Assembly (NCBI GenBank): GCA_015228935.1
Contig: JADGCO010000005.1
Coordinates: forward strand, 13,128-77,127
Reading direction: 5' to 3'
Source: Magnetococcales bacterium
Lineage (GTDB): Bacteria > Pseudomonadota > Magnetococcia > Magnetococcales > DC0425bin3
DNA length: 64,000 nt
Shown here: positions 1-64,000 of the stretch, one piece after another
Layout: each line of letters begins with the position of its first letter
How positions within the stretch are numbered: position 1 is the stretch's first letter
Program-made: the position numbers and the translations under genes
Notes under the pieces: generated by a model
Databases searched by the model: none
The model's input: only the letters and a program-made list of their open reading frames with translations
Told to the model about the DNA's origin: nothing

Positions 1-23
1 GGACAGTCCTGATCGGGGCTGCG

Positions 24-668
24 GTGTTGGCAGGTATCGGATTCGGCAGACCGGTCCCGGTGCAGGCCGATGCCGGTGTGGCGGCGGTCGTTTTTGGGGG
101 AGCCGTTCTGGCAACCGCCGTGGTGGCGGCCAACAGCCAGCCCGCCGAAGCCCAGACGGTCTACTATACCGGACGACCGGATTCCTATCCTCCCCCGCAA
201 TCCTTCATCTATCCGGCACCCGGTGGCTCCATGGCGGCGGGCTATCAGACCATGCCGGCCCAAATGTATTACAAACCGCCTCAGGCTGTGATCTATTCCT
301 CGGTACCCATGGCCCGTCCCCAACAAACTCCTCAGACGGCAGCAATGGCCCGGGATGATGATGCCATGACCGTCGGCTCCCTCAGCGTCTCCGGTCCGAA
401 TGCCCGGGGTGGTGTCAGTATGGGGTCGGTCTATTATCCCGCCTACAGCAACCAGGATCCGAGCGGCATGTCGGCCCCCTATGCTGTGGGGGGACCGGAG
501 AGCGGTGGTCCTCTGGTGGTCGGCAACACGCATTATGGTCCAGGATATCCGCGTGCCCAGGTCATGCCGATGGGGGCACATGGGGCAGGTGGCATGATGG
601 TGACTCCTGCATCCACCACCGGTCTTTATCAACCCGATCTGGCCACGCCTTACTCCATGGTCAGATGA
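24..668 (+). CDS. hypothetical Pro/Gly/Tyr/Met-rich low-complexity protein (5' end may lie outside window)
   Basis: 214-codon ORF. The frame stays open back to nt 3, so the start is uncertain. It has a hydrophobic segment (AAVVFGGAVLATAVVAA) followed by Y/P/G/M-rich low complexity. No catalytic motif recognised. Confidence 0.4.
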   Translation: MLAGIGFGRPVPVQADAGVAAVVFGGAVLATAVVAANSQPAEAQTVYYTGRPDSYPPPQSFIYPAPGGSMAAGYQTMPAQMYYKPPQAVIYSSVPMARPQQTPQTAAMARDDDAMTVGSLSVSGPNARGGVSMGSVYYPAYSNQDPSGMSAPYAVGGPESGGPLVVGNTHYGPGYPRAQVMPMGAHGAGGMMVTPASTTGLYQPDLATPYSMVR

Positions 669-689
669 TTCCAGGCAAAAGGCAGACGT

Positions 690-956
690 ATGCAACGCCG
701 CGAGACATTTTTCCGGTTATTCTCTATGATCCGGCGTTTCAAACCGGTCGTGCTGGTGGCCTTTTTCCTGGTCACCAGCCCGGTCCCGGTCCTGGCTGAA
801 GATTATACCCAGATCCTGGCCGACGAACAGGCCGCCCGTCCGGTTGTCTCCCCTCTGGTCCAGGTTATGCCGACCCTGGCCTATTATCCGGTCTATGTCC
901 CGGTTTATGCCCCGGTGACGACCTGGTACCCTGTTTCCCCAATGGCACTTAAATAA
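690..956 (+). CDS. small hypothetical secreted/membrane protein (YPV-rich)
   Basis: 88-codon ORF beginning 21 nt after the previous stop. It has a signal-like hydrophobic N-terminus (VVLVAFFLVTSPVPVLA) followed by YYPVYVPVYAPV. An alternative start is M13 at nt 726. Confidence 0.4.
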   Translation: MQRRETFFRLFSMIRRFKPVVLVAFFLVTSPVPVLAEDYTQILADEQAARPVVSPLVQVMPTLAYYPVYVPVYAPVTTWYPVSPMALK

Positions 957-995
957 GAATTTTCTTGTAACTATTCAGCCATCCCATTCAAAACG

Positions 996-1144
996 GTAAC
1001 TGTTCATCATCCGGCAATAAACCGGGGTCCAGAAGGCTGGCGACCGGACAGGTCCAGGACGGAATCCTGGTAGGGTTCGGGGCGAAGCCCTCTGACCAGG
1101 GCTTTCGTATTCAGGCTTTTCTTGAAAGGGTGCTGAATAGTTAC
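996..1144 (-). mobile_element. MITE-like element copy (149 bp, short-hairpin subtype)
   Basis: Terminal inverted repeats (TIRs) are GTAACTGTTCA at 996 and TGAATAGTTAC ending at 1144. Internally it carries CCAGGAcggaaTCCTGG and GGGTTCGGGGCGAAGCC. It is near-identical in layout to 19658..19815. An extra solo end (GTAACTATTCAG) lies at 967..978. Confidence 0.8.
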
Positions 1145-1438
1145 CAATTTTTCGATTATTTAAGTGCCATTGGGATCAAGGCCTCTTTTTGTATCCCAAT
1201 CAAATCTGGTTTTGTTATTTGGCACCCGAAGGGGTCTCACGTTATTATGTTGAAATATGGACAAATTACTAAAGATTATCAACGCAGGCGCGTTTTCGCC
1301 TTTCCGGAGTTTTATAAATCTTTTCAGAATCTTGAAACTGTCTTTCATGCCAAACAGGGTGCCTGGACAATTATAAAAATTTTTGAGAGCATACGCCGCA
1401 TGCAAGGAATACCGCTGTCCCCATTCTGGAGAAACTCC

Positions 1439-2290
1439 ATGTCCCAATCCCTGACCATCGATGATATCTGGAAACTCTTTCAGGAAACCAACCGGCTGTT
1501 CCGGGAAGCAGAGATCAGGATGGAACACGATCTCCAAGAAACAAGACGTCTGCTCCAGGAGTCGGACAACAAGTTTCAAGCCAGACGAGAACACGATCTT
1601 CAGCAAGCCAGACAACTCTCCCAGGAGGCAGATGCCAGACTGGAACGCGAGATTCAGGAAGCCAGACGTCTATCCCAGGAATCGCACGCCAAGCTGGAAC
1701 ACGATTTTCAGGAAACCAGACGATTCTTGCAGGAGAGCAGTGCCGAAACTGATCGGAGATTCAGAGAAACTGACCGGAAATTCCAGGAAACTGACCGGAA
1801 ATTCCAGGAAACTGACCGGAAATTCCAGGAAACTGACAAAAAAATCAAGGAAGTGACAACGCTGGTCGGCAGCCTGGGTGGTCGTTGGGGAGAGTTTGTA
1901 GAAGGTTTGGTGGCACCGGCCTGCGAGACCATGTTTGCTGAACGGGGAATTCCGATCCATCGGGTTTACCACAACTTGAAAGCTGGTCTTCCCGGTGGAC
2001 GCAACATGCAAATCGATCTTCTGGTAACCAACACCGACTCCGTCGCGGTCATCGAAGTCAAAAGCCGACTGACGAACGATGACGTGCGCGATCATCTCGT
2101 GCGCGTGGCTGAATTCAAGGAGTTTTTCCCCATGTACGCACATATGCGGGTCATGGGAGCCATGGCCGGCATCGTGATCGATCAAGGTGTGGATCGTCAG
2201 GTTATGAATGCCGGGTTTTACCTCATCGTCCAATCGGGTGAAACAGTCCAATTGGCCAACGAACCCTCTTTCCAGGCACGGTTCTGGTAA
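1439..2290 (+). CDS. coiled-coil protein with C-terminal PD-(D/E)XK (restriction-endonuclease-like) domain, DUF3782-like
   Basis: The ORF runs 1130..2290, but its first ~15 nt lie inside the MITE. The ATG at 1439 (MSQSLTIDDIW) is the preferred start and 1400 is an alternative. The N-terminal half is heptad-like (HDLQETRRLLQES variants). The C-terminal half has IDLLV...VIEVKSRL, which fits D...(E)xK. Confidence 0.6.
   Translation: MSQSLTIDDIWKLFQETNRLFREAEIRMEHDLQETRRLLQESDNKFQARREHDLQQARQLSQEADARLEREIQEARRLSQESHAKLEHDFQETRRFLQESSAETDRRFRETDRKFQETDRKFQETDRKFQETDKKIKEVTTLVGSLGGRWGEFVEGLVAPACETMFAERGIPIHRVYHNLKAGLPGGRNMQIDLLVTNTDSVAVIEVKSRLTNDDVRDHLVRVAEFKEFFPMYAHMRVMGAMAGIVIDQGVDRQVMNAGFYLIVQSGETVQLANEPSFQARFW
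1766..1845 (+). repeat. perfect 21-bp in-frame tandem repeat (3 full units plus a partial unit)
   Basis: The unit gaaactgaccggaaattccag occurs at 1766, 1787 and 1808, with a diverged partial unit from 1829. It encodes ETDRKFQ x3 followed by ETDKKIK. Confidence 0.95.
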
Positions 2291-3016
2291 TCCAAGCGTT
2301 TCAAAGATCACAGTTCAATCGCCAACCTGACAGGCGACGACATCATGATCCAGGCTGTATTGCATGTGGAGGCCATGCTGATTGTGTCGGCCACGGTTTG
2401 GTGACGCCCACCCGACCTGTCCACAACAGACTGGATATGAACACACAGTTGCGCTGGTTTCAAACTGTCTGGACGAATTGCAAAAACAATGATCATTGCC
2501 AAGACTGATCATGATCATCTTTGGGCCGATCTGTCCTGATGATTCTGGAACCTATGCAATTTTGCACGCATATCCGATTTGTTACAAACGGGCCGAATGG
2601 ACGTTACCTCCTCTTGGCCGGACCAATGATCATGGCCCAAACCGCTGGCTTCAAGGACCTTGGTGATTTGGAAAAATGGTACAGGTATGAGTCCCTATGC
2701 AGGAGAATAACAGGATGCTGTCTCCAAAATTATTGCAGTATTAATTAATAATATTTAATATATGCAAGTCAATCATGAAACAATGTAAGATAATAATTAA
2801 TTGACAATTGTCACCAGTTCGTTTAGGTTGATGGGCGATAGTAAGAAAGGACTCCTATAGATCGTTCTCAAGGGCCATGATTCTCGTTACAGCTATCGAA
2901 CGGCAACTTTTGTTCAGACCGTTTTATGATCGGTTGGCTATGTTAAAAAAATCGCGCACAATTCAGAATTGTTGGAACAGATTGACCCAAACGATGATCA
3001 AGACCAAAATTTTTAA

Positions 3017-3179
3017 GAGGCAGTCCATTAACTCTCGGATAAAAAAAATTGGGAAAAAAGATTTTATTAGGGATCCGCCCCAAACCCCGCCAGGAGGAAG
3101 GGCACAGCCCTTCCTCCTGGACCTCCATCCCAGTTTTTCATTCGTTTTTATTGAAATTAACAGGTTATTAGACAGCCTC
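3017..3179 (+). mobile_element. MITE-like element copy (163 bp, long-hairpin subtype 2)
   Basis: TIRs are GAGGCAGTCCATTAAC at 3017 and GTTATTAGACAGCCTC ending at 3179. The core has (degenerate GGATCCGCCCC)-AAACCCCG-CCAGGAGGAAGGGCacaGCCCTTCCTCCTGG (3090..3120) and then CCCAGTTTTTCA. It is collinear with 39448..39614. Confidence 0.75.
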
Positions 3180-3243
3180 CAAGATCATTATTTTTTTGAA
3201 CTTATTAATTTAAATAACGACAGCAGGAGATAAAGGTACAAAC

Positions 3244-3840
3244 ATGAAACGTAAAATATTTATCATCACTATAATTTTATCTGTGTTATCCCCATGGCCA
3301 GTGTATTCTGGGAGCTACAGAACACTTGTTGGTGGTACCGGGTCATCTCATAAGGGTGGGCACTACATAAAAAATACAAGCAAGTCTCCCCCAGCCGCAG
3401 TCGGCAAACAACCCTCATCCACAAGCTACCAGCATAACGGGAGTGACTCCTTGAGCAGTTACCAATATGGCGGGGGTGAATCTTCGATCGGATATTCAGG
3501 TGATTTTTCAAAAACCCCAATGACACATTATGACACTACCCCTCCCAAACAGAAAGCAAAAGGAACTTTTAAGGTTGTAAAGGATAACCGATTTATGCCT
3601 GCCATACAGGAAGTACCCACGATAAAAAGAGATGGCCATGGACATATATCCCGGAGTTCAAACCCAAAAGAAACTTTTGAACGTGCGAACCCATGCCCGT
3701 CAACCGGAAAAACTTCCGGAGCCTGTCCGGGATACGTGGTGGACTACATGGTACCACTCAAGCAAGGTGGTGCTGACGCACCCAGCAACATGCAGTGGCA
3801 AATGGTGCAAGATGCAAAAACCAAAGACAAGTGGGAATAA
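3244..3840 (+). CDS. secreted HNH-endonuclease-family protein, catalytic His replaced by Tyr
   Basis: Signal-peptide-like N-terminus (IFIITIILSVLSPWPVYS). The C-terminus CPSTGKTSGACPGYVVDYMVPLKQGGADAPSNMQWQMVQDAKTKDKWE matches the small periplasmic HNH family pattern CPGYVVDH(I/V)VPL..GGAD.PSNMQWQ. Codon 3745-3747 is TAC (Tyr) where His is expected. Confidence 0.6.
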   Translation: MKRKIFIITIILSVLSPWPVYSGSYRTLVGGTGSSHKGGHYIKNTSKSPPAAVGKQPSSTSYQHNGSDSLSSYQYGGGESSIGYSGDFSKTPMTHYDTTPPKQKAKGTFKVVKDNRFMPAIQEVPTIKRDGHGHISRSSNPKETFERANPCPSTGKTSGACPGYVVDYMVPLKQGGADAPSNMQWQMVQDAKTKDKWE

Positions 3841-4202
3841 ATGGAATTCCCAACTGTTCCCTGTTGAACCTCGTGTACACCAGATCTGCAATACAAAATA
3901 CAAGCAACGCTTGTTTGCGCTGTGAGACACACCTATGTACGCCAGTACATGATCACGCCGATGGTTATGCAAGCCCGCATAAAATGCCATTGTCCAATCC
4001 GCGAAATGCCTGCGAAGCTAAACCGGATCTGCAACATACTGTAATATTTATTTTTTCTGGACAGAAAATTCCCGGATGACAAGTCATGATCGTTTTTCTG
4101 AAATTTTTTCAGTGAAGAACCAGCCCCATGTGGCTAGACTCCGGCAATGCGGTGAATCGACCAAGTAAGCGAGGATTGGCTGACAGATAACGGACTCTGG
4201 GC

Positions 4203-5900
4203 ATGGAAGCGTTGGAGAAGCGATTGGAAAATCAGCAAGAGGAGAACGCACGTTCCGTTCCTTGGCAATCTGTTTTATTCCTGTTCATTCTCGCATTTCT
4301 GACTTGGTTTGCCTTTCTGGGGTATCGCGATCTGCGCGACCCGGACGAGGGACGTTATGCGGAAATTCCCCGCGAAATGGTGGCGACCGGGGATTGGCTC
4401 ACTCCCCGGCTGAATGGTTTCAAATATTTTGAAAAACCCCCCCTGAACTATTGGGGCACGGCCCTGTTTTATAAAATGCTGGGCACGGATCAGGGTGTAT
4501 CCAGGCTCTGGTGCGCGGGATTGGGATTTCTCGGCATCCTCTGGACCTTCTGGCTGGGACAACGTCTCTTCGGAACCCGGGAGGCCCTCTATGCTGCCCT
4601 GTTTCTGACCAGTTCCCTGCTCTATTTTGCCATGGGTCACATGCACACCCTGGACATGGGAACGAGTGTCTTCATGACCTTTGGCATCGGGGCACTTCTG
4701 CTCGCCCAGTCGCAACGCCAGAATCCCGGCCAGGTGCGCAATTGGATGCTTGTGGCCTGGGGAAGTCTGGCCGCCGCCACCCTCAGCAAAGGCCCCATGG
4801 GCGTGGTCCTGCCCGCCGCCGCAGTCACTCTCTATTCCCTCTGGCAACGGGATTGGGCACTCTGGCGACACCTGCACCTGGGCAAGGGCTTGTTGTTCTT
4901 CCTGTTGTTGACAGCCCCCTGGTTTGTGGCCGTCTCCCTGCGCAATCCGGAATTTCCCGACTTTTTTTTCATCCGCGAACACTGGCTGCGCTATACCACG
5001 ACCATCCACAGCCGCAATGCCTCCAATTTTTATTTCATTCCCGTATTGCTGGCCGGCTCTCTCCCCTTCATGGCCCGGGCCGTGACCGCCCTGGCCAGAC
5101 CGGCCTTTGCCTGGCGTCCGGCGGATGCAGGCACGTTTGCCCCATTACGCCTGCTGTGGGTCTATATTGTCTTCATCTTTCTGTTTTTCTCCCTCTCCAG
5201 TTCCAAGCTGATTCCGTACATACTGCCGGTCTTTCCCCCGCTGGCGCTGCTGGTCGGCCACCACCTTGTGCGCATCGATCCGGAAAATGTGCGCCTGGAC
5301 CTCCGCATCCTGGCCGTCATGACGGCCATTCTGGTTGGTGTGGCCATGCTGCCGGACATCATCGCCCATAAATCACGCCTGACGCCCGAAATTCTCGCCC
5401 AGTTTCGCTGGTGGCTCCTGGGAGGAGGCGGAATCCTGGCCGGCGGCATGCTCCTGGTGCGCCATTTTCAATACCAGGGCAAACAAGCCGTCATCACCCT
5501 GGCCATCACCGCCCTGCTCGCCTTCCAGACCATCCATGCCGGCTACCAGACCACGAGTCCGGTCTATTCGGCCCGCCAACTCGCCACGGCCATGGCCCCT
5601 TTTGTACAATCCGGCACACCGGTGTATAGTGTCGATTGCTTCTATCACTCGCTCCCCTTCTATCTGGGCCAGAACGTGACGTTGGTCCGCTACAAGGGTG
5701 AGCTGGATTTTGGCATCGATCAGGAACCCCAACACTGGATCTCCGGCATGGAAGCGTTCTATCAACAGTGGCGACAGGCACCACGGGCCGTGGCCGTTTT
5801 TCACCTCAGGGACGGTCTGTTCCAGCAGGCCCAAAAAGAGCTGTCACCCCTGCGGGTCATCTACCAGGACACCATCCGCATTGCCGTGGCCAAGCCATGA
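4203..5900 (+). CDS. arnT: ArnT-like 4-amino-4-deoxy-L-arabinose (undecaprenyl-phosphate-sugar) lipid A transferase, GT-C fold
   Basis: 565 aa polytopic membrane protein. The first loop, PDEGRYAEIPREMVATGDWLTPRLNGFKYFEKPPLNYW, is typical of the ArnT/PMT family. It heads the arn operon, and its stop overlaps the arnC start (ATGA at 5897-5900). Confidence 0.8.
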   Translation: MEALEKRLENQQEENARSVPWQSVLFLFILAFLTWFAFLGYRDLRDPDEGRYAEIPREMVATGDWLTPRLNGFKYFEKPPLNYWGTALFYKMLGTDQGVSRLWCAGLGFLGILWTFWLGQRLFGTREALYAALFLTSSLLYFAMGHMHTLDMGTSVFMTFGIGALLLAQSQRQNPGQVRNWMLVAWGSLAAATLSKGPMGVVLPAAAVTLYSLWQRDWALWRHLHLGKGLLFFLLLTAPWFVAVSLRNPEFPDFFFIREHWLRYTTTIHSRNASNFYFIPVLLAGSLPFMARAVTALARPAFAWRPADAGTFAPLRLLWVYIVFIFLFFSLSSSKLIPYILPVFPPLALLVGHHLVRIDPENVRLDLRILAVMTAILVGVAMLPDIIAHKSRLTPEILAQFRWWLLGGGGILAGGMLLVRHFQYQGKQAVITLAITALLAFQTIHAGYQTTSPVYSARQLATAMAPFVQSGTPVYSVDCFYHSLPFYLGQNVTLVRYKGELDFGIDQEPQHWISGMEAFYQQWRQAPRAVAVFHLRDGLFQQAQKELSPLRVIYQDTIRIAVAKP

Positions 5901-6868
5901 TACATTCCGAAAAAACTCCCGACATTTCCATCGTGATCCCGGTTTACAACGAAGAAGATGTCCTGCCGCACCTGTTTCGGCGTCTCTATCCGGTCCTGGA
6001 TGGCATGCACCGTCCCTATGAAGTGGTTTTCGTGGATGACGGCAGCCGCGATGCCTCGCCGATCCTGTTGCATCAGCAATTCAGGCAGTTGCCGGAAGTG
6101 ACGCGGGTGGTCATGCTGAAAAACAACTTCGGCCAACATGCCGCCATTCTGGCCGGCTTTGCCCACGCCCATGGCCGCTACGTCATCACCCTGGATGCCG
6201 ACCTGCAAAATCCCCCCGAAGAGATTCCCAAGCTCGTGAGCAAACTGGATGAAGGGTACGATTATGTCGGCACGATTCGGCGGCAACGTCGGGACCGGCT
6301 CTGGCGGCATGTGCTGTCCCGGCTCATGAACCGGCTGCGGGAGAGAGTCACCCGCATCCACATGACCGATCAGGGCTGCATGCTGCGCGGCTATGACCAG
6401 GCCATCATTCACATTTTGCGCGAATCGCACGAAGTGACCACCTACATTCCCGCCCTGGCCTTTCTCTATGCGGCCAAGCCAACCGAGGTGGTGGTGGAAC
6501 ATGAAGAACGCCAGTCGGGTCAGTCAAAATACTCCCTGTTCCGTTTGATTCAGCTCAACTTTGACCTGATGACCGGTTTTTCCACGGCACCGTTGCGCAT
6601 CTTCTCCCTGGTCGGCATCACCATCTCCTGCGCCTCTTTCCTGTTTGTCCTCTATCTCACCATCCGCCGGCTCATGATCGGACCCGAGGCCGAAGGGGTT
6701 TTCACCCTGTTTGCCATCGCCTATTTTCTTATTGGTATCATTTTGTTCGGTATCGGGCTGATGGGAGAGTACATGGGCCGGGTCTACCAGCAAACGCTGG
6801 CCCGCCCGCGTTTTCTGATCCGCACGGTGCTGGAAAAAAAATCTGCTGCGGAGTCGCCTGCACCATGA
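5897..6868 (+). CDS. arnC: undecaprenyl-phosphate 4-deoxy-4-formamido-L-arabinose transferase (GT2)
   Basis: Starts MIHSEKTPDISIVIPVYNEEDVLP, a GT2 signature, with DDGSRD and DADLQ motifs and two C-terminal transmembrane helices. The upstream part of ORF 5768.. is rejected because it overlaps arnT in another frame. Confidence 0.85.
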   Translation: MIHSEKTPDISIVIPVYNEEDVLPHLFRRLYPVLDGMHRPYEVVFVDDGSRDASPILLHQQFRQLPEVTRVVMLKNNFGQHAAILAGFAHAHGRYVITLDADLQNPPEEIPKLVSKLDEGYDYVGTIRRQRRDRLWRHVLSRLMNRLRERVTRIHMTDQGCMLRGYDQAIIHILRESHEVTTYIPALAFLYAAKPTEVVVEHEERQSGQSKYSLFRLIQLNFDLMTGFSTAPLRIFSLVGITISCASFLFVLYLTIRRLMIGPEAEGVFTLFAIAYFLIGIILFGIGLMGEYMGRVYQQTLARPRFLIRTVLEKKSAAESPAP

Positions 6869-7818
6869 CCGCCATGCCGAACAATGCCGTTGTTTTTGCC
6901 TACCACACGGTGGGTGTACGCGGCCTGGCAACCTTGCTCGCCCATGGGTTCAAAGTGCCGCTGGTGGTGACCCATCAGGACGATCCGGGCGAAAATCTCT
7001 GGTTTGACAGTGTGGCCGCCTGGGCCGACCGGGAAGGCATTCCGACCATCACCCCCGACTCGCCCAATCTGCCCGAAGTTCTGGACCGGGTGAACACCTG
7101 CCAACCAGATTTTTTCTTTTCCTTTTATTATCGCCACCTGTTGGGAGCCGAACTTCTCGCGGTTCCGACCCGGGGGGCCTACAACCTGCACGGCTCGCTG
7201 TTACCCAAATATCGCGGGCGCGTCCCCATCAACTGGGCCGTTCTGCACGGCGAACGGAAAACCGGAGCCTCCCTGCACCAAATGGTCCTCAAGGCCGATG
7301 CCGGGGACCTGGTCGATCAGGAAGCGGTCGCCATCCTGCCCAACGACACGGCCCACATGGTCTTTCAAAAGGTGGTTTGTGCCGGCGAGCGCGTTCTGCA
7401 CCGTGCCTTGCCGCGTCTGCTGGCCGGCAACGCACCGCATACCCCCATGAATCTTGCCCAGGGAAGCTGCTTCGGACGGCGGCGTCCCGAGGATGGCCGC
7501 ATCGATTGGCGTGCCCCGGCCTGGACGATTCACAATCTCATCCGGGCCGTGGCCCCACCTTATCCCGGGGCTTTTTTTGAGCATGGCCTCCACCGCATCC
7601 AGGTCCTGGCCAGCCACTATCGACAGGAACCAGCCCAAGGTCCAACATCAGAGTCACCACGCCTGTATTGGGAAGCCGGTCGTTGTCATGTCGATTGCGT
7701 CGATGGCGAGCGCCTGCTGCTGCCCCGACTGGCCATAGACGGACAACCGCTTGATGAACAGGAATTTTTGCGTATCCTTGGCTGTTCCGGCATATCTCTC
7801 GGAATGAACGGGCAATGA
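6865..7818 (+). CDS. arnA: UDP-4-amino-4-deoxy-L-arabinose formyltransferase (stand-alone ArnA N-terminal domain)
   Basis: Formyltransferase motifs are present: [36 protein letters not shown] overlaps link it to both neighbours. At 317 aa it matches the ArnA formyltransferase half only. Confidence 0.8.
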
Positions 7819-8873
7819 CAGTGAAAATATTGATCTTTGGCGTCAACGGCTTCATCGGCCATCATCTTTCCCAGCGCATCCTGACCACCACACCGTGGCA
7901 TGTTTACGGCATGGACATGCATACGGATCGGGTAGAGGCCCATCTGTCCCACCCCCAATTCCATTTTTTCGAGGGGGATATTGCCATCAACCGGGAGTGG
8001 ATGGAGTACCACATCAAAAAATGCGATGTGATCCTGCCCCTGGTGGCCATTGCCACCCCGGCAGAATATGTACGACACCCCTTGAAGGTTTTCGAGCTGG
8101 ACTTCGAGGCCAACCTGCCCATTGTGCGGGCCTGTGTCCACCACAAGAAACGGGTGATTTTTCCGTCCACGTCCGAAGTCTATGGCATGTGTACGGACAG
8201 CGCCTTTCATCCGGATCAATCGTCCCTGGTTCTCGGTCCCATCACCAAGCAACGCTGGATCTACTCCTGCGCCAAGCAGTTGATGGATCGGGTCATCTGG
8301 GCCTATGGCATGGAAGAGGGTCTAAATTTTACCCTGTTCCGTCCCTTCAACTGGATCGGCCCCGGACTCGACAATCTCCACACCCCCAAGGAAGGCAGTT
8401 CACGGGTGGTGACCCAGTTTCTGGGCCACATTGCCCGGGGTGAACCCATCTCCCTGGTGGATGGCGGGCAACAACGGCGCTGCTTTACGGATATCGAGGA
8501 CGGCATCAACGCGCTCATGGAAGTCATCCGCAATCCACAAGGGGTGGCCCGCGGCAAAATCTACAATATCGGCAACCCGGACAATGATATTTCCATCCGC
8601 GAGCTGGCCGAAATCATGCTTGAAATTGCCCATGAATTCCCGGAATACCATGCCGGCCTGAAAAGTGTCCGTCTGGTCGATGTCCAGGCCAAAACCTACT
8701 ATGGCGAAGGCTATCAGGATATCCAGACCCGGGTACCCTGGATCGACAACATTCGCGAGGATTTGCATTGGGAGCCTGGCACGACCCTGCGGAGTTCCCT
8801 GCGCAAAATATTTGCCACCTATCGGCACGAGGTGGAACAGGCCGGTTCCCTGCTGGATGATTCCGGCAGGTAA
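7815..8873 (+). CDS. arnA: UDP-glucuronate oxidative decarboxylase (stand-alone ArnA C-terminal SDR domain)
   Basis: Rossmann motif [14 protein letters not shown]. The rest reads as an extended SDR with YSCAKQ (YxxxK). At 352 aa it matches the ArnA dehydrogenase half. Confidence 0.8.
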
Positions 8874-8928
8874 CCCTGACCCTGCTTCCGACCCACAAGA
8901 TCGATGATTCCGGAAGGCAACCCTGACC
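8856..8928 (+). repeat. 26-bp direct repeat (24/26 identity, 47-bp period) across the arnA(DH) stop and arnD start
   Basis: Copy 1 is gatgattccggcaggtaaccctgacc at 8856..8881 and contains the TAA stop. Copy 2 is gatgattccggaaggcaaccctgacc at 8903..8928 and abuts the arnD ATG. Confidence 0.9.
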
Positions 8929-9843
8929 ATGCATCTGGCTCTCAAGGTTGATGTCGATACCTATCGAGGCACCCGGGAAGGGGTCCCGGCCCTTCTGCGG
9001 CTTTTTGACCGCCATCAGGTGCGGGCCACCTTTCTGTTCAGTCTGGGACCCGACCATACCGGACGTGCCCTGCGGCGCATTTTCCGCCGGGGATTTCTCA
9101 ACAAGATTGGCCGCACCTCGGTTTTGAGCCACTATGGACTCAAGACGGTGCTGTATGGCGTTCTGCTGCCGGGACCCCATATCGGGCGTCAGTCCGGAGA
9201 GATCATGCGGGCCGTGGCAGCAGCCGGTCACGAAACCGGGATTCACTGCCATGACCATGTCTATTGGCAGGATCATGTGGCCAACCAGGACCGGGCCTGG
9301 ACCCAAAGAGAACTCGCCAAAGCCAGTGCCGTCTATGAAGAAGTCTTGGGACACCCGGCCCGGGTCCATGGGGCAGCCGGTTGGCAAATCAATTCCCATA
9401 CCCTGGCCCTGCAAGAGGCGTTGGGCCTGACCCATGCGAGCGATACCCGTGGTCTGCACCCCTTTTTGCCGATCATGGATGGCGTGCAATCCACATGTAT
9501 ACAAATGCCGACCACCCTGCCCACCCTGGATGAACTGCTCGGGCGGGATGGCAGCACCCCAGACAATGTCCATGAGCGCATTCTGACCGCCAGCCAGACT
9601 CCCCTCCCCCACGGCCATGTGTATACCCTGCACGCCGAACTGGAAGGGATGAAACTTTATCCGGTCCTGGAAACCTTGCTGCAAAAATGGCAACAGAGGG
9701 GTTATACCTTGGGCACCCTGGCCGATCTCAAGGAACGCCTGACTGGCCTGACCTTGCCCCAACACACTGTGACCTGGGGAGAGGTCCCGGGCCGTTCCGG
9801 ACGCCTGGCCATGCAAGGTCCCAGGCTGGAACCAAGCCAATAA
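8929..9843 (+). CDS. arnD: 4-deoxy-4-formamido-L-arabinose-phosphoundecaprenol deformylase (polysaccharide deacetylase family)
   Basis: N-terminus LALKVDVDTYRGTREGVPALLRLFDRHQVRATFLFSLGPDHTGRA is typical of ArnD. It is the last gene of the arn operon. Confidence 0.8.
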   Translation: MHLALKVDVDTYRGTREGVPALLRLFDRHQVRATFLFSLGPDHTGRALRRIFRRGFLNKIGRTSVLSHYGLKTVLYGVLLPGPHIGRQSGEIMRAVAAAGHETGIHCHDHVYWQDHVANQDRAWTQRELAKASAVYEEVLGHPARVHGAAGWQINSHTLALQEALGLTHASDTRGLHPFLPIMDGVQSTCIQMPTTLPTLDELLGRDGSTPDNVHERILTASQTPLPHGHVYTLHAELEGMKLYPVLETLLQKWQQRGYTLGTLADLKERLTGLTLPQHTVTWGEVPGRSGRLAMQGPRLEPSQ

Positions 9844-9955
9844 CAGGCAAGGTTCCAGACTTGTAACAAGGAATATAATATGGTTTCAAAATTTAAATAA
9901 TCCAAAAATCGGGATTCAGGTTCAAGATCAAGCAGATCTGCCCTGAAATGAAGAG

Positions 9956-10228
9956 ATGCAACACCGACATCTGAACCATCAAGACTATACCTTGGCCGCC
10001 ATCGACGATCTCATTGCCCGTGGCGGGCGCAAGGATTGGGTTGCGTTGCGACATGCGGCCCTGGCGGACACAGTTCTTCTGGAAAAAATTTTGACCCTAT
10101 GTCGCATCCATGTCGTCGATCCTTATGCCCAACGCTACCATTTTTGGAAACTCTATGTCGAACACCACCTTGCCCGCATGGGAAAAAGTGCTGTCGGCGG
10201 CGGCCCATCTGCAATGCATTCTGCCTGA
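9956..10228 (+). CDS. hypothetical small protein, upstream partner of a nucleotidyltransferase-like ORF
   Basis: 90-codon ORF. Its last 74 nt overlap the next ORF out of frame. No motif recognised. Confidence 0.3.
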   Translation: MQHRHLNHQDYTLAAIDDLIARGGRKDWVALRHAALADTVLLEKILTLCRIHVVDPYAQRYHFWKLYVEHHLARMGKSAVGGGPSAMHSA

Positions 10229-10850
10229 AGCCATTCTGGTCGGTGGCACGGCATCCGCCATATATGCCGGACATCGCCTTTCTATCGCCACGGATCATGT
10301 CTTGAGTGATCTGCGCCAACGTTTTGATACCGTTCTGGCCGATTTGGAATCGGTGGCCGGCTGGACAACTGCCCGGGTGCAACGTCCAGTACAAATTCTC
10401 GGCTCTCTGGATGGTATCGAAACCGGGGTGCGCCAATTGACCCGGGAAACCCCTTTGGAAACCGAACAAATGGCATGGGGAAACAGTTTCATTACGATTC
10501 CCATCCAGGTAGAAATACTGAGGATCAAAGGAGAATTGATTGTGAAGCGCAATACCACCCGGGACCATCTGGACTTTGCCGCCCTGGCCGATCACATGCA
10601 CGCGGACCAGGTTGTCGAGGCCTTGAAAAATTTTGACCAGCTCTATCCCCAGCCCAACGGCGCATCGTCCTTGCAACAACTGCAAATCCAGTTGGCCAAC
10701 CCCTTGCCATATGATCTGGAGGGAGTCTCCCTGAAGGAGTACAAAAATCTTTCCGCGTCCTGGCACGATTGGCACAGGGTTCGGGCTGTTTGCACCCGGT
10801 GTGCCATCCTGATTTTTGACCGGATCATGACCCAACAGGATATCGCCTGA
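10155..10850 (+). CDS. nucleotidyltransferase-fold protein, AbiEii/DUF1814-like (tentative)
   Basis: LVGGTASAIYAGHRLSIATDHV resembles the hGGTAL...HR.S.D.D NTase motif of AbiEii-type toxins, but the first Asp position is Ala. Length is ~231 aa from the ATG at 10155. Confidence 0.35.
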   Translation: MSNTTLPAWEKVLSAAAHLQCILPEAILVGGTASAIYAGHRLSIATDHVLSDLRQRFDTVLADLESVAGWTTARVQRPVQILGSLDGIETGVRQLTRETPLETEQMAWGNSFITIPIQVEILRIKGELIVKRNTTRDHLDFAALADHMHADQVVEALKNFDQLYPQPNGASSLQQLQIQLANPLPYDLEGVSLKEYKNLSASWHDWHRVRAVCTRCAILIFDRIMTQQDIA

Positions 10851-11080
10851 TGGATGCTCACGTCCTGCCACCATCGAGTTTCAGACCTCATGTCCCATCC
10901 ATCTTGCCATGGACAAAAAAATCCTGAGCCGGACGCAATCGCGCTGTAGACTGTTGGCCCGGGAGGGACTATCTTTACCGACCAACACATGGCGGGGTCG
11001 CCGTGTATTCCCAGGGAACGGGAGAGTCCCCCTCTGCATGGGCTGTGACACTTCAGCCAAATCCACCATACCGATCGACC

Positions 11081-11536
11081 ATGGTCCAGCTTCGTCCTGC
11101 CCAGATTGCAGATATTCCAGGCATGGAAAATCTCGAACGGGTTTGTTTCGAGACCAACCGCCTGAGTCGGCGCAATTTCCGTCACCTGTTGACCCGTGGC
11201 CAGGCAATTTTTCTGACTGCCCATCAGGACACGCATCTCCTGGGTTATGGCCTGTTGCTTCTGCGCCGCAATTCACCTTCCGCCCGCCTCTACTCCCTGG
11301 CCATCCATCCTGCCCAACGCCGTTCAGGTCTGGGCCGCACCTTGCTGCAAAATCTGGAAGAGGCCGCCGTCACCAACAACAGGGCTGGTATTCATCTGGA
11401 AGTGCGCACCGATAATGAACCGGCCATCGCTTTTTATCAAAAATTGGGCTACCGTCCCTTTGCCATTCATCATAACTACTATGCCGATCATCAGGATGCC
11501 TGCCGTATGAGAAAAAGATTGGATATCATAAACTGA
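11081..11536 (+). CDS. GNAT family N-acetyltransferase (RimI-like)
   Basis: Starts MVQLRPAQIADIPGMENLERVCF. The acetyl-CoA motif is QRRSGLGRTLL, followed by AFYQKLGY. Start chosen at the ATG at 11081. It ends 4 nt before the ATP-grasp gene. Confidence 0.8.
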   Translation: MVQLRPAQIADIPGMENLERVCFETNRLSRRNFRHLLTRGQAIFLTAHQDTHLLGYGLLLLRRNSPSARLYSLAIHPAQRRSGLGRTLLQNLEEAAVTNNRAGIHLEVRTDNEPAIAFYQKLGYRPFAIHHNYYADHQDACRMRKRLDIIN

Positions 11537-11540
11537 AGCC

Positions 11541-13061
11541 ATGGGCACTCCCACCAAACATCGTTATACGATTGTCGTTGATCGCAGCTCCGATTGGAAA
11601 TGGAATCCCGAAGGATTCCATATTCTGACCGCCGATGCCTACCTGGCCCAGCCCCTGATCCAACCCCTGATCCAGGCCAAGTCCGCCGGTCCAGGCCGCA
11701 TCATCAATCTGTGCCGGGATTATCACTATTTGAGCGGCGGCTACTACTGCTCACTGTTGGCCGAGGCCCGGCGGGAACTTCCCATGCCCACCATGGCGGA
11801 TATTCTTGATCTGTCGGGAAAAAAGCTCTACGCCTTTGCCCTGCCGGAACTGGAAGCCATCCTGATCCGGATCCTGAAACGGATTGCCGACCCACCCACC
11901 CAGGATTTTTCCCTGTATGTCTTTTTTGGCCATACGGATGATTCCCGGTTCCGTCTTCTCGGGGATGAGTTGTTCGACCTGTTTCGCTTTCCTCTCATCA
12001 AACTGAGGGTACGTCGTAAAACAAAACGCTGGGCCATCACCTCGATTCGTCCCCTGGGACTGCATCAGGTCCGCTCGGCTCAGCGGGTATTTTTCGAGTC
12101 CAGCCTGCGCGCCTACACCCGGGCACCGGCCCGCCGCAAGGCCAACAAAATACCCGAACTCTACAATCTGGCGATTCTGTACGACCCCCATGAGGCACTC
12201 CCACCCTCCAACTATAAATCCCTGGAACGGTTTGCCCGCGTTGCCCGACAGTTGCGCATGGAAGTGGAACTCATCACCCGCCGCGATTATCACCGAATCC
12301 CGGAATTCGACGCCCTCTTCATCCGCGAGACCACCGGTCTGAATCACCACACCTTCCATTTTGCCCGCAAGGCCGAACAGGAAGGTTTGCCGGTCATTGA
12401 CGATACGAGTTCCATTATCCGCTGTGCCAATAAAATATTCCTTTTTGAATTGCTGGCCAGTCATGGCCTGCCTATCCCGAAATCCATGTCCCTGGATCGC
12501 CTCTGTTTCAATCCCCAGCGCATCACCGAGATGGAGGATTGGCTTGGCTATCCCATGGTCCTGAAGGTGCCGGATGGCTCTTTTTCCCGTGGCATTCACA
12601 AGGCCAACAATCGCGCCGAACTCGAAGAACACGCGGCCCGTCTGTTTATCGAATCCCGTCTGATCCTGGCCCAGGAGTACATGTATACGGCTTTTGACTG
12701 GCGGATCGGCATTCTCAATGGCCGACCGCTCTTTGCCAGCCAGTACCACATGTCCCGCAATCACTGGCAAATCTATCGACATCGTCCGGATGGCTCGGTT
12801 TCCGGTGGCGGTTTTCGCACCATGCCCATCGAAGAAGCCCCGGCAGATGTCGTTGAAACAGCCCGGCGGGCGGCCACCCTCGTGGGGACCGGTCTGTATG
12901 GCGTCGATCTCAAACACAACAATCGCGGCGTCCATGTCATCGAAGTCAACGACAATCCCAATATCGATCATGGTGTCGAAGACCGGGCCATCAAGGATCT
13001 CCTCTATATTCGCATCCTCAAGGAGTTCATCGAACGCATCGAGGCCGGTCGCCGGGGATAG
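11541..13061 (+). CDS. RimK-type ATP-grasp ligase with ~210-aa N-terminal extension (RLAN-like)
   Basis: The C-terminal ~290 aa reads as a RimK/glutathione-synthase-type ATP-grasp (PMVLKVPDGSFSRGI, ILAQEYM, YGVDLK...VIEVNDNPNIDHG). The N-terminal part has INLCRDYHYLSGGYYCSLLAEARRELPMP. Confidence 0.75.
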   Translation: MGTPTKHRYTIVVDRSSDWKWNPEGFHILTADAYLAQPLIQPLIQAKSAGPGRIINLCRDYHYLSGGYYCSLLAEARRELPMPTMADILDLSGKKLYAFALPELEAILIRILKRIADPPTQDFSLYVFFGHTDDSRFRLLGDELFDLFRFPLIKLRVRRKTKRWAITSIRPLGLHQVRSAQRVFFESSLRAYTRAPARRKANKIPELYNLAILYDPHEALPPSNYKSLERFARVARQLRMEVELITRRDYHRIPEFDALFIRETTGLNHHTFHFARKAEQEGLPVIDDTSSIIRCANKIFLFELLASHGLPIPKSMSLDRLCFNPQRITEMEDWLGYPMVLKVPDGSFSRGIHKANNRAELEEHAARLFIESRLILAQEYMYTAFDWRIGILNGRPLFASQYHMSRNHWQIYRHRPDGSVSGGGFRTMPIEEAPADVVETARRAATLVGTGLYGVDLKHNNRGVHVIEVNDNPNIDHGVEDRAIKDLLYIRILKEFIERIEAGRRG

Positions 13062-13085
13062 TCATGACAACTGCATGCGTTTTTT

Positions 13086-13243
13086 GCAACCATTCAGAAC
13101 CCTTTCAAAAAAAAGGATTTGATATGAAAGACTTTGTTGGGGCTTCGCCCCAAACCCCACCAGGGGGAAGGGCACAGCCCTTCCCCCTGGACCCCCATCC
13201 CAGTTTTTCAAACGTTTTTTCGAGAAAAATCTGAATCGTTAAC
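13086..13243 (+). mobile_element. MITE-like element copy (158 bp, long-hairpin subtype 1)
   Basis: Left end is GCAACCATTCAGAACCC and right end is CTGAATCGTTAAC. It carries GGGGCTTCGCCCC and the hairpin CCAGGGGGAAGGGCacaGCCCTTCCCCCTGG (13160..13190). It lies between the ATP-grasp gene and the asn-synthase-like gene. Confidence 0.8.
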
Positions 13244-13265
13244 GTTTATTTTTGGCAAGTACGGC

Positions 13266-15208
13266 ATGTGTGGAATTACAGGTTTTTTTTCCCCGCGTCG
13301 TGAGACTACGGCATCCCTCCTGGAACAACAGGTTGGACGCATGAACGATGCCCTGGCCCATCGGGGCCCGGACGCATCCGGAATCTGGACCGATCCCCAG
13401 GCCGGCATCGCCCTGGGACACCGCCGCCTGGCCATTCTCGATCTCTCTCCCAACGGCCAACAACCCATGGTTGCGGCAAGTGGTCGTTATGTCACCGTCT
13501 TCAATGGCGAAATTTATAATTTTGCCGACCTGCGCCGGCAGCTCACGGACCAGAATGCCGCCCCCGCCTGGCGGGGACACTCCGATACCGAAGTGATGCT
13601 CGCTGCCCTGGACCATTGGGGTGTGGAGGGTGCCCTGCCCCATTTGCACGGCATGTTTGCCCTGGCCATCTGGGACCGTCAGAACCATCTGCTCCACCTG
13701 GTCCGTGACCGCATCGGCAAAAAACCACTTTATTATGGCTGGTTCGGCGGCATATTTGGTTTTGCCTCGGAACTGACCGCCCTGCGTGCCCATCCGGCCT
13801 GGAATGGCAAAATTGACCGGCAAGCCCTGACCACCTATCTCCGTCATGGATATGTACCGGACCCTTTCAGTATTTTTCTGGGCATTGCCAAGCTCACGCC
13901 CGGCTCCATTCTGACCCTGCCAACCGACAGTATCGCCCAGGGAGAGCTGCCCCAACCCCAATCCTACTGGTCATTGGCCACCTGGACCGCCGCCGACCCG
14001 CCTGTTGCCGAATCCGTGGACGAAACAACCGCCCTGCAAGAACTGGATCGCCTTCTGCACCAGGCTGTGAGCGAACGCATGGTGGCCGATGTCCCCCTGG
14101 GCGCATTTCTTTCTGGCGGCATGGACTCATCCCTGATCACCGCTTACATGCAGGCCCATGCTGAACAACCGGTACGCACGTTTACCATCGGCTTTCACGA
14201 GGCCGGTTTTGATGAAGCGGTCTATGCACGTGCCGTGGCCGCCCATCTGGGGACCCGGCACACCGAACTCTATTTGACTGCCGCTGACGCCCTGGCAGTC
14301 ATACCCCGCCTGGCGACCCTCTCCGACGAACCCTTTGCCGATGCCTCGCTGCTCCCCATGTTTCTGGTCTCCCGTCTGGCGCGGGAAGAGGTGACCGTGG
14401 CACTTTCCGGGGATGGCGGCGATGAATTTTTTTGTGGATATGGACGTTATCGCCAGGCCCTGGCCGCCTGGCAACGCCTGGCCACGCTGTCACCCCTTCT
14501 CCGTCACTTGGCCGGAGGTATCCTGGGCCATATTCCGGAACAAGTGTGGCAGATCGCCAACCATGTAAGCCCACGTCTCAATCCCCGGCGGGGTACCATC
14601 TGGAGCAATCTGCTCCGGCACGGTTCGCCTGACCTGCTGTATCAATATCTGGTCTCCTGCCATCTGGACCCGGCGCGTCTGGTGGTGAATGGCACCGAAC
14701 CCGCCACCCGGTTCCTCAACCCGGAGCAATGGGGAGGAAGTCCGGATTTTTGCACCCGCATGATGTTTCTGGATGCCCATACCTATCTGCCCGGTTCGGT
14801 CCTTGTCAAAGTGGATCGCGCCACCATGGCGGTCGGCCTGGAAGCCCGGGCACCCCTGCTCGATACCCGCATCATTGAATGGGCCTGGCGTCTGCCCCGG
14901 CACCTGAAACTGCGGCCCCAAGGTGGCAAATGGTTGTTGCGGCGTCTGCTCCGCAACCACCTGCCTGCCCATCTGATCGAGCGACCCAAACAGGGCTTCG
15001 GGGTTCCGGTGGGAAGCTGGCTGCGAGGTCCGTTGCGTCCCTGGGGTGAGGCCCTGCTCGCCCCGGAACGTCTGCATCGGGAAGGGTGGCTCAACCCGCA
15101 GGCCGTCGGCGAAGTCTGGGCTGCCCATCAGGCCGGTCGGCGTCAGGAAGGCGAACTTCTCTGGGCGATCCTCATGTTTCAGGCCTGGCTGGCAACCATT
15201 GAATCTTC

Positions 15209-15212
<4 letters not shown>
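13266..15212 (+). CDS. asparagine synthase (glutamine-hydrolysing) family amidotransferase
   Basis: Starts MCGITGFF, a class II glutamine amidotransferase with Cys2 as nucleophile. The synthetase PP-loop is SGGMDSS. The upstream ORF extension from 13134 is read-through of the MITE and is rejected. Confidence 0.85.
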
Positions 15213-16815
<1,603 letters not shown>

Positions 16816-17026
16816 GACTCCACTCTCCTGCCGTCACTGACCACCCATGAAACCACCCGTGCGCGAATGGCTTCAGGATCATCACCTTGTTTGCAACCTG
16901 GCGGGTCGTACCTGGACTGGACACCCGCGCCTGACATGTTCATCGTTTACCGGACCAGACACGGCCCTCGACACCGGAAAATCCGGCCTTGCCAACAGAC
17001 TCAACCGACTCTCTACTCCGAAGTGG

Positions 17027-17275
17027 CATCCACTCCTCCGGCACCGCGAGGACCGGTCGATTTCAACACCGAACGACACCCACTCCGGCAGCACGGCAAG
17101 GACCGATTCACGCCTCAACGCAAGAGTGACACCCACTCCGGCGGCACGGCAAGGACCGATTCACGCTTCAGTACCAGAGTGACACCCACTCCGGCAGCAC
17201 GGCAAGGACCGATCCACGCTTCAACGCCAGAGTGACACCCACTCCAGTGGCGCTGCAAAGGCCGGTTTACGCCTC
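17027..17275. repeat. 53-bp tandem repeat, ~4.6 units, in the rplU-rpmA spacer
   Basis: Units start at 17075, 17128, 17181 and 17234 (gacacccactccggcagcacggcaaggaccgattcacgcctcaacgcaagagt and variants). A degenerate unit lies at ~17027. The last unit runs into the rplU stop codon. Confidence 0.9.
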
Positions 17276-17575
17276 GATACCGGTGATCTGCAATTCGGTC
17301 AAATTCTGCCGGTGCCCCTGTTTGCGCCGGTAATTTTTGCGCCGGCGACGTTTGAACACCAGAATTTTTTTGTCACGCAGATGCTGCAAAATGCGCGCCG
17401 TGACCCGGGTAGTGGCGGCGGCGTCTCCTGTTTTGACGCCGGCATCGCCGGTGACGAGCAGGACATCCGTCAGGGTCACACTTTCCCCTTTTTCACCCGG
17501 CAGCCGTTCCACGCGCAAAACGTCATTGACCGCCACCTTGTACTGCTTGCCGCCGGTTCGCACTACCGCAATCAT
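17267..17575 (-). CDS. rplU: 50S ribosomal protein L21
   Basis: Starts MIAVVRTGGKQYKVAVNDVLRVERL, 102 aa. Start chosen at 17575. Confidence 0.95.
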   Translation of the reverse strand: MIAVVRTGGKQYKVAVNDVLRVERLPGEKGESVTLTDVLLVTGDAGVKTGDAAATTRVTARILQHLRDKKILVFKRRRRKNYRRKQGHRQNLTELQITGIEA

Positions 17576-17671
17576 GGGGAACTCCTCCGCTTCAGACCCA
17601 AAATATCCCTCTCCCTGGACCATTCCGCTGGCCACCCGTCCAGACAAGGTGCCACGGAAAACGTCCTATTA

Positions 17672-18307
17672 TTATCGAAAAACCGGTCCTGTCAAGTCTC
17701 CGTGCGCATCATGAATCAATTCGCTCAACATGGCGAGGGTTTCCATGAGAGGCAACCCCACCACCCCGCTGAAAGATCCTTCGATACGCCGCACCATGAA
17801 GGCCCCTACGCCTTGAATGCCGTAAGCCCCGGCCTTGTCCATCGGTTCACCGGTAGCCACATAGGCCTTGATTTCGGCGGGGGTGAGTTTCTTGAACCAG
17901 ACATCGGTCGTCACCACCCGATCCAGGCAACGCCGGTCTGCCAACCGACACAGGGCAACCCCGGTCAACACCTGGTGACGCCGGTCGGAAAGACGGTGCA
18001 GCATCCACTCGGCCTGCTCCGGATCGGCGGGTTTTCCCAGAATTGTTTCGTCCAGGATCACAGAAGTATCGGCAGCCAGCGCATAATCGACTCCCGGGTC
18101 CATTGCCCGATTCACTTTTTCCCGCGCCAAGCGCACCACGTAAGCGGCAGCCGGTTCGCCGGGACGGCACCCTTCATCGATGGCGACGGGCCACACCTGG
18201 GCCTCGATGCCGACCTGGCTCAGCAGCTCCCGCCGTCGTGGCGACATTGAAACCAGACGTATCTTTTTCCCTGACCAGGGAAAGCCCACCATCACACCTG
18301 CGCCCAT
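17672..18307 (-). CDS. maf: Maf-like nucleoside triphosphate pyrophosphatase (septum formation protein)
   Basis: SPRRRELL motif near the N-terminus, then AGAYGIQG near the C-terminus. An alternative start is at 18292. Confidence 0.8.
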   Translation of the reverse strand: MGAGVMVGFPWSGKKIRLVSMSPRRRELLSQVGIEAQVWPVAIDEGCRPGEPAAAYVVRLAREKVNRAMDPGVDYALAADTSVILDETILGKPADPEQAEWMLHRLSDRRHQVLTGVALCRLADRRCLDRVVTTDVWFKKLTPAEIKAYVATGEPMDKAGAYGIQGVGAFMVRRIEGSFSGVVGLPLMETLAMLSELIHDAHGDLTGPVFR

Positions 18308-18360
18308 ACCATCCCCATCCCCGTTTTTTCACAAAATTGAAATGACCGACAAATGAACAC

Positions 18361-18389
18361 TTGACGTGGAACAACGCGATTCTTACTTT
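18361..18389 (+). promoter_or_regulatory. candidate sigma-70 promoter for ispB
   Basis: TTGACG (18361-66), a 17-nt spacer, then TACTTT (18384-89). It lies ~85 nt upstream of the ispB ATG in the maf/ispB divergent region. Confidence 0.3.
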
Positions 18390-18471
18390 CGGTCCCAGCC
18401 GGGAAAATGCCTGACCCTGGCGACAAACTTCTCACACCCGACATTATCCCTCAACCGGAGCCTGGTCTTCC

Positions 18472-19464
18472 ATGTCTGATAATACGCAATCGGTGTTGAA
18501 TCGTCTGCGTGAGCTGATCGGCCCCGACCTGGAACAAACCAACGCTCTCATCCGTCAGCATCTGGATTCCGAGGTTGAACTGATTCCGACCCTGGGAACC
18601 CACCTCATCGAGAGTGGCGGTAAGCGACTACGCCCCATCCTCACCCTGCTTTCAGCCCGTCTGTTCGGCTATCAGGGAACAGCCCATGCCCTGCTGGCAG
18701 CCGTCATCGAGTTTATCCATACCGCCACGCTGCTCCACGACGATGTGGTGGACAAATCCAACACCCGGCGCGGCATTGCTACTGCCAACTCCGTCTGGGG
18801 CAACAAGGCCCCGGTCCTGGTCGGTGATTTTCTTTTTTCCCGTTCCTTTCAGCTTCTGGTCAGTCACGGAAACTTGAAAATTCTCCAGATCATTGCCGAT
18901 ACCTGTGCCATCATCTCCGAGGGAGAAGTCCTGCAACTCGTGGCCAGCAATGACCTGAAAACCACCGAAGATAAATACATGGCCGTGGTCTCCAGCAAGA
19001 CGGCATCCCTCTTTTCCGCCGCCTGCCAGATCGGACCGGTCCTTGCCAACCGCCCCGAGGATGATGTAGAACGAATGGCCAAGTTTGGTACCTGTCTCGG
19101 CATCGCCTACCAGGTCGTGGACGATACCCTGGACTATGCGGCCACAGTCGAAAAACTCGGTAAAACCATCGGCGACGATTTCCAGGAAGGCAAAATCACC
19201 CTCCCGGTCATTCATGCCTATGCCAACGCCACCCCTGAAGAACGTGCCTTCTGGGTCCAAACCATCGAAAAAGGTCAGATTGCACCCGGCAGCCTGGAAC
19301 AGGCCATCACCATGATTCGCCAAAGAGGTGCCCTGCACTATTCCATGGAAAGGGCACGCAGCTTTGCCAAAGCCGCCAAGGCCCATCTGGAACCCTGCCC
19401 ATCTTCACCCGAAAAAGAGGCTTTGACCATGTTGGCCGATTTTTCCGTTGACCGCAGCTTCTGA
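18472..19464 (+). CDS. ispB: octaprenyl/polyprenyl diphosphate synthase
   Basis: First Asp-rich motif is LLHDDVVDKSNTRRG and the second is DDTLDY. Length 330 aa. Confidence 0.9.
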   Translation: MSDNTQSVLNRLRELIGPDLEQTNALIRQHLDSEVELIPTLGTHLIESGGKRLRPILTLLSARLFGYQGTAHALLAAVIEFIHTATLLHDDVVDKSNTRRGIATANSVWGNKAPVLVGDFLFSRSFQLLVSHGNLKILQIIADTCAIISEGEVLQLVASNDLKTTEDKYMAVVSSKTASLFSAACQIGPVLANRPEDDVERMAKFGTCLGIAYQVVDDTLDYAATVEKLGKTIGDDFQEGKITLPVIHAYANATPEERAFWVQTIEKGQIAPGSLEQAITMIRQRGALHYSMERARSFAKAAKAHLEPCPSSPEKEALTMLADFSVDRSF

Positions 19465-19538
19465 CCGTTCTAGTCTCCTCCTGCCTGTTCGGGTCTGGAA
19501 TGTTTTCTTGCCCGCATGGCAGATTCGTAAGTCGTTGT

Positions 19539-19615
19539 CGGGGTGTAGCTCAGCCTGGTAGAGCACTGCGTTCGGGACGCAGGGGCCGGAGGTTCGAATC
19601 CTCTCACCCCGACCA
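19539..19615 (+). tRNA. tRNA-Pro (anticodon CGG)
   Basis: Folded by hand as a 77-nt cloverleaf. Acceptor stem is CGGGGTG/CACCCCG, the anticodon loop is TTCGGGA, the T-loop is TTCGAAT, and CCA is encoded. Confidence 0.9.
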
Positions 19616-19622
19616 AGTCAAT

Positions 19623-19651
19623 CCAAAGAGTTACGGCCACTCACAAGGTGG
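19623..19651 (+). terminator. rho-independent terminator after tRNA-Pro
   Basis: Stem ACGGCCAC (19623-30) pairs with GTGGCCGT (19638-45) around a 7-nt loop, followed by TTTTTG. Confidence 0.75.
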
Positions 19652-19657
19652 CCGTTT

Positions 19658-19815
19658 TTGTTCCAGCGTAACTGTTCATCATCCGGCAACGAATCGGGGT
19701 CCAGGGGGCTGGCTCCCCTGGCAGGTTCAGGACGGAGTCCTGGTGGGGTTCGGGGCGAAGCCATGATAAAGGCTTTCATATTCAGGCTTTTCTTGAAAGG
19801 GTGCTGAATAGTTAC
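19658..19815 (-). mobile_element. MITE-like element copy (158 bp, short-hairpin subtype) with 8-bp target-site duplication
   Basis: TIRs are GTAACTGTTCA and TGAATAGTTAC. The element is flanked on both sides by GTTCCAGC (19650-57 and 19816-23). Confidence 0.9.
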
Positions 19816-20071
19816 GTTCCAGCAATCAAATAGCAACCACCAGGAAGGAATTCAGGGGAAACGTGCGGCAACATCGGTGCCCGTTGCCTGGGGTCTTCCC
19901 GGACAGGTCCTGCCATGTCTGGATTCAAGGCGCAAAAATACCGTAGGGTCTGGTCGGGTGCGGCGTCCGCCCACGCAGGGGCTTTCGGCCCCATACCGAA
20001 ACCCTGTTCCCGGATACCAACGGATGCGAGTGGATTCTTGCGGAGATGATGACAGCCAACTCTTTGAAAAC

Positions 20072-20148
20072 TGGCGCGCCCGGAAGGATTCGAACCTCCG
20101 ACCCCTTGGTTCGTAGCCAAGTACTCTATCCAGCTGAGCTACGGGCGC
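20072..20148 (-). tRNA. tRNA-Arg (anticodon ACG)
   Basis: The reverse complement folds as a 77-nt cloverleaf. Acceptor stem is GCGCCCG/CGGGCGC, the anticodon loop is CTACGAA, the T-loop is TTCGAAT, and CCA is encoded. Confidence 0.9.
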
Positions 20149-20365
20149 GCACATCACTGCGTAGAGACATCGAAGAGTCCGGGGAGACTAATCCCCTTTC
20201 TCGCATTCGTCAAGTTGAAATTCGTCCCGGAAAAACCTCCTGCTTGCGATAAAGGATGGAACACTGTATATTCCATGCTAAATTGTTATATTATTTTCAA
20301 TATGTTAAAAAATTTACCCAGGCACGATTCCCTCCCTGCAACCAGACGGACCCCGGATCACGACG

Positions 20366-21706
20366 ATGCCCACGAGCAACGCTACCTCCCATCGACTTCG
20401 CCAGGAAATATCCAGACTGATTGGCCAGTTGCATGCCGTGGAACATGTTGCGCCTCCATTTCGTCCTGGTCACACTCCGGTTCCGGTTTCGGGACGTCTG
20501 TTCGGGGCGGAAGAGATTCAAACCCTGGTGGAGGCCTCGCTTGATTTCTGGCTCACCACGGGTCGTTTCAATGCCCGGTTTGAAGAGGAGCTGGGGGCCT
20601 TTTTGCACAACAGGCATGTATTGACCGTCAATTCCGGTTCATCGGCCAATCTGCTGGCCCTGGCGGCCATGACTTCCCGGGCTGCCTGGGGAGAGGCAGC
20701 CCTGCAACCCGGCGATGAGGTCATCACCGTGGCCGCCGGTTTCCCCACAACCCTCAATCCCATCCTGATTTATGGCCTGACACCGGTCTTTGTGGACATC
20801 TCCCTGCCTGACTACAACATCGATGTTGTCCGTCTGGAAGAGGCCATCGGTCCTCGGACCCGCGCCATCATGGTGGCCCATACCCTGGGCAATCCGGTCA
20901 ATCTGGAAAAAGTGACGAAGTTGACCAAAAAACATGGCCTGCGCCTGATTGAAGATTGTTGCGATGCCCTGGGCTCGACGTATCAGGGGCGGTTGGTGGG
21001 CACTTTCGGGGATGTCGGAACGCTCAGTTTCTATCCCGCCCACCATATCACCATGGGAGAGGGCGGTGCCGTTTTTTCCAACAACGCCATTCTCAACCAG
21101 ACCATGGAATCCATCCGTGACTGGGGCCGCGCCTGCCATTGCCCACCCGGCCACGACAACACCTGCAAACGACGTTTCGACTGGCAACTCGGAGAGCTGC
21201 CTTATGGGTACGACCATAAATATGTCTATTCCAATCTGGGTTACAATCTGAAAATCACCGACATGCAGGCCGCCGTTGGTGTGGCCCAGTTGCAGAGGCT
21301 GCCGGAATTCATCGAGCGGCGCAAACACAATTTTCGTCGTCTTCGCGATGGTTTGGCAGATTTGGAACCATTTTTTGTGTTGCCGGAACCCACCCCCCAT
21401 GCCGACCCTGCCTGGTTTGGCTTTCTTTTGCTGATGCGGGAGGGGTTGCCTGTTGCCCGGACCGAATTGCTCCATTTTCTTGATGAAAGCCGGATCGGCT
21501 TCCGTCTGCTGTTCGGCGGCAATCTTCTGCGCCAGCCTTACATGTCGGGTCGTCCCCACCGGGTGGTTGGACCCTTGACCCATACCGACGCCGTCATGCA
21601 CCGCGCCTTCTGGGTGGGCACCTACCCGGGCATCCAGGATGTCCATATTGACTATATCATTGAAAGAATACACCAATTTTTTCGGCAATCGGGTCTTGTT
21701 TCCTGA
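20366..21706 (+). CDS. rfbH: RfbH/DdhC-like CDP-4-keto-6-deoxyglucose 3-dehydrase (DegT/DnrJ/EryC1 family)
   Basis: Collinear with my recollection of Salmonella RfbH: VEASLDFWLTTGRFN, VNSGSSANLLAL, GDEVITVAAGFPTT, LIEDCCDALG, SFYPAHHITMGEGGAV, DWGR.C.C, YDHKY.YS.LGYNLKITDMQAAVG. Confidence 0.8.
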   Translation: MPTSNATSHRLRQEISRLIGQLHAVEHVAPPFRPGHTPVPVSGRLFGAEEIQTLVEASLDFWLTTGRFNARFEEELGAFLHNRHVLTVNSGSSANLLALAAMTSRAAWGEAALQPGDEVITVAAGFPTTLNPILIYGLTPVFVDISLPDYNIDVVRLEEAIGPRTRAIMVAHTLGNPVNLEKVTKLTKKHGLRLIEDCCDALGSTYQGRLVGTFGDVGTLSFYPAHHITMGEGGAVFSNNAILNQTMESIRDWGRACHCPPGHDNTCKRRFDWQLGELPYGYDHKYVYSNLGYNLKITDMQAAVGVAQLQRLPEFIERRKHNFRRLRDGLADLEPFFVLPEPTPHADPAWFGFLLLMREGLPVARTELLHFLDESRIGFRLLFGGNLLRQPYMSGRPHRVVGPLTHTDAVMHRAFWVGTYPGIQDVHIDYIIERIHQFFRQSGLVS

Positions 21707-21806
21707 AATTCAATCCTCTCGACTCCCTGCCGGTTTGTCTGGCGCACGGATCATCCATGCGGCCCCGATGACGGCTTTTTTTGGAAAACCTGCAAGACGT
21801 CCACCC

Positions 21807-21845
21807 CCAGGGCTTTTTTTGCAAACAGCGCAAAAAAAGCCTGGG
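21807..21845. terminator. imperfect hairpin between convergent rfbH and cytidylate-kinase-like gene (possible bidirectional terminator)
   Basis: CCAGGGCTTTTTTTGC-aaaca-GCGCAAAAAAAGCCTGG, with one bulged G. It may be part of the adjacent degenerate MITE fragment. Confidence 0.35.
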
Positions 21846-21854
21846 AAGAGTGGG

Positions 21855-21930
21855 GAAAAAAAAGCATGGGGCTTTGCCCCATACCCAGCCAGGGCTTTGT
21901 CCTGGACCTGCCAGGGAGCCAGCCCCATGA
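21855..21930 (+). repeat. degenerate MITE core fragment
   Basis: GGGGCTTTGCCCC ... CCAGGgctttgtCCTGG ACCTGCCAGGGAGCCAGCCCC aligns with the reverse complement of 19658..19815. No intact TIRs were seen. Confidence 0.5.
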
Positions 21931-21940
21931 AATCTGTGTC

Positions 21941-22660
21941 CTATGTTGTCGGTGTCATGGATATGGGCAAACCCCGTTGCTCCATGGCAAACACGATGAT
22001 GTCCACCATCTGGGCGGATTTGAGGTGATCTGAATTGATCACCAAATCGTAATAGGAGCGGTCGGTTGGCATGAGTTTATAAATTTCCCGGACATACTCT
22101 TTACGCTCGCTCTCAGTTTTGTATATACGGGCCTTGGCCGCCTCGGCATCGATGCCTTCCCGCTCTGCAATGCGTTTGGCGCACCTGTCCATGGAACCTT
22201 CTATCTTTACCCGGAACACTGAAGGATCATTGGCAAGGATCAGATGAGCGCCACGCCCGATAATGACCCCACCGTTTCTGGCAATGACCGTCACTGCCTT
22301 GAACAAGCAGCGCAAATATTCATCCTTGGATCCCTTTCCTCCAGAAAACAAGGAGAGAAACCAACTATTTGTGGAGTCGGCAAATTTTTCGTCAAAAAGT
22401 TGGGTCAGGTGCCTGTTGGATTTCAGGGTATCCACAATGGAATTGAGCAGGGTATAACCGTAGCACTTGACTCCCATCCGTTTGGCCAACTGCTCGGCTG
22501 TTTTACTGCCGTTGGCACCAAATTCACGGGAAACGGTTGCGAGGGGAACCTTGTTTTTGGGTGCGGCGACATCGTTGCTGTTTTCCAGATTGAAGCGAAT
22601 GCTCTCCACAAAGGCGTTGACTGCACGAACGTTGTTTTCCATGGCCATCTCCAAAAGCAT
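21941..22660 (-). CDS. cytidylate kinase-like family protein
   Basis: Contains TVSREFGANGSKTAEQLAKRMG and later GGVIIGRGAHLIL ... FRVKIEGSMDRCAKRIAEREGIDAEAAKARI. This pattern fits the Cytidylate_kin2-type family. It lies 36 nt downstream of the bEBP gene on the same strand. Confidence 0.6.
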   Translation of the reverse strand: MLLEMAMENNVRAVNAFVESIRFNLENSNDVAAPKNKVPLATVSREFGANGSKTAEQLAKRMGVKCYGYTLLNSIVDTLKSNRHLTQLFDEKFADSTNSWFLSLFSGGKGSKDEYLRCLFKAVTVIARNGGVIIGRGAHLILANDPSVFRVKIEGSMDRCAKRIAEREGIDAEAAKARIYKTESERKEYVREIYKLMPTDRSYYDLVINSDHLKSAQMVDIIVFAMEQRGLPISMTPTT

Positions 22661-22696
22661 GCAAAAGGTTGCAAGAATTGCGTCATCTTTTCCCCT

Positions 22697-24130
22697 CTAA
22701 CCATCCGCATTACCTGACTTTCCATGATGACTCAGCCCCATGGTTTTCATCCGCCGCCACAAGGTGCTGCGACTGATATCCAACCTGTTGGCAGCCACCT
22801 GCACCTGCCAGTGAGATGCTTCCAGGGCCTGCAATATGGTTTCCCGATCCAGAATTCTTGCTGGATCACCACTCTTCAAGGGCCGCCCGCGCTGACCGAC
22901 AGGGGGCTGTGGCTGCCTCAGCAAGGGCAGGGAGCGACTCCGGAATTCGGGAGGTAGATTGGACCAGGCCAGGATGGACTGTGGTGCTACGACCATGGCA
23001 TGTTCCAACATATGTTCCAGTTCTCGCACATTGCCTGGCCAATCGTAATCCATGATGGTCATCAGCACCTCTTCACTCACGCCTCTGACCGAACGCTTCA
23101 TGCGGGCGTTGAATCTTGCCAGGAAGTGGTCAATCAGCATGGGCAGGTCAGCCTTATGGTCCCGAAGAGGCGGCAGGTGCATTTCCACCACCTTGAGACG
23201 GTAGTAAAGGTCCTCGCGAAAAAACCCTTCCTGAACCCGCTCCCGCAAATTGCGATGGGTGGCGGTTATGACCCGCACATCCACCCGGATGGGATGATTG
23301 TCTCCCACCGCCTCAAAAACCTTTTCCTGCAAGACGCGCAGAAACTTCACCTGCATGTCCAGAGAAAGGTCGCCAATCTCGTCCAGGAACAGGGTGCCAC
23401 CATCGGCCAATTTGAACCGACCTGGTTTGTCGCGCACGGCGTTGGTGAAAGCCCCGCGTATATGGCCGAATAATTCACTTTCCAACAAACCAACAGGCAG
23501 GGCCGCACAGTTGACCGCCACGAAGGGTCGATGGCTGCGGGGACTGGCATTGTGCAAAGCACGCGCCACCAGTTCCTTGCCGGTACCCGTTTCACCGGTA
23601 ACAAGTACTGTAGAATCAACTTCCGCCAGTCGTTCAATCAGGTCGTAGACCTCCTGCATGGGCTGACTGGACCCCACCAGTCCATGCCACTTTTCGCGTG
23701 TTTTGGTTTCCCGCTCCAGCGTAGCCAATCGGCTTTCGTCCCGCACCACCAGGATGATGCCCTGTGTTTTTTGCACCGGATCCTGGAAAAGTGAGGCCGT
23801 ACAATTCAAGACACGCTCTGTTCCGTCTTCATTCATGACGACCATGCGTACCGCACGCTTGCCTTCACCCTGTTCCCGTGCCTGTTTCAGCAAGGGTTCT
23901 ATTTTGGGAAAGAGCCAGGCGATTTTATCTTGCAGAGATTGATTCATGGACAATGGATCAAGCCCCAGGAGACGCTTGGCCGCATCATTGACCTGGATGA
24001 TGCGCCAGCCTTCGTCGATGGCGACGATGGCATCATCCACGCCTTGAAAAACGGCCTCCAGGCGATTTTTCAACAATTCCCGATCTTCGCGGAGGCGTTC
24101 ATACTCTACAGGGTCCACGACTGCCTCCAT
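22697..24130 (-). CDS. sigma-54-dependent transcriptional activator (PAS - AAA+ - Fis HTH)
   Basis: N-terminal PAS (VDDAIVAIDEGWRIIQVNDAAKRLLG). Walker A is GETGTGKE. The sigma-54 contact loop is ESELFGHIRGAFTNA (GAFTGA variant). The C-terminal HTH is ISRSTLWRRMKTMGL. There is no receiver domain. Confidence 0.9.
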   Translation of the reverse strand: MEAVVDPVEYERLREDRELLKNRLEAVFQGVDDAIVAIDEGWRIIQVNDAAKRLLGLDPLSMNQSLQDKIAWLFPKIEPLLKQAREQGEGKRAVRMVVMNEDGTERVLNCTASLFQDPVQKTQGIILVVRDESRLATLERETKTREKWHGLVGSSQPMQEVYDLIERLAEVDSTVLVTGETGTGKELVARALHNASPRSHRPFVAVNCAALPVGLLESELFGHIRGAFTNAVRDKPGRFKLADGGTLFLDEIGDLSLDMQVKFLRVLQEKVFEAVGDNHPIRVDVRVITATHRNLRERVQEGFFREDLYYRLKVVEMHLPPLRDHKADLPMLIDHFLARFNARMKRSVRGVSEEVLMTIMDYDWPGNVRELEHMLEHAMVVAPQSILAWSNLPPEFRSRSLPLLRQPQPPVGQRGRPLKSGDPARILDRETILQALEASHWQVQVAANRLDISRSTLWRRMKTMGLSHHGKSGNADG

Positions 24131-24463
24131 GTTCCAAAATTAATTTGAATCTTTTTGTTTCATGCAACCAATTGTTTCTTGTTTTGCGACAAATAGACAG
24201 TGTTTTATCGGATCAGACAAGGAAATTAATTGAACCAACCCGTGTATAATAATTAAAGCAAAATACATGCCGTACAATAATTTACATTCAGGAATCCAAT
24301 CCAGAAATTCCGGGACAAATCAATTTAATTCTATCTTTCAAATACTTGTCACATAAAAATTATTGGTCGAACACTGAAAAATAAATATATTTTGCATATT
24401 TGGCGAGAGTTCCATGACGTGTTGCACGGCATTCAATACAAAAGAATGTTTTTATCCAATTAA

Positions 24464-24478
24464 TGGCATAAATATTGC
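24464..24478 (+). promoter_or_regulatory. sigma-54 (-24/-12) promoter
   Basis: TGGCAT-AAATA-TTGC, with GG at 24465-66 and GC at 24477-78 (12-nt register). It sits in the AT-rich divergent region between the bEBP gene and the kinase operon, 209 nt upstream of the ATG at 24687. Confidence 0.65.
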
Positions 24479-24509
24479 TTCAAAAATATTATGTTAAAAA
24501 ATATAAATC

Positions 24510-24634
24510 GCGTCCATTTCGAGATAAGACCCAAATCCCGCCAGGAGGAAGGGCAGAGACGCTTCCTCCTGGACCTCCCTCCCAGTTTTTCATTCATTTT
24601 TTATGGGAAAAAACACGCATCTCAAAGTGGACGC
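24510..24634 (+). mobile_element. MITE-like element copy (125 bp, lacks the GGGGC mini-hairpin)
   Basis: TIRs are GCGTCCATTT at 24510 and AAGTGGACGC ending at 24634. The hairpin is CCAGGAGGAAG-(10 nt)-CTTCCTCCTGG at 24541..24572, followed by CCCAGTTTTTCA. Confidence 0.65.
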
Positions 24635-24686
24635 AGGTTGATATCCACAGTTTGAATAACATATCTCATGGAACGAGGCTGCTGAA

Positions 24687-27600
24687 ATGTCTGCCAATAT
24701 GTTCGTCATGGCCACTATTTTAGTCGTGGACAGCGACCCGAACACTCTATCCTTCCTCTCCAGAACATTGGAGGCCAAAGGTCACGCCGTACACCTGGCT
24801 CCTACCGCCCGTCTGGCCATAGCCTTTCTCCGGACCTCGATGCCGGATCTGGTGATGCTGAACGTCAGGTTGCCGGACATCAATGGCCTCGACGTCTGCG
24901 AGCAGATAAGGTCCATCAAGCCGGACGCCCATGTCCCGATCATTTTCATGAGCGATCACGAGAACCATGACGACAAGGAAAAAGTATTCGATGCCGGCGG
25001 TGTAGACCACGTCACCAAGCCCCTGATTGAAAAAGATGTGCTGGTCCGGGTCTCGACCCACTTGACACTGAGATGGGCACTCCAGGAAATGGGGAAACGG
25101 AATACCCTTCTGGAGGAGCAAATCAAGCGGTGCAAGGAGATCGAGGCAACAGGCAAACAAAGGGAGGAAGCACTGGGTCTCAGTGAAGTCTGCTTCCGTG
25201 GTATTTTCGAGACCGCCATCCACGGCATGGCTCTGGTTTCTCCTGCGGGCAAATTTCTCAAGGTCAACCGTGCCCTGTGCGTTCTGCTTGGTTATGCAGA
25301 AACAGAACTATTGGCCATCGATTTTCAAACCATCATCCACGCCGGTGACCTGGATATCGAAATGGCCTGTGTGCGCCTCATGCTGGCGGGCACGCTGCCA
25401 ACCTACCAAATGGAAAGACGCTATGTTCACAAGGATGGTCACATCATCTGGGTATTGCTGAGCGTCTCCATGACTCGCCTTGAGGGTGGCGACAAGCCGG
25501 TCAATTTCGTATTGCACGTTCAGGACATAACCGACCGGAAAAGCCGCGATGAAAAACTCCTGACCACCAGGAACAAATTGCAAATTCAAGTCGATTGCGT
25601 CAATCGAATCCAGAGCTTGTCCATTGAAGACTCAAATCTGGATACTCTTTTTCAAACCCTTCTCCTTGAAATCCTGAAACTGACCAATAGTGATTACGGT
25701 TTCATCGCCGAAACAAGAATAGATGAAAAAGGTGCAACCTATCTTCAGGCGCTGGCCATTTCCAATATTGCCTGGGACAAGAACAGCAGGGAATATTACG
25801 AGGCCAACGTCTTATCCAGCATCTGTTTTGCCAGAATGCGTGGTTTGCATTTCGCAGTACTGACCAGCGGCGCACCCGTGATTGCCAACGATCCGGTCCA
25901 CGATCCCCGTAGTTGCGGTTTGCCTCCAGACCATCCCGTGCTGGATGCCTTTCTGGGCATGCCCATCAAACGGGGAGATAAAATTTTGGGTGTGTTGGGA
26001 ATAGCCAATCGCCCACACGGCTACAACGCAACCCTGGTGGACGAATACCTGGGACCGGTAATCTTGGCCTGCGCACAAATCATCGAGGGATGCCAGGAAC
26101 GCAGAATAAAAATTGCCAACGAAAATGTTTCGAGCCAGCGCGAAGCCATCCTCACGAGCATGGATGAAGGGGTTATCGTCGTCAATGCCAGGGAAGAGGC
26201 AATTGTTTATGCGAATTTAAAATTCAAAAAAATGTTTCAGTATGAGACTGACGATCTGACCGGAAAAAATTTCAGCATCTTTCACGTGCCTGTAGGCAGG
26301 ACTTCCCGGGAAATATCAACAGAGATTATTGAATCTCTTGACAAGAATGGTGAATGGTCCGGGGAAATCCGCAGCCGGAAAAAAAATGGTTCCACTTTCT
26401 GGTGTCTTGTCACAGTATCGTTATTCGAGCCTCCGCCATTCGGGAAGGAATGGATCTTCATATACAAGGACATCAGTGAAACAAAACGACTTGCAGAAGA
26501 ACTTGATCAGTTTTTTACCATTGTTGACGATCTTTTGTGCATTGCGGATACCGAGGGATGTTTCCAGCGGATCAATCCGGCCTGGGAAAAAGTGTTCGGC
26601 TACTCAATGGCAGATTTGACCGGCAAGTCTCTCATCACGTTCATTCATCCTGAGGATGTCGCAGCTACCGAACAATCACTTGTTGCACAAAACAAACAAA
26701 ATCCAAGGATTCATTTCGTCAACCGCTATCGCTGCAAGGATGGCAGCTACCGCTGGCTGGAGTGGCACTCGGTTCTGGTGGAACAACTTGTCTATGCCAC
26801 CGCACGCGACTTCACCGATCGCAAGGAAACCGAAACCATCATGCGCCAACAGGCAGAGGAGTTGCGCCTGTTCTACGATATGCCCATCATCGGTATGGCC
26901 ATTACCTGCCCCCGTACCAAACGTTGGATTGTGGTCAATAATCAACTTTGCCATATGTTGGGCCACACCAGAGAAGAACTCATCCAACTGACCTGGGCCG
27001 AAATGATTCATCCCCACGACCTGGAAGTCGTCCTGGAGCATTTTCTGGATATCATGCAGGGCAAATCCGATACCTGTGTCATGGATGCAAGATTCCTCCG
27101 CAAAAACGGCCAAATCATGAACATCGTCCTCAATGTGCAAGCCATCCGCAACGATGCCGGCCAAGTGGAACGATTTTTTGCCACATTGCTCAACATCACC
27201 GAACGCAAGCAGACAGAGGATGCCCTGCGGGAAGAATTACTCAAAAATAAAAGCTTTTCCGACATCATGGACAATGTCGAGGCCTACATCTACATCAAAA
27301 ATCGCCAACGAAGATATGTTTATGCAAACCGCCTGGCCCTGGAACTGTTCCAGTGTACCGCCAAAGAGTTGGTCGGCTCAGGGGATGAACGATTTTTTTC
27401 CCCGGGTGCCGGGTTGGAGCAGATTGCACTTGTTGACAAACGGGTATTGGATCATGGTGAAACAACCAAAGAAATTCTTTCGGCGATTCCGCTGAGTCTT
27501 GGCAAGAAAAGGGTTTACCTGGAAGCCAAACGGCCAATTTATGACCAATCCGGAAATATTTGGGGCCTGAGTGGCATTTTTTCCGATATTACCGAGCAGA

Positions 27601-29171
27601 ATCTGGTCGATGAGTCGATACGGGAAAACGAACAGAGGTTGCGGGAAATCACCTCCACCCTGGCAGAAGGTCTGTACGTCATTGACCTGTCGGGACGGGT
27701 CACCTTCATCAACCCCACGGCCCTGACCCTGTTGGGTTGGCAGGAAAAAGATGTGCTGGGACAAATTTCCCACACCCTGTTCCATCACAGCAAGGCCGAT
27801 GGGACCCCTATTCTCCCTGCCGAATGCATGTTGCAGAGTGTGTTATCGAAAAAAATCGTGGCCACCTCGGACGGGGAGTGGCTCTGGCGTCAGGATGGAA
27901 GTGGATTTCCAGCATCCCTGATCGCATCGCCTATTGTCAACGGCAAGGTAAAAGGAGCCGTCGTCGCCTTCCGGGACATCACACAACGCAAAAAAATTGA
28001 AGAAAATTTACACCAGGCCAAGGAACAAACAGAAAAAGCTGCACAGGCCAAAAGCGAGTTTCTGGCAACAATGAGCCACGAAATTCGTACCCCCATGAAT
28101 GTGGTGCTTGGCATGAGTGATGTCTTGCTGGAAACCAATCTGGATCAAAATCAGCGCCGCTACGTGGAAATGATGCACCGTTCAGGGGGGGCGCTGCTTG
28201 GCATCATCAACGATGTTCTGGATTTTTCCCGGATTGAGTCCGGGCAATTCACTCTGGTTGACATGCCCTTTTCTCCCAGCGCTGCGGTGGATGAAACCAC
28301 CCGGATGATGCAAATATCCGCCGAACAGAAAGGCAATACCCTGGTGGCGATCATAGCCCCAGGCATCCCTGATGCCATTTTGGGTGATGATGGCCGGATT
28401 CGCCAGGTTCTCATCAATCTGATCAGCAATGCAGCCAAGTTTACCGAACACGGCCAAATCAGCGTGCATTTGGATTTCCACCCCCAGGAACCGGACACCA
28501 TACTTTTTTCCGTCTCCGATACGGGCATAGGCATTGCCTCACACAATCTGGATCACATTTTCAGTCTGTTTACGCAAGCAGATACAGGAATAAACCGGCG
28601 ATTTGGCGGAACCGGGTTGGGGTTGGCCATTTCCCATCGGCTTGTGGAGTTGATGGGAGGACACATCTGGGTGGAGAGCGAAGAAAAACATGGCAGCATC
28701 TTTTATTTTACCTTGCCGTTACGCATCGCCAAGGCACCCATGCACTCCACCCCACTGGCAAATGCATCCAACCTCCAGGCACGCAGTCTGCGCATATTGT
28801 TGGCCGAAGATTCACCCGACAATCAGGCACTGTTTCAGATTTATCTGAAAAATACCTCTCATAGCCTGGTCATGGTCAATGACGGTCTTGCCGCCGTGGC
28901 ACGTGTCCGCGAAGAGCTGTTTGATCTGGTGTTGATGGATATCCAGATGCCCATCATGGACGGTTATGCCGCGACAAAAGCCATTCGCCAGTGGGAACAG
29001 GCTGAAGGCCGTACCCCTTTGATCATCATTGCACTCAGTGCCCACGCATCCATTGGCAAAAAGGGGGAGAGCCTGGCCGCCGGGTGTGATGACCACTTTT
29101 CCAAGCCCATCAAGAAACAGGTACTTCTGTCGGTACTGAACAATTATGCCACAATGGGTAACACTGGTTGA
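24687..29171 (+). CDS. cytoplasmic hybrid sensor histidine kinase (pseudo-REC - PAS/GAF array - HisKA - HATPase - REC)
   Basis: 1494 aa with no transmembrane segment seen. The N-terminal receiver has Asn at the phospho-acceptor position. Multiple PAS units and a GAF-like segment follow. The H-box is [16 protein letters not shown], and the N, G1 and G2 boxes are NAAKFTEHG, DTGIGI and [10 protein letters not shown]. The C-terminal REC has LMDIQMPIMDG. Confidence 0.9.
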   Translation: MSANMFVMATILVVDSDPNTLSFLSRTLEAKGHAVHLAPTARLAIAFLRTSMPDLVMLNVRLPDINGLDVCEQIRSIKPDAHVPIIFMSDHENHDDKEKVFDAGGVDHVTKPLIEKDVLVRVSTHLTLRWALQEMGKRNTLLEEQIKRCKEIEATGKQREEALGLSEVCFRGIFETAIHGMALVSPAGKFLKVNRALCVLLGYAETELLAIDFQTIIHAGDLDIEMACVRLMLAGTLPTYQMERRYVHKDGHIIWVLLSVSMTRLEGGDKPVNFVLHVQDITDRKSRDEKLLTTRNKLQIQVDCVNRIQSLSIEDSNLDTLFQTLLLEILKLTNSDYGFIAETRIDEKGATYLQALAISNIAWDKNSREYYEANVLSSICFARMRGLHFAVLTSGAPVIANDPVHDPRSCGLPPDHPVLDAFLGMPIKRGDKILGVLGIANRPHGYNATLVDEYLGPVILACAQIIEGCQERRIKIANENVSSQREAILTSMDEGVIVVNAREEAIVYANLKFKKMFQYETDDLTGKNFSIFHVPVGRTSREISTEIIESLDKNGEWSGEIRSRKKNGSTFWCLVTVSLFEPPPFGKEWIFIYKDISETKRLAEELDQFFTIVDDLLCIADTEGCFQRINPAWEKVFGYSMADLTGKSLITFIHPEDVAATEQSLVAQNKQNPRIHFVNRYRCKDGSYRWLEWHSVLVEQLVYATARDFTDRKETETIMRQQAEELRLFYDMPIIGMAITCPRTKRWIVVNNQLCHMLGHTREELIQLTWAEMIHPHDLEVVLEHFLDIMQGKSDTCVMDARFLRKNGQIMNIVLNVQAIRNDAGQVERFFATLLNITERKQTEDALREELLKNKSFSDIMDNVEAYIYIKNRQRRYVYANRLALELFQCTAKELVGSGDERFFSPGAGLEQIALVDKRVLDHGETTKEILSAIPLSLGKKRVYLEAKRPIYDQSGNIWGLSGIFSDITEQNLVDESIRENEQRLREITSTLAEGLYVIDLSGRVTFINPTALTLLGWQEKDVLGQISHTLFHHSKADGTPILPAECMLQSVLSKKIVATSDGEWLWRQDGSGFPASLIASPIVNGKVKGAVVAFRDITQRKKIEENLHQAKEQTEKAAQAKSEFLATMSHEIRTPMNVVLGMSDVLLETNLDQNQRRYVEMMHRSGGALLGIINDVLDFSRIESGQFTLVDMPFSPSAAVDETTRMMQISAEQKGNTLVAIIAPGIPDAILGDDGRIRQVLINLISNAAKFTEHGQISVHLDFHPQEPDTILFSVSDTGIGIASHNLDHIFSLFTQADTGINRRFGGTGLGLAISHRLVELMGGHIWVESEEKHGSIFYFTLPLRIAKAPMHSTPLANASNLQARSLRILLAEDSPDNQALFQIYLKNTSHSLVMVNDGLAAVARVREELFDLVLMDIQMPIMDGYAATKAIRQWEQAEGRTPLIIIALSAHASIGKKGESLAAGCDDHFSKPIKKQVLLSVLNNYATMGNTG

Positions 29172-29183
29172 GGATGCAGCAAG

Positions 29184-31640
29184 ATGAGAGACAAACAAAT
29201 GATCCTGGTTGCCGATGACGATCCAGACATGCGGCTTTTGTATGACAAGCACCTCCATGACATGGGATACACGGTCGTCTTGATGTCCGATGGCGTGGAT
29301 GCCCTGGCCCTGTTCGACCTCCATCGCCCGGATCTGGTCATCCTGGATGCCGATATGCCACAAATGGATGGATTTTCGGCATGTATTGCCCTGCGTAAAC
29401 GACTGGGAGAAGAAACACTTCCCATTCTTGTGGTCACCGCCCTGGCGGATGATGCCTCTGTGGATCGTGCTTTTGCCGCAGGGGCGAACGATTATATTAC
29501 CAAACCGATTCATTGGGGTGTATTGCGCCATCGCCTGTATCTCGTTTTGCAAAACCTCAAAGACAAAACTGCACGCAAACTGGTCGAAGACAATCTGGAA
29601 CGTCTGGTATCCATACTGGAAGCGACCCATGACTTCGTGGGTATTGCCCATGCGGCAGATACCTCGGTTATTTACATGAATCCATTCGGACGGGAAATGG
29701 TTGGCATCGGGGATCATGACGACGTGACCCGGTTCAAGATCGCCGATTTCCATCCAGAATGGGCCAACAGGCTGCTCTGCAATGAGATTATTCCAGAAGC
29801 CATCCATAACGGCATATGGATGGGGGAGTGCGCCTTCCTGGACCGGAATGAATGTGAAATTCCAGTCCACATGGTGTTCCTGGCCCACAAAGGCCAAAAC
29901 GGACAGGTTGATCGATTTTCCACGATTTCAAGAAATATCACCAGGCAAAAACAGACTGAAAATGAATTGTCCAAGGCCAAAGAACTTGCTGAAAATGCCA
30001 ATCTGGCAAAAACCAATTTTCTCGCCACCATGAGCCACGAAATTCGAACTCCCATGAACGGCGTACTGGGAATGGCCGATCTGCTCAGAAGAACCTTCTT
30101 GACAGAACAACAACGTCACTACGTGGAAACAATCCATCGTTCCGGACGCACCCTGCTGCGTGTGATCAATGACATCCTGGACCTTTCAAAAATACACGCC
30201 GGTCAGATGCTTCTTGAATTAATACAGTTCGACCTCATCGAAATAATCCATGACATCAATGACCTGTTTGTGGTGTCGTCACAAAAGAATGGCATAGGAT
30301 ATGAATTCCTGGTCGGCGCGGATGTCCCCACCCATCTTCTGGGAGATCCTTATCGTCTGAGCCAAATTTTATTCAATCTGCTTGGTAATGCTTTCAAATT
30401 TACCGAGGCTGGATCAGTCAAAATGTTGGTCGATGTCGATGAGGAGTCCGCTTTTGATGTTTTGCTGCGCTTCCAGATCATCGACACCGGCATCGGCATC
30501 ACACCAAATTATAAGGAACATCTATTTGATACCTTCTCTCAAGAAAACTCCTCGATCTCACGCCGATTTGGCGGCAGCGGCATGGGACTGGCCATCACCC
30601 GGAACCTGGTCGGCATGATGCAGGGAACACTTGGGGTGAACAGCATTCCTGGGCAGGGATCCACCTTCTGGTTTACGGTCCGTTTTGGCAAGCTCCAGGC
30701 AGGAGACCGGCGGGATATCCTTGCCTGGCAAAATGCCCAAGTGAAGCCAATGCCCGGTCATATTCGTTTCCAGGGACATGTTCTGCTGGTGGAAGACGAC
30801 CTCGTCAACCAGGAGGTGGCAGTCGCCAATCTGGAATTGTTCGGATGCCAGGTGACGGTCGTCAACAACGGCCAGAAAGCCATTGCTGCGGTTCATGCCC
30901 AGACTCCCCCTTTTGATGCCATTTTCATGGACTGCGAGGTGCCTGTCCTGGATGGGTTGGAAACAACCATGCGACTTCGCCAAATGGAAAAACAATCCGA
31001 AGGGCAACATACACCCATCATTGCCATGACCGCCCACGTTCTGGAAGAGAACAAACAAAAGTGCAAAGATGCAGGCATGGACGACTATCTGCGAAAACCG
31101 TTCAGCCAGGCCAATCTGGGAACCATTCTCAGTCATTGGCTACCCCAGACAATCAACCATGCAACAACCAGGAACATTCCTTCGCACCCGGGCCTGAACC
31201 AGGATCTTTCCCCGGATTTTTCGTCCCCGACACCACCGTCTGATCATTCCGAATCACAAGCTCCCTTTCATGAATTCCCGGTGTTTGATCAAGAAACCCT
31301 GGATCGCATTCTGGAACTCTCCAGAAAAAGTGGCAACGGCCTGCTGAACAAGATCGTAAATAACTATTTGACACAAACATCGGAATTGTTGATTGAAATG
31401 GAACGTGCCCTGGAACAAAAAAATCATGAAAGAGTGCGAATAGCAGCGCACACCCTGAAATCCTCCAGCCTCACCATGGGCATGACACGCATGGTCACTC
31501 TGGGACGAATCATGGAAACAAATCATGCCAACCTGACCCTGGTGCAAGAACATTTTCTCCACGGAAATTCTATCTTTTCAGAAGCAAAACAGGCGTTGAA
31601 TAACTTGATTGCATCGCAACATGGGTTGACTCATCCATGA
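29184..31640 (+). CDS. hybrid histidine kinase (REC - PAS - HisKA - HATPase - REC - Hpt)
   Basis: N-terminal REC has ILDADMPQMDG. The H-box is [16 protein letters not shown]. The ATP-binding region has GGSGMGLAIT. The second REC has FMDCEVPVLDG. The C-terminal Hpt has AAHTLKSSSLTMG. Confidence 0.9.
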   Translation: MRDKQMILVADDDPDMRLLYDKHLHDMGYTVVLMSDGVDALALFDLHRPDLVILDADMPQMDGFSACIALRKRLGEETLPILVVTALADDASVDRAFAAGANDYITKPIHWGVLRHRLYLVLQNLKDKTARKLVEDNLERLVSILEATHDFVGIAHAADTSVIYMNPFGREMVGIGDHDDVTRFKIADFHPEWANRLLCNEIIPEAIHNGIWMGECAFLDRNECEIPVHMVFLAHKGQNGQVDRFSTISRNITRQKQTENELSKAKELAENANLAKTNFLATMSHEIRTPMNGVLGMADLLRRTFLTEQQRHYVETIHRSGRTLLRVINDILDLSKIHAGQMLLELIQFDLIEIIHDINDLFVVSSQKNGIGYEFLVGADVPTHLLGDPYRLSQILFNLLGNAFKFTEAGSVKMLVDVDEESAFDVLLRFQIIDTGIGITPNYKEHLFDTFSQENSSISRRFGGSGMGLAITRNLVGMMQGTLGVNSIPGQGSTFWFTVRFGKLQAGDRRDILAWQNAQVKPMPGHIRFQGHVLLVEDDLVNQEVAVANLELFGCQVTVVNNGQKAIAAVHAQTPPFDAIFMDCEVPVLDGLETTMRLRQMEKQSEGQHTPIIAMTAHVLEENKQKCKDAGMDDYLRKPFSQANLGTILSHWLPQTINHATTRNIPSHPGLNQDLSPDFSSPTPPSDHSESQAPFHEFPVFDQETLDRILELSRKSGNGLLNKIVNNYLTQTSELLIEMERALEQKNHERVRIAAHTLKSSSLTMGMTRMVTLGRIMETNHANLTLVQEHFLHGNSIFSEAKQALNNLIASQHGLTHP

Positions 31641-32677
31641 ATGATCCGATTCGTGAAATGGGAAACCCCCTGGTGCTGATTGTGGATGATGAATCGTTGC
31701 AACGCCTGCTCATGCGGGAAGCATTGAAGCAGGATGGTTTTCATGTCGCAGACGCAGAAAACGGAATCCAGGCCTGGAATCTGATGCAAAATCATTGTCC
31801 CGATATGGTGATTTCCGATGTGGTGATGCCGGAAATGGATGGTTTTGCCTTATGTGAATCCATTCGCCAACAAGAGAAAATGAAGTACCTGCCAGTTGTC
31901 ATGGTCACCAGTCTGGATGACCCGGCATCCATTGATCGTGGCTATCGAATGGGGGCCACTGATTTTATCACCAAACCCATCAACTGGAGTCTGTTGGGTC
32001 ACCGTGTGCGCCATATTTTACGGGCAGCTCGTACCGCCCAGGCCCTGGCAGAAAGAGAAATTGATCTGATACGCACACGCATGGAGATCATCCGGCGTCT
32101 GGGTCAGGCGGCGGAATATCGCGACAACGAGACCGGCCTCCATATCATGCGAATGAGTCGATATTCTGCTTTATTGGGACAAGCCCTTGGCCTCTCTTCC
32201 TTCGACCAGGATCTGTTGCTCAATGCCTCTCCCATGCATGATGTCGGCAAAATCGGCATTCCCGACAGCATCCTCTTGAAACCGGGAAAACTGTCCAACA
32301 ATGAGTTCGGCGTCATGAAACAGCACACCATCCTGGGGGCAAAACTCCTGGAAAATGATCCCGCTCTGCTGTTGCGCACGGCCCACATGATCGCCCTGAC
32401 CCATCACGAAAAATGGGACGGTCATGGATACCCGTATGGACTGTCAGGAAAGGATATTCCAGTCATGGGTCGTATCTGTAGTCTGGCCGATGTGTTCGAT
32501 GCCTTGACTTCCCATCGCCCTTACAAACAACCCTGGAGCGTGACAGATGCGGTCGCTGAAATCCGGAAATGCTCCGGCACGGCCTTCGACCCCGACATGG
32601 TTCGCGTATTCGTTGACATCATTCCCGAAATAGTGAGAATCAAAGATGCATTCTCCGATAAAAGTCCAATTGAGTGA
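31637..32677 (+). CDS. response regulator with HD-GYP domain (putative c-di-GMP phosphodiesterase)
   Basis: REC has ISDVVMPEMDG. The output domain has HDVGKIGIP and HHEKWDGHGYPYGL. An ATGA overlap links it to the upstream kinase. Confidence 0.9.
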   Translation: MNDPIREMGNPLVLIVDDESLQRLLMREALKQDGFHVADAENGIQAWNLMQNHCPDMVISDVVMPEMDGFALCESIRQQEKMKYLPVVMVTSLDDPASIDRGYRMGATDFITKPINWSLLGHRVRHILRAARTAQALAEREIDLIRTRMEIIRRLGQAAEYRDNETGLHIMRMSRYSALLGQALGLSSFDQDLLLNASPMHDVGKIGIPDSILLKPGKLSNNEFGVMKQHTILGAKLLENDPALLLRTAHMIALTHHEKWDGHGYPYGLSGKDIPVMGRICSLADVFDALTSHRPYKQPWSVTDAVAEIRKCSGTAFDPDMVRVFVDIIPEIVRIKDAFSDKSPIE

Positions 32678-32717
32678 AATATTCAGATCAAATCACAAAC
32701 CGTCTCATCAATCAGCC

Positions 32718-33839
32718 ATGATATCCATTCTGATTGTGGATGATGATCACGTAACACGTATTTTTCTGGAAGAATTGCTCCACCAGGAAGGGTATCAGGT
32801 GGTCCTGGCCACCAACGGCCAGGAAGCACTGGTTCGCCTGGATGAAACATGGTGCGATTTGATTTTCATGGACATCCAAATGCCGGTTATGGACGGATAT
32901 CAGGCTACGCAACTGATCAAAGCCATGGAACAACGAAAAGAATGGTTCATTCCAGTAATTTTTCTTACCTCGGTGCTAACCGATCAGGAACTGGCTCACT
33001 GTCTGGAATGCGGCGGCGATGATTTTCTCACCAAGCCCCCCAACCCCATCATTCTGAAAGCGCGACTCCACGCCTGGTTGCAGCGGGCCGATCTGGTCAA
33101 CAGATTGGCCATGAATCGGCTTGATTTGGAAAATGTAATCCTCAAGATGCGCCAGGACGATCAATTCGACCGACGTGGATTGCGTGTCTTGATGACTCCC
33201 TTGGAAAAAACCAACGGAGATATCGTACTCTCCGCCTGCCGATCTGATGGCGTGCAATATCTCGTGGTGGGAGACTTTACCGGACACGGCTTGGCAGCGG
33301 CCGTTTGTGGGCCCCTGGTGTCCGACATTTTCTATCGTCTGACGTTACAGAATGTTCCGCTGCACACAATCATTTCCAAGATCAACGCAACAATTTTTCG
33401 TAGATTGCCGGTCAATATGTTCATGGCTGCCGCCTTCCTGGAAATGGACCGGGCCAAAAGCATCATACGCATCTGGAATGCTGCCATGCCTGCGGTGATA
33501 CTCATCCGTTCCGGAGAAATCGTTTGCAAATTCCCCCCCACTCTTCCACCCCTGGGCATAGGACAGCATTCCATCCATAACGAATCCTGCGCAGAATATT
33601 CCCTGACAGACAGTGACCGGATTTACCTGTATTCTGATGGAATTGTTGAAACCCGTTCACCTGCATGTGAACTGTTCGGCGAAGAACGATTGGACCGTTT
33701 TTTAAAAGAAATCTTTCCCTCCTGGACAGATTTGCGAACCTTACTCAAGGTGCTTGAATCATTTCGCGCCGGACAGGAACAAACCGATGACATTACCTTG
33801 GTAGAAGCAAGACAGGACCAGGGATGGACAGAAACATGA
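32718..33839 (+). CDS. response regulator with PP2C/SpoIIE-type phosphatase domain
   Basis: REC has FMDIQMPVMDG. The PP2C region has VVGDFTGHGLAAAV, LYSDGIVE and DDITLVEA. Start chosen at the ATG at 32718. Confidence 0.85.
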   Translation: MISILIVDDDHVTRIFLEELLHQEGYQVVLATNGQEALVRLDETWCDLIFMDIQMPVMDGYQATQLIKAMEQRKEWFIPVIFLTSVLTDQELAHCLECGGDDFLTKPPNPIILKARLHAWLQRADLVNRLAMNRLDLENVILKMRQDDQFDRRGLRVLMTPLEKTNGDIVLSACRSDGVQYLVVGDFTGHGLAAAVCGPLVSDIFYRLTLQNVPLHTIISKINATIFRRLPVNMFMAAAFLEMDRAKSIIRIWNAAMPAVILIRSGEIVCKFPPTLPPLGIGQHSIHNESCAEYSLTDSDRIYLYSDGIVETRSPACELFGEERLDRFLKEIFPSWTDLRTLLKVLESFRAGQEQTDDITLVEARQDQGWTET

Positions 33840-33996
33840 TCATCCAGTCTTTCAAATATGTTTCAGGAAGTTCCAGATACCGATATCACAAACATCCGTT
33901 TGAATATCCATACAAATTTCACTGAAATTCAAGGTTATGCGTCGTGACCGTGGCGGGGATTTCGTAGTTTATACCAGACTGTATTCAAAATAAAAG

Positions 33997-34152
33997 GTGA
34001 ATATTCATCCCCCCATTAAAAAACGTTTGAAAAACCGGGATGAAAGTCCAGGAGGAAGCGGCTCTGCCCTTCCTCCTGGCTGGGTTTGGAGTGGATCCCC
34101 AACCCATCTTTAACATGCTTTGGCCATTTTTGGCAGGTTTTGGCGGGGTTGC
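33997..34152 (-). mobile_element. MITE-like element copy (156 bp, inverted orientation)
   Basis: The plus strand begins GTGAATATTCATCCCCCC, which is the right TIR in reverse orientation, and ends GGTTGC. The hairpin is CCAGGAGGAAG-(10 nt)-CTTCCTCCTGG at 34048..34079. Confidence 0.7.
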
Positions 34153-35015
34153 ATACTCCAACCTGTTGATTTGTTTGTATTGCATTTTTTTACTTCGTTT
34201 TGTAGTGCCATAATCTTTTCATGAAGCATTGACACCGTCGGCTTTTGTCATATCCAGGCGGGTATGTACATTCACCGCACACAAACTCGCAACACGGCCA
34301 CGGGTGAATCCTATTTCACTCACCGCTTGGTACGCTCTGAACGTTCAGGCACCAAAGTCAGACAGGTGACCCTCCTGAATCTTGGTCGTCATTTCAGAAT
34401 CGGCCAAGATCAGTAGCCAATGCTGTGAGCGTTACAAATCTGTGGAGCAAACATTTTGCCTCATCATCTCTGCCATGATTGACTGTTTGTGTAAAGTTTC
34501 TCAGATCAAGAACACAAAAAACACAGTCTTCAACAGAATCAAAGGCTTTAATTTTCAGATCACCATTGTTGCCAATCAAGTCATCCTTCCCCGGATTTGT
34601 CCCCAACCCGAAATTGCCCAGCCCAAGTAATATTCTTTCAATTCTTCCTGCTGGATAATTTCCCGGATAGGGATAAAGAACTTCTTATCCCGTCGCGCAT
34701 GATGTACCTGTCATCAGGCCAATCACGTCATCTGCGTCCGTGACATCCCCCCCTGCCTTCTTGACACCATCCATCCATTTGTCCAAATCTGACATTGACA
34801 AGTTCTCCTGATGATAATAAAGCATAAACTTACATACTGCTCAACAATTCAGATTATGTTATTAAACCCTTATAAATCCATGTCAATCATGATTTTCAAA
34901 AAAGCTTGTTTTTTTGCGGAAACAGACTAACAAATTGAAAAAGAATAACTTTTTTTATCCATGAACCTGTACAGCCGAGCCTGCTGAGATTACTGGCACT
35001 CTGTTTCAGGCAACG

Positions 35016-35047
35016 CCAGGAGGAGACGACCAACCGTCTCCTCCTGG
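35016..35047. repeat. solitary 13-bp-stem hairpin related to the MITE core
   Basis: CCAGGAGGAGACG-accaac-CGTCTCCTCCTGG, located ~70 nt downstream of the patatin-like gene stop. Confidence 0.8.
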
Positions 35048-35116
35048 TTTCCTGTTCAAAAACTTCGTACATTGCAACGAAATCTTTCAGAGCTGCAGAG
35101 TGAAAACATCGACCTT

Positions 35117-36310
35117 TCAACCCAGATGTGTTCTGGTATGGATATGTCCGCCCTGGCAGTGGTGGACACAGGCTCCTTGCAGAGCGGTCTTTTTTCTGCT
35201 GATCCAGGGAGAACCTTGGATGGCATGCAGCATGTCGGTATAGCCGGCGTCACAGCGATTTTTGACGGAAATCCGGGAAAACTCGTGCCCGGCTTCCGGG
35301 GGAATTCCCGGACCTGGTTGATATGAAACATGAATGATGTCCAGGTCATGAATCTGGTCCGGCTCACTCCCCGTTCCCATTCTTGTTCCTGGGACATCGC
35401 CGAAGATTTGTCTGAATTCTGCTTGGTGTGCCTGGGGTGCCTGGCGCAACAACTCCACAAGCATGCGCCGGGAGTTCCAACGCCGGGTTGTATTGCGGAT
35501 CTCCCTCTGAACCCGGGACGCATACCGAATCTGCGCCTCCCGAAACATCACATCATCCATCGTTTTCAATTCCGGACCCGTGGCCGAAAAAAGATCCACC
35601 ATGAATATCAGCAGGGAACCATTGACCGGGTTATCCAGAAACGTTTGCAAGGGCGTATTGGAGGCTACACCGCCATCCCAATACTGCTCCCCATCGATCA
35701 CCACAGGAGCGAATCCGGGTGGCAAGGCGCCACTGGCCAAGGTATGTTCCGGAGTCAGCTTTCTCTCCCGGTTGTCGAAAAATTTCAGTTCCCCTGTTGT
35801 CACCTTTGTCACTCCCAGGGACAAACGGGGCGCATGTTTGGAATTGATGTAGTCAAAATCCGCCAGTTCCAGGAGGGTTTGCCGCAGGGGGGAAGCATCC
35901 GCATAACTCAATGCATCGGGAGTTCCCGGGGGTGAAATCTGCGGTATGGGCGGTATCCGTGGAGAGAAAAAATGTGGCTGCCCGGTCAGTTGGGTTTGCA
36001 ATCCGCTCATTTTGATGAAGACCGTCGGGGAAAGATTGTACAACCACGCATCCCACCACGCACTGGGCCTGGTCACAATCTCCCAGAATTTTTCCAGTTG
36101 TTGCAGACGTTTATCTGGCGGATTGCCGGCCAGGATGGTGGCACCGACCGCACCGATGGAAATACCGGAGATCCATTCCGGCTCGAATCCCTTTTCGGTC
36201 ATGGCCCGATAACACCCCAATTGATAGGGTCCAAAAGCCGCCCCACCCTGTAGTGCCAATGCAACGTGCGGTTTGCCACCGCCATTCTGCCCCGATTTAT
36301 GCCCTGTCAT
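35117..36310 (-). CDS. patatin-like phospholipase family protein
   Basis: Oxyanion region is LALQGGAAFGPYQLG. The nucleophile elbow is GISIGA (GxSxG). The catalytic Asp motif is YWDGGVASNTP. Start taken at the ATG at 36310, which has a GGAGG ribosome-binding site. The ORF maximum uses a TTG at 36379. Confidence 0.8.
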   Translation of the reverse strand: MTGHKSGQNGGGKPHVALALQGGAAFGPYQLGCYRAMTEKGFEPEWISGISIGAVGATILAGNPPDKRLQQLEKFWEIVTRPSAWWDAWLYNLSPTVFIKMSGLQTQLTGQPHFFSPRIPPIPQISPPGTPDALSYADASPLRQTLLELADFDYINSKHAPRLSLGVTKVTTGELKFFDNRERKLTPEHTLASGALPPGFAPVVIDGEQYWDGGVASNTPLQTFLDNPVNGSLLIFMVDLFSATGPELKTMDDVMFREAQIRYASRVQREIRNTTRRWNSRRMLVELLRQAPQAHQAEFRQIFGDVPGTRMGTGSEPDQIHDLDIIHVSYQPGPGIPPEAGHEFSRISVKNRCDAGYTDMLHAIQGSPWISRKKTALQGACVHHCQGGHIHTRTHLG

Positions 36311-36602
36311 GGGAACCCCTCCAGTTGCTTTGACTCCGTTCAGCCGATCCAAACGGAAGCGTGACAGGAGGTTACTCAACTATATTCTTAATTTCCAGGA
36401 TTTTTGCGCCGGGAACGCCAGGATTTATGATAATTATTGAAAAATCTCAATCAATACAAAGCCTGTATTCCATATATTAAAATATATTAATTATCAGACA
36501 ATCTCCTGTTCCAGACCGAACCCGAATATTCAGACAACCTCTTGTTCCTGTTCCAGACCAGACACGATCAAACACGACCATGCCAGATTCAAAACGCAGC
36601 AA

Positions 36603-37655
36603 TCATTCGCGATGAAAATGCAGGTGGGCTGTAATCTCTTCCCGATCATGGTAGAGTTGTTTGCAACGCAGATCGTGGGCCAACCCTGCCTGTTCCAGGG
36701 CACCGTGAATCATGTCCTGACAGTGTTGCAGGGCCGCAAAACGTTTTTTCATGGGCAGCTTCAGGTTGAAGATGGTTTCGCGGCACCAGCGCTGCCTGCC
36801 CCAGAGTATGACGAGTTCGGCCACGCGGGTGGGTTTGTCCACGATATCGCACACCATCCAGGCCACCGGTTTGGGTGGCACAAACCGCCAGGCATCGGTG
36901 CGCACATGCCGCACCTGACCTCCCGCCAGCAACCCGGCAGCCAGATTGGCATTGTCCACAGCCGTCACCCGCAATCCCTGCCGCAGCAAATACCAGCTCC
37001 AGCCACCCGGGGCCGCTCCCAGGTCCACGGCAAGCAATCCGGGACGTAACCGTTTTTGACGATCCTGGGGCGTCAAAAAATGGCCCATGGCCTCTTCCAG
37101 TTTGAGTGCCGCCCGACTGGGTGCCTCCCGCTGCATTTTCAGGCGCGGAATTCCCATGTGAAAAACAGACCCATTGGTACTCGGCGTGAGGCCGACATGC
37201 ACCGTGGCCGTATCCAAAAAAAAGAGATGCAACTGCCAGGATGCGCCGGGATCCAGCAAACCCTCGGCCTGCAACCGTTTGTCCAGAAAACGGGTCAAAC
37301 TTTGGCACAAAGGCGAAAGAACCCTGCCGGAGTTGGTATCAGGGGTTTCCACCCACACCTTGCCTACCGCCACACCCAAAGCCGTCACCCTGGCCATGAT
37401 GGGTCCGACCCGATCCGTGGCTGGCAATCCGGTCAGGGCCGGCCCCGTCACCAGCCATTGCCGGACAAAGACCATATCCCGGAAATTCAGACGGGCCAGT
37501 ACCTCGACCGGTTTCTCTCCAACCGGGAAAAAAGTGACAAACCCCTCTCCGGTTGCCACCTTCCCCGGTATCCCTGAAGATCCAGCCATGGCCATGATCT
37601 CATCTGCACAGCTTGCCTCAAATCCGGCCCGACAATAAAGAATCAACCGGTCCAT
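36603..37655 (-). CDS. rlmM: 23S rRNA (cytidine2498-2'-O)-methyltransferase RlmM
   Basis: N-terminus MDRLILYCRAGFEASCADEI fits a THUMP-like RlmM N-terminus. The SAM-binding region is AVDLGAAPGGWS. Length 350 aa. Confidence 0.75.
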   Translation of the reverse strand: MDRLILYCRAGFEASCADEIMAMAGSSGIPGKVATGEGFVTFFPVGEKPVEVLARLNFRDMVFVRQWLVTGPALTGLPATDRVGPIMARVTALGVAVGKVWVETPDTNSGRVLSPLCQSLTRFLDKRLQAEGLLDPGASWQLHLFFLDTATVHVGLTPSTNGSVFHMGIPRLKMQREAPSRAALKLEEAMGHFLTPQDRQKRLRPGLLAVDLGAAPGGWSWYLLRQGLRVTAVDNANLAAGLLAGGQVRHVRTDAWRFVPPKPVAWMVCDIVDKPTRVAELVILWGRQRWCRETIFNLKLPMKKRFAALQHCQDMIHGALEQAGLAHDLRCKQLYHDREEITAHLHFHRE

Positions 37656-37949
37656 GGAAAACCTTCCCTTCCCGCAAAAATCCCGCCTTCACCTGCCACA
37701 ATGGCTGACTCCATGCACCGGGAAATCTGCAAAGATTTATCGGAAGAGTCCTCCCCGGCCCCGGTGGGTAACACAGGCCTGATCCGTCTGCACGGAAAAA
37801 AAGAGTGGCGATCAGGTCAGGAAAGGGCTACCACTTCCAGGTCAATTTCAGCTACCATGACCCGGAGATATTGGCGGGACTTTATTTTGATGGATTTTGA
37901 CGGCAGAGTTTGGAATCTACCCCAGCCACGCACGGAGCATTCGGCCACC

Positions 37950-39443
37950 ATGGACGGCAACCCGACATTGCCATTCGGAAAACACAAGGCAGACTGGATT
38001 TTTCTGGTTTTTCTGCTTTTGACGGTCTGTTACCAGACGCTTGCCTTCAATTTCGTACATCACGTCTATCCCCGTTTTGGATATCCTGTCGAAGATATTT
38101 TTGTTGGTCTTTCCCGAAATCTGTATGAGCGTGGTGTTTTTGCCGATAATTTCCGCAGCATGTACGAACAATCCATTTTTTCTGAAAACGACTTGTCAAA
38201 CAAATCCGCACCTGACCCGGCATCTGATAAAAAAATTCAATATAACACCTGGCGCACACCCTCCTATCCAATCTATGTCAGTGGCATCTACACCCTGTTT
38301 GGTGACCAGGAAATCAATGCCATCATATTCAATAATGGAATTTTATTTTTGTCGGTTATCCTGACCTTTTTCATGGGACGTCTCATCCATCCGGTGGCAG
38401 GTTTGCTGGTGGCCATGCTGACAATGGCCGATCCGATCTATATTCAAACCTCGAACACTTTTTTGGCGGACGAGGCATTCCACTTTCACATCGTGTTGTT
38501 TCTCCTGGCAGCCATCTGGATGTTCAAACATGGCGTAACCACGGGACGGGTTGCCTTGTGTGCTGTTTTTCTCGTCCTGCAAGAATATGTGCGGCCCTCC
38601 GGCATGTATCTCTGGATCGTCTTTTGCCTCTCCCTGATTTTTCACCTCTGGAATCAAGTCCCCAGACTCCAGATAGCCAAACTGGTCCTGCTGTTTCTGG
38701 CCATTCATTTTGCAGGTATTGGCATCTGGACCCTGCGCAACGTCATGGTGGGGGGCAGTGCCGATTTTGTAGGCATGCAAGGCTCCCACCTGGTTCGCTT
38801 CCATATGCCCCTGGTGATTGCGGAGCGGGATGGCATCAGTGAAAGCCAGGCCGGGGAAAAATTGTTCGCACCGCTCAATTCCCGGTTGGCACACATGAAA
38901 ACCACCCGCGAACGGGACGACTATCTGGGTCAGGTCGGACGCGAAATGATCCTGGAAAACTACCGCTTCTCTCTGCTGGTCATGATCAAAACAATGTTGC
39001 CGCGCCTCTTTTTTTCTCCACCGCCCGAACATCCGCCGGTTTTCACCGCCCTGGATCATTATCAGAAACTTCAGGATTATCTCCTCGCCCAGGAGGATGT
39101 CACCAGTCGCATGGAGCGCAACCGGAACGTCATCGCCTATCTTTTCCAGCATAAACACTGGGTTGTCCTGTATCAATTGTTCATGGCCAAGCTGGTCAAC
39201 CCCCTGCTGATCCTCTGTGCCTTGCTGGGATTTTGGCACATGATTCGCGGTACCGAACATAATTTTCGAACCATTGGCTGGTTTCTTTTTCTCTTCTGGG
39301 GGCAAATGACTCTCCTGCACCTGATCTATGCCCTGGCCCGCTACCGCATGCCCATCATGCCGGCGGTGTATCTTCTGGCCGTCTTTTTTGTGATCCAGAC
39401 AGCCCAAAAATGGCGTAAAAACAAAATGAGCCACCACCCCTGA
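37950..39443 (+). CDS. polytopic membrane protein, GT-C (ArnT/PMT_2)-like glycosyltransferase candidate
   Basis: About 10-12 hydrophobic segments. WRTPSYPIYVSGIY resembles the RPPLYP loop of PMT_2-type GT-C enzymes. The start is uncertain: the ORF opens at 37701 and 37950 (MDGNPTLPF) precedes the first transmembrane segment. Confidence 0.45.
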   Translation: MDGNPTLPFGKHKADWIFLVFLLLTVCYQTLAFNFVHHVYPRFGYPVEDIFVGLSRNLYERGVFADNFRSMYEQSIFSENDLSNKSAPDPASDKKIQYNTWRTPSYPIYVSGIYTLFGDQEINAIIFNNGILFLSVILTFFMGRLIHPVAGLLVAMLTMADPIYIQTSNTFLADEAFHFHIVLFLLAAIWMFKHGVTTGRVALCAVFLVLQEYVRPSGMYLWIVFCLSLIFHLWNQVPRLQIAKLVLLFLAIHFAGIGIWTLRNVMVGGSADFVGMQGSHLVRFHMPLVIAERDGISESQAGEKLFAPLNSRLAHMKTTRERDDYLGQVGREMILENYRFSLLVMIKTMLPRLFFSPPPEHPPVFTALDHYQKLQDYLLAQEDVTSRMERNRNVIAYLFQHKHWVVLYQLFMAKLVNPLLILCALLGFWHMIRGTEHNFRTIGWFLFLFWGQMTLLHLIYALARYRMPIMPAVYLLAVFFVIQTAQKWRKNKMSHHP

Positions 39444-39447
39444 CACT

Positions 39448-39614
39448 GAGAGGCTGTCGATTAACCCTCGGATAAATATAATTGGAAAGAAAAATTTTAT
39501 TGGGGCTTCGCCCCAAACCCCGCCAGGAGAAAGGGCACAGCCCTTCCTCCTGGACCTCCATCCCAGTTTTTCATTCGTTTTATTTGAAATTAACAAGTTA
39601 TCAGACAGCCTCTG
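39448..39614 (+). mobile_element. MITE-like element copy (~167 bp, long-hairpin subtype 2)
   Basis: TIRs are GAGAGGCTGTCGATTAAC and GTTATCAGACAGCCTCTG. It carries GGGGCTTCGCCCC and the hairpin at 39523..39553, which has one uncompensated G-to-A change. It lies between convergent genes. CTGAG is present at both ends. Confidence 0.8.
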
Positions 39615-39748
39615 AGACCAGATTGCCCTCAATAAAGGGTTGTGCCTCCATTTGGTTGATTTCGCTCAAACTGCCACGCCAGTCTCAAATCTGTTGATGA
39701 AAAGGCCAATCACAGTGTCATGCATAAGAGTTGACCTGGAAAAGCAAA

Positions 39749-41950
39749 TCAATTCCTGTGATCGCTGGCAACTTTTCTGGTCGGCGAATTTTCTTCCGGT
39801 GTGTTGGTCAGGATCAAGGTACCGGCTGCCGTGGCTTGGACCTGGCCGCTGGAATTCTGGCCAATCGATACCTGATAGGTGGCATGGGCTGCGAGACCAA
39901 AGATCAAGATCCGTTCCACTCCGGCGGGTGCCGGGGGCAAATTCAGGAGGGATTTTTCCCCGGCAGAGACAAAGGCCACGGCCAGATCGGCAATCTGCAC
40001 ACCCGGCATGGTGGCTGGATCGCCCCAGGCTGTCAGGGTTGGCAGAGGCTCTTTGGTGGCAAGACGTGGCAGCATCACGGCCAGAAAACCGTTTGGTACA
40101 GTTCCCTCGGGAACACGGGCTTCCACCCGCCAAGCTCCGGCATCAGCGGGAATGCGCCCGGCAGGGTGATGGTTTTGCCCGTCGGCACCACGAAAGGCCT
40201 CCAGGCCACCCACCACGCGCAAATCAGACGGTGATGGAAGCAGAAAATCCGTGCGCAACGTGGTCCGACCATTGCTGAACACCACATGCTGTTTTCCAAT
40301 CTCGGGTCGATTGATGCCGTGCAGCAACCAGACCGGTCGCAGCCCTGCCGGACCCATGGTCACGGCGTCATAAACCACCAGTACGGGTTGTGAAAATCCG
40401 GCAATGCGCCGAAGAAACAGAAAATGGCGCCGGAAATGGTGCAGGCTTCCGGCAGGATAGAGATTTTCGCCGCGACCGCGCACATAGGTATGGAGGGGAT
40501 AATCCTCGAATGCTTCAATGCCACCCTGGATGAACGCCGGATCCTGCAATTGTTGGACACTCTCCGGCGGTTTGGCGTCGTTTTGCTCGATCAGCAACGG
40601 ACTCCCGGATTTTTCCAAAACCAGAGTATTGTGGGCCACGGTGCGGGTGTAATAATTCCGCCAATGGTCGCTTTTGTAGGCGTCATAAACCCCGCTGTCC
40701 ACAGCCAAAGGTCCCTGGAGGGCCATTTCAAAGCTGTTGCCGTCCCGGTGGGCATGGTTGAAAAAACTCCAAGGGGTGGATTTGAACAGGACGGTCAGGG
40801 AGGATTCACCCTTGCCCAAGGCCCAGGTGTCCCGCATGACGGCGACCCCGGCCCGCTGGAAAAGACGGTTTTCCGGCAGGGTTTTCGGGTCGGTCGGTGC
40901 AACGTCCCGCCTTTTCCAGAGCAACTCCCAAATGCGCTCCTCTTCCCGCCCCCGATCCTTGAAACGGGCTTCCCACCAGGCAGCGATACCGTCATTCCAG
41001 ACATCCGCCACCTTGTAGAGAACCCGCAGCAAATGCGGCGAGGGTGTGGGGGAACGATTGTCGCCGCTCATGAAGACCGATCCGTCATCCTTGAGTCCAT
41101 AGAGGTGAAACAGAACGGCCTGTTGCAGCCATGGTTCGCGGGCAAACCAATCCTCTCCCAGGGCGGTGGCAGCCAGATCCAGAATCTGCGCCGTAACCAG
41201 ATGGTAGTAGCGGGAATATTCCCACCCCATGTGAAAACCGCCATCCATCTCTGCAATGAATCGGTAAAAAGGCAAAAAATGGTTTTCCAGATGGTCGAGA
41301 ATGAGGGGGAGGCGTTTTTCCATGGTCGGACTTTCGCCCTGTACGGCCAATGCTCCCATGAGAACCGTCAAATGGGCATGGTATTCGTGCCCCCCGGAAA
41401 CTCCCTTGAGTTCAAGTTGCTTTTTTTTCTCCAGCCACGTCGTGGCCTCTTCGATAAACTGGATCAACTGTTGTCTGGCGGTCGCATTCAGGCGGGGATG
41501 ACACCAATCGAACAGCATGGCGGCGGCTTCGAGCCGGTCGCGTACCCGCTGGTCATCCTTTTCCTCGCTCAGGGAGAGACGATTGGCCACGGCAAAGGCT
41601 GTCAGGGCTGCTTCCAGATGACCCTTGCCCGGTTTGATGGCATCGAGCAGGGCAAAAACCGGCATGGCCTTGTTGGCCTGGGCAGGATCCAGGTCCAGGA
41701 GCGTGACCCCATTCCACTTTTCCTGGGCATAACGCTGCAAGCGTTCATGGACATCCCGGGCATGTCCGGGTCTGGCCACCCGGGCCTGAAGGTCTGCCAG
41801 GCTTTCGGGTGTCAGGTAAAGCCGTGGATGGTGGGCAACCACCGTATGGGCCAGGGCTGGAACGGGAGCGACCACGACCCATGAAAAAGCCAGAAAAACA
41901 AGCACACACAACAGACGTCTCAGTTCAGAAACAAAGGCCTGCACCCTCAT
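39749..41950 (-). CDS. heparinase II/III-like (alginate-lyase-fold) periplasmic polysaccharide lyase family protein
   Basis: Signal peptide ends ...VVAPVPALA/HT. The N-terminal part reads as an alpha/alpha toroid-like region. The C-terminal part has HAHRDGNSFEMALQGPLAVDSGVYDAY...YYTRTVAHNTLVL, typical of Hepar_II_III. Confidence 0.7.
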   Translation of the reverse strand: MRVQAFVSELRRLLCVLVFLAFSWVVVAPVPALAHTVVAHHPRLYLTPESLADLQARVARPGHARDVHERLQRYAQEKWNGVTLLDLDPAQANKAMPVFALLDAIKPGKGHLEAALTAFAVANRLSLSEEKDDQRVRDRLEAAAMLFDWCHPRLNATARQQLIQFIEEATTWLEKKKQLELKGVSGGHEYHAHLTVLMGALAVQGESPTMEKRLPLILDHLENHFLPFYRFIAEMDGGFHMGWEYSRYYHLVTAQILDLAATALGEDWFAREPWLQQAVLFHLYGLKDDGSVFMSGDNRSPTPSPHLLRVLYKVADVWNDGIAAWWEARFKDRGREEERIWELLWKRRDVAPTDPKTLPENRLFQRAGVAVMRDTWALGKGESSLTVLFKSTPWSFFNHAHRDGNSFEMALQGPLAVDSGVYDAYKSDHWRNYYTRTVAHNTLVLEKSGSPLLIEQNDAKPPESVQQLQDPAFIQGGIEAFEDYPLHTYVRGRGENLYPAGSLHHFRRHFLFLRRIAGFSQPVLVVYDAVTMGPAGLRPVWLLHGINRPEIGKQHVVFSNGRTTLRTDFLLPSPSDLRVVGGLEAFRGADGQNHHPAGRIPADAGAWRVEARVPEGTVPNGFLAVMLPRLATKEPLPTLTAWGDPATMPGVQIADLAVAFVSAGEKSLLNLPPAPAGVERILIFGLAAHATYQVSIGQNSSGQVQATAAGTLILTNTPEENSPTRKVASDHRN

Positions 41951-42001
41951 GGTGGGTCACCTTTCAGGATTCCGGAAAATTTTGCTTGAAAAACCGGACA
42001 A

Positions 42002-44488
42002 TCAACCCGTAACCCGCAAGGCCTGCCGCAACTCGCCGGCTCGGCGCAGGTAGGGATGGCCCTTCTTCAGGGAAGCAGGGAGACGATGCAAAAAGGCCAA
42101 TCCCGCATCCATGTTGTCAAACTCACCCACCAGGATCATCAGGAGATTTTTCCCTGTGTTTTCATACATGAAGAGTTGATTTCGATCCAGAATATTCTTG
42201 TGATTGGCCAGGAGTTCCTCCAATTTTCCGGCACGGGCCGCTTGCAGATCAATGGCCATGAGATGGACAAGGTAGCGACCGCGGCCACTTTTGGACAGCA
42301 AAGCCTGCGTGGCCGCCTTGCGTTGCGCAATATAAGGGCTGTCCTGTCCACTCCTGGTCAGGTTCAACGATTCTGTAACTGGGGGAAGGATGACAGATGC
42401 CACCTGGGAGGGAAACCGTTGTGTCTCGTCGGTGTTTGCGGGTTTTGTGGAGGACTTTCCTGGGACTCCACCTGCCAAGGCAGGGTCTGGCATGCCGTTG
42501 GCTGACATCAGGTTTGTGGCGGGTCTGGTCTCCGGGACCGGATTTGTTGCCACAGAAAACCGGGCGATGGGTTTTTCATCGGTTACCGGCATCGTCTCTT
42601 GTGTCAATCTGCCGTTTGATGTCGGTCTTGTGTCGCGTTTCGGGTCGGTGTCTGGTGTCAATCTGCTGTTCGAGACCGGTTTTGTGTCGCGTTTCGGATG
42701 GGTGTCTGGAGCCAATTTTCCGTTCGGGATCGATTTTGCTTCATCGGCCACTTCCTTCTGCGCCTGCATGACTTCGGTCAGGACTTCATCGATGGGTGCC
42801 TGGAAATCTGTTGTGGGGAGTGTCCTATTGACATCGACCTTGTTTTCCGGTGCCTTGGGCAAGGGATTGGCCGTTTGGACAGAGGCTCCCGAATCCTGGC
42901 CCCTGGTCAATCGATCCGGAAGCGAAAAAGTCATCTTTCCCGGACCATCGGGATTGCCGGGAAGCAGGCTGACCACAACAATCCCGCCCAGAACAACCAA
43001 GCCGGCAAAAAGCGCCTTTTTGGACTGGAAAGGGGATGGTTTGCCGGCGGATCCGGAACGGTTGCCACGTTTTGGCCTGTCTGTTTCCATTTCGGGGACG
43101 GAAATGATGATGGGCAGGCCGAGAAAATGGGATATGTCGCTGGGTTGCTTGAAGGTTTGATCGATCTGGTTGTAGATGGCCATGACCGACAAGGCAAAGA
43201 AAAAGCCGAACACCAGACCGATGGCGATCAGTTTGGGGCGGTTGGGTGCAACCGGTGCGGGTTGCACCTTGGCCTTGCGCAACACCACCACATGCGAGTC
43301 GAATCCCTTGGATCCCCCTTGCAGATTGGACTCATCGCGGCGTTTGTAGAAGGTTTCGAATGAATAGGCCAACAAACCCGACTCCCGGTTGATCCGCTCC
43401 GAGGTCAACAAAAATCTTTTCAGGACAATATTGCGTTCATCCAGTTGGGCAATCTTGCTTTTGAGACCTTCGATCTGGGTTTGCACTGCGGCCAGGTCGG
43501 ACTCCCGCTTGGCCACAACTGATTCCACCTCGCCATAGAGCAGCTCTCGCGATTTGGCCACCTGTTTGGCAATGCCCACGGCCACCGGGCTGTCGGGCAG
43601 ATAGGTTTTATCAATCTCGACCTGCCGCAACAGCAGGGTTTGCAGGTTTGTTGACAGATTGCGCACGGTTTCTGTTTGTATGTAGGAAAACAATTGCGTT
43701 TTTTCACCGCCCAGGCCTGCCCGGATGGCCTGGATTTCGTTGGCAATGATGATGGCCTGGGAATCGAGGCCCTGAACAAGCTGGGAATAATCCTTGCGCA
43801 ACAGCAGGTTGTTCTGGATTTCCTGATCCGGGTTGGGAGCCTTCAGATCCCCCACCATGTGCATCAGATCGTCCTGTTTTCCCTTCCAATCTGACAGGTA
43901 GCTGTTCACCTGATCGGCCAGAAAGACCTCTTTGGCACCTGGATTCAGGATGCGATGGCGAAACTGCCGATACTCCTCCATCAATGCTTCCAGAATATTT
44001 TTGGCCTCTTTGGGATCATGCCAGCGCAGGGCCACTTCGATGACATTGGATGTGGGCAGGATGGCCGTTTCCAGTGACGCACCGACTGTCTTGGCCATGC
44101 CTTCCACGGGATCTCCCCTGCCGGCACCGGGTTCTCCGGATTGTTCTTTCAGGGCAATCCTTTTCTCGGCAAGCAGCCGTTGCACGGTATTGCGCACCAC
44201 ATCGTCAGAGACCAGCATTTGCACTTCGGAGTAGAGATCCTCTTTGGTCACGGGTTCGACGCGCAGCATGGTGTCTTCCAGGGTCTGGGCATCCCGCTCG
44301 GACCGTTTGCCTTTGATCAAAAAGGCCCCGTCTGCCTGCCAGACCGGCGGACTCAACAAGGCGATGGCCACAAAGCCGGAGAGTATCACCCCGGAGATCC
44401 AGAATATTGCCCGCCGAAAGGCAAAAAAGGTGAAGATCAAATCTTTCAGTAGGTATCCACCGGTACTGGCGTCCTGGCGACTCTGCAT
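42002..44488 (-). CDS. polysaccharide co-polymerase (Wzz/GumC-type) with extra TM, Pro/Thr-rich repeat linker and C-terminal SPOR-like domain
   Basis: TM1 is followed by a Wzz-like region and long coiled coils. TM2 (LIAIGLVFGFFFALSVMAIY) is followed by the LGLPIIISVPE tail. A third TM (LFAGLVVLGGIVVVSLL) comes next, then an 18-aa repeat linker. The C-terminus reads YLVHLMAI....LFMYENTGKNLLMILVGEFDNMDAGLAFLHRLPASLKKGHPYLRRAGELRQAL, a DamX-type SPOR pattern. Confidence 0.7.
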   Translation of the reverse strand: MQSRQDASTGGYLLKDLIFTFFAFRRAIFWISGVILSGFVAIALLSPPVWQADGAFLIKGKRSERDAQTLEDTMLRVEPVTKEDLYSEVQMLVSDDVVRNTVQRLLAEKRIALKEQSGEPGAGRGDPVEGMAKTVGASLETAILPTSNVIEVALRWHDPKEAKNILEALMEEYRQFRHRILNPGAKEVFLADQVNSYLSDWKGKQDDLMHMVGDLKAPNPDQEIQNNLLLRKDYSQLVQGLDSQAIIIANEIQAIRAGLGGEKTQLFSYIQTETVRNLSTNLQTLLLRQVEIDKTYLPDSPVAVGIAKQVAKSRELLYGEVESVVAKRESDLAAVQTQIEGLKSKIAQLDERNIVLKRFLLTSERINRESGLLAYSFETFYKRRDESNLQGGSKGFDSHVVVLRKAKVQPAPVAPNRPKLIAIGLVFGFFFALSVMAIYNQIDQTFKQPSDISHFLGLPIIISVPEMETDRPKRGNRSGSAGKPSPFQSKKALFAGLVVLGGIVVVSLLPGNPDGPGKMTFSLPDRLTRGQDSGASVQTANPLPKAPENKVDVNRTLPTTDFQAPIDEVLTEVMQAQKEVADEAKSIPNGKLAPDTHPKRDTKPVSNSRLTPDTDPKRDTRPTSNGRLTQETMPVTDEKPIARFSVATNPVPETRPATNLMSANGMPDPALAGGVPGKSSTKPANTDETQRFPSQVASVILPPVTESLNLTRSGQDSPYIAQRKAATQALLSKSGRGRYLVHLMAIDLQAARAGKLEELLANHKNILDRNQLFMYENTGKNLLMILVGEFDNMDAGLAFLHRLPASLKKGHPYLRRAGELRQALRVTG
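42601..42730. repeat. 54-bp (18-codon) tandem repeat inside the co-polymerase linker, ~2.4 units
   Basis: Units start at 42601 and 42655. They encode (A/T)PDT(H/D)PKRDT(K/R)P(V/T)SN(S/G)RL on the minus strand. Confidence 0.85.
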
Positions 44489-44524
44489 GTGTGTTCCTTG
44501 CTTGTTTAAACCACGTCAGGAAAA

Positions 44525-45625
44525 TCAAAGTCCAAGGCGATTTTTGGCCGGGACATTGTCCCAGGTCCATCCCATGCCCAGGTTCCACCCCCGGAACTGG
44601 AAGACGTCGGCCACCCGCCTGATGATATCGGAAGTTTCGGAAATGGGCATGTTGGGCACATAGACAATGTCATCCGGTTGCAGGAAAAAGTGCCCGGCTC
44701 CGGGTCCCAGGGTCAGGGTTTGTTCCAGGTTGACCCGTGTTCCCACCACCTTTTTCTGGTGTTTGCGGACCACAATAATGCTGTCCAGACGGGCATTGAC
44801 CAGACTTCCTCCCGCCAGGGCCATGGCCTCGGCCACCGTGGCCGGTTTGAGGATGGGGAATGCCCCGGGCCTGGCAACCTGTCCCAGGACATAGATGGGT
44901 GACCCGGCGTGCCGTTCGAGGAAGAGATCCACCTTCAGACTGGGGCTGATCTTGGCATACTGGGCATTCAGATGACTGCCCACCTCCTCAATGGTTTTAT
45001 CCCCCACAAGAACATCCCCGACCATGGGAAAGGTGGTAAAGCCATCCGGACGCACGGTCACAAGCCGGCTTAAGCCCCGGGAAGCGGTATGAAGGTCAAC
45101 CTTCAATTCCCGGATTTGACTCAGGTATTCTGGAACAAGAACATAGATTTCCGGTTTGCGGAATATTTTTGAATAGCGTTCGGTCAACTCTTTTTCCACC
45201 ACACGCACCGAACGCCCCGCCACCTGCACTTCGCCCAGATAGGGTAATGAAATATTGCCATCGGGCCGGATTTTCTGGGTTTCGTTCAATTCCGGATTGG
45301 TGACAAACTTGATGGTGACGGTGTCACCCAGATTGAGATGGAATTCCACCTCTTTCTGCCAGCTTTGGATGGAAAACAGCACGTCCAATTGATCCCCGGG
45401 GGCAATGCGATATTCAGAAAAAATCCGAAAATCTCCGTTTGAAAAGGAGAACGATGATTGTTCCAGGGTGACTTCTTCACCGGTTTTGATGGGAATCGGA
45501 TCCTTGCCTGCACATCCCGGGAAAATCAGGATCAACCCCAGCAGCAGGGAGAGACCAGCCCCCATGCCCAGGCGCAGAGAGGCTGCCATCCATTTGCTGG
45601 AAAGAATGCCATCTTTGTGGCTCAT
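44525..45625 (-). CDS. Wza-like polysaccharide export lipoprotein (Poly_export + SLBB)
   Basis: Lipobox-like IFPGC. The Poly_export region has YRIAPGDQLDV. A repeated SLBB-like segment has V.V.G.V..PG. Confidence 0.75.
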   Translation of the reverse strand: MSHKDGILSSKWMAASLRLGMGAGLSLLLGLILIFPGCAGKDPIPIKTGEEVTLEQSSFSFSNGDFRIFSEYRIAPGDQLDVLFSIQSWQKEVEFHLNLGDTVTIKFVTNPELNETQKIRPDGNISLPYLGEVQVAGRSVRVVEKELTERYSKIFRKPEIYVLVPEYLSQIRELKVDLHTASRGLSRLVTVRPDGFTTFPMVGDVLVGDKTIEEVGSHLNAQYAKISPSLKVDLFLERHAGSPIYVLGQVARPGAFPILKPATVAEAMALAGGSLVNARLDSIIVVRKHQKKVVGTRVNLEQTLTLGPGAGHFFLQPDDIVYVPNMPISETSDIIRRVADVFQFRGWNLGMGWTWDNVPAKNRLGL

Positions 45626-45637
45626 GAAATCTGCCTC

Positions 45638-46381
45638 CTACAACCACCGGAATACAAAACGCGGAATATGAAACACCCGCCGATTGAGGACCACACCCAA
45701 CACGTTGCCATGAATGCGCCGGAGCAGATCGAGGGATTCATGCACCACCACCCGCTTGGTGGATTCACAGCGGATCACCAGGATGACGCCCTGAAAATCG
45801 GCGGTGGCCAGGGTTGCCCCGGAACTGGTCATCAGGGAGGAGGAGTCCAGAATCACGTAATCGCAGGTGTCCCGCAGTCTGGTGATGAGTTCCTTGAAAC
45901 CGGTCTGGGAAAACAAATCGCCTCTGTGGTTGACATCCCCGAATGGCAGCACTTTCAGACCCGGCACATGGGTTTCACACACGGCAGTTTCCAGAGACGC
46001 CGTGCCTGTCAATACGCCCACCAGTCCGGGTGTCTCGGGAATCTGAAAAACACGGGCCAATGCCGGGCTTTTGTCATTGCCATCCACGAGTACCACCCGG
46101 GTGTTGGCCTGGGTGACCAGACCATAAGCCAGGGCCACAGCCGTTGTCGTCTTGCCTTCCTTGGGCAGTGCCGACGATACGATCAAGGTCCGGAGATCCT
46201 TCCCCTCCGAGGCTGAGAGCAGATTGCCGCGAATGCGGGACATTTCGTGGTTCAATTTGGGCACGATCTGCCAGATCATATCCGTCGGATCCTTGTTCAC
46301 GTTGGTTTCTCTCCTGCCGGTGTTTCCTGCCCCGTGAGCATGCGGTTTTCTCTCCAACCCAATATCCAGGCCGTTAAGCAA
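45638..46381 (-). CDS. CpsD/CapB-type bacterial tyrosine kinase (stand-alone BY-kinase ATPase)
   Basis: Walker A is SALPKEGKTTTA, Walker A' is VLVDGN and Walker B is YVILDSS. The start is uncertain: TTG at 46381, GTG at 46300 or ATG at 46279. No obvious C-terminal Tyr cluster was seen. Confidence 0.7.
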   Translation of the reverse strand: MLNGLDIGLERKPHAHGAGNTGRRETNVNKDPTDMIWQIVPKLNHEMSRIRGNLLSASEGKDLRTLIVSSALPKEGKTTTAVALAYGLVTQANTRVVLVDGNDKSPALARVFQIPETPGLVGVLTGTASLETAVCETHVPGLKVLPFGDVNHRGDLFSQTGFKELITRLRDTCDYVILDSSSLMTSSGATLATADFQGVILVIRCESTKRVVVHESLDLLRRIHGNVLGVVLNRRVFHIPRFVFRWL

Positions 46382-46418
46382 ATTTCATTCCGATCTGGAG
46401 AATGATTAAAAAAACCGT

Positions 46419-46461
46419 GTAACTGTTTCAGGCTTTTCTTGAAAGGCTGCTGGATAGTTAC
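46419..46461 (-). mobile_element. 43-bp internally deleted MITE derivative (both TIRs joined)
   Basis: The sequence is GTAACTGTTtCAGGCTTTTCTTGAAAGGCTGCTGGATAGTTAC. This is the left TIR fused to the last ~34 bp of the 158-bp element. Confidence 0.75.
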
Positions 46462-46599
46462 GATACCGTTTCGATTTGAATCGTTTTTCAGGTCATTATT
46501 CCATGCAGAAGTTGCCGCTGCCATCCCATGTAACCGAGATACGGCACGAAAATTGCTTTTCATCTTCCTCCGTTCCTCCGTCCAAAGGCATTCTGCACC

Positions 46600-48969
46600 A
46601 TGAAAATGTTCCCACCCCGCTTGATTGTGCTGTTGCTGGTCACCCTGTTCGTGCTGGATGCCCGTCTCTCGCCGGCGCAGCCTGGCACGACCGGGCAACC
46701 CGACAGGCAGGGAGCGCTTTCGCCGACCCTGGAGCAATTTTTGCGCGGTGAAACCGAGCGGGGAGGCACAGTCCTGCGTTTTGACCATGACAGCGACGCA
46801 TTGACTCCGGCAGCCCGGGAACGCCTGGATCAGATTGCGCGTGCCCTGACGGCCAATCCCAAAATCAACATCCATATCGAGGGACATGCCTCGGCCCCTG
46901 GCAGCGATGCCTACAACATGGACCTCTCCCGGCGTCGTGCCGAAGCGGTGGTTCGCTATCTCCAGGAAAACCACCCTCTTCCGGCCTTGCGTTTTTCCAT
47001 GGTGGCCCGGGGAAAACAGGAACCCGCCAATCCGCAGAATACCCCGGAAGCCCAGGCAGAGAATCGCCGGGTCCGGCTGGCCATGCAGATACCCGATCTG
47101 GTTCTGGGTGTGGGCGGCATGGCACCACGTCCCCTGATTTTGACGCCCGATCATCGTTTCGTCATCGGTACCAGGCAGGGGGTTGTGCGTCTCTGGGATC
47201 TGAATGCCGGTTGCACGTACACGGAGTTGCCCAATCCGGGCACCATCGTCAATGCCATGGCCATATCTCCCAACGGTCGCGTTCTGCTGACCGGTGACGA
47301 TGATGCTGTCTTGCGTCTGTGGGATTTGGAAACCGGTGTGGTTCTGCACGATTTTACCGGCCATGCCGGTCCGGTGACCGCCATCACCTTTGCCCACAAA
47401 CTCGGTCTGGAAATGCTCTCCGGTGGGGGGGATGGTTCCGTCAAATTGTGGAATCTGGAGTCAGGGCTGCATCTGCGGAATTATGCGGGACATCAGGGAA
47501 CCGTCACTGCCCTGGCAACCATTCCCGGTGGGCGGCGTTTCCTTTCATCCGGCATGGATGGCAAGGTGGTCTTCTGGGATTTGTCCACCGGTGATGTACT
47601 CCTTGAATTCAAGGGTCATGAGGGGCCTGTTTTTTCCCTGGCCGTATCTCCAGACGGACATTTGGGAGCATCGGGTGGGGCCGACGGGACCATCCGTTTA
47701 TGGAAACTCGACCTGAATCCGAATCTCGCCCAACCTGAACCCCGTATTTTCAGGGCACATGACGGAGCCGTGACCGGCATCGCATTTCTCAAGGGGGGGC
47801 ACCAACTCGTTTCAGTGGGTCATGATGGTACCACCCGGGTCTGGGATGTGGCCACCAATCGCCTGTTACACAAATTTTCTTCTTCTCACCCTGTTCAGTC
47901 CGTGGCCGTGGATGTCACCGGTTCCCTTTACCTGTCCGGTGAGGAAAATGGGGCTGTCCGCATGGCAAGCCTGGAGACTGGATCTGCGGTCAGATCCTTC
48001 ACTTTTGCCGATCCCGGTCCTCCGATTCCCATGGGAAAGGTCTCGGGAGAATCCTGGACCCCGCCCGGCTCGACCACCCCATTCATCTGGGTGGGCGGTG
48101 GCTGTTATCAGCAGGGGTGCTCGCCGGTCATCGGCCAGTGCAGCTTTGACAACCAGCCCGCGCATGAGGTGTGCGTCAAAGGCTTCTGGCTTGCCCGCCA
48201 TGAGGTCACCCAGGCCGAATGGATCCGGACCCTGGACTTCAATCCTTCGAATCATCAGATGGGTGGTGATTATCCGGTGGAGCGGATCTCCTGGATGGCT
48301 GCCCGGCATTATCTTTGCCGTCTGAATGGGGCCGGTCCGGTGCGCTACCGTCTGCCCACCGAAGCCGAGTGGGAATATGCCTGCCGGGGAGGCGGCAAGA
48401 TGGAAGGGGTGCAGAGCAACTACCAGTCTTATCCTGCCTCGACAAGCGATGCTTCCGCCGCCCAGGCCCGGACACCGGAGAGCAGACCCTATGTCACGGA
48501 CGATGCAACGCCCGCAGAGGAGCCTGCTCCGGAAGATTTGACCAAAAAAGAGGTCACCCGGGAGCCTTATCCCCCGGTCACCCAGGGGCGTGCCAATTCA
48601 TTGGGATTGCTCAACATGAACGGCAACGTGTGGGAATGGGTCGCCGACTTTTATGACCGTGATGGTTACACCCGGCTGAATCGCGACAATCCCGTCCATG
48701 CCGGAGATATCGACTACCAGATGTTGAAAAGTGCCTACTCGCGTGTCGAACGTGGTGGTTCCTGGGACGTGGGTGCCCGCCCGGTCGGTTGCCTCTACCG
48801 GGATCATGACTACCCGGGATTCAGGAGCTTTTATCTGGGCATGCGTCTTCTGCTCGTGCCCGACCCGGATACCGGCACAAACACAAACACCCCGACAACG
48901 GCAACGTCGCCACCCATGACCGATACGGGATCGTCTCCCGCTGCAAATGCCGGGAAAGACAAAAACTGA
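46600..48969 (+). CDS. secreted OmpA-like / WD40 beta-propeller / FGE-sulfatase (SUMF1-like) fusion protein
   Basis: Signal peptide is MKMFPPRLIVLLLVTLFVLDARLSPA. The OmpA_C-like region has NIHIEGHASAPGSDAYNMDLSRRRAEAVVRYL. About 7 WD40 units follow (GH.G.V.A..F...L.SGG.DG..+LW). The C-terminus has RLPTEAEWEYACRGG ... NVWEWVADFY ... RGGSW, typical of the FGE-sulfatase fold. Confidence 0.8.
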   Translation: MKMFPPRLIVLLLVTLFVLDARLSPAQPGTTGQPDRQGALSPTLEQFLRGETERGGTVLRFDHDSDALTPAARERLDQIARALTANPKINIHIEGHASAPGSDAYNMDLSRRRAEAVVRYLQENHPLPALRFSMVARGKQEPANPQNTPEAQAENRRVRLAMQIPDLVLGVGGMAPRPLILTPDHRFVIGTRQGVVRLWDLNAGCTYTELPNPGTIVNAMAISPNGRVLLTGDDDAVLRLWDLETGVVLHDFTGHAGPVTAITFAHKLGLEMLSGGGDGSVKLWNLESGLHLRNYAGHQGTVTALATIPGGRRFLSSGMDGKVVFWDLSTGDVLLEFKGHEGPVFSLAVSPDGHLGASGGADGTIRLWKLDLNPNLAQPEPRIFRAHDGAVTGIAFLKGGHQLVSVGHDGTTRVWDVATNRLLHKFSSSHPVQSVAVDVTGSLYLSGEENGAVRMASLETGSAVRSFTFADPGPPIPMGKVSGESWTPPGSTTPFIWVGGGCYQQGCSPVIGQCSFDNQPAHEVCVKGFWLARHEVTQAEWIRTLDFNPSNHQMGGDYPVERISWMAARHYLCRLNGAGPVRYRLPTEAEWEYACRGGGKMEGVQSNYQSYPASTSDASAAQARTPESRPYVTDDATPAEEPAPEDLTKKEVTREPYPPVTQGRANSLGLLNMNGNVWEWVADFYDRDGYTRLNRDNPVHAGDIDYQMLKSAYSRVERGGSWDVGARPVGCLYRDHDYPGFRSFYLGMRLLLVPDPDTGTNTNTPTTATSPPMTDTGSSPAANAGKDKN

Positions 48970-49013
48970 ATTCTGGAGGCTGCCCATGATCTCGCAGAAT
49001 CAGGCAGATCGTA

Positions 49014-50837
49014 TCACAGTGTGCCGGATGAATCCGGATGTTTCATGGAGAGGCTTCGTTGCTGCGGGCACTCCGAAAATACGGATTGTGTACACTGGCG
49101 GCAAATGTCCGGATTCAGGAAGCGCGTGACGATGCCATGGATGGCCTCGGTAATGGAACCAAAAATGTGGTCCTTGCCAATCACGGCCAGGCATCCTGAG
49201 CGTTGGATGGTTTCACACACCTGATCATGGACATCGAACAGGAACAGCCCCCCCCCGCGACCCCGACGGCGCAGGGCCTCCTGGATCAACATTTCGGCAC
49301 CGGTGACATCGACAAAATTGATGGCCGACCCTACCAGGAGTAGATTGACGGCCCGGGGAGCCTTGCTGTCCAGACAATTCAAGACATCCTCGACATGATT
49401 GACGGCACCGAAAAAAAGGGAACCATCCACGCGAATGATGCGAAGTTGAGAGCATTCCGGAAGATGATCGGCAGCGACCAGATGGTTGTGGGTGTCCGGG
49501 TCTGGCACAAGGCGGGTAATGACCGGATTGGCACGGCCTTTGAGGTAATAGGCCAGGGAGGAGATGACGCCCAGATAGATGGCAAAATCGAGTTTGATCA
49601 AAAGGGTTGCGAGAAAGGTGCCCACCATGACGAGCGATTCGGCACGACTGGTTTTCATGATCAGATGGATTGCCTTGAAATCAATCAGGTTGAAAGCCAC
49701 CAGCAGGATGACCCCGGCCATGGCCGGAATGGGCAGGTAGGCCACCCATGGGGCAACGATCAAGAGAATCAGGATCAGAAAAATACTCGAAAAGATAGCT
49801 GCCATGGGCGTTTTGGCCCCGGCCCGAAAGTTGATGCCGGAACGGGTAAATGAGCCGGAAGAGGCATAAGCGGAAAAAAAACTGCCCACAATATTGGCAA
49901 GACCCTGGCCGATGAATTCCTGATTGTTATTGATGCGTTGTTTGCTGTGCATGGCCACGGACCGCGAGATGGAGACGGCCTGAATCAGACAGATCATGGC
50001 CGTGGCAAAAGCACCGTTGGCCAACTGCTGCCACATGTCCAGGTCCCAACTGGGTGTGGAAAGAGGGGGCAACGTGGCGGTGATCGCTCCCACCAGGGGA
50101 ATTGATTCCTGGTGGGGATCCAGCATGAAGGAAACCACACCGCCACCCACCAACGCGACCAGCATGCCGGGCCAACGGGGGAAAAAAAATTGCATCAGGA
50201 GAGCGATACCCAGCGCCGCCAAGCCAACCCAGACGATGGGCAACTGAATCTGGTCGAGATGACGTACCAATCCCAAAACAGCATGGACAAAACTGTTGCC
50301 ATGTGACAAGGGAATTCCCAGGAAGGCTCCTGCTTGACTGATGGCCACCAGAAAAGCGGCCCCGGCGGTAAAACCCACCACGACCGAGTTGGAAACAAAA
50401 TTGACCAGAGTGCCCACGTGTACCAGCCCCATGGCCAACTGCATGATCCCGGTCATGAAGCTCAAGGTCAGGCAATAGCTGATATAGTCACTTCCACCCG
50501 GGGTAACCAGTGGTGCCAGGGTTGTAAAGATGATAATGGAGATGGGGGTGGTGGGACCGGATACGAGGTGATGCGACGAGCCAAACAGGGCGGCCATAAT
50601 CACAGGGACCATGGCCGTGTAAAGCCCGTATTGTGGTGGAAGTCCTGCAATGGTGGCAAAGGCCATTCCCTGGGGCAGGACCACCACGGCACCTGTCAGG
50701 CCAGCAAGAAAATCTGCCCTCAGGCCATGCCAGCGCAGGGCAAACAGCCAATGCCGAAAGGGAAAAAATTCCGCCCAGGCCATCGGACAGAGCAATCCCT
50801 GGTTTCCGGCAGGTGTCCGGCGTGAGGAATCCAACAT
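49014..50837 (-). CDS. SulP family anion (sulfate/bicarbonate) permease with C-terminal STAS domain
   Basis: Contains DFLAGLTGAVVVLPQGMAFATIAGLPPQYGLYTA, a SulP signature region, about 11-12 transmembrane segments and a C-terminal STAS (RVDGSLFFGAVNHV...VDVTGAEML). An alternative start is at 50783. Confidence 0.85.
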   Translation of the reverse strand: MLDSSRRTPAGNQGLLCPMAWAEFFPFRHWLFALRWHGLRADFLAGLTGAVVVLPQGMAFATIAGLPPQYGLYTAMVPVIMAALFGSSHHLVSGPTTPISIIIFTTLAPLVTPGGSDYISYCLTLSFMTGIMQLAMGLVHVGTLVNFVSNSVVVGFTAGAAFLVAISQAGAFLGIPLSHGNSFVHAVLGLVRHLDQIQLPIVWVGLAALGIALLMQFFFPRWPGMLVALVGGGVVSFMLDPHQESIPLVGAITATLPPLSTPSWDLDMWQQLANGAFATAMICLIQAVSISRSVAMHSKQRINNNQEFIGQGLANIVGSFFSAYASSGSFTRSGINFRAGAKTPMAAIFSSIFLILILLIVAPWVAYLPIPAMAGVILLVAFNLIDFKAIHLIMKTSRAESLVMVGTFLATLLIKLDFAIYLGVISSLAYYLKGRANPVITRLVPDPDTHNHLVAADHLPECSQLRIIRVDGSLFFGAVNHVEDVLNCLDSKAPRAVNLLLVGSAINFVDVTGAEMLIQEALRRRGRGGGLFLFDVHDQVCETIQRSGCLAVIGKDHIFGSITEAIHGIVTRFLNPDICRQCTQSVFSECPQQRSLSMKHPDSSGTL

Positions 50838-51025
50838 GACGACATTGTTTCCTTGGGATTTTTAATTGTGGGATTTTCAATTGAAAGTGACCGGCTTGCC
50901 TGCCCGCACTTTCCGAGGATGACAGCCGCCGTGCCATGGAGTCAAGGTGGGTACGTTGCATTGCGTTCGTGCCAGCCAATCGTGTACTGTGTCGGCATGT
51001 TGCACGGGCAGGAAAGGAGCATGAA

Positions 51026-51310
51026 ATGAATATTGATTTTTCCCCTATTGATGAAGAATACATCAAGAACAAGGTGAAGTGTGGTGTTTACAGCAGCGCC
51101 ACCGAGCTGGTGTGTGATGCCGTTCGGTATATGCGACATCAGGACGACAGCCTGAGTGCCCGTCTCGATGCCGCGCTGGTGATTGGCGAGCAAGATATTG
51201 CGGCGGGTCGAACCACCATCTATACGCCATCCCTGCGCGAACAGATCGAACAGGATGCCCGACAGCATGCCCGCGACGGTTGGGAGCCTGATCCTGATGT
51301 CGTCCCATAA
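51026..51310 (+). CDS. parD: ParD/CopG-type type II antitoxin
   Basis: 94 aa. YIKNKVKCGVYSSATELVCDAVRYM fits the ribbon-helix-helix ParD family. An AAGGAG ribosome-binding site lies 7 nt upstream. It overlaps the toxin gene by 14 nt. Confidence 0.7.
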   Translation: MNIDFSPIDEEYIKNKVKCGVYSSATELVCDAVRYMRHQDDSLSARLDAALVIGEQDIAAGRTTIYTPSLREQIEQDARQHARDGWEPDPDVVP

Positions 51311-51599
51311 ACACCAGATTGACCTGTCCGATGCGGCCCAACGGGATTTCCGGGATATTCTGTCTTATACATTGCGCACATGGGGAGAACCACAGTTTAT
51401 TGAATATAAAAACCTGCTTGACAGTGCGTTAAACGCCATATCGATCAATCCAGAATCTGGACGTTCCAACAAAGGGTCAGCAATACGGGTTTTTCTTGTG
51501 GGGCGACATGCGGTTTACTATCGCATTGAAAATAATATTATTTATATAATCAGAATTTTGCACGACCGCATGCACGCCGCCTGGCACCTGAATGAATGA
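51297..51599 (+). CDS. parE: ParE/RelE-family type II toxin
   Basis: 100 aa. It contains AQRDFRDILSYTLRTWGEPQ and later HAVYYRIENNIIYIIRILHDRM, typical of ParE. Confidence 0.7.
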   Translation: MSSHKHQIDLSDAAQRDFRDILSYTLRTWGEPQFIEYKNLLDSALNAISINPESGRSNKGSAIRVFLVGRHAVYYRIENNIIYIIRILHDRMHAAWHLNE

Positions 51600-51740
51600 G
51601 CCTGATGGATGCGAGTTCGACATGCCATTTGCCGGTCAGGATGGATCACAATAAAAGAAAAAAAAATTGTTGGTTCGGATAAATCGATCACATAAACTCT
51701 GGAAAGGTGGAATCATCCGATATCTGAAATTTTTTGTGAA

Positions 51741-53915
51741 ATGAAGGTTCAAATTATGAATCGATTTATTGCTGCTGTGGCCTTGCTGCTTATTCTGGGC
51801 ATGGTTGGATGGGTGTGGTGGCCGACCCTGCTTCCGCCCGTACCGACCCCGGAGAACCAGACCCAGGAACCCCGTCCAGAGTTGCGTTTTGGGCACAACA
51901 TGCCCCAGGAAAGTGCCATGGGCATGGCGGCGGAACGTTTTGCCGCCGGGGTGCTGCTGGCAACGGATGGGGCATTGCCGGTGATGGTCTTTCCTGAAGG
52001 AAAATTGGGAAATGATCTGGAAATGGCGGAGTTGGCCCGCAATGGGGAACTCGATGTGGTCCTCATTCCGACGGCCAAGATGAGTGTGCCGATTCCGGCA
52101 TTACAGTATGCCGACTTGCCATTTTATTTTTCGGCACCCGAGGTTCTCTATCGTTTGCTGGATGGGGAACCCGGTAAATTGCTTCTGGCCAGATTGCAGG
52201 CCATGGATCTGGTGGGAATCACTTTTTGGGGCAATGGATTCAAGCAGTTCACCGCCAACCGGCCCATACATGGTCCGGAAGATCTCCTGAATCTCAAGGT
52301 CAGGGTGATGAAAAGCCGTCTCATCATGGACCAGTTTACCAACCTGGGTGCCCGTCCGATTCCCATTGAATTTCGTGAAACCCGCCAGGCCCTGGCCGAC
52401 AAAGTGGTGGATGCCCAGGAAAATCCCCTGGCTGCCATCGTGGCCATGGGTATCCACCAGGTGCAATCCCATCTGACTCTGAGTCATCATGCCTATCTGG
52501 CCTATGTTCTTGCCATCAGCAAAAAAAGCTTCGGCAAATTGTCGGACAAACAACAGGCCCTGATCCTGGAAACAGGCAGGGGTCTGAGTGCCTTTCAAAG
52601 AGAGGAGACCGTCCGCCAGGAGGAACAATTTCTCCGGAAGATTGAAGATGCCGGCGTCAAGGTCAACCGGCTGACCGAAAAAGAGCGGCAAAAATTTGCC
52701 AGGCAACTGCAACACATTCCTTCACAGTTCGAGGATGTCATTGGCAGCGATATCATGTCCAAGAGCGATGAGCTGCAATACATCTGGCAGTCACCTGCAG
52801 AAAAAAAGCAGAAAATATGGGTGGGATTGGATACGGAGCTTTCCCAGACACCTCCCGGGGCCGGATTGGCCATCAAACAGGGTATGATCCTGGCCATGGA
52901 AGAGATCAATGAAGCTGGTGGGGTGTTGGGGCGCCCCTTGGCCCTGCTGGCCCGGGACAATATGGCCATACCGGGTCGGGGTGAGGACAATTTTCGCTTT
53001 TTGGCCGGACAGGAACATGTGGTGGCCATCGTGGCCGGCATGCACAGCACCGTGGTGATTCCACAATCGGAGTTGGCCGATGCACTCAAGATTCCGCTCT
53101 TGGTACCTTGGGCTGCGGCGGCTGGGGTGGTGGAGCATGCGGAACACCGACCCGAGTATGTTTTCCGTCTGTCAGCCAATGACCGCCTGGTGGGTCCATT
53201 CCTGGTGGATGCGGCCCTGGAAAGAGGCTCGCGGGTGGCCCTGATTCTGGAAAATACGGCCTGGGGCCGGGGAATCCTGCCGTATCTGCAAAACCGCCTG
53301 CAAGAGCGGGGTGTCAACCCTGTCCTGGTCGATTGGCTCAATCGGGGCGAAACCGAATTGACCAGCCATCTGGATGCACTCCAGACCCAAGACGCTGATG
53401 TGGCAGTGCTGGTGGTCAATACCAACGAAGGAATGCAGTGGGTGCGCTCCCTGGTGGCCCGGAAAATGTCCCTGCCCATCATCTCCCATTGGGGAATCAC
53501 CGGCGGCGATTTTTTTGGCAAGACCCGGGACGTTCTGGACAAGGTGGACCTGAGCTTCCTGCAAACTTTTTCCCTGCAAAAAGGGGCAGTGAAGCATATG
53601 CTGGGATTGCAGAACATGTATCAGAATCTTTTTGGCCAGCGCATGCAGGACATCCTGTTGCCCCACTCCGGTATAGCCCATGCCTATGATCTGGTTCATC
53701 TCCTGGCACGGGCCATCCAGAAGGCGGGCAGCACGGAGCGTGCGTCGGTCCGCCAGGCACTGGAGCGGGTGGATACCTATGCCGGGTTGATCAAAACCTA
53801 CCAGACACCCTTTTCTGCCGACAGTCATGATGCCTTGCAACGTGAGGACTATTTCTTGGCCCGTTATGATGGGAACGGCCATATCGTTCCCCTGGCAACC
53901 GGGAGAAGTCCATGA
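51741..53915 (+). CDS. fused double solute-binding protein: DctP (TRAP-type) domain + LivK/Peripla_BP_6 (ABC branched-chain-type) domain
   Basis: It has an N-terminal signal or anchor. Residues ~45-345 are DctP-like ([14 protein letters not shown]...[20 protein letters not shown]...DLPFYF). Residues ~365-724 are LivK-like ([10 protein letters not shown]...[19 protein letters not shown]...AIVAGMHS). The start may be the ATG at 51756. An ATGA overlap links it to the kinase gene. Confidence 0.8.
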
Positions 53916-56900
53916 TCACCCCGTTGCCAACTCCACACAAAAGCCTCAAAAAACGTCTGGTTTGGCAAATCGGTCTGCTTTTTGTTCTGGTTGTTGGCTG
54001 CTCGACGCTGCTGGTGGGTTGGTTGTTCAAGGTCCAGTTGGAAGAGGAGAGCCGCAAGTCCTTGCGGGAAATTGCCTATCGGGAGTTGCAGCGTCTGGAA
54101 GATCGGGTCTCCTACCTCATGGAAACCACTCAGGCCCTGACCAGCAACCATTTCATCGTCAATGGCCTGATCGATCCCGAAGGGAGGCGAACCTATCTGC
54201 CCAAACTGGTGGAGAATTTTGCCAAAAACCGGGATGTGACCGCCTTTGCCATGGTCGATTTTGACGGTCGTCCGGTTTTTGTCCAGGCCCAGGAGCCTCC
54301 GGATTACAACAGCTTTCCACAACTGCGTCAGGCCCTGGCCATGGGGCAATCCAGTCTGTTCATTTCATCCCGTCATAACCGCATGATGCTGGTCGTGCCC
54401 GTCGATTATTACAAAACCACGCTGGGTGCGGTGGTGGTTGAATTTGATTTTCACAATATTCTCCACCGCCTGTTGCAGGTCGAGAAAAACTTTTCCTTCG
54501 AGATTCTGGACGGGCGGGGCACGCTGTTCACTTTTCAGGAGATCAAACAGGAGCAGATGATTTCGGCCCAGGTAGCCAGCCATGGAGCGGCGATGCCCTG
54601 GTTGCACCGGTTGGGTTTGAAACTGCAATTCAGCGTCCCGAAATCGATTCATGAAGCCTCGATTCGCCACGCCCTGTTGCGTTTCGGTTCACTGGGGTTG
54701 TTGTTTGTGTTTCTGGCCGGGGTGATTGCGGTCCGCATTGGCAACAGCATGGCCAAGCCGATTTTGACCCTGTGCGAACGGGTGGCGAGTCAGGATGGCA
54801 TCTCCTGTTCGCCCATTGGTACCGGTGACGAGTTAGAAATCCTGGCGCAAACCTTTGACTGCCAGACCCAGGCCTTGCGTGCCCATCAGGAGGAGTTGGA
54901 GCAACGGGTGGCGGACCGAACCCGGGAGTTGGAACTGGCCCGCGAGGTGGCCGAGGTGGCCAATCGGGGGAAATCCGAATTTCTGGCCAACATGAGTCAC
55001 GAAATTCGCACCCCCATGAATGCCATTATCGGCTTGAGTCATCTCTGTCTGCAAACCCAATTGACCGCCCGCCAGAAGGATTATCTGCGCAAGGTGTACA
55101 ATTCGGCAACCTCTTTGTTGCGTATCATCAATGATATCCTCGATTTTTCCAAGATCGAGGCGGGGCGGCTGGACATGGAGGCCATCGATTTCACCCTGGA
55201 GGAGGTGCTGGGCAATCTGGCCACCATGTTGTCCCTGAAGGCACAGGAAAAAAATCTGGAATTTCTCATGGAAACGGCGGTCGATATTCCACCCAGCATG
55301 GTGGGAGATCCGTTGCGGCTGGGACAGATCCTGCTCAACCTGGCCAACAATGCCGTCAAGTTTACCGAGAAGGGTGAAGTGGCCGTCGTGACCGAACTTC
55401 TCGAAAAAGGGGAGGATTTTGTCCGCCTGCAATTCACCATCCGGGATACGGGCATTGGCATGACCCCGAAACAGCAGGCCGGTTTGTTCCAGGCTTTCAC
55501 CCAGGCGGATGCCTCCACAACCCGGAAATATGGCGGTACCGGACTGGGTTTGGCCATTGCCAAACGGTTGATTGACATGATGGACGGGACCATCCGGGTG
55601 GAGAGTGAACCCGGCCAGGGTACCCGCTGCATCTTCAATGTACGCCTCGGCATTTCCAACCAGCTCGTGGCCAAATCGTTGCTGCCCAGCCCCGATCTGC
55701 ACGGCTTGCGGGTCCTGGTGGTGGACGATAATGAAAGCGCCCGCAATGTATTCACCGAATATTTGACCTCCTTCACGTTCAAGGTGGCAGCGGCCAGGAA
55801 TGCCGGCGAGGCCATGATCGCTGTCCAGGAAGCGGCAGCGGCTGAAAATTTATTCGACCTGATGATTATCGATTACATGATGCCGGATGTGGATGGCATC
55901 ACCCTGGTGGCCAATATGCGCCGGGAGCTGACCCTGAGCCGGTTTCCCGTTGTCATCATGGCCTCGGCCTATGGGGAAGAGAGTCTGGTCAGGCGGGCTG
56001 TCCAGGAGGCCCGGGTGGACGGTTTTCTGGTCAAACCCGTCAATCAGAGTCTGCTGTTCGAATCGATCATGGAAGCCTTTGGGCATGCCGGGAGCGTTGG
56101 TCGGAAAAGTGGTTCGGAACCGGGCCGTCACCGGGATTTCATGGCTGTTCTTTCCGGGGCCAGAATTCTCCTGGTCGAGGACAACGAAATCAACCAGCAG
56201 GTGGCGCGGGAGTTGTTGGAACAGGCCAATATCACCGTGCTGCTGGCCGAGAATGGTCAGGATGCCGTGGAACGGGTATTCCGTGAACCTTTGGACGGCG
56301 TTTTGATGGATGTGCAGATGCCGGTCATGGATGGTCTGACTGCCACCCGGGAAATTCGCAAGGAGGCCCGTTTTGCCGATTTGCCCATTCTGGCCATGAC
56401 GGCCAATGCCATGTCCGGCGACCGGGAACTCTGCCTGGCGGCAGGCATGCAGGGTCATATTGCCAAACCTGTCGATCCCGACGACCTGTTTGCCACCCTG
56501 GCCCGCTGGATCAAGCCCGCCACACCCAAACCCCTGCCGACACCTTCGGGATCGGAACCGGAGGTTCCGGGTGACAGAGCGGATGAAAAACCGCCATCGT
56601 CGAATGGTGAGAAACCGCCCTCGCCGGATGACGAAAAACCCTTCCTGCCACCAATTGCCGGGGTGGATACCGCAGCCGGATTGCAGCGCATGTCCGGAAG
56701 TGTCAAAAGTTATCTCGCGCTGTTGGCCAAATTTCGTCTCAATCAGGGAAGTGCCGAAAGTGCCATTCGGGAAGCTCTCCTGGCCAACGATTGGGCCACA
56801 GCAGAGCGTCTGGCCCATACCCTGAAAGGAGTGGCCCTGACCATCGGAGCCAACACGCTTGGGGAAAAATCCCGCCTTTTGGAGTCTGCCATCCAAAAAC

Positions 56901-57277
56901 AGACCAATCCTGAACAGTGCGCCACTCTGCTCCAGGAGGCAGGGACCGAGTTGACCCGTCTGTTCCAGGTTCTGGACCAGGTCTTGCCAGGGGAAAAAGC
57001 CGCTGATCCGGTGCAGTCTGTCGGGGAAGAGTCCACCGCATCCCTGGCCAGCCGGGATGCCTTGTTGAAAAAAATTGCCGGCCAGTTGGTCATCTACGAT
57101 GCTGCCGTGGAAGAGACCATCCAGATTCTGGGTGGGTTGCCCTTGTCCCGGGAAACCCTGGACCGGGTCAGGATTCTGAAACAACAGGTTGCCCAATATG
57201 ATTATGATGGGGCCATGGCCACAATCCAACAATGTGCCAAAGACCTGCATGTTGATTTGGAGACCGCAAATGCCTGA
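53912..57277 (+). CDS. membrane hybrid sensor histidine kinase (TM - periplasmic domain - TM/HAMP - HisKA - HATPase - REC - REC - Hpt)
   Basis: Two transmembrane segments bracket a ~230-aa periplasmic region. The H-box is [16 protein letters not shown] and the ATP-binding region has [10 protein letters not shown]. The receivers have [11 protein letters not shown] and [11 protein letters not shown]. The Hpt has [12 protein letters not shown]. Confidence 0.9.
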
Positions 57278-60200
57278 CAGTATGACGAAATCCTCCATCC
57301 TCATCGTGGATGATGCCCCGGAAAACCTGGATGTACTCAAGGACGCCCTGATGAATGAATACATGGTGCGTCCGGCACTGAACGGTCCCCTGGCCTTGCG
57401 GTTGGCAGCCATGGATCCCCAGCCCGACCTGATTCTTCTTGATGTCATGATGCCGGACATGGATGGCTATGAGGTGTGCCGCCAGTTGAAGGCCGATTTT
57501 CGCACCCGGGATATTCCGGTTATTTTCGTCACGGCCCGCGCCGAAATCAGGGATGAATTGGAAGGGTTGCAACTGGGTGCCGTCGATTACATCACCAAAC
57601 CTGTCCGTCCCCATATCGTCAGGGCCAGGGTGATGACCCATCTGGCCCTGCGCCATTTCAACCGGGAGATGGAAGAAAAAAATCGTCGCCTCTACGAAAT
57701 CAATGAGCGTCTCAGCAGCAGTCTGGAACAACTCTCTGCCTCCGAAGAGCGTTTTCGGAGTCTGGTCCAGACCATACCGGATATTGTCTACAAGATTGAC
57801 GCCGAAGGTCGCTTCACCTTTTTGAACAAATCCATCGAACGGTTGGGGTATCACCAATCGGATTTGATCGGCAAACATTTTTCCGAAATCATCCACAGTG
57901 CAGACATCCAGGATGCCAGTCTGCAAAAGGTGATTGAAAGGATTGGCAAGGGGGCAATCAATCCCGACCAGAAGGTGTTCGATGAACGACGCACCGGTGT
58001 GCGCATGACGGTTGGCCTGGAAATTCGTCTGAAGACCAAGACCGGGAAAACCGACCATGTGTATGAGCTGCGCAATATCGATACACAGAGCGTCAATGTC
58101 GAGGTCAACAGTACCGGCCTGTACGGGGAAATCGGCAACGATACCTCCTACCGTTCCCGGCAATATGTTGGAACCGTGGGGGTCATTCGCGATATTACGG
58201 ATCGACAAAAAATTCAAAACGCCTTCATGGAGGAGAGAAAACTGCTCCGGCAATTGATCGATGCCGTCCCCTATCCAATATTTTTTCTGGAAAATCATGG
58301 CGAATTGATCTTTTCCAATGAGGCTTTCCAGGCCTTTGTTGCCAGGCCGGGTGACAAGCTGGAAGGAAAGTCCTTTCACGAATTTTGTTGTAACAATGAC
58401 GCTTCCAAAATGGATTCCGTGCTGGCAACCCTGCTCGAGGATGCAGCCGTGCATCGGGTGCGTCAGGAGTTGGAAATAGACTCCGGTGCCGGGACGAAAC
58501 ATGTCATGGATGTCATCCTGCTCAAGTTTCAGAGGACCAACCAGCCGCTGCCGGCCATCATTGGCATCATGGTCGATGTGACGGAACAGCGGGCATCCAT
58601 GGTCAAACTGATCCAGGCCAAAAAAGAAGCCGAAATCATGGCCGCAAATGCCGCCCAGGCCAGTCGGGCCAAGGGGGAGTTTCTGGCCAATATGAGTCAC
58701 GAAATCCGGACCCCGCTCAATGCCGTGACCGGGTTGACCCACCTGTGTCTGCAAACCGAGTTGACCGGACAGCAGCGGGATTATTTGAACAAGGTGTCCC
58801 TCAGTGCCCATGCCCTGCTGCAACTCATCAACGATATCCTGGACTTTTCCAAGATCGAGGCCGGTAAGCTCACCATGGAACATGTCGGTTTTTCCATGGA
58901 GGAACTTCTGGGTGGCATCGTGGCCATACTGGGAGTCAAAAGCCAGGAAAAGGGTTTGGAATTGCTCCTGGATACCAAAAGTACCGTGCCCCGGCATCTG
59001 CGGGGGGATTCCCTGCGCCTGGGACAGGTTTTGATCAATCTGCTGGGCAATGCCATCAAGTTTACGGAAAAGGGGGAAGTCACCCTGACCATCGATATGG
59101 TGGAAGAGAGAAAAGAGGGAAAAGAGAGAGAAGAGAATGTCCTGCTCCAGTTTGTTGTCTGCGATACCGGCATTGGCATGACGGAGGAGCAGGTGAACAA
59201 CCTGTTTCAGGAGTTTTACCAGGGAGATTCCACCATGACCCGCAAATATGGCGGGACGGGTCTGGGTCTGGCAATCAGCAAACGTCTGGTGGAGATGATG
59301 GGAGGAGGCCTGAGTGTTGAAAGTGAACCCGGACAAGGGAGTACGTTCACCTTTACGGCCCGCTTCGACTGGGGGGTCGAGCCGTTGCCGGTGAATTCCC
59401 GAGCCGTGGAACATATTCGTGGTTTGCGGGTGCTGGTTGTGGATGACAACGAGCATGCCCGACAAATCCTGCTCAAACTGTTGGACGTCTTGGGATGCCA
59501 CTCCGTAGGTGTCGAAAGCGGCGAGCTGGCCCTGACAGCCCTGCTGGACGCCGACGCGGATCAAAACTCTTTTGAACTGGTTCTGATGGATTGGAAAATG
59601 CCGGGCATGGATGGTCTGGAAACAATCCGGCAGATCAAAGCGTTGCCATCCCTGCGCAAAATGCCATTGGTAATCATGGTCACCGCATATGGTGAAGGGG
59701 AGTTGTTGACCAGCGCGGGAAGCAAACTTCCGTTGGATGGTTTTTTGATGAAGCCGGTCAATCTCAATTCCTTGCAGAATGCCATTCTGTCTGCCTGTGA
59801 GCGATTGCAGCCCGGATCATGGAGGAGGGATCTCCGGAGCAATCGGAGACTTTTGGCCGGAGTCAGACTGCTCCTGGTCGAGGACAACGAAATCAATCAG
59901 CAGGTGGCACGGGAACTTCTGGAGAAGGTGGGAATCCTGGTGATCACGGCCAACCACGGTCAGGAGGCCATTGACATGCTGAAGCAGGAATCCGTGGATG
60001 GTGTCTTGATGGATCTGCAAATGCCGGTCATGGATGGTTTGACGGCGACCCGGCATATCCGCCTAAACCAGAGTGCCCAAACCTTGCCCATCATTGCCAT
60101 GACAGCCAACGCCATGGCCGGCGACCGGGAAAAGTGTCTGGCCGCCGGCATGAATGATCATATTGCCAAACCGATGGTGCCGGATGAAATGTATGCCACG

Positions 60201-60911
60201 TTGGCCAAATGGCTGCGCGGCAAACCAGGCATTTCTGCCCCGACATCGGCTGCTTCTCCTTCCAGACAAGGGGAGGAAAATGTGCTGCCTTTGCCATCCA
60301 TTCCGGGCGTCGATATGGTCAAAGGAGTACACAATGTGGGCGGTAATGTTCTCCTCTTTCGTGACATTCTGGTCAAGTTCGCCCACAATCAAGGTGGAGC
60401 CGTTCTGAAGATGGATCGGCACTTGGCAACACGTGATTTCAAGGCGTTGGAGCATGCTGCCCATGCCTTGCGGGGGGTCTCGGCCACCATCGGCGCAACA
60501 AAGGTGACAATTCTGGCAGAAAAAATTGAAAAATTGGCCGGGAAACCGGAAAAATACACGGAGATTCCGGAATTGTTGGGTACCATGGCCGGTGAGCTGA
60601 CCCGCATTGTTTCAGCCATTACCATGAATCTGATGGGAGCAGCTCCAGCCATGCCGGCAGATGTGCGAACGGATGTGGTGACAACACCGGAAAATTTGGC
60701 TCCTTTGTTGCGGAAAAGTGTCGAACTCCTGTCGGGCTTTGATCCTTCCGTGGAGCAGGTGGTGGCCGAAATGGCTGCCCTGACCCCTTCCGGTCGGCGT
60801 CGCGACAGGGTGGATGCCATCCGGTTGGCCATGCACCATTACGATTTTGAAAAGTGCCTGACCCTTATTCGCGATTGGGCACAAGAAGAAGGCATCCCTT
60901 TGGAGGGGTAA
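57270..60911 (+). CDS. cytoplasmic hybrid histidine kinase (REC - PAS x2-3 - HisKA - HATPase - REC - REC - Hpt)
   Basis: N-terminal REC has [11 protein letters not shown]...VDYITKP. The H-box is [16 protein letters not shown] and the ATP-binding region has [10 protein letters not shown]. The receivers have [11 protein letters not shown] and [11 protein letters not shown]. The Hpt has [12 protein letters not shown]. Start chosen at the ATG at 57270, which overlaps the upstream stop by 8 nt. Confidence 0.9.
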
Positions 60912-60917
60912 TCTCAC

Positions 60918-62054
60918 GTGTCGCTTACCACAAGCCAAAAACCCATCATCCTGGTTGTTGATGATACCCCCGAAAATATCGATATTCTCAAGGCAGCCCT
61001 GGACGAGAATTATCTGGTCAGACCGGCCAATCGAGGCCGGATTGCCTTGAAGGCGGCCAACATTTTGCCCCGACCCGACCTGATTCTGCTCGACATCATG
61101 ATGCCGGAAATGGATGGCTACGAGGTTTGCCGACTCTTGAAAGCCGATCCGGCCACCCGGGATATTCCCGTCATTTTTGTAACGGGAAAATCCGATGTGG
61201 AAGACGAGGTGGCGGGATTGAGACTGGGCGCTGTGGATTACATCACCAAACCGATCAGCATTCCCATCGTACAGGCAAGGGTCACAACACACCTGGCCTT
61301 GCGCACGGCCAGACAAAAACTGGCTGAACACAATCAACTGTTGCAACATGAACGGGAAATGATCGAAAGCATCATTTTCAAGATGCGCCATGCCGATACA
61401 TTTGATACGCGCCATTTGCGCCATCTGGTCTCACCGGTGGAAATGACGGCCGGGGATATGCTCCTCTCCACCTTCACGCCGGACGGACGCCAGTTGGTCT
61501 TGTTGGGAGATTTTACCGGTCATGGTCTGCCGGCTGCCATGGGGGGTCCCCTGGTTTCATACATTTTTCACAGGTTCTCCAGGCGCGATGCGTCAGGGGA
61601 ACAAATCATGACGGAAATCAATCAGCAGCTCTGTCTGCGTCTGCCCATCGGTATTTTTTTTGCCGCCGCCATGGTGGAAGTAGCCCCGGATCGCACCCGG
61701 GCCACACTCTGGAATGCTGGCATTCCAGATAATCTTCTATTGCGGAAAAGCTCCATCCATGGCCGTTTTTCGTCGGCCATGCCACCCCTGGGTATTGACA
61801 AAAAAGCGGAAATGGCCAAGAATTCCACCAGCATTCTTCTGGAAGAAGAGGATCGACTCTATCTTTTTTCCGATGGGATCATTGAGGCCGGCCCACCCCG
61901 GGGGGGCATGTTTGGCATGGAAAGGTTAGAGGCTTTCCTTGAGAAAGTTTCCTCTGACAAGAGTGATTTGAATGATCTGATCGTATTGCTGAATGATTTT
62001 GTGGGTTCCGGCACACATGAGGATGATATCACGATCGTCGAAATTCTGGTGTAA
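60918..62054 (+). CDS. response regulator with PP2C/SpoIIE-type phosphatase domain (paralog of 32718..33839)
   Basis: GTG start. REC has LLDIMMPEMDG...VDYITKP. The PP2C region has LLGDFTGHGLPAAM, LFSDGIIE and DDITIVEI. Confidence 0.85.
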   Translation: MSLTTSQKPIILVVDDTPENIDILKAALDENYLVRPANRGRIALKAANILPRPDLILLDIMMPEMDGYEVCRLLKADPATRDIPVIFVTGKSDVEDEVAGLRLGAVDYITKPISIPIVQARVTTHLALRTARQKLAEHNQLLQHEREMIESIIFKMRHADTFDTRHLRHLVSPVEMTAGDMLLSTFTPDGRQLVLLGDFTGHGLPAAMGGPLVSYIFHRFSRRDASGEQIMTEINQQLCLRLPIGIFFAAAMVEVAPDRTRATLWNAGIPDNLLLRKSSIHGRFSSAMPPLGIDKKAEMAKNSTSILLEEEDRLYLFSDGIIEAGPPRGGMFGMERLEAFLEKVSSDKSDLNDLIVLLNDFVGSGTHEDDITIVEILV

Positions 62055-62137
62055 AGGAAAATACCATGGAAAAGTGATAGGGATGTTTTTTCCTGGCCCG
62101 CAACTTTTTCTCATGCGTTTCCTGGGAAGAGGGTACA

Positions 62138-62464
62138 ATGATCACAATCGAAGAAAATTCCGGCTTGGTGACCTTGCGGTTACCTGCGGAGTTCAATTAC
62201 AAGTCCCATCGAGAGTTTCGGGAGTGTTATGCGCATCGTTCTCCGAAACAAGCCTATGTGATTGATTTCAGTAATGTTATCAAATTTGACAGTTCTGCCC
62301 TGGGTATGCTCCTTCTGTTGCGGAGCCATTGTGGAGAGAACAAGGCCAATATTCACCTGATCAACTGCAATCCGCATGTCAGGAGAGTCCTGGAAGTGGC
62401 CAGATTTAATGATTTTTTTCGCATCGACACATCCGGGGCACCTGGCTGGTGGCCCGGCAAGTGA
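62138..62464 (+). CDS. STAS-domain anti-sigma-factor antagonist (SpoIIAA/RsbV-like)
   Basis: 108 aa. VIDFSNVIKFDSSALGMLLLL contains the conserved phosphorylatable Ser context (DSSALG). It lies immediately downstream of the REC-PP2C gene. Confidence 0.75.
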   Translation: MITIEENSGLVTLRLPAEFNYKSHREFRECYAHRSPKQAYVIDFSNVIKFDSSALGMLLLLRSHCGENKANIHLINCNPHVRRVLEVARFNDFFRIDTSGAPGWWPGK

Positions 62465-62524
62465 ATTGGTTGTGCATCCAGCGAAATCAACCAAACAGCG
62501 GTACTGCCGATTGCGCGAAAACAG

Positions 62525-63085
62525 TCAACGTTGTGAACCAGCACCAGGAGAGTAGGGCACCGCCGGTGGCGGAGACCAGGGGGAGCTTTTTTCGGAATTT
62601 TTGTTGTCAGGAGTCGTTGTTGCACCTGGGGTCCATGGCACAGATGATGTTCCGTTCGGTACGCCACCCATGGTACCGGATGTCGTGCCGCTCTTGCCAT
62701 TGCCGGGAAACCCTCCACCGGCTTCCTGATCCCGCCGCCGGTTTGGCTGTCCGGGACCATGCGGCATGTCATTGGGGTTGGTGATGCACTCTCCCCGGCG
62801 ACGCTCCGCCGCCTGACGGCAACTGCCTTCATCCTTGTAGATGCACTGGGTTTGCCAGCTTTCCACCACACAGTAGCGAGCGCCACCCAGGGGAGCAACG
62901 ATTTCGGCACTGTTGACCACGCAGGATCCTTGTGGCCCTGCTGCCTGCCGGCAGGACTCCACATCCTGGAACCAGCACCGCTTGCCGGCAAAATCGACCA
63001 CGCAGAAAGGTCCAGCCAACCCGGCCTGTGGCAGCGACAACCAGACCCCCGCCCATAACAATCCGGCAAACCAGTGTCCCTTCAT
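62525..63085 (-). CDS. secreted Cys-rich protein with duplicated 4-Cys module (DUF3551-like) and low-complexity tail
   Basis: It has a signal peptide. The two modules are FCVVDFAGKRCWFQDVESCRQAAGPQGSCVVN and YCVVESWQTQCIYKDEGSCRQAAERRRGECITN. A G/P/T/S-rich C-terminus follows. Confidence 0.55.
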   Translation of the reverse strand: MKGHWFAGLLWAGVWLSLPQAGLAGPFCVVDFAGKRCWFQDVESCRQAAGPQGSCVVNSAEIVAPLGGARYCVVESWQTQCIYKDEGSCRQAAERRRGECITNPNDMPHGPGQPNRRRDQEAGGGFPGNGKSGTTSGTMGGVPNGTSSVPWTPGATTTPDNKNSEKSSPWSPPPAVPYSPGAGSQR

Positions 63086-63114
63086 GGATCTTTTCCCAGG
63101 AAAATGATTGAAAA

Positions 63115-63504
63115 CTAAAGGTGTGCAACCGCATCGATCTCCACCCGCGCCCCCCGAGGCAGAGCGGCCACCTGGAGCGTGGCCCGAGCGGGAAAAGGTG
63201 GCTGGAAGAACTCCTGGTACACGGCGTTGACTTCGGGAAAATCGGCAAGATCGACCAGATAGACGGTGGTCTTGACCAAGGCTCCCATGTCACTCCCGGC
63301 TGCCGTCAACACTGCGGCCAGATTGCGCAAAACCTGTTCGGTTTGCGAGCGCACAGAACCGGTCACCAGCTCGCCGGTCCCGGGATCCAACGGAATCTGC
63401 CCTGACAGGAACAACCACTCCCCACTGCGAATGGCCTGACTGTAGGGTCCAATGGCCGCCGGAGCATGTTTTGTCTGGATGGCTTGTTTGACTTTTTGCA
63501 TCAT
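63115..63504 (-). CDS. ridA: RidA/YjgF/TdcF family reactive-intermediate deaminase
   Basis: Contains TKHAPAAIGPYSQAIRSGEWLFLSGQIPLDP and ends PARATLQVAALPRGARVEIDAVA. Start chosen at 63504, which has a GGGAG ribosome-binding site. The longer ORF to 63795 overlaps phoU and is rejected. Confidence 0.85.
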   Translation of the reverse strand: MMQKVKQAIQTKHAPAAIGPYSQAIRSGEWLFLSGQIPLDPGTGELVTGSVRSQTEQVLRNLAAVLTAAGSDMGALVKTTVYLVDLADFPEVNAVYQEFFQPPFPARATLQVAALPRGARVEIDAVAHL

Positions 63505-63625
63505 TCCCACTCCCTGAATAAGGAATCTACCACATCCATTGAACGGGTTGCACGGCAAATCATTTTGTTTTGAAATGAAATGAATGGCAAAGGAGTCGAA
63601 TCGGAGAACCAGGTCAGAGGAAAAT

Positions 63626-64000
63626 TCAGTCTGCCTGGGAAACGGCGGGAAGATAGGTTCGGGTTGTGTCCAATTCAGAGCGCGGGGAGGCGAGGCGCAC
63701 ACCATGGGCCAGGTAATGGATATTTTCGGCCACATCCGTGATGTGGTCGCAGAGCCGTTCATAATTCCGGGCAACGAACAGCAAATGAACACCACAGGGA
63801 ATGGCGCTGGGGGAATCCATCATGTGCGCCATGATATTCTGGAAGGCCTCGTTATTGTAGGCGTCCACTTCCACATCCTGGTTGCGAATGGCCAGGGCCA
63901 ATGCGCCGTCCTTGCGGCGATAGGCATCCAGGAGATCATGAAGCTGTCGCGTGGCCAGCCTGCCCATGGCAATGACGGGATTCATCAAAGGGGATGCCGG
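63626..64000 (-). CDS. phoU: phosphate signalling regulator PhoU (C-terminal half; 5' part beyond window)
   Basis: Contains DVEVDAYNNEAFQNIMAHMMDSPSAIPCGVHLLFVARNYERLCDHITDVAENIHY, which fits the second PhoU repeat. The frame is open to the window edge. Confidence 0.8.
   Translation of the reverse strand, partial: PASPLMNPVIAMGRLATRQLHDLLDAYRRKDGALALAIRNQDVEVDAYNNEAFQNIMAHMMDSPSAIPCGVHLLFVARNYERLCDHITDVAENIHYLAHGVRLASPRSELDTTRTYLPAVSQAD

What the first reader, a model, noticed from the sequence alone, without database searches (positions are those of the whole stretch)
42002..44488. Wzz-type co-polymerase with a third TM, an 18-aa tandem-repeat Pro/Thr/Lys/Asp linker and a C-terminal SPOR-like domain
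After the canonical TM1, periplasmic coiled coil and TM2 with the LGLPIIISVPE tail, the protein does not stop or continue into a kinase. It re-crosses the membrane (LFAGLVVLGGIVVVSLL). About 200 aa of Pro-rich linker follow, including a 54-bp DNA tandem repeat at 42601-42730. The protein ends in ~85 aa matching the DamX/FtsN SPOR pattern: Y.V.L.A...(alpha)...hh..G.F.....A......LP......P.h+.

The topology places the SPOR-like domain in the periplasm, which is consistent with binding denuded glycan strands. I do not recall a described PCP-SPOR fusion.
Basis: partly seen in the sequence, partly recalled or inferred. Interest (0 to 1): 0.55.

Follow-up and report, generated by a model that had tools for sequence, protein, structure and literature searches.

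The report
Polysaccharide co-polymerase fused to SPOR domain
A protein of a magnetotactic coccus that helps assemble and export a surface polysaccharide carries an extra membrane pass, a long floppy linker and a cell-wall-binding (SPOR) domain, which probably ties the export machine to the cell wall; this combination appears not to have been described before.

Summary
ORF 42002-44488 (-) encodes an 828-aa protein, a hypothetical protein of the Magnetococcus sp. DMHC-1 MAG. Residues 1-~470 are a divergent polysaccharide co-polymerase (PCP) with no kinase domain. Evidence: NCBIfam PCP models (E 8e-17), a family profile matching PslE and Wzc in the PDB, and Foldseek top hits Wzc/WzzE/KpsE. It lies in an operon with a BY-kinase-like ATPase, an OPX exporter and a heparinase II/III-like lyase.

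A K/R-rich loop, a third hydrophobic helix (492-510), a ~200-aa Pro/Thr-rich linker with an 18-aa x2.6 repeat, and a ~110-aa C-terminal domain follow.

Pfam's SPOR model does not match that domain directly. It is nevertheless a DamX-type SPOR domain:
- All ten of its remote homologues that I tested hit PF05036.
- Their profile hits the DamX SPOR structure 2LFV (E 4e-15).
- The AlphaFold model (pLDDT 92.6) has 2LFV as its best PDB match.

Caveat: the one highly conserved glycan-contacting Gln of SPOR is His here.

Eight relatives were recovered. Seven are ordinary two-helix PCPs. The eighth, the Magnetococcales orthologue, keeps helix 3 and the tail but has no SPOR. One related locus has an unrelated SPOR domain fused to the kinase partner instead. 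I rate this a new variant of a known kind and moderately interesting. Peptidoglycan binding is inferred, not shown.

The parts
42002..44488 (-). Whole gene: 828-aa PCP - TM3 - linker - SPOR fusion protein (NCBI: hypothetical protein H7833_02440, Magnetococcus sp. DMHC-1 MAG)
   Evidence: ORF list; a 100% identical database protein; AAGGA-like RBS upstream of the ATG
44348..44410 (-). TM1 (about aa 27-47), preceded by a short cytoplasmic N-terminus
   Evidence: Hydropathy peak 2.39; AF2 helix 11-45
43232..44347 (-). Periplasmic PCP domain (about aa 48-419): alpha/beta base plus long helical hairpin
   Evidence: NCBIfam PCP models; profile hits to PslE and Wzc; AF2 strands 49-59, 139-156 and 399-408 and helices 183-387; Foldseek top hits Wzc/WzzE/KpsE
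43169..43231 (-). TM2 (about aa 420-440), preceded by the Pro-rich PAPVAPNRPK motif
   Evidence: Hydropathy peak 2.64; AF2 helix 417-445; P415 and N416 invariant among the family members aligned in A3
43016..43168 (-). Cytoplasmic loop (aa 441-491). It holds the conserved PCP C-tail DQTFKQPSDISHFLGLPIIISVPE, then a K/R-rich stretch
   Evidence: Alignment with canonical PCPs that end about 10 aa after this motif; 8 K/R against 5 D/E counted from the sequence. No SD-like sequence before the internal ATG of M466
42959..43015 (-). TM3 (aa 492-510), the extra membrane pass that returns the chain to the periplasm
   Evidence: Hydropathy 2.49; AF2 helix 487-507, low confidence; an equivalent helix in orthologue P0002
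42338..42958 (-). Pro/Thr/Asp/Lys-rich, probably disordered periplasmic linker (aa 511-717)
   Evidence: Composition; AF2 pLDDT below 40 over 511-560
42597..42738 (-). 54-bp tandem repeat, 2.6 copies, encoding an 18-aa repeat inside the linker
   Evidence: TRF score 179, 80% matches; unit comparison
42005..42337 (-). DamX-type SPOR domain (aa 718-828): alphaN-beta-alpha-beta-beta-alpha-beta-alphaC. His742 (nt 42263-42265) sits where SPOR domains have their conserved Gln
   Evidence: Exhaustive phmmer hits, all ten tested carrying PF05036; profile against DamX 2LFV, E 3.8e-15; leave-query-out profile 78 bits; AF2 pLDDT 92.6; Foldseek top hit 2LFV, then CwlC and RlpA SPOR
44525..45625 (-). Partner: OPX (Wza-like) polysaccharide export protein, immediately upstream in the same orientation
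   Evidence: Pfam Poly_export 1.8e-30 and SLBB; TIGR03027 1.6e-31
45638..46381 (-). Partner: separate BY-kinase-like P-loop ATPase. The true start is probably an internal Met. It has no tyrosine in its C-terminal tail
   Evidence: AAA_31; TIGR01007 2.5e-30 and TIGR03018 6.8e-29; alignment with relatives
39749..41950 (-). Downstream gene in the same orientation, 51 nt away: heparinase II/III-like polysaccharide lyase with a signal-peptide-like N-terminus
   Evidence: Pfam Hepar_II_III_C 1.8e-15; HepB-like 8e-38; intergenic sequence

Best explanation
The gene encodes the polysaccharide co-polymerase (PCP) of a Wzx/Wzy-type exopolysaccharide or capsule export machine. Its partners, a separate BY-kinase-like ATPase and an OPX exporter, lie in the same operon.

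A complete 'bitopic SPOR protein' module has been fused onto the PCP's normally cytoplasmic C-terminus. The module consists of a K/R-rich juxtamembrane stretch, one transmembrane helix, a ~200-aa disordered Pro/Thr-rich linker and a DamX-type SPOR domain.

The third helix sends the chain back into the periplasm. The linker is long enough to reach the peptidoglycan layer. The SPOR domain binds glycan strands of the sacculus, most likely peptide-free ones. The PCP oligomer, and with it the PCP-OPX conduit, is thereby tethered to the cell wall. It may also be positioned at sites rich in such strands, such as the septum or new poles.

Shown here:
- the architecture
- the PCP and SPOR homologies and predicted folds
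- the operon context

Inferred:
- the topology, from hydropathy and the positive-inside rule
- peptidoglycan binding, by analogy with every characterised SPOR domain
- the tethering or localising role
For: PCP identity. Operon partners: with the same kinase-OPX-PCP order in relatives.

Three hydrophobic helices and a K/R-rich TM2-TM3 loop.

SPOR identity:
- 21 significant hits in an exhaustive search of 1.8 billion proteins.
- All ten tested carry PF05036, most above Pfam's threshold.
- One family member sits in the aroK-aroB-damX position.
- The family profile hits the DamX SPOR structure at 3.8e-15.
- A profile built without the query scores the query at 78 bits.
- The AF2 model has pLDDT 92.6 and a beta-alpha-beta-beta-alpha-beta core.
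- Its best PDB matches are DamX, then CwlC SPOR; RlpA SPOR appears further down the list.

Residues 470-828 reproduce the commonest SPOR-protein layout of TM anchor, low-complexity linker and SPOR (PMC6895207, introduction).

The positions equivalent to DamX W416 and K418, which lie in the glycan site or basic patch (bioRxiv 10.1101/2022.07.01.498525; PMC6895207), are Tyr and Arg here.

Independent support for a functional link comes from related locus L007. There the PCP is canonical, but the kinase partner carries an N-terminal periplasmic SPOR-like domain, a repeat linker and a TM. That SPOR-like domain has no detectable similarity to this one. SPOR therefore seems to have been recruited to this machine twice, by different fusions.

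The orthologue P0002 also reads through the PCP end into a third helix and a Pro-rich tail. The extension is therefore not a sequencing artefact.
Against: Pfam's SPOR model does not match the domain directly.

The only highly conserved, ligand-contacting residue of SPOR domains is the beta1 Gln (RlpA Q270 = DamX Q351; PMC6895207). It is His742 here, whereas all 19 aligned homologues keep Gln. The positions of DamX S354 and W385 are Ala and Leu.

No binding, localisation or topology experiment exists.

Only one sequence with this exact architecture was found, from a metagenome-assembled genome. The closest orthologue has the helix and tail but no SPOR.

The L007 SPOR assignment is borderline (20.8 bits against a cut-off of 21).
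Confidence: 0.6

Rival explanations
1. The C-terminal domain has the SPOR fold but no longer reads peptidoglycan. It binds another glycan or a protein. The candidate would be the machine's own nascent, probably uronic-acid- and hexosamine-containing polymer, or the OPX partner. It would then act in product hand-off, chain-length control or complex assembly rather than wall anchoring.
For: The conserved glycan-contacting Gln is His. The DamX S354 and W385 equivalents are Ala and Leu (PMC6895207). A heparinase II/III-like lyase lies in the operon. This suggests an acidic glycosaminoglycan-like product, chemically not far from a peptide-free GlcNAc-MurNAc strand.
Against: Every SPOR domain characterised so far binds denuded peptidoglycan (bioRxiv 10.1101/2022.07.01.498525). 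Most glycan contacts are made by the backbone, which explains the low sequence conservation (PMC6895207). His can still form hydrogen bonds. The Tyr and Arg equivalents of DamX W416 and K418 are kept. The layout of TM, long linker and SPOR is the one used by wall-binding SPOR proteins.
Confidence: 0.2
2. The fusion is not a single protein in the cell. There would be two products, a normal PCP and a DedD/DamX-like bitopic SPOR protein starting at Met466. They would appear joined because of an assembly or sequencing error in the MAG, or because of an internal translation start.
For: Canonical relatives end about 10 aa after the SVPE motif. Met466 directly precedes a segment that looks like the N-terminus of a bitopic SPOR protein. 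The source is a MAG represented by one sequence.
Against: The frame is open and continuous. No Shine-Dalgarno-like sequence precedes the internal ATG. A 33%-identical orthologue from a different MAG also reads through the same junction into a third helix and a Pro-rich tail.
Confidence: 0.05
3. The third hydrophobic segment does not span the membrane. The tail and the SPOR-fold domain would then stay in the cytoplasm, where the domain acts as an RNP-like or ferredoxin-like interaction module, for example with the kinase-like ATPase.
For: AF2 confidence for helix 487-507 is low. No experimental topology exists. The RNP-like fold is widespread, and many weak Foldseek hits are to cytoplasmic ferredoxin-like proteins.
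Against: The segment is 19 strongly hydrophobic residues (score 2.49, comparable with TM1 and TM2) with KK on one side and PGNPDG on the other. The domain's homologues are periplasmic SPOR domains of DamX-like and ExeA-like proteins that sit behind a TM helix. A Pro/Thr-rich low-complexity linker is typical of periplasmic SPOR proteins (PMC6895207).
Confidence: 0.05

Closest known systems
Kinase-less PCPs of proteobacterial EPS loci (EpsF / XrtA-PEP-CTERM chain-length determinant TIGR03007; PslE; the periplasmic part of Wzc)
   Same: Two TM helices flank a periplasmic alpha/beta base and a long helical hairpin. A Pro-rich motif precedes TM2. A conserved short cytoplasmic tail follows TM2. A separate BY-kinase-like ATPase and an OPX gene are adjacent.
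   Different: All curated models match far below their cut-offs (for example 60.6 bits against 278.85), so this is a divergent lineage. Those proteins end about 10 aa after the tail motif. This one adds TM3, a 200-aa linker and a SPOR domain.
E. coli DamX (and DedD/FtsN): bitopic SPOR proteins of the divisome
   Same: [quoted passage not shown] The SPOR domain is of the DamX type, with flanking helices and the LPxxL...P(Y/W)x(R/K) C-terminal motif. The best sequence-profile and structural match is 2LFV.
   Different: The module is attached to a polysaccharide co-polymerase rather than standing alone. It has no detectable DamX cytoplasmic domain. The conserved beta1 Gln is His, and DamX S354 and W385 are Ala and Leu. 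No link to cell division is shown.
ExeA/GspA-like AAA ATPases with a C-terminal periplasmic wall-binding domain (nearest NCBIfam model: XrtA/PEP-CTERM-associated ATPase, TIGR03015)
   Same: Several of the nearest homologues of the query's SPOR domain (P0012, P0019, P0021, P0023) are the C-termini of such ATPases, behind one TM helix. The logic is the same: an inner-membrane component of a trans-envelope machine carries a wall-binding domain on a periplasmic tether.
   Different: The carrier protein differs (AAA_22 ATPase against PCP). The TIGR03015 matches are below cut-off. From my own knowledge, the characterised ExeA uses a PF01471-type wall-binding domain rather than SPOR.
SPOR-linker-TM-kinase protein of metagenomic locus L007 (3301-4884)
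   Same: It belongs to the same kinase-OPX-PCP gene family and gene order. A periplasmic SPOR-like domain sits on a repeat-containing low-complexity linker attached to an inner-membrane component of the machine.
   Different: The SPOR-like domain is N-terminal, behind a signal-like sequence. It is on the kinase partner, not the PCP. It belongs to a different SPOR subtype with no detectable similarity to the query's domain, and it keeps the beta1 Gln (YYTLQLATF). Its Pfam score is borderline.

Membership tests
Polysaccharide co-polymerase (PCP; Wzz/Wzc/PslE superfamily) | Two transmembrane helices flanking a large periplasmic domain, with both ends of that unit cytoplasmic | tested here: met
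   Hydropathy peaks at 27-45 and 420-438; AF2 helices 11-45 and 417-445. Orientation is inferred from charge distribution.
Polysaccharide co-polymerase (PCP; Wzz/Wzc/PslE superfamily) | Periplasmic fold: membrane-proximal alpha/beta base plus long antiparallel helical hairpin | tested here: met
   AF2 model of aa 1-560 (mean pLDDT 67; 80-97 over the hairpin). Foldseek top hits are all PCPs: Wzc 3.5e-13, WzzE, KpsE and Wzz. TM-scores are low (about 0.25-0.5) because helix angles differ.
Polysaccharide co-polymerase (PCP; Wzz/Wzc/PslE superfamily) | Match to a curated family model at its curated threshold | tested here: not met
   Pfam Wzz 14.5 bits (cut-off 25.5) and GNVR 17.5 (27.7). TIGR03007 60.6 (278.85) and TIGR03017 45 (422.75). 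The E-values (8e-17, 6e-12) and the profile hits to PslE and Wzc are nevertheless significant. This is a divergent member of the superfamily, not of any curated equivalog.
Polysaccharide co-polymerase (PCP; Wzz/Wzc/PslE superfamily) | Proline-rich motif just before TM2 | tested here: met
   PAPVAPNRPKLIAIGLVFG at 409-427, read directly from the sequence. P415 and N416 are invariant in alignment A3.
Polysaccharide co-polymerase (PCP; Wzz/Wzc/PslE superfamily) | Gene neighbourhood with an OPX exporter and a BY-kinase-type ATPase | tested here: met
   the same gene order in L001, L004, L006 and L007.
PCP-2a (Wzc-type, kinase fused) | C-terminal cytoplasmic BY-kinase domain in the same polypeptide | tested here: not met
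   No P-loop or AAA_31 match in the 828-aa protein. The kinase-like ATPase is a separate gene at 45638-46381.
SPOR domain (Pfam PF05036) | Match to the Pfam SPOR model at gathering threshold | tested here: not met
   No SPOR hit for the whole protein at E<=1 or for the isolated 116 aa at E<=10.
SPOR domain (Pfam PF05036) | Homology to bona fide SPOR domains | tested here: met
   phmmer E 2e-6 to 1e-3 against 1.8 billion proteins. 10 of 10 tested hits carry PF05036 in the aligned region, with up to 142 bits. The profile against DamX 2LFV gives 3.8e-15. A profile without the query scores it at 78 bits. The hits were chosen by similarity to the query, so that score is somewhat circular.
SPOR domain (Pfam PF05036) | RNP-like beta-alpha-beta-beta-alpha-beta fold | tested here: met
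   AF2 pLDDT 92.6, pTM 0.84. Elements: E27-35, H36-50, E60-65, E70-78, H81-89, E101-104, plus flanking helices. Foldseek: 2LFV DamX SPOR E 5.7e-4, prob 1.0, TM 0.50/0.54; 1X60 CwlC SPOR prob 0.91; 6I05 RlpA SPOR TMt 0.57. This is a predicted structure, not a solved one.
SPOR domain (Pfam PF05036) | Conserved Gln in strand beta1 that hydrogen-bonds NAM/NAG (RlpA Q270, DamX Q351) | tested here: not met
   The query has His742 (YLVHLMAI). 19 of 19 aligned homologues have Gln. The role of the Gln is taken from PMC6895207.
SPOR domain (Pfam PF05036) | Extracytoplasmic location | tested here: inconclusive
   Predicted periplasmic from three hydrophobic helices and a K/R-rich TM2-TM3 loop. No dedicated topology predictor or experiment was available.
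SPOR domain (Pfam PF05036) | Binds peptidoglycan glycan strands lacking stem peptides | not testable with these tools
   Requires a sacculus pull-down or ITC with the purified domain.

The most novel reading that the evidence does not exclude
SPOR domains have been recruited repeatedly, and by different fusions, to the inner-membrane core of one family of Wzx/Wzy-type export machines: to the PCP here, and to the kinase partner in L007. In the most novel version, the His-for-Gln variant in this protein does not read the cell wall at all. It would read the machine's own acidic, hexosamine-containing product, which chemically resembles a peptide-free peptidoglycan strand. It would then act as a tethered periplasmic product sensor or chain-length ruler on a repeat-adjustable linker.
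Probability: 0.08. Interest if true: 0.8.

Novelty: new variant of a known kind. Interest (0 to 1): 0.45.

Why it matters
How large trans-envelope polysaccharide export machines (PCP-OPX conduits) pass through the peptidoglycan mesh, and are positioned in it, is poorly understood. A PCP that carries its own wall-binding domain suggests that wall anchoring can matter for these machines. So does a related locus that puts a different SPOR domain on the kinase partner. Because SPOR domains normally mark septal or new-pole wall, anchoring might also be used to place secretion at particular sites.

The protein offers a simple testable handle: delete or swap the SPOR domain and ask whether export, chain length or localisation changes. 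The natural Gln-to-His variant can also be used to test how far the SPOR glycan site tolerates change.

If the domain simply binds peptidoglycan as expected, the finding is a modest extension of two well-known families.

Tried and rejected
1. Direct hmmscan of the whole protein and of the isolated C-terminus against Pfam and NCBIfam gave no SPOR hit. phmmer of the C-terminus against PDB sequences gave nothing. Homology was only reachable through the exhaustive 1.8-billion-protein search.

2. The word-indexed homologue searches were shallow for this divergent protein. They gave 3, 7 and 11 significant hits and no second PCP-SPOR fusion. That is weak evidence of rarity, not proof.

3. Genome and metagenome scans with PCP peptide patterns found 7 relatives. 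Six were long enough to judge and all six are canonical 2-TM PCPs; L008 is only a 90-residue fragment. My first script wrongly read through stops and suggested an 876-aa PCP fusion in L005. The ORF list showed two separate genes, a PCP of 456 aa and a glycosyltransferase.

4. An HMM of the query's SPOR family found no other copy in the window or in loci L001-L009. It does not detect the L007 SPOR, which is a different subtype.

5. ORF 46297-47397 (-) was rejected as a gene. It lies wholly inside the well-supported + strand OmpA-WD40-FGE gene.

The PCP model was therefore built on a 7-row alignment and is of medium quality, especially for TM3.

7. The CapA1 C-tail match that would support kinase activation by the TM2-proximal tail is not significant (E 0.17). 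I use it only as a lead.

8. Literature searches for SPOR together with PCP, Wzz, Wzc, PEP-CTERM or exopolysaccharide found no description of such a fusion.
Full report
**1. What is there**

The minus-strand ORF 42002-44488 is open for 828 codons from an ATG. The ATG is preceded by an AAGGA-like ribosome-binding site. The identical protein is in NCBI as a hypothetical protein (H7833_02440) of the metagenome-assembled genome Magnetococcus sp. DMHC-1, a freshwater magnetotactic coccus.

A hydropathy scan finds three strongly hydrophobic 19-residue segments, at 27-45, 420-438 and 492-510. By my count from the sequence, the 441-491 loop between the second and third contains 8 Lys/Arg and 5 Asp/Glu.

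Residues 511-712 are 13% Pro and 12% Thr, and 72% of them are polar or Pro residues. Tandem Repeats Finder reports a 54-bp unit, 2.6 copies and 80% matches at 42597-42738. This encodes NGKLAPDTHPKRDTKPVS / NSRLTPDTDPKRDTRPTS / NGRLTQETMPVTDEKPIA.

**2. The N-terminal 470 residues are a polysaccharide co-polymerase**

- Pfam's Wzz and GNVR models match only weakly (E 0.047 and 0.004, below threshold).
- NCBIfam's chain-length-determinant models match significantly although far below their curated cut-offs: TIGR03007 at 8e-17, and TIGR03017 at 6e-12 over residues 15-462.
- A profile of the protein and two relatives hits the solved PCPs PslE (2.9e-19) and Wzc (1.7e-12).
- An AlphaFold model of residues 1-560 was built on a shallow 7-row alignment (mean pLDDT 67, but 80-97 over the long helices). 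It shows TM1, a small beta/alpha base, a long helical hairpin and TM2.
- The best PDB matches of that model are all PCPs: Wzc 3.5e-13, WzzE, KpsE and Wzz.

The gene sits between an OPX exporter (Poly_export + SLBB, 44525-45625) and a signal-peptide-bearing heparinase II/III-like lyase (39749-41950). A separate BY-kinase-like ATPase (45638-46381) heads the row. The same kinase-OPX-PCP order is found in relatives.

So 'does not continue into a kinase' is normal for this class, in which the kinase is a separate protein.

**3. The extension beyond TM2**

Seven relatives were recovered from genomes and metagenomes. One (L008) is only a 90-residue fragment. The other six (L002-L007) are 456-479 aa long and stop about 10 residues after the conserved tail motif (D-x-[ST]-F-K-x-P-x-D ... 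LP.I.S[VI]P).

Only the two Magnetococcales proteins read on. The 33%-identical orthologue P0002 lies in a syntenic locus and is complete within its contig. It has a third hydrophobic helix and a ~120-aa Pro-rich tail but no folded C-terminal domain.

Two independent assemblies thus read through the same junction, and no Shine-Dalgarno-like sequence precedes the internal Met466. I therefore regard the fusion as real rather than an assembly artefact or two genes.

**4. The C-terminal domain is a SPOR domain**

Direct profile searches fail. There is no PF05036 hit even at E<=10, and no PDB sequence hit.

An exhaustive phmmer search of 1.84 billion representative proteins with the last 116 residues gave 21 hits besides the query itself, at E 2e-6 to 1e-3. 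I scanned ten of them, and all ten carry PF05036 in the aligned region, most above Pfam's threshold. Their architectures include:
- tandem-SPOR proteins
- TPR-SPOR proteins
- small SPOR-only proteins that sources call DamX
- ExeA/GspA-like AAA ATPases with a TM and a C-terminal SPOR

One member of the wider family (P0032) occupies the aroK-aroB-damX position.

Further evidence:
- The family profile hits the DamX SPOR structure 2LFV at 3.8e-15.
- A profile built without the query scores the query at 78 bits. The hits were selected by similarity to the query, so this is partly circular.
- AlphaFold with this alignment gives a confident model (pLDDT 92.6, pTM 0.84). It has an N-terminal helix, a beta-alpha-beta-beta-alpha-beta core and a C-terminal helix.
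- Foldseek ranks DamX SPOR first (E 5.7e-4, probability 1.0) and CwlC SPOR second. RlpA SPOR also appears in the list.

The domain is of the DamX subtype and about 110 aa long.

**5. A deviation that matters**

The structural work on RlpA SPOR shows that most glycan contacts come from the backbone. The one highly conserved side chain is a beta1 glutamine (RlpA Q270, equivalent to DamX Q351). It hydrogen-bonds NAM and NAG, and a basic patch sits nearby (PMC6895207).

In the alignment all 19 homologues keep that Gln. The query has His742 (YLVHLMAI). I located the following DamX residues from the 2LFV alignment and its numbering:
- S354 and W385 correspond to Ala and Leu in the query.
- W416 and K418 correspond to Tyr and Arg. 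W416 is described as part of the glycan site in bioRxiv 10.1101/2022.07.01.498525, and K418 as part of the basic patch in PMC6895207.

The site is thus partly conserved and partly altered. Binding to peptide-free glycan strands is plausible but cannot be assumed.

**6. Topology and mechanism**

PCPs have both ends in the cytoplasm (established for Wzz and Wzc). An odd third helix preceded by a K/R-rich loop should put everything after residue 510 in the periplasm (inference).

Residues ~470-828 then reproduce the commonest layout of SPOR proteins: a membrane anchor, a disordered low-complexity linker and a SPOR domain (PMC6895207, introduction). The simplest reading is that a DedD/DamX-like module was fused to the PCP.

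Since PCPs form oligomers, the machine would carry several wall-binding domains on ~200-residue tethers, easily long enough to reach the sacculus. The likely consequence is anchoring of the PCP-OPX conduit to the wall. Because SPOR ligands are enriched at septa and new poles, the machine might also be placed there. The conserved tail after TM2 is retained as a cytoplasmic loop, so contact with the separate ATPase need not be lost (inference).

**7. An independent pointer to function**

In the metagenomic locus L007 (same gene order, PCP 29% identical and canonical), the kinase partner is a 527-aa protein with this layout:
- a signal-like N-terminus
- a SPOR-like segment (YYTLQLATF...; PF05036 20.8 bits, E 5e-4, just under the cut-off of 21)
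- a linker with four QPLxESNT repeats
- a TM helix followed by RKRPGKTKR
- the BY-kinase-like domain

This SPOR-like segment shows no similarity to the query's domain.

If the assignment holds, SPOR domains were attached to this machine twice, to different subunits and from different SPOR subtypes. That argues for a selected link between this export system and the wall rather than an accident. Other relatives (L004, L006) have plain soluble kinases.

**8. Comparison with what is known, and novelty**

Both parts belong to well-studied families: the PCP superfamily, and SPOR of the DamX subtype. The carrier-plus-wall-binding-domain logic has a precedent in ExeA/GspA-type ATPases, and some of these carry the same SPOR subtype.

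I found no paper that mentions a SPOR domain together with a polysaccharide co-polymerase. Papers combining 'SPOR domain' with Wzz, Wzc, PEP-CTERM or exopolysaccharide do not describe such a protein. No second example turned up in the limited sequence searches available.

I could not run a database-wide architecture query, so 'undescribed' is safer than 'unique'. I classify it as a new variant of a known kind.

**9. Verdict**

- Architecture: confidence about 0.95.
- Wall-tether mechanism: confidence about 0.6.
- Interest is moderate, 0.45. It is a neat, testable fusion that bears on how export machines relate to the wall, but it is built from familiar parts and so far seen in one MAG.

Noticed in passing
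L007:3301-4884 (metagenome contig Ga0180007_10000347): In a related kinase-OPX-PCP locus the BY-kinase-like partner carries extra N-terminal parts ahead of the ATPase domain. These are a signal-like sequence, a SPOR-like segment (PF05036 20.8 bits), a QPLxESNT x4 repeat linker and a TM helix. This is a different way of attaching SPOR to the same machine.
   Followed up: partly
window 45638-46381 (-): The BY-kinase-like ATPase of the operon has no tyrosine in its C-terminal tail (…NRRVFHIPRFVFRWL). Its relatives in L001, L004, L006 and L007 have 2-3 (…RKYYIPRIFYG, …RRYHVPAFVYGK, …RRFYIPRLFYGRK). The whole family has D-G/L-N where I would expect the Walker A' DxD. It may be a non-autophosphorylating ATPase or a pseudokinase.
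   Followed up: partly
window 46600-48969 (+); L002:4422-6149: A 789-aa OmpA + WD40 beta-propeller + FGE-sulfatase-domain protein is transcribed divergently from the export operon. The Methylomarinum locus with a related PCP also encodes a protein a few genes downstream that, by eye, looks like a WD40 + FGE-sulfatase protein (no domain search was run on it). This may be a conserved association of unknown meaning.
   Followed up: no
window 39749-41950 (-): A heparinase II/III-like lyase with a signal-peptide-like N-terminus lies 51 nt downstream of the PCP-SPOR gene. The orthologous locus L001 has a Bac_transf initiating transferase at that position instead. No glycosyltransferase, Wzx or Wzy gene was seen next to the operon in the window.
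   Followed up: partly
L001:5549-7447 (protein P0002, Magnetococcales MAG): The closest orthologue has the third hydrophobic helix and a ~120-aa Pro/Ala-rich periplasmic tail but ends without a SPOR domain. It may be an intermediate or a degenerate form of the architecture.
   Followed up: partly
window 51741-53915 (+) and 53912-57277 (+): A 724-aa protein fuses a TRAP-type DctP solute-binding domain to a Peripla_BP_6 binding domain. The next gene overlaps it and encodes a hybrid histidine kinase (dCache-HisKA-HATPase-2xREC-Hpt). This looks like an unusual double binding-protein sensor pair.
   Followed up: no
window 24687-33839 and 53912-62054: The window is dense in large hybrid histidine kinases with several REC, PAS, GAF and Hpt domains. 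It also has two REC-SpoIIE (PP2C phosphatase) response regulators, at 32646-33839 and 60918-62054.
   Followed up: no
window 2001-4000 and 24001-36000: G+C content drops to 45% at 2-4 kb and to 47-51% over 24-36 kb, against 54-61% elsewhere. I did not examine this further.
   Followed up: no
window 37701-39443 (+): A 580-aa multi-pass membrane protein converges on the operon. It has no Pfam or NCBIfam hit. By eye its sequence resembles ArnT/PMT-type glycosyltransferases.
   Followed up: no

Follow-up and report, generated by a model that had tools for sequence, protein, structure and literature searches.

How a protein phosphatase and a small STAS protein could be set by two sensor kinases when no serine kinase is encoded beside them is the question raised by positions 51741-62464 of the 64-kb window, the whole stretch of DNA analysed here, from the Magnetococcus sp. 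DMHC-1 MAG. Positions 51741-62464 are a real five-gene signalling operon of a magnetotactic coccus. Its two sensor kinases most likely govern a protein phosphatase and the small switch protein on which that phosphatase acts. The operon (cassette 2) represents a form, typical of the lineage, of a pathway described in Pseudomonas; no kinase to reset the switch is encoded nearby. The operon comprises five co-directional open reading frames, listed with a paralogous gene from a second operon of the window (cassette 1) and with the sources of each assignment.

51741-53915, + strand: fused double solute-binding protein (SBP), 724 aa (Pfam, NCBIfam, hydropathy)
53912-57277, + strand: HK1, membrane hybrid ("unorthodox") histidine kinase, 1121 aa (Pfam, motifs, TM prediction)
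57270-60911, + strand: HK2, cytoplasmic hybrid kinase, 1213 aa (Pfam, motifs)
60918-62054, + strand: two-domain REC-PP2C response regulator and Ser/Thr phosphatase, 378 aa (Pfam, alignment A2, AlphaFold)
62138-62464, + strand: HsbA-family single-domain STAS protein, 108 aa (Pfam, alignment A1, predicted structure)
32646-33839, + strand: REC-PP2C paralog, last gene of the cassette-1 operon at 24687-33839 (Pfam)

The SBP stop and the HK1 start share an ATGA overlap (53912-53915), and HK1 and HK2 overlap by 8 nt (ATGCCTGA, 57270-57277), so that the gene layout described in the first-pass annotation, five co-directional genes with overlaps at the first two junctions, is confirmed. A 6-nt gap separates HK2 from the REC-PP2C gene, which begins with GTG at 60918 behind the Shine-Dalgarno sequence GGAGGGG, and 83 nt lie between the REC-PP2C and STAS genes. 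The NCBI gene call for HK2 begins at 57669 and leaves out the N-terminal REC; the start used here is the ATG at 57270, 8 nt inside the HK1 end. Genes 3' of the STAS gene are convergent. The operon is flanked by a toxin-antitoxin pair, SulP, RidA and PhoU, neighbours that differ from those at the L004 and L091 loci, and no flagellar or FlgM context was found at the window locus.

The double SBP has a hydrophobic signal or anchor at its N-terminus (residues 9-27), continues with a DctP/TRAP-type domain (residues 50-328, Pfam DctP, 2.9e-70) and a LivK-type domain (residues 374-710, Peripla_BP_6, 9.2e-32), and scores over the cut-off of NCBIfam TIGR00787 dctP with 203.7 bits. The fusion is a genuine family with about 55 full-length 50%-identity clusters; in the orthologous cassette of L010 the SBP takes the form DctP-PBP6-PBP6, and an HK1-type periplasmic domain is likewise kept beside it. 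HK1 itself has predicted TM helices at residues 20-38 and 258-276 enclosing a periplasmic domain some 220 aa long with a weak dCache_1 match, followed by HisKA, HATPase_c, two REC domains and Hpt (Pfam), with motifs at HisKA H363, the G2 box at 542, REC D654 and D800, and Hpt H969 (HTLKG). TorT and LuxP are binding-protein partners of the kinases TorS and LuxQ, and TorT/TorS, LuxP/LuxQ and BarA/ArcB-type relays likewise combine a periplasmic binding protein gene with a membrane kinase of HisKA-HATPase-REC-Hpt order; the window differs from TorT/TorS and LuxP/LuxQ in its DctP plus type-I PBP fusion and in the tandem RECs of its kinase. The best NCBIfam similarities of HK1 are to BarA, TorS and LuxQ, all below the equivalog cut-offs.

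HK2, with no predicted TM helix, is ordered as N-terminal REC (D58), two PAS domains, HisKA (H477), HATPase_c (G2 box at 662), two RECs (D774 and D915) and Hpt (His in HALRG). Like HK1, and as is usual for unorthodox kinases, it is a single chain with the HisKA His, the HATPase N and G boxes, a REC Asp and an Hpt His; neither kinase reaches an equivalog cut-off. Its N-terminal REC shares 62-66% identity with the phosphatase REC (62% over 134 aa, E 6e-58), and each of the two is just 37-40% identical to the REC of cassette 1; the close likeness of the HK2 receiver to the phosphatase at 60918, noted earlier, is upheld. Terminal RECs of one cassette resemble each other (47-73% identity) more than they resemble the internal RECs (only about 30%).

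The REC-PP2C gene lies directly 3' of an Hpt-bearing hybrid kinase gene, in the window as in most relatives. Its product contains REC and SpoIIE/PP2C domains (2.7e-34), with receiver residues D15/D16, D59, T89 and K111, a long linker helix (115-158) joining REC to a PPM/SpoIIE-type PP2C domain, and complete metal-binding Asp motifs (D180, GD198FTGHG, SD319G, D369D370IT); alignment A2 shows no variation in the four Asp-containing PPM motifs anywhere in the clade. As in RsbY/RsfR-type regulators, an acceptor Asp is combined with a predicted competent PPM domain and the gene adjoins that of its kinase. Identity to the REC-PP2C part of HsbR is 32% (E 2e-53), and only 1 residue follows the PP2C match, versus about 185 aa in HsbR-like proteins. 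The proposed relation to the cassette-1 REC-PP2C holds, with 38% identity over 368 aa (E 3e-76); that paralog closes an operon encoding a hybrid HK, a hybrid HK with Hpt and REC-HD-GYP. The best PDB match of the AlphaFold model (pLDDT 87) is P. aeruginosa RssB, also a REC-linker-PP2C protein (E 2e-25), with TM 0.46-0.49 and 22-23% identity to 3f7a/3eq2 (3f7a: 23%, TM 0.46). Orthology to RssB was considered and rejected, since the score against NCBIfam RR_RssB_Pseudo (NF045505) is 55 bits versus a cut-off of 700 and covers residues 11-213 only.

The STAS protein (Pfam STAS, 7.5e-14) shows 40% identity with Pseudomonas HsbA (E 2e-26). Its DSSALG motif spans residues 51-56, with Ser52, the predicted phospho-acceptor, aligned to HsbA Ser56 (alignment A1); the same alignment shows D51, S52 and A54-L60 unchanged throughout the family, and the C-terminal tail ends in GWWPGK. 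The predicted structure (pLDDT 89; TM 0.74-0.80 to RsbV, SpoIIAA and TM1442) bears out a STAS fold, and in it Ser52 stands at the N-terminus of helix 52-64. From its sequence, the protein is assigned to the HsbA family with the phospho-Ser position conserved, and it is the only HsbA-like STAS for DMHC-1 among the matches listed. HsbA is phosphorylated at Ser56 and binds FlgM, HsbD and HsbR (PMC6482189).

The resemblance to HptB-HsbR-HsbA suggested in the first-pass annotation is supported by both proteins. In the HptB-HsbR-HsbA(-HsbD) pathway of P. aeruginosa and P. putida and in Shewanella CrsR-CrsA, several hybrid kinases signal through Hpt to the REC of a PP2C regulator and on to an HsbA-family STAS protein, as proposed here, and relatives often carry parallel c-di-GMP outputs (REC-HD-GYP, REC-GGDEF), as the HptB pathway does. 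In the HptB pathway the STAS protein pairs with FlgM when unphosphorylated, and with HsbD or the HsbR kinase domain when phosphorylated. The differences are that HsbR has three domains (REC, PP2C and a GHKL kinase/anti-sigma domain), of which the window phosphatase lacks the third; that Hpt is fused to each window kinase, whereas HptB stands alone; that PP2C precedes STAS, against hsbA-hsbR-hptB in Pseudomonas; that the Pseudomonas genes lie within flagellar genes and the window locus lies outside any flagellar cluster; and that the window operon includes an SBP gene for extracytoplasmic input. Two-domain REC-PP2C regulators acting on STAS proteins have been characterised as RsfR (PMC10950880) and in the RssB/RssC operon (PMC12143880). 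In RsfS/RsfR-RsfB of M. smegmatis and RsbK/RsbY-RsbV of B. cereus, a cognate histidine kinase phosphorylates a REC-PP2C, which in turn dephosphorylates a single-domain STAS protein; the Ser kinase is carried on another polypeptide, as is proposed for the window. Those systems have a known RsbW-type kinase/anti-sigma factor and sigma factor, neither of which was found in the window or 18 kb downstream; the window also differs in its proteobacterial HsbA-family STAS and in an input formed by a multi-step relay with two hybrid kinases.

That each kinase carries its own Hpt, that the phosphatase has no fused kinase domain and that no RsbW or sigma factor lies nearby had all been noted earlier and were upheld. 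Pfam scans of the window's large ORFs returned neither HATPase_c_2 nor a sigma factor, and six-frame searches of all 64 kb with HsbR-kinase and HsbA HMMs gave no further HsbR-type kinase or HsbA-like gene. An anti-sigma kinase just outside the window, which would make this a conventional module, was looked for in the next 18 kb of contig downstream, where no RsbW-type kinase or sigma factor was found. A kinase domain is absent from all 44 two-domain REC-PP2C genes surveyed, no stand-alone Ser kinase or sigma factor was found beside the roughly 43-44 two-domain loci sampled, and the best 120 REC-PP2C homologs are all REC plus SpoIIE only. Judged by sequence, the missing kinase is the rule for a large two-domain REC-PP2C clade and no peculiarity of this cassette. 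With RsfR and RssB/RssC already characterised, the locus is thus less unusual than first implied.

The preferred reading, to which a probability of about 0.5 is given, is a branched multi-kinase phosphorelay that ends in a kinase-less HsbR-like phosphatase with an HsbA-family STAS protein as its substrate, the Ser kinase being encoded in trans. The exported double SBP would bind one or two small solutes, dock on the HK1 periplasmic domain and set HK1 autophosphorylation; we infer this docking from the gene overlap and from the SBP/HK pairing conserved in L010. Phosphate would pass in HK1 from His363 to a REC Asp and on to Hpt His969, while HK2 would use its PAS domains to detect a cytoplasmic cue and would run a His-Asp-His relay of its own. 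The Hpt domains may phosphorylate two near-identical terminal receivers, the phosphatase REC and the HK2 N-terminal REC, as suggested by their mutual identity compared with that to internal RECs, so that HK1 would drive the output and also modulate HK2. REC phosphorylation would alter PP2C activity, in either direction, via the long linker helix, by analogy with RsbU/RssB-type dimers (the RssB linker mechanism is described in PMC12143880). The phosphatase would strip phosphate from Ser52, the two STAS forms would each have partners of their own (judging from the HsbA homology, a FlgM-like anti-sigma-28 factor and/or a c-di-GMP enzyme), and a kinase encoded elsewhere in the genome would rephosphorylate Ser52.

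This phosphorelay reading is favoured by the intact domains and motifs of all five proteins, the invariant Ser56-equivalent, the HsbR homology, a best structural match to a dimer-forming REC-linker-PP2C protein, the likeness of the terminal RECs, and the position of REC-PP2C almost always after an Hpt-carrying hybrid HK. RsfR/RsfB provides the experimental precedent for a two-domain REC-PP2C acting on STAS with a separate kinase. Against it stand the lack of a Ser kinase at about 43 two-domain loci, throughout the window and over the 18 kb downstream of it, the small share of two-domain REC-PP2C genes with an HsbA-like STAS in cis (3 of 44), the apparent rarity of HsbA-like STAS relative to REC-PP2C in Magnetococcales (5 clusters versus more than 100), the reversed gene order and the missing flagellar/FlgM context.

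Recurrent gene order also speaks for the pairing. The order PP2C then STAS is shared by the window with L003, L033 and L090, at least four Magnetococcales genomes in all; their upstream kinases differ and their phosphatases span three REC-PP2C subfamilies, with a 47-nt gap in L003 and a 4-nt overlap in L090. In L003 an ortholog of the cassette-1 REC-PP2C (69% identity) is directly followed by a STAS gene whose product is 61% identical to the window STAS; L010 has a cassette-2-type PP2C (63% identity) without STAS, and the preferred reading draws on both loci. Because orthologous STAS genes follow different REC-PP2C subfamilies, the single STAS protein is probably a hub for several REC-PP2C paralogs, cassette 1 included, and the cassette-1 REC-PP2C is possibly a second input to it.

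A wider reading, considered improbable, is that HsbR has been taken apart in Magnetococcales, many kinase-less REC-PP2C cassettes converging on one or a few HsbA-like STAS hubs, with STAS either reset by an atypical kinase on the same phosphorelay or passing through no phosphorylation cycle. Such a kinase may combine a matching REC with an HK-type GHKL domain, as in HK2 or in a family of short REC plus divergent HK proteins found in relatives; if true, partner switching here would dispense with any RsbW-type component.

The adjacency might instead be incidental, the two-domain clade acting mainly on other phosphoproteins and the STAS gene being a passenger at the end of the operon with regulation of its own. 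An HsbA-like STAS gene is found in cis for only 3 of the 44 two-domain REC-PP2C genes (41 have none within about 10 kb), so STAS is perhaps not a general substrate of the clade; a sigma-70-like site (10/12) at 61795-61823 and the 83-nt gap precede the window STAS gene, and in L002 and L008 STAS adjoins kinases or Hpt with no PP2C. This account is nevertheless unlikely, as PP2C-STAS adjacency recurs with tight spacing across genomes and subfamilies, the nearest characterised homologs, HsbR and HsbA, are an enzyme-substrate pair, and STAS lies within 500 bp of 39 of 40 three-domain HsbR-like genes.

Less likely again is a real cycle whose Ser52 kinase is not RsbW-type but either a Hanks-type Ser/Thr kinase or an HK-type GHKL domain controlled by the same phosphorelay. 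M. tuberculosis PknD phosphorylates a STAS homolog (PMC1847690). GHKL ATPase domains are the usual STAS binding partners, and the short REC-HKs (370-405 aa) lie directly beside a REC-PP2C or STAS gene in L010, L015, L016, L033 and L090, with receivers 47-73% identical to the neighbouring phosphatase REC. Yet four of these five have a normal H-box His and look like ordinary His kinases, the L033 member lacks both the His and the G2 box and so cannot be a kinase, and the window holds no such gene. The candidate there would be HK2, by its matching N-terminal REC, and the arrangement would amount to a "split HsbR", but HK2 already forms a full hybrid kinase and runs a relay of its own. We know of no HisKA-type kinase that phosphorylates a STAS Ser.

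Equally doubtful is an RssB/RssC-like adaptor, in which REC-PP2C and STAS form a complex without a Ser phosphorylation cycle and STAS lets the regulator engage its target, for instance a sigma factor, making a kinase unnecessary: Pseudomonadaceae rssB-rssC also encodes a REC-PP2C with active-site residues and STAS without a kinase in the operon, RssB requires RssC for RpoS binding and is the closest solved structure, and none of the relatives yielded a kinase in cis, but RssB/RssC is an RpoS-degradation adaptor, non-orthologous and encoded without hybrid kinases or SBP, the window STAS groups with HsbA and keeps the invariant phospho-Ser motif, and the clade-wide invariance of the PP2C metal-binding motifs argues for real catalysis on a phospho-substrate.

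Cassette 2 represents a kinase-less form, typical of its lineage, of the Pseudomonas HsbR/HsbA scheme, assembled from standard parts. The five forward-strand ORFs that the first-pass annotation had placed at 51741-62464 were all recovered there with their expected domains by ORF check and Pfam, and the ATGA overlap and 8-nt overlap it had claimed at the first two junctions are both real. The operon comprises:

51741-53915, + strand: solute-binding protein (724 aa), DctP/TRAP-type and Peripla_BP_6-type domains fused after an N-terminal hydrophobic segment
53912-57277, + strand: membrane hybrid kinase HK1, a periplasmic domain of ~220 aa between two TM helices, then HisKA, HATPase_c, two RECs and Hpt
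57270-60911, + strand: soluble hybrid kinase HK2, REC-PAS-PAS-HisKA-HATPase-REC-REC-Hpt
60918-62054, + strand: phosphatase, REC and SpoIIE-type PP2C
62138-62464, + strand: STAS protein (108 aa)

Both kinases retain the H-box His, the G2 boxes, the REC Asp residues and the Hpt His (HTLKG, HALRG), and all four Asp motifs of the phosphatase are kept; the dCache_1 assignment of the HK1 periplasmic domain is weak. The NCBI model of HK2 begins at 57669 and thereby omits an intact N-terminal REC encoded from the ATG at 57270, the start adopted in the first-pass annotation and the better of the two. The sequence analysed derives from a MAG, and it encodes a STAS protein and a REC-PP2C protein that match those of Magnetococcus sp. 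DMHC-1 (MAG GCA_039908575.1, contig JAMOAV010000003.1) at 100% identity.

The DctP and Peripla_BP_6 fusion represents a real but small family, with ~55 full-length clusters at 50% identity among 1.84 billion representatives, and the ortholog at locus L010 carries an extra PBP6 domain. To our knowledge, no member has been characterised. Upstream of the cassette lie a divergent SulP gene and, between the two, a type II toxin-antitoxin pair consisting of a ParD-like antitoxin (51029-51310) and a ParE-like toxin ending at 51599. Scanning for promoters and terminators was uninformative, terminator-like sites being no more frequent than background. A sigma-70-like match, TTGACA-17-AAGAAT (10/12), at 61795-61823 within the phosphatase gene, ~315 nt 5' of the STAS start, could on its consensus match be an internal promoter.

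The likeness to the HptB-HsbR-HsbA pathway originally proposed for the cassette is sound. The phosphatase is homologous to the REC-PP2C part of HsbR (32% identity, E 2e-53), and the STAS protein, by sequence, falls within the HsbA family. Those of its homologs that bear a name are called 'HptB-dependent secretion and biofilm anti anti-sigma factor', and it is 40% identical to Pseudomonas HsbA, whose gene adjoins three-domain HsbR and HptB in a flagellar cluster. The DSSALGMLLLLR core is invariant in the family alignment, with Ser52 aligned with HsbA Ser56, the phosphorylation state of which sets the choice of partner between FlgM and HsbR/HsbD (PMC6482189). The predicted fold resembles RsbV, SpoIIAA and TM1442 (TM 0.74-0.80), placing Ser52 at the start of helix 2. 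An MlaB-like identity, raised by a STAS_2 match, was rejected on the basis of HsbA family membership, the absence of Mla genes nearby and an only weak fold match to MlaB. The tail ending GWWPGK (residues 100-108; 62435-62461), modelled with low confidence, is shared only with one other Magnetococcales STAS protein, P0002; the remaining members of the HsbA family lack it.

Terminal receivers within one cassette (those of the phosphatase, REC-HD-GYP, REC-GGDEF and the REC-kinase N-terminus) show 47-73% mutual identity, whereas they share only ~30% with the internal receivers of hybrid kinases, a pattern suggesting that one Hpt feeds several outputs in parallel. For cassette 2 this would mean the phosphatase together with the N-terminal REC of HK2, the claimed likeness of which to the phosphatase REC is borne out at 62-66% identity. 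In the best-supported model, the interactions of which we infer throughout, a branched phosphorelay would gate dephosphorylation of STAS Ser52, with a Ser kinase and binding partners that are encoded in trans; its probability is put at about 0.5. Precedent comes from RsfS/RsfR-RsfB, where a two-domain REC-PP2C protein acts on a STAS protein and the kinase is separate (PMC10950880).

The absence of a nearby RsbW/HATPase anti-sigma partner or sigma factor, as first described, holds across the window. Pfam scans of all sizeable ORFs detected neither HATPase_c_2 nor a sigma factor, the only sigma-related match being a sigma-54 activator at 22697-24130. HMMs were built from 40 HsbR kinase domains and from HsbA-family STAS proteins, and a six-frame window scan with all filters off returned nothing further; the two scans together revealed no kinase or second STAS in small or unannotated window ORFs. 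Directly 3' of the STAS gene lie convergent genes for a DUF3551-like protein, RidA and PhoU. A search for an anti-sigma kinase adjoining the window found no RsbW-type kinase in the 18 kb of contig past the STAS gene, which holds only convergent genes, those further on being for an ABC transporter, for glycosyltransferases and for an LRR-COR protein; a kinase just beyond the window was accordingly rejected for these 18 kb. A literature search combining Magnetococcus with anti-sigma antagonist returned nothing.

A REC-PP2C profile scan of species-representative genomes yielded 80 loci, in which the genes split cleanly into three-domain (n=40) and two-domain (n=44) classes. The HsbR-like three-domain genes, from Cellvibrio, Gilvimarinus, Nitrospira, Chromatiales and others, carry a C-terminal kinase extension of ~185 aa, and 39 of the 40 have an HsbA-like STAS gene immediately upstream, less than 500 bp away. 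The two-domain genes, comprising all those of Magnetococcales and some of Gamma/Betaproteobacteria, end at most 11 residues from the PP2C domain and lack the domain by which HsbR forms a complete switch on its own. They usually lie directly 3' of an Hpt-bearing hybrid kinase, frequently with REC-HD-GYP or REC-GGDEF neighbours. Across the 80 loci, the HsbR-kinase HMM gave only weak matches to ordinary HK ATPase domains, revealing no stand-alone HsbR-type kinase near any two-domain gene, and in a Pfam tally of 111 small ORFs near these genes neither HATPase_c_2 nor STAS was among the best 25 of 60 families. Since the best 120 database homologs of the phosphatase are also all two-domain, nearly all from Magnetococcales, the kinase-less state is a property of the clade and not of cassette 2 alone. 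DMHC-1 encodes at least three REC-PP2C paralogs, the third of which (locus L089, contig JAMOAV010000025.1) lies 3' of a dCache hybrid kinase with Hpt and has MSHA-type pilus genes (secretin, TPR protein, MshE ATPase) immediately upstream.

An HsbA-like STAS gene is near 3 of the 44 two-domain genes (window cassette 2, L003 and L033), and L090, reached from the STAS side, is a fourth PP2C-STAS pair. That the adjacency of the STAS gene to the phosphatase is incidental is unlikely, though slightly less so than the other alternatives. Locus L003 has the cassette 1 composition (HK-HK-REC-HD-GYP-REC-PP2C); the phosphatase encoded there shares 69% identity with that of window cassette 1, and the STAS directly 3' of it is 61% identical to the window STAS. 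Locus L010 has the cassette 2 composition, including a DctP-PBP6(-PBP6) fusion and the periplasmic domain seen in HK1, with a phosphatase 63% identical to that of cassette 2 and no STAS. In L090 a phosphatase of a third subfamily is coupled with a STAS 58% identical to the window protein. The two window phosphatases are themselves paralogs, as had been claimed (38% identity, E 3e-76), and only one DMHC-1 protein is among the HsbA-like matches. The simplest reading has a single STAS acting for several REC-PP2C paralogs, its gene having moved from one cassette end to another; in Bacillus, several phosphatases similarly converge on RsbV. The ~1.2 kb 3' of the cassette-1 phosphatase (33840-35116) has lower G+C (~0.49), lacks any convincing ORF or domain match, and may be the scar of a deletion or replacement; the equivalent position in L003 holds STAS-REC-Hpt-REC.

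In the phosphatase model, a predicted helix of ~44 residues (115-158) joins REC to PP2C, and among PDB structures the closest is that of P. aeruginosa RssB, a dimer with REC-linker-PP2C layout. Phosphatases of the RsbU/RssB type are controlled via the linker, and RssB-RssC is an operon without a kinase, in which adaptor function requires the STAS protein (PMC12143880). The modelled helix and the RssB match are consistent with linker-mediated control; that the REC-PP2C and STAS proteins form an RssB/RssC-like adaptor pair without a cycle is improbable.

It is equally doubtful that the STAS kinase is of a type other than RsbW, possibly HK-type. PknD phosphorylates a STAS homolog (PMC1847690), and bearing on the same alternative is a family of 370-405-aa proteins, not present in the window, that combine REC with a divergent HisKA-type kinase (H-box HDLKGPL, Asn in place of the G1 Asp) and adjoin two-domain REC-PP2C or STAS genes:

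L010: 8663-9880
L015: 2468-3598
L016: 11125-12297
L033: 11759-12931
L090: 6457-7566

The L033 member has His replaced by Thr and a degenerate G2 box, and is thus a pseudo-kinase. Solo-REC proteins adjoining STAS or PP2C genes were rejected as TciR-like REC-RsbW kinases: they are divergent kinases of the HisKA type, a degenerate copy, or proteins with an unknown domain. At locus L036, a response regulator (3508-4647) directly 3' of a two-domain REC-PP2C gene has a ~260-aa C-terminal domain without a Pfam match, its REC being 47% identical to that of the neighbouring phosphatase.

If the phosphorelay-gated model is true, an HsbA-type switch, which in Pseudomonas decides between motility and biofilm, would be driven by modular kinase-less phosphatases on differing sensory relays, the one at cassette 2 having an extracytoplasmic solute-binding input. 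For magnetotactic cocci this offers a testable connection from nutrient sensing to decisions on motility or c-di-GMP. The analysis also delimits a large uncharacterised two-domain clade that KEGG-style annotation merges with HsbR. Unless the kinase proves atypical or absent, the gain is incremental, because every component comes from a well-known family and REC-PP2C/STAS pairs of a comparable kind have been studied before. Among other genes, the LRR-COR (Roco-like) protein has 780 aa and is encoded on the - strand ~7 kb past the window end (16954-19296 of locus L001), and 46600-48969 encodes a 789-aa protein with an unusual fusion of OmpA, WD40 beta-propeller and FGE-sulfatase-type domains.
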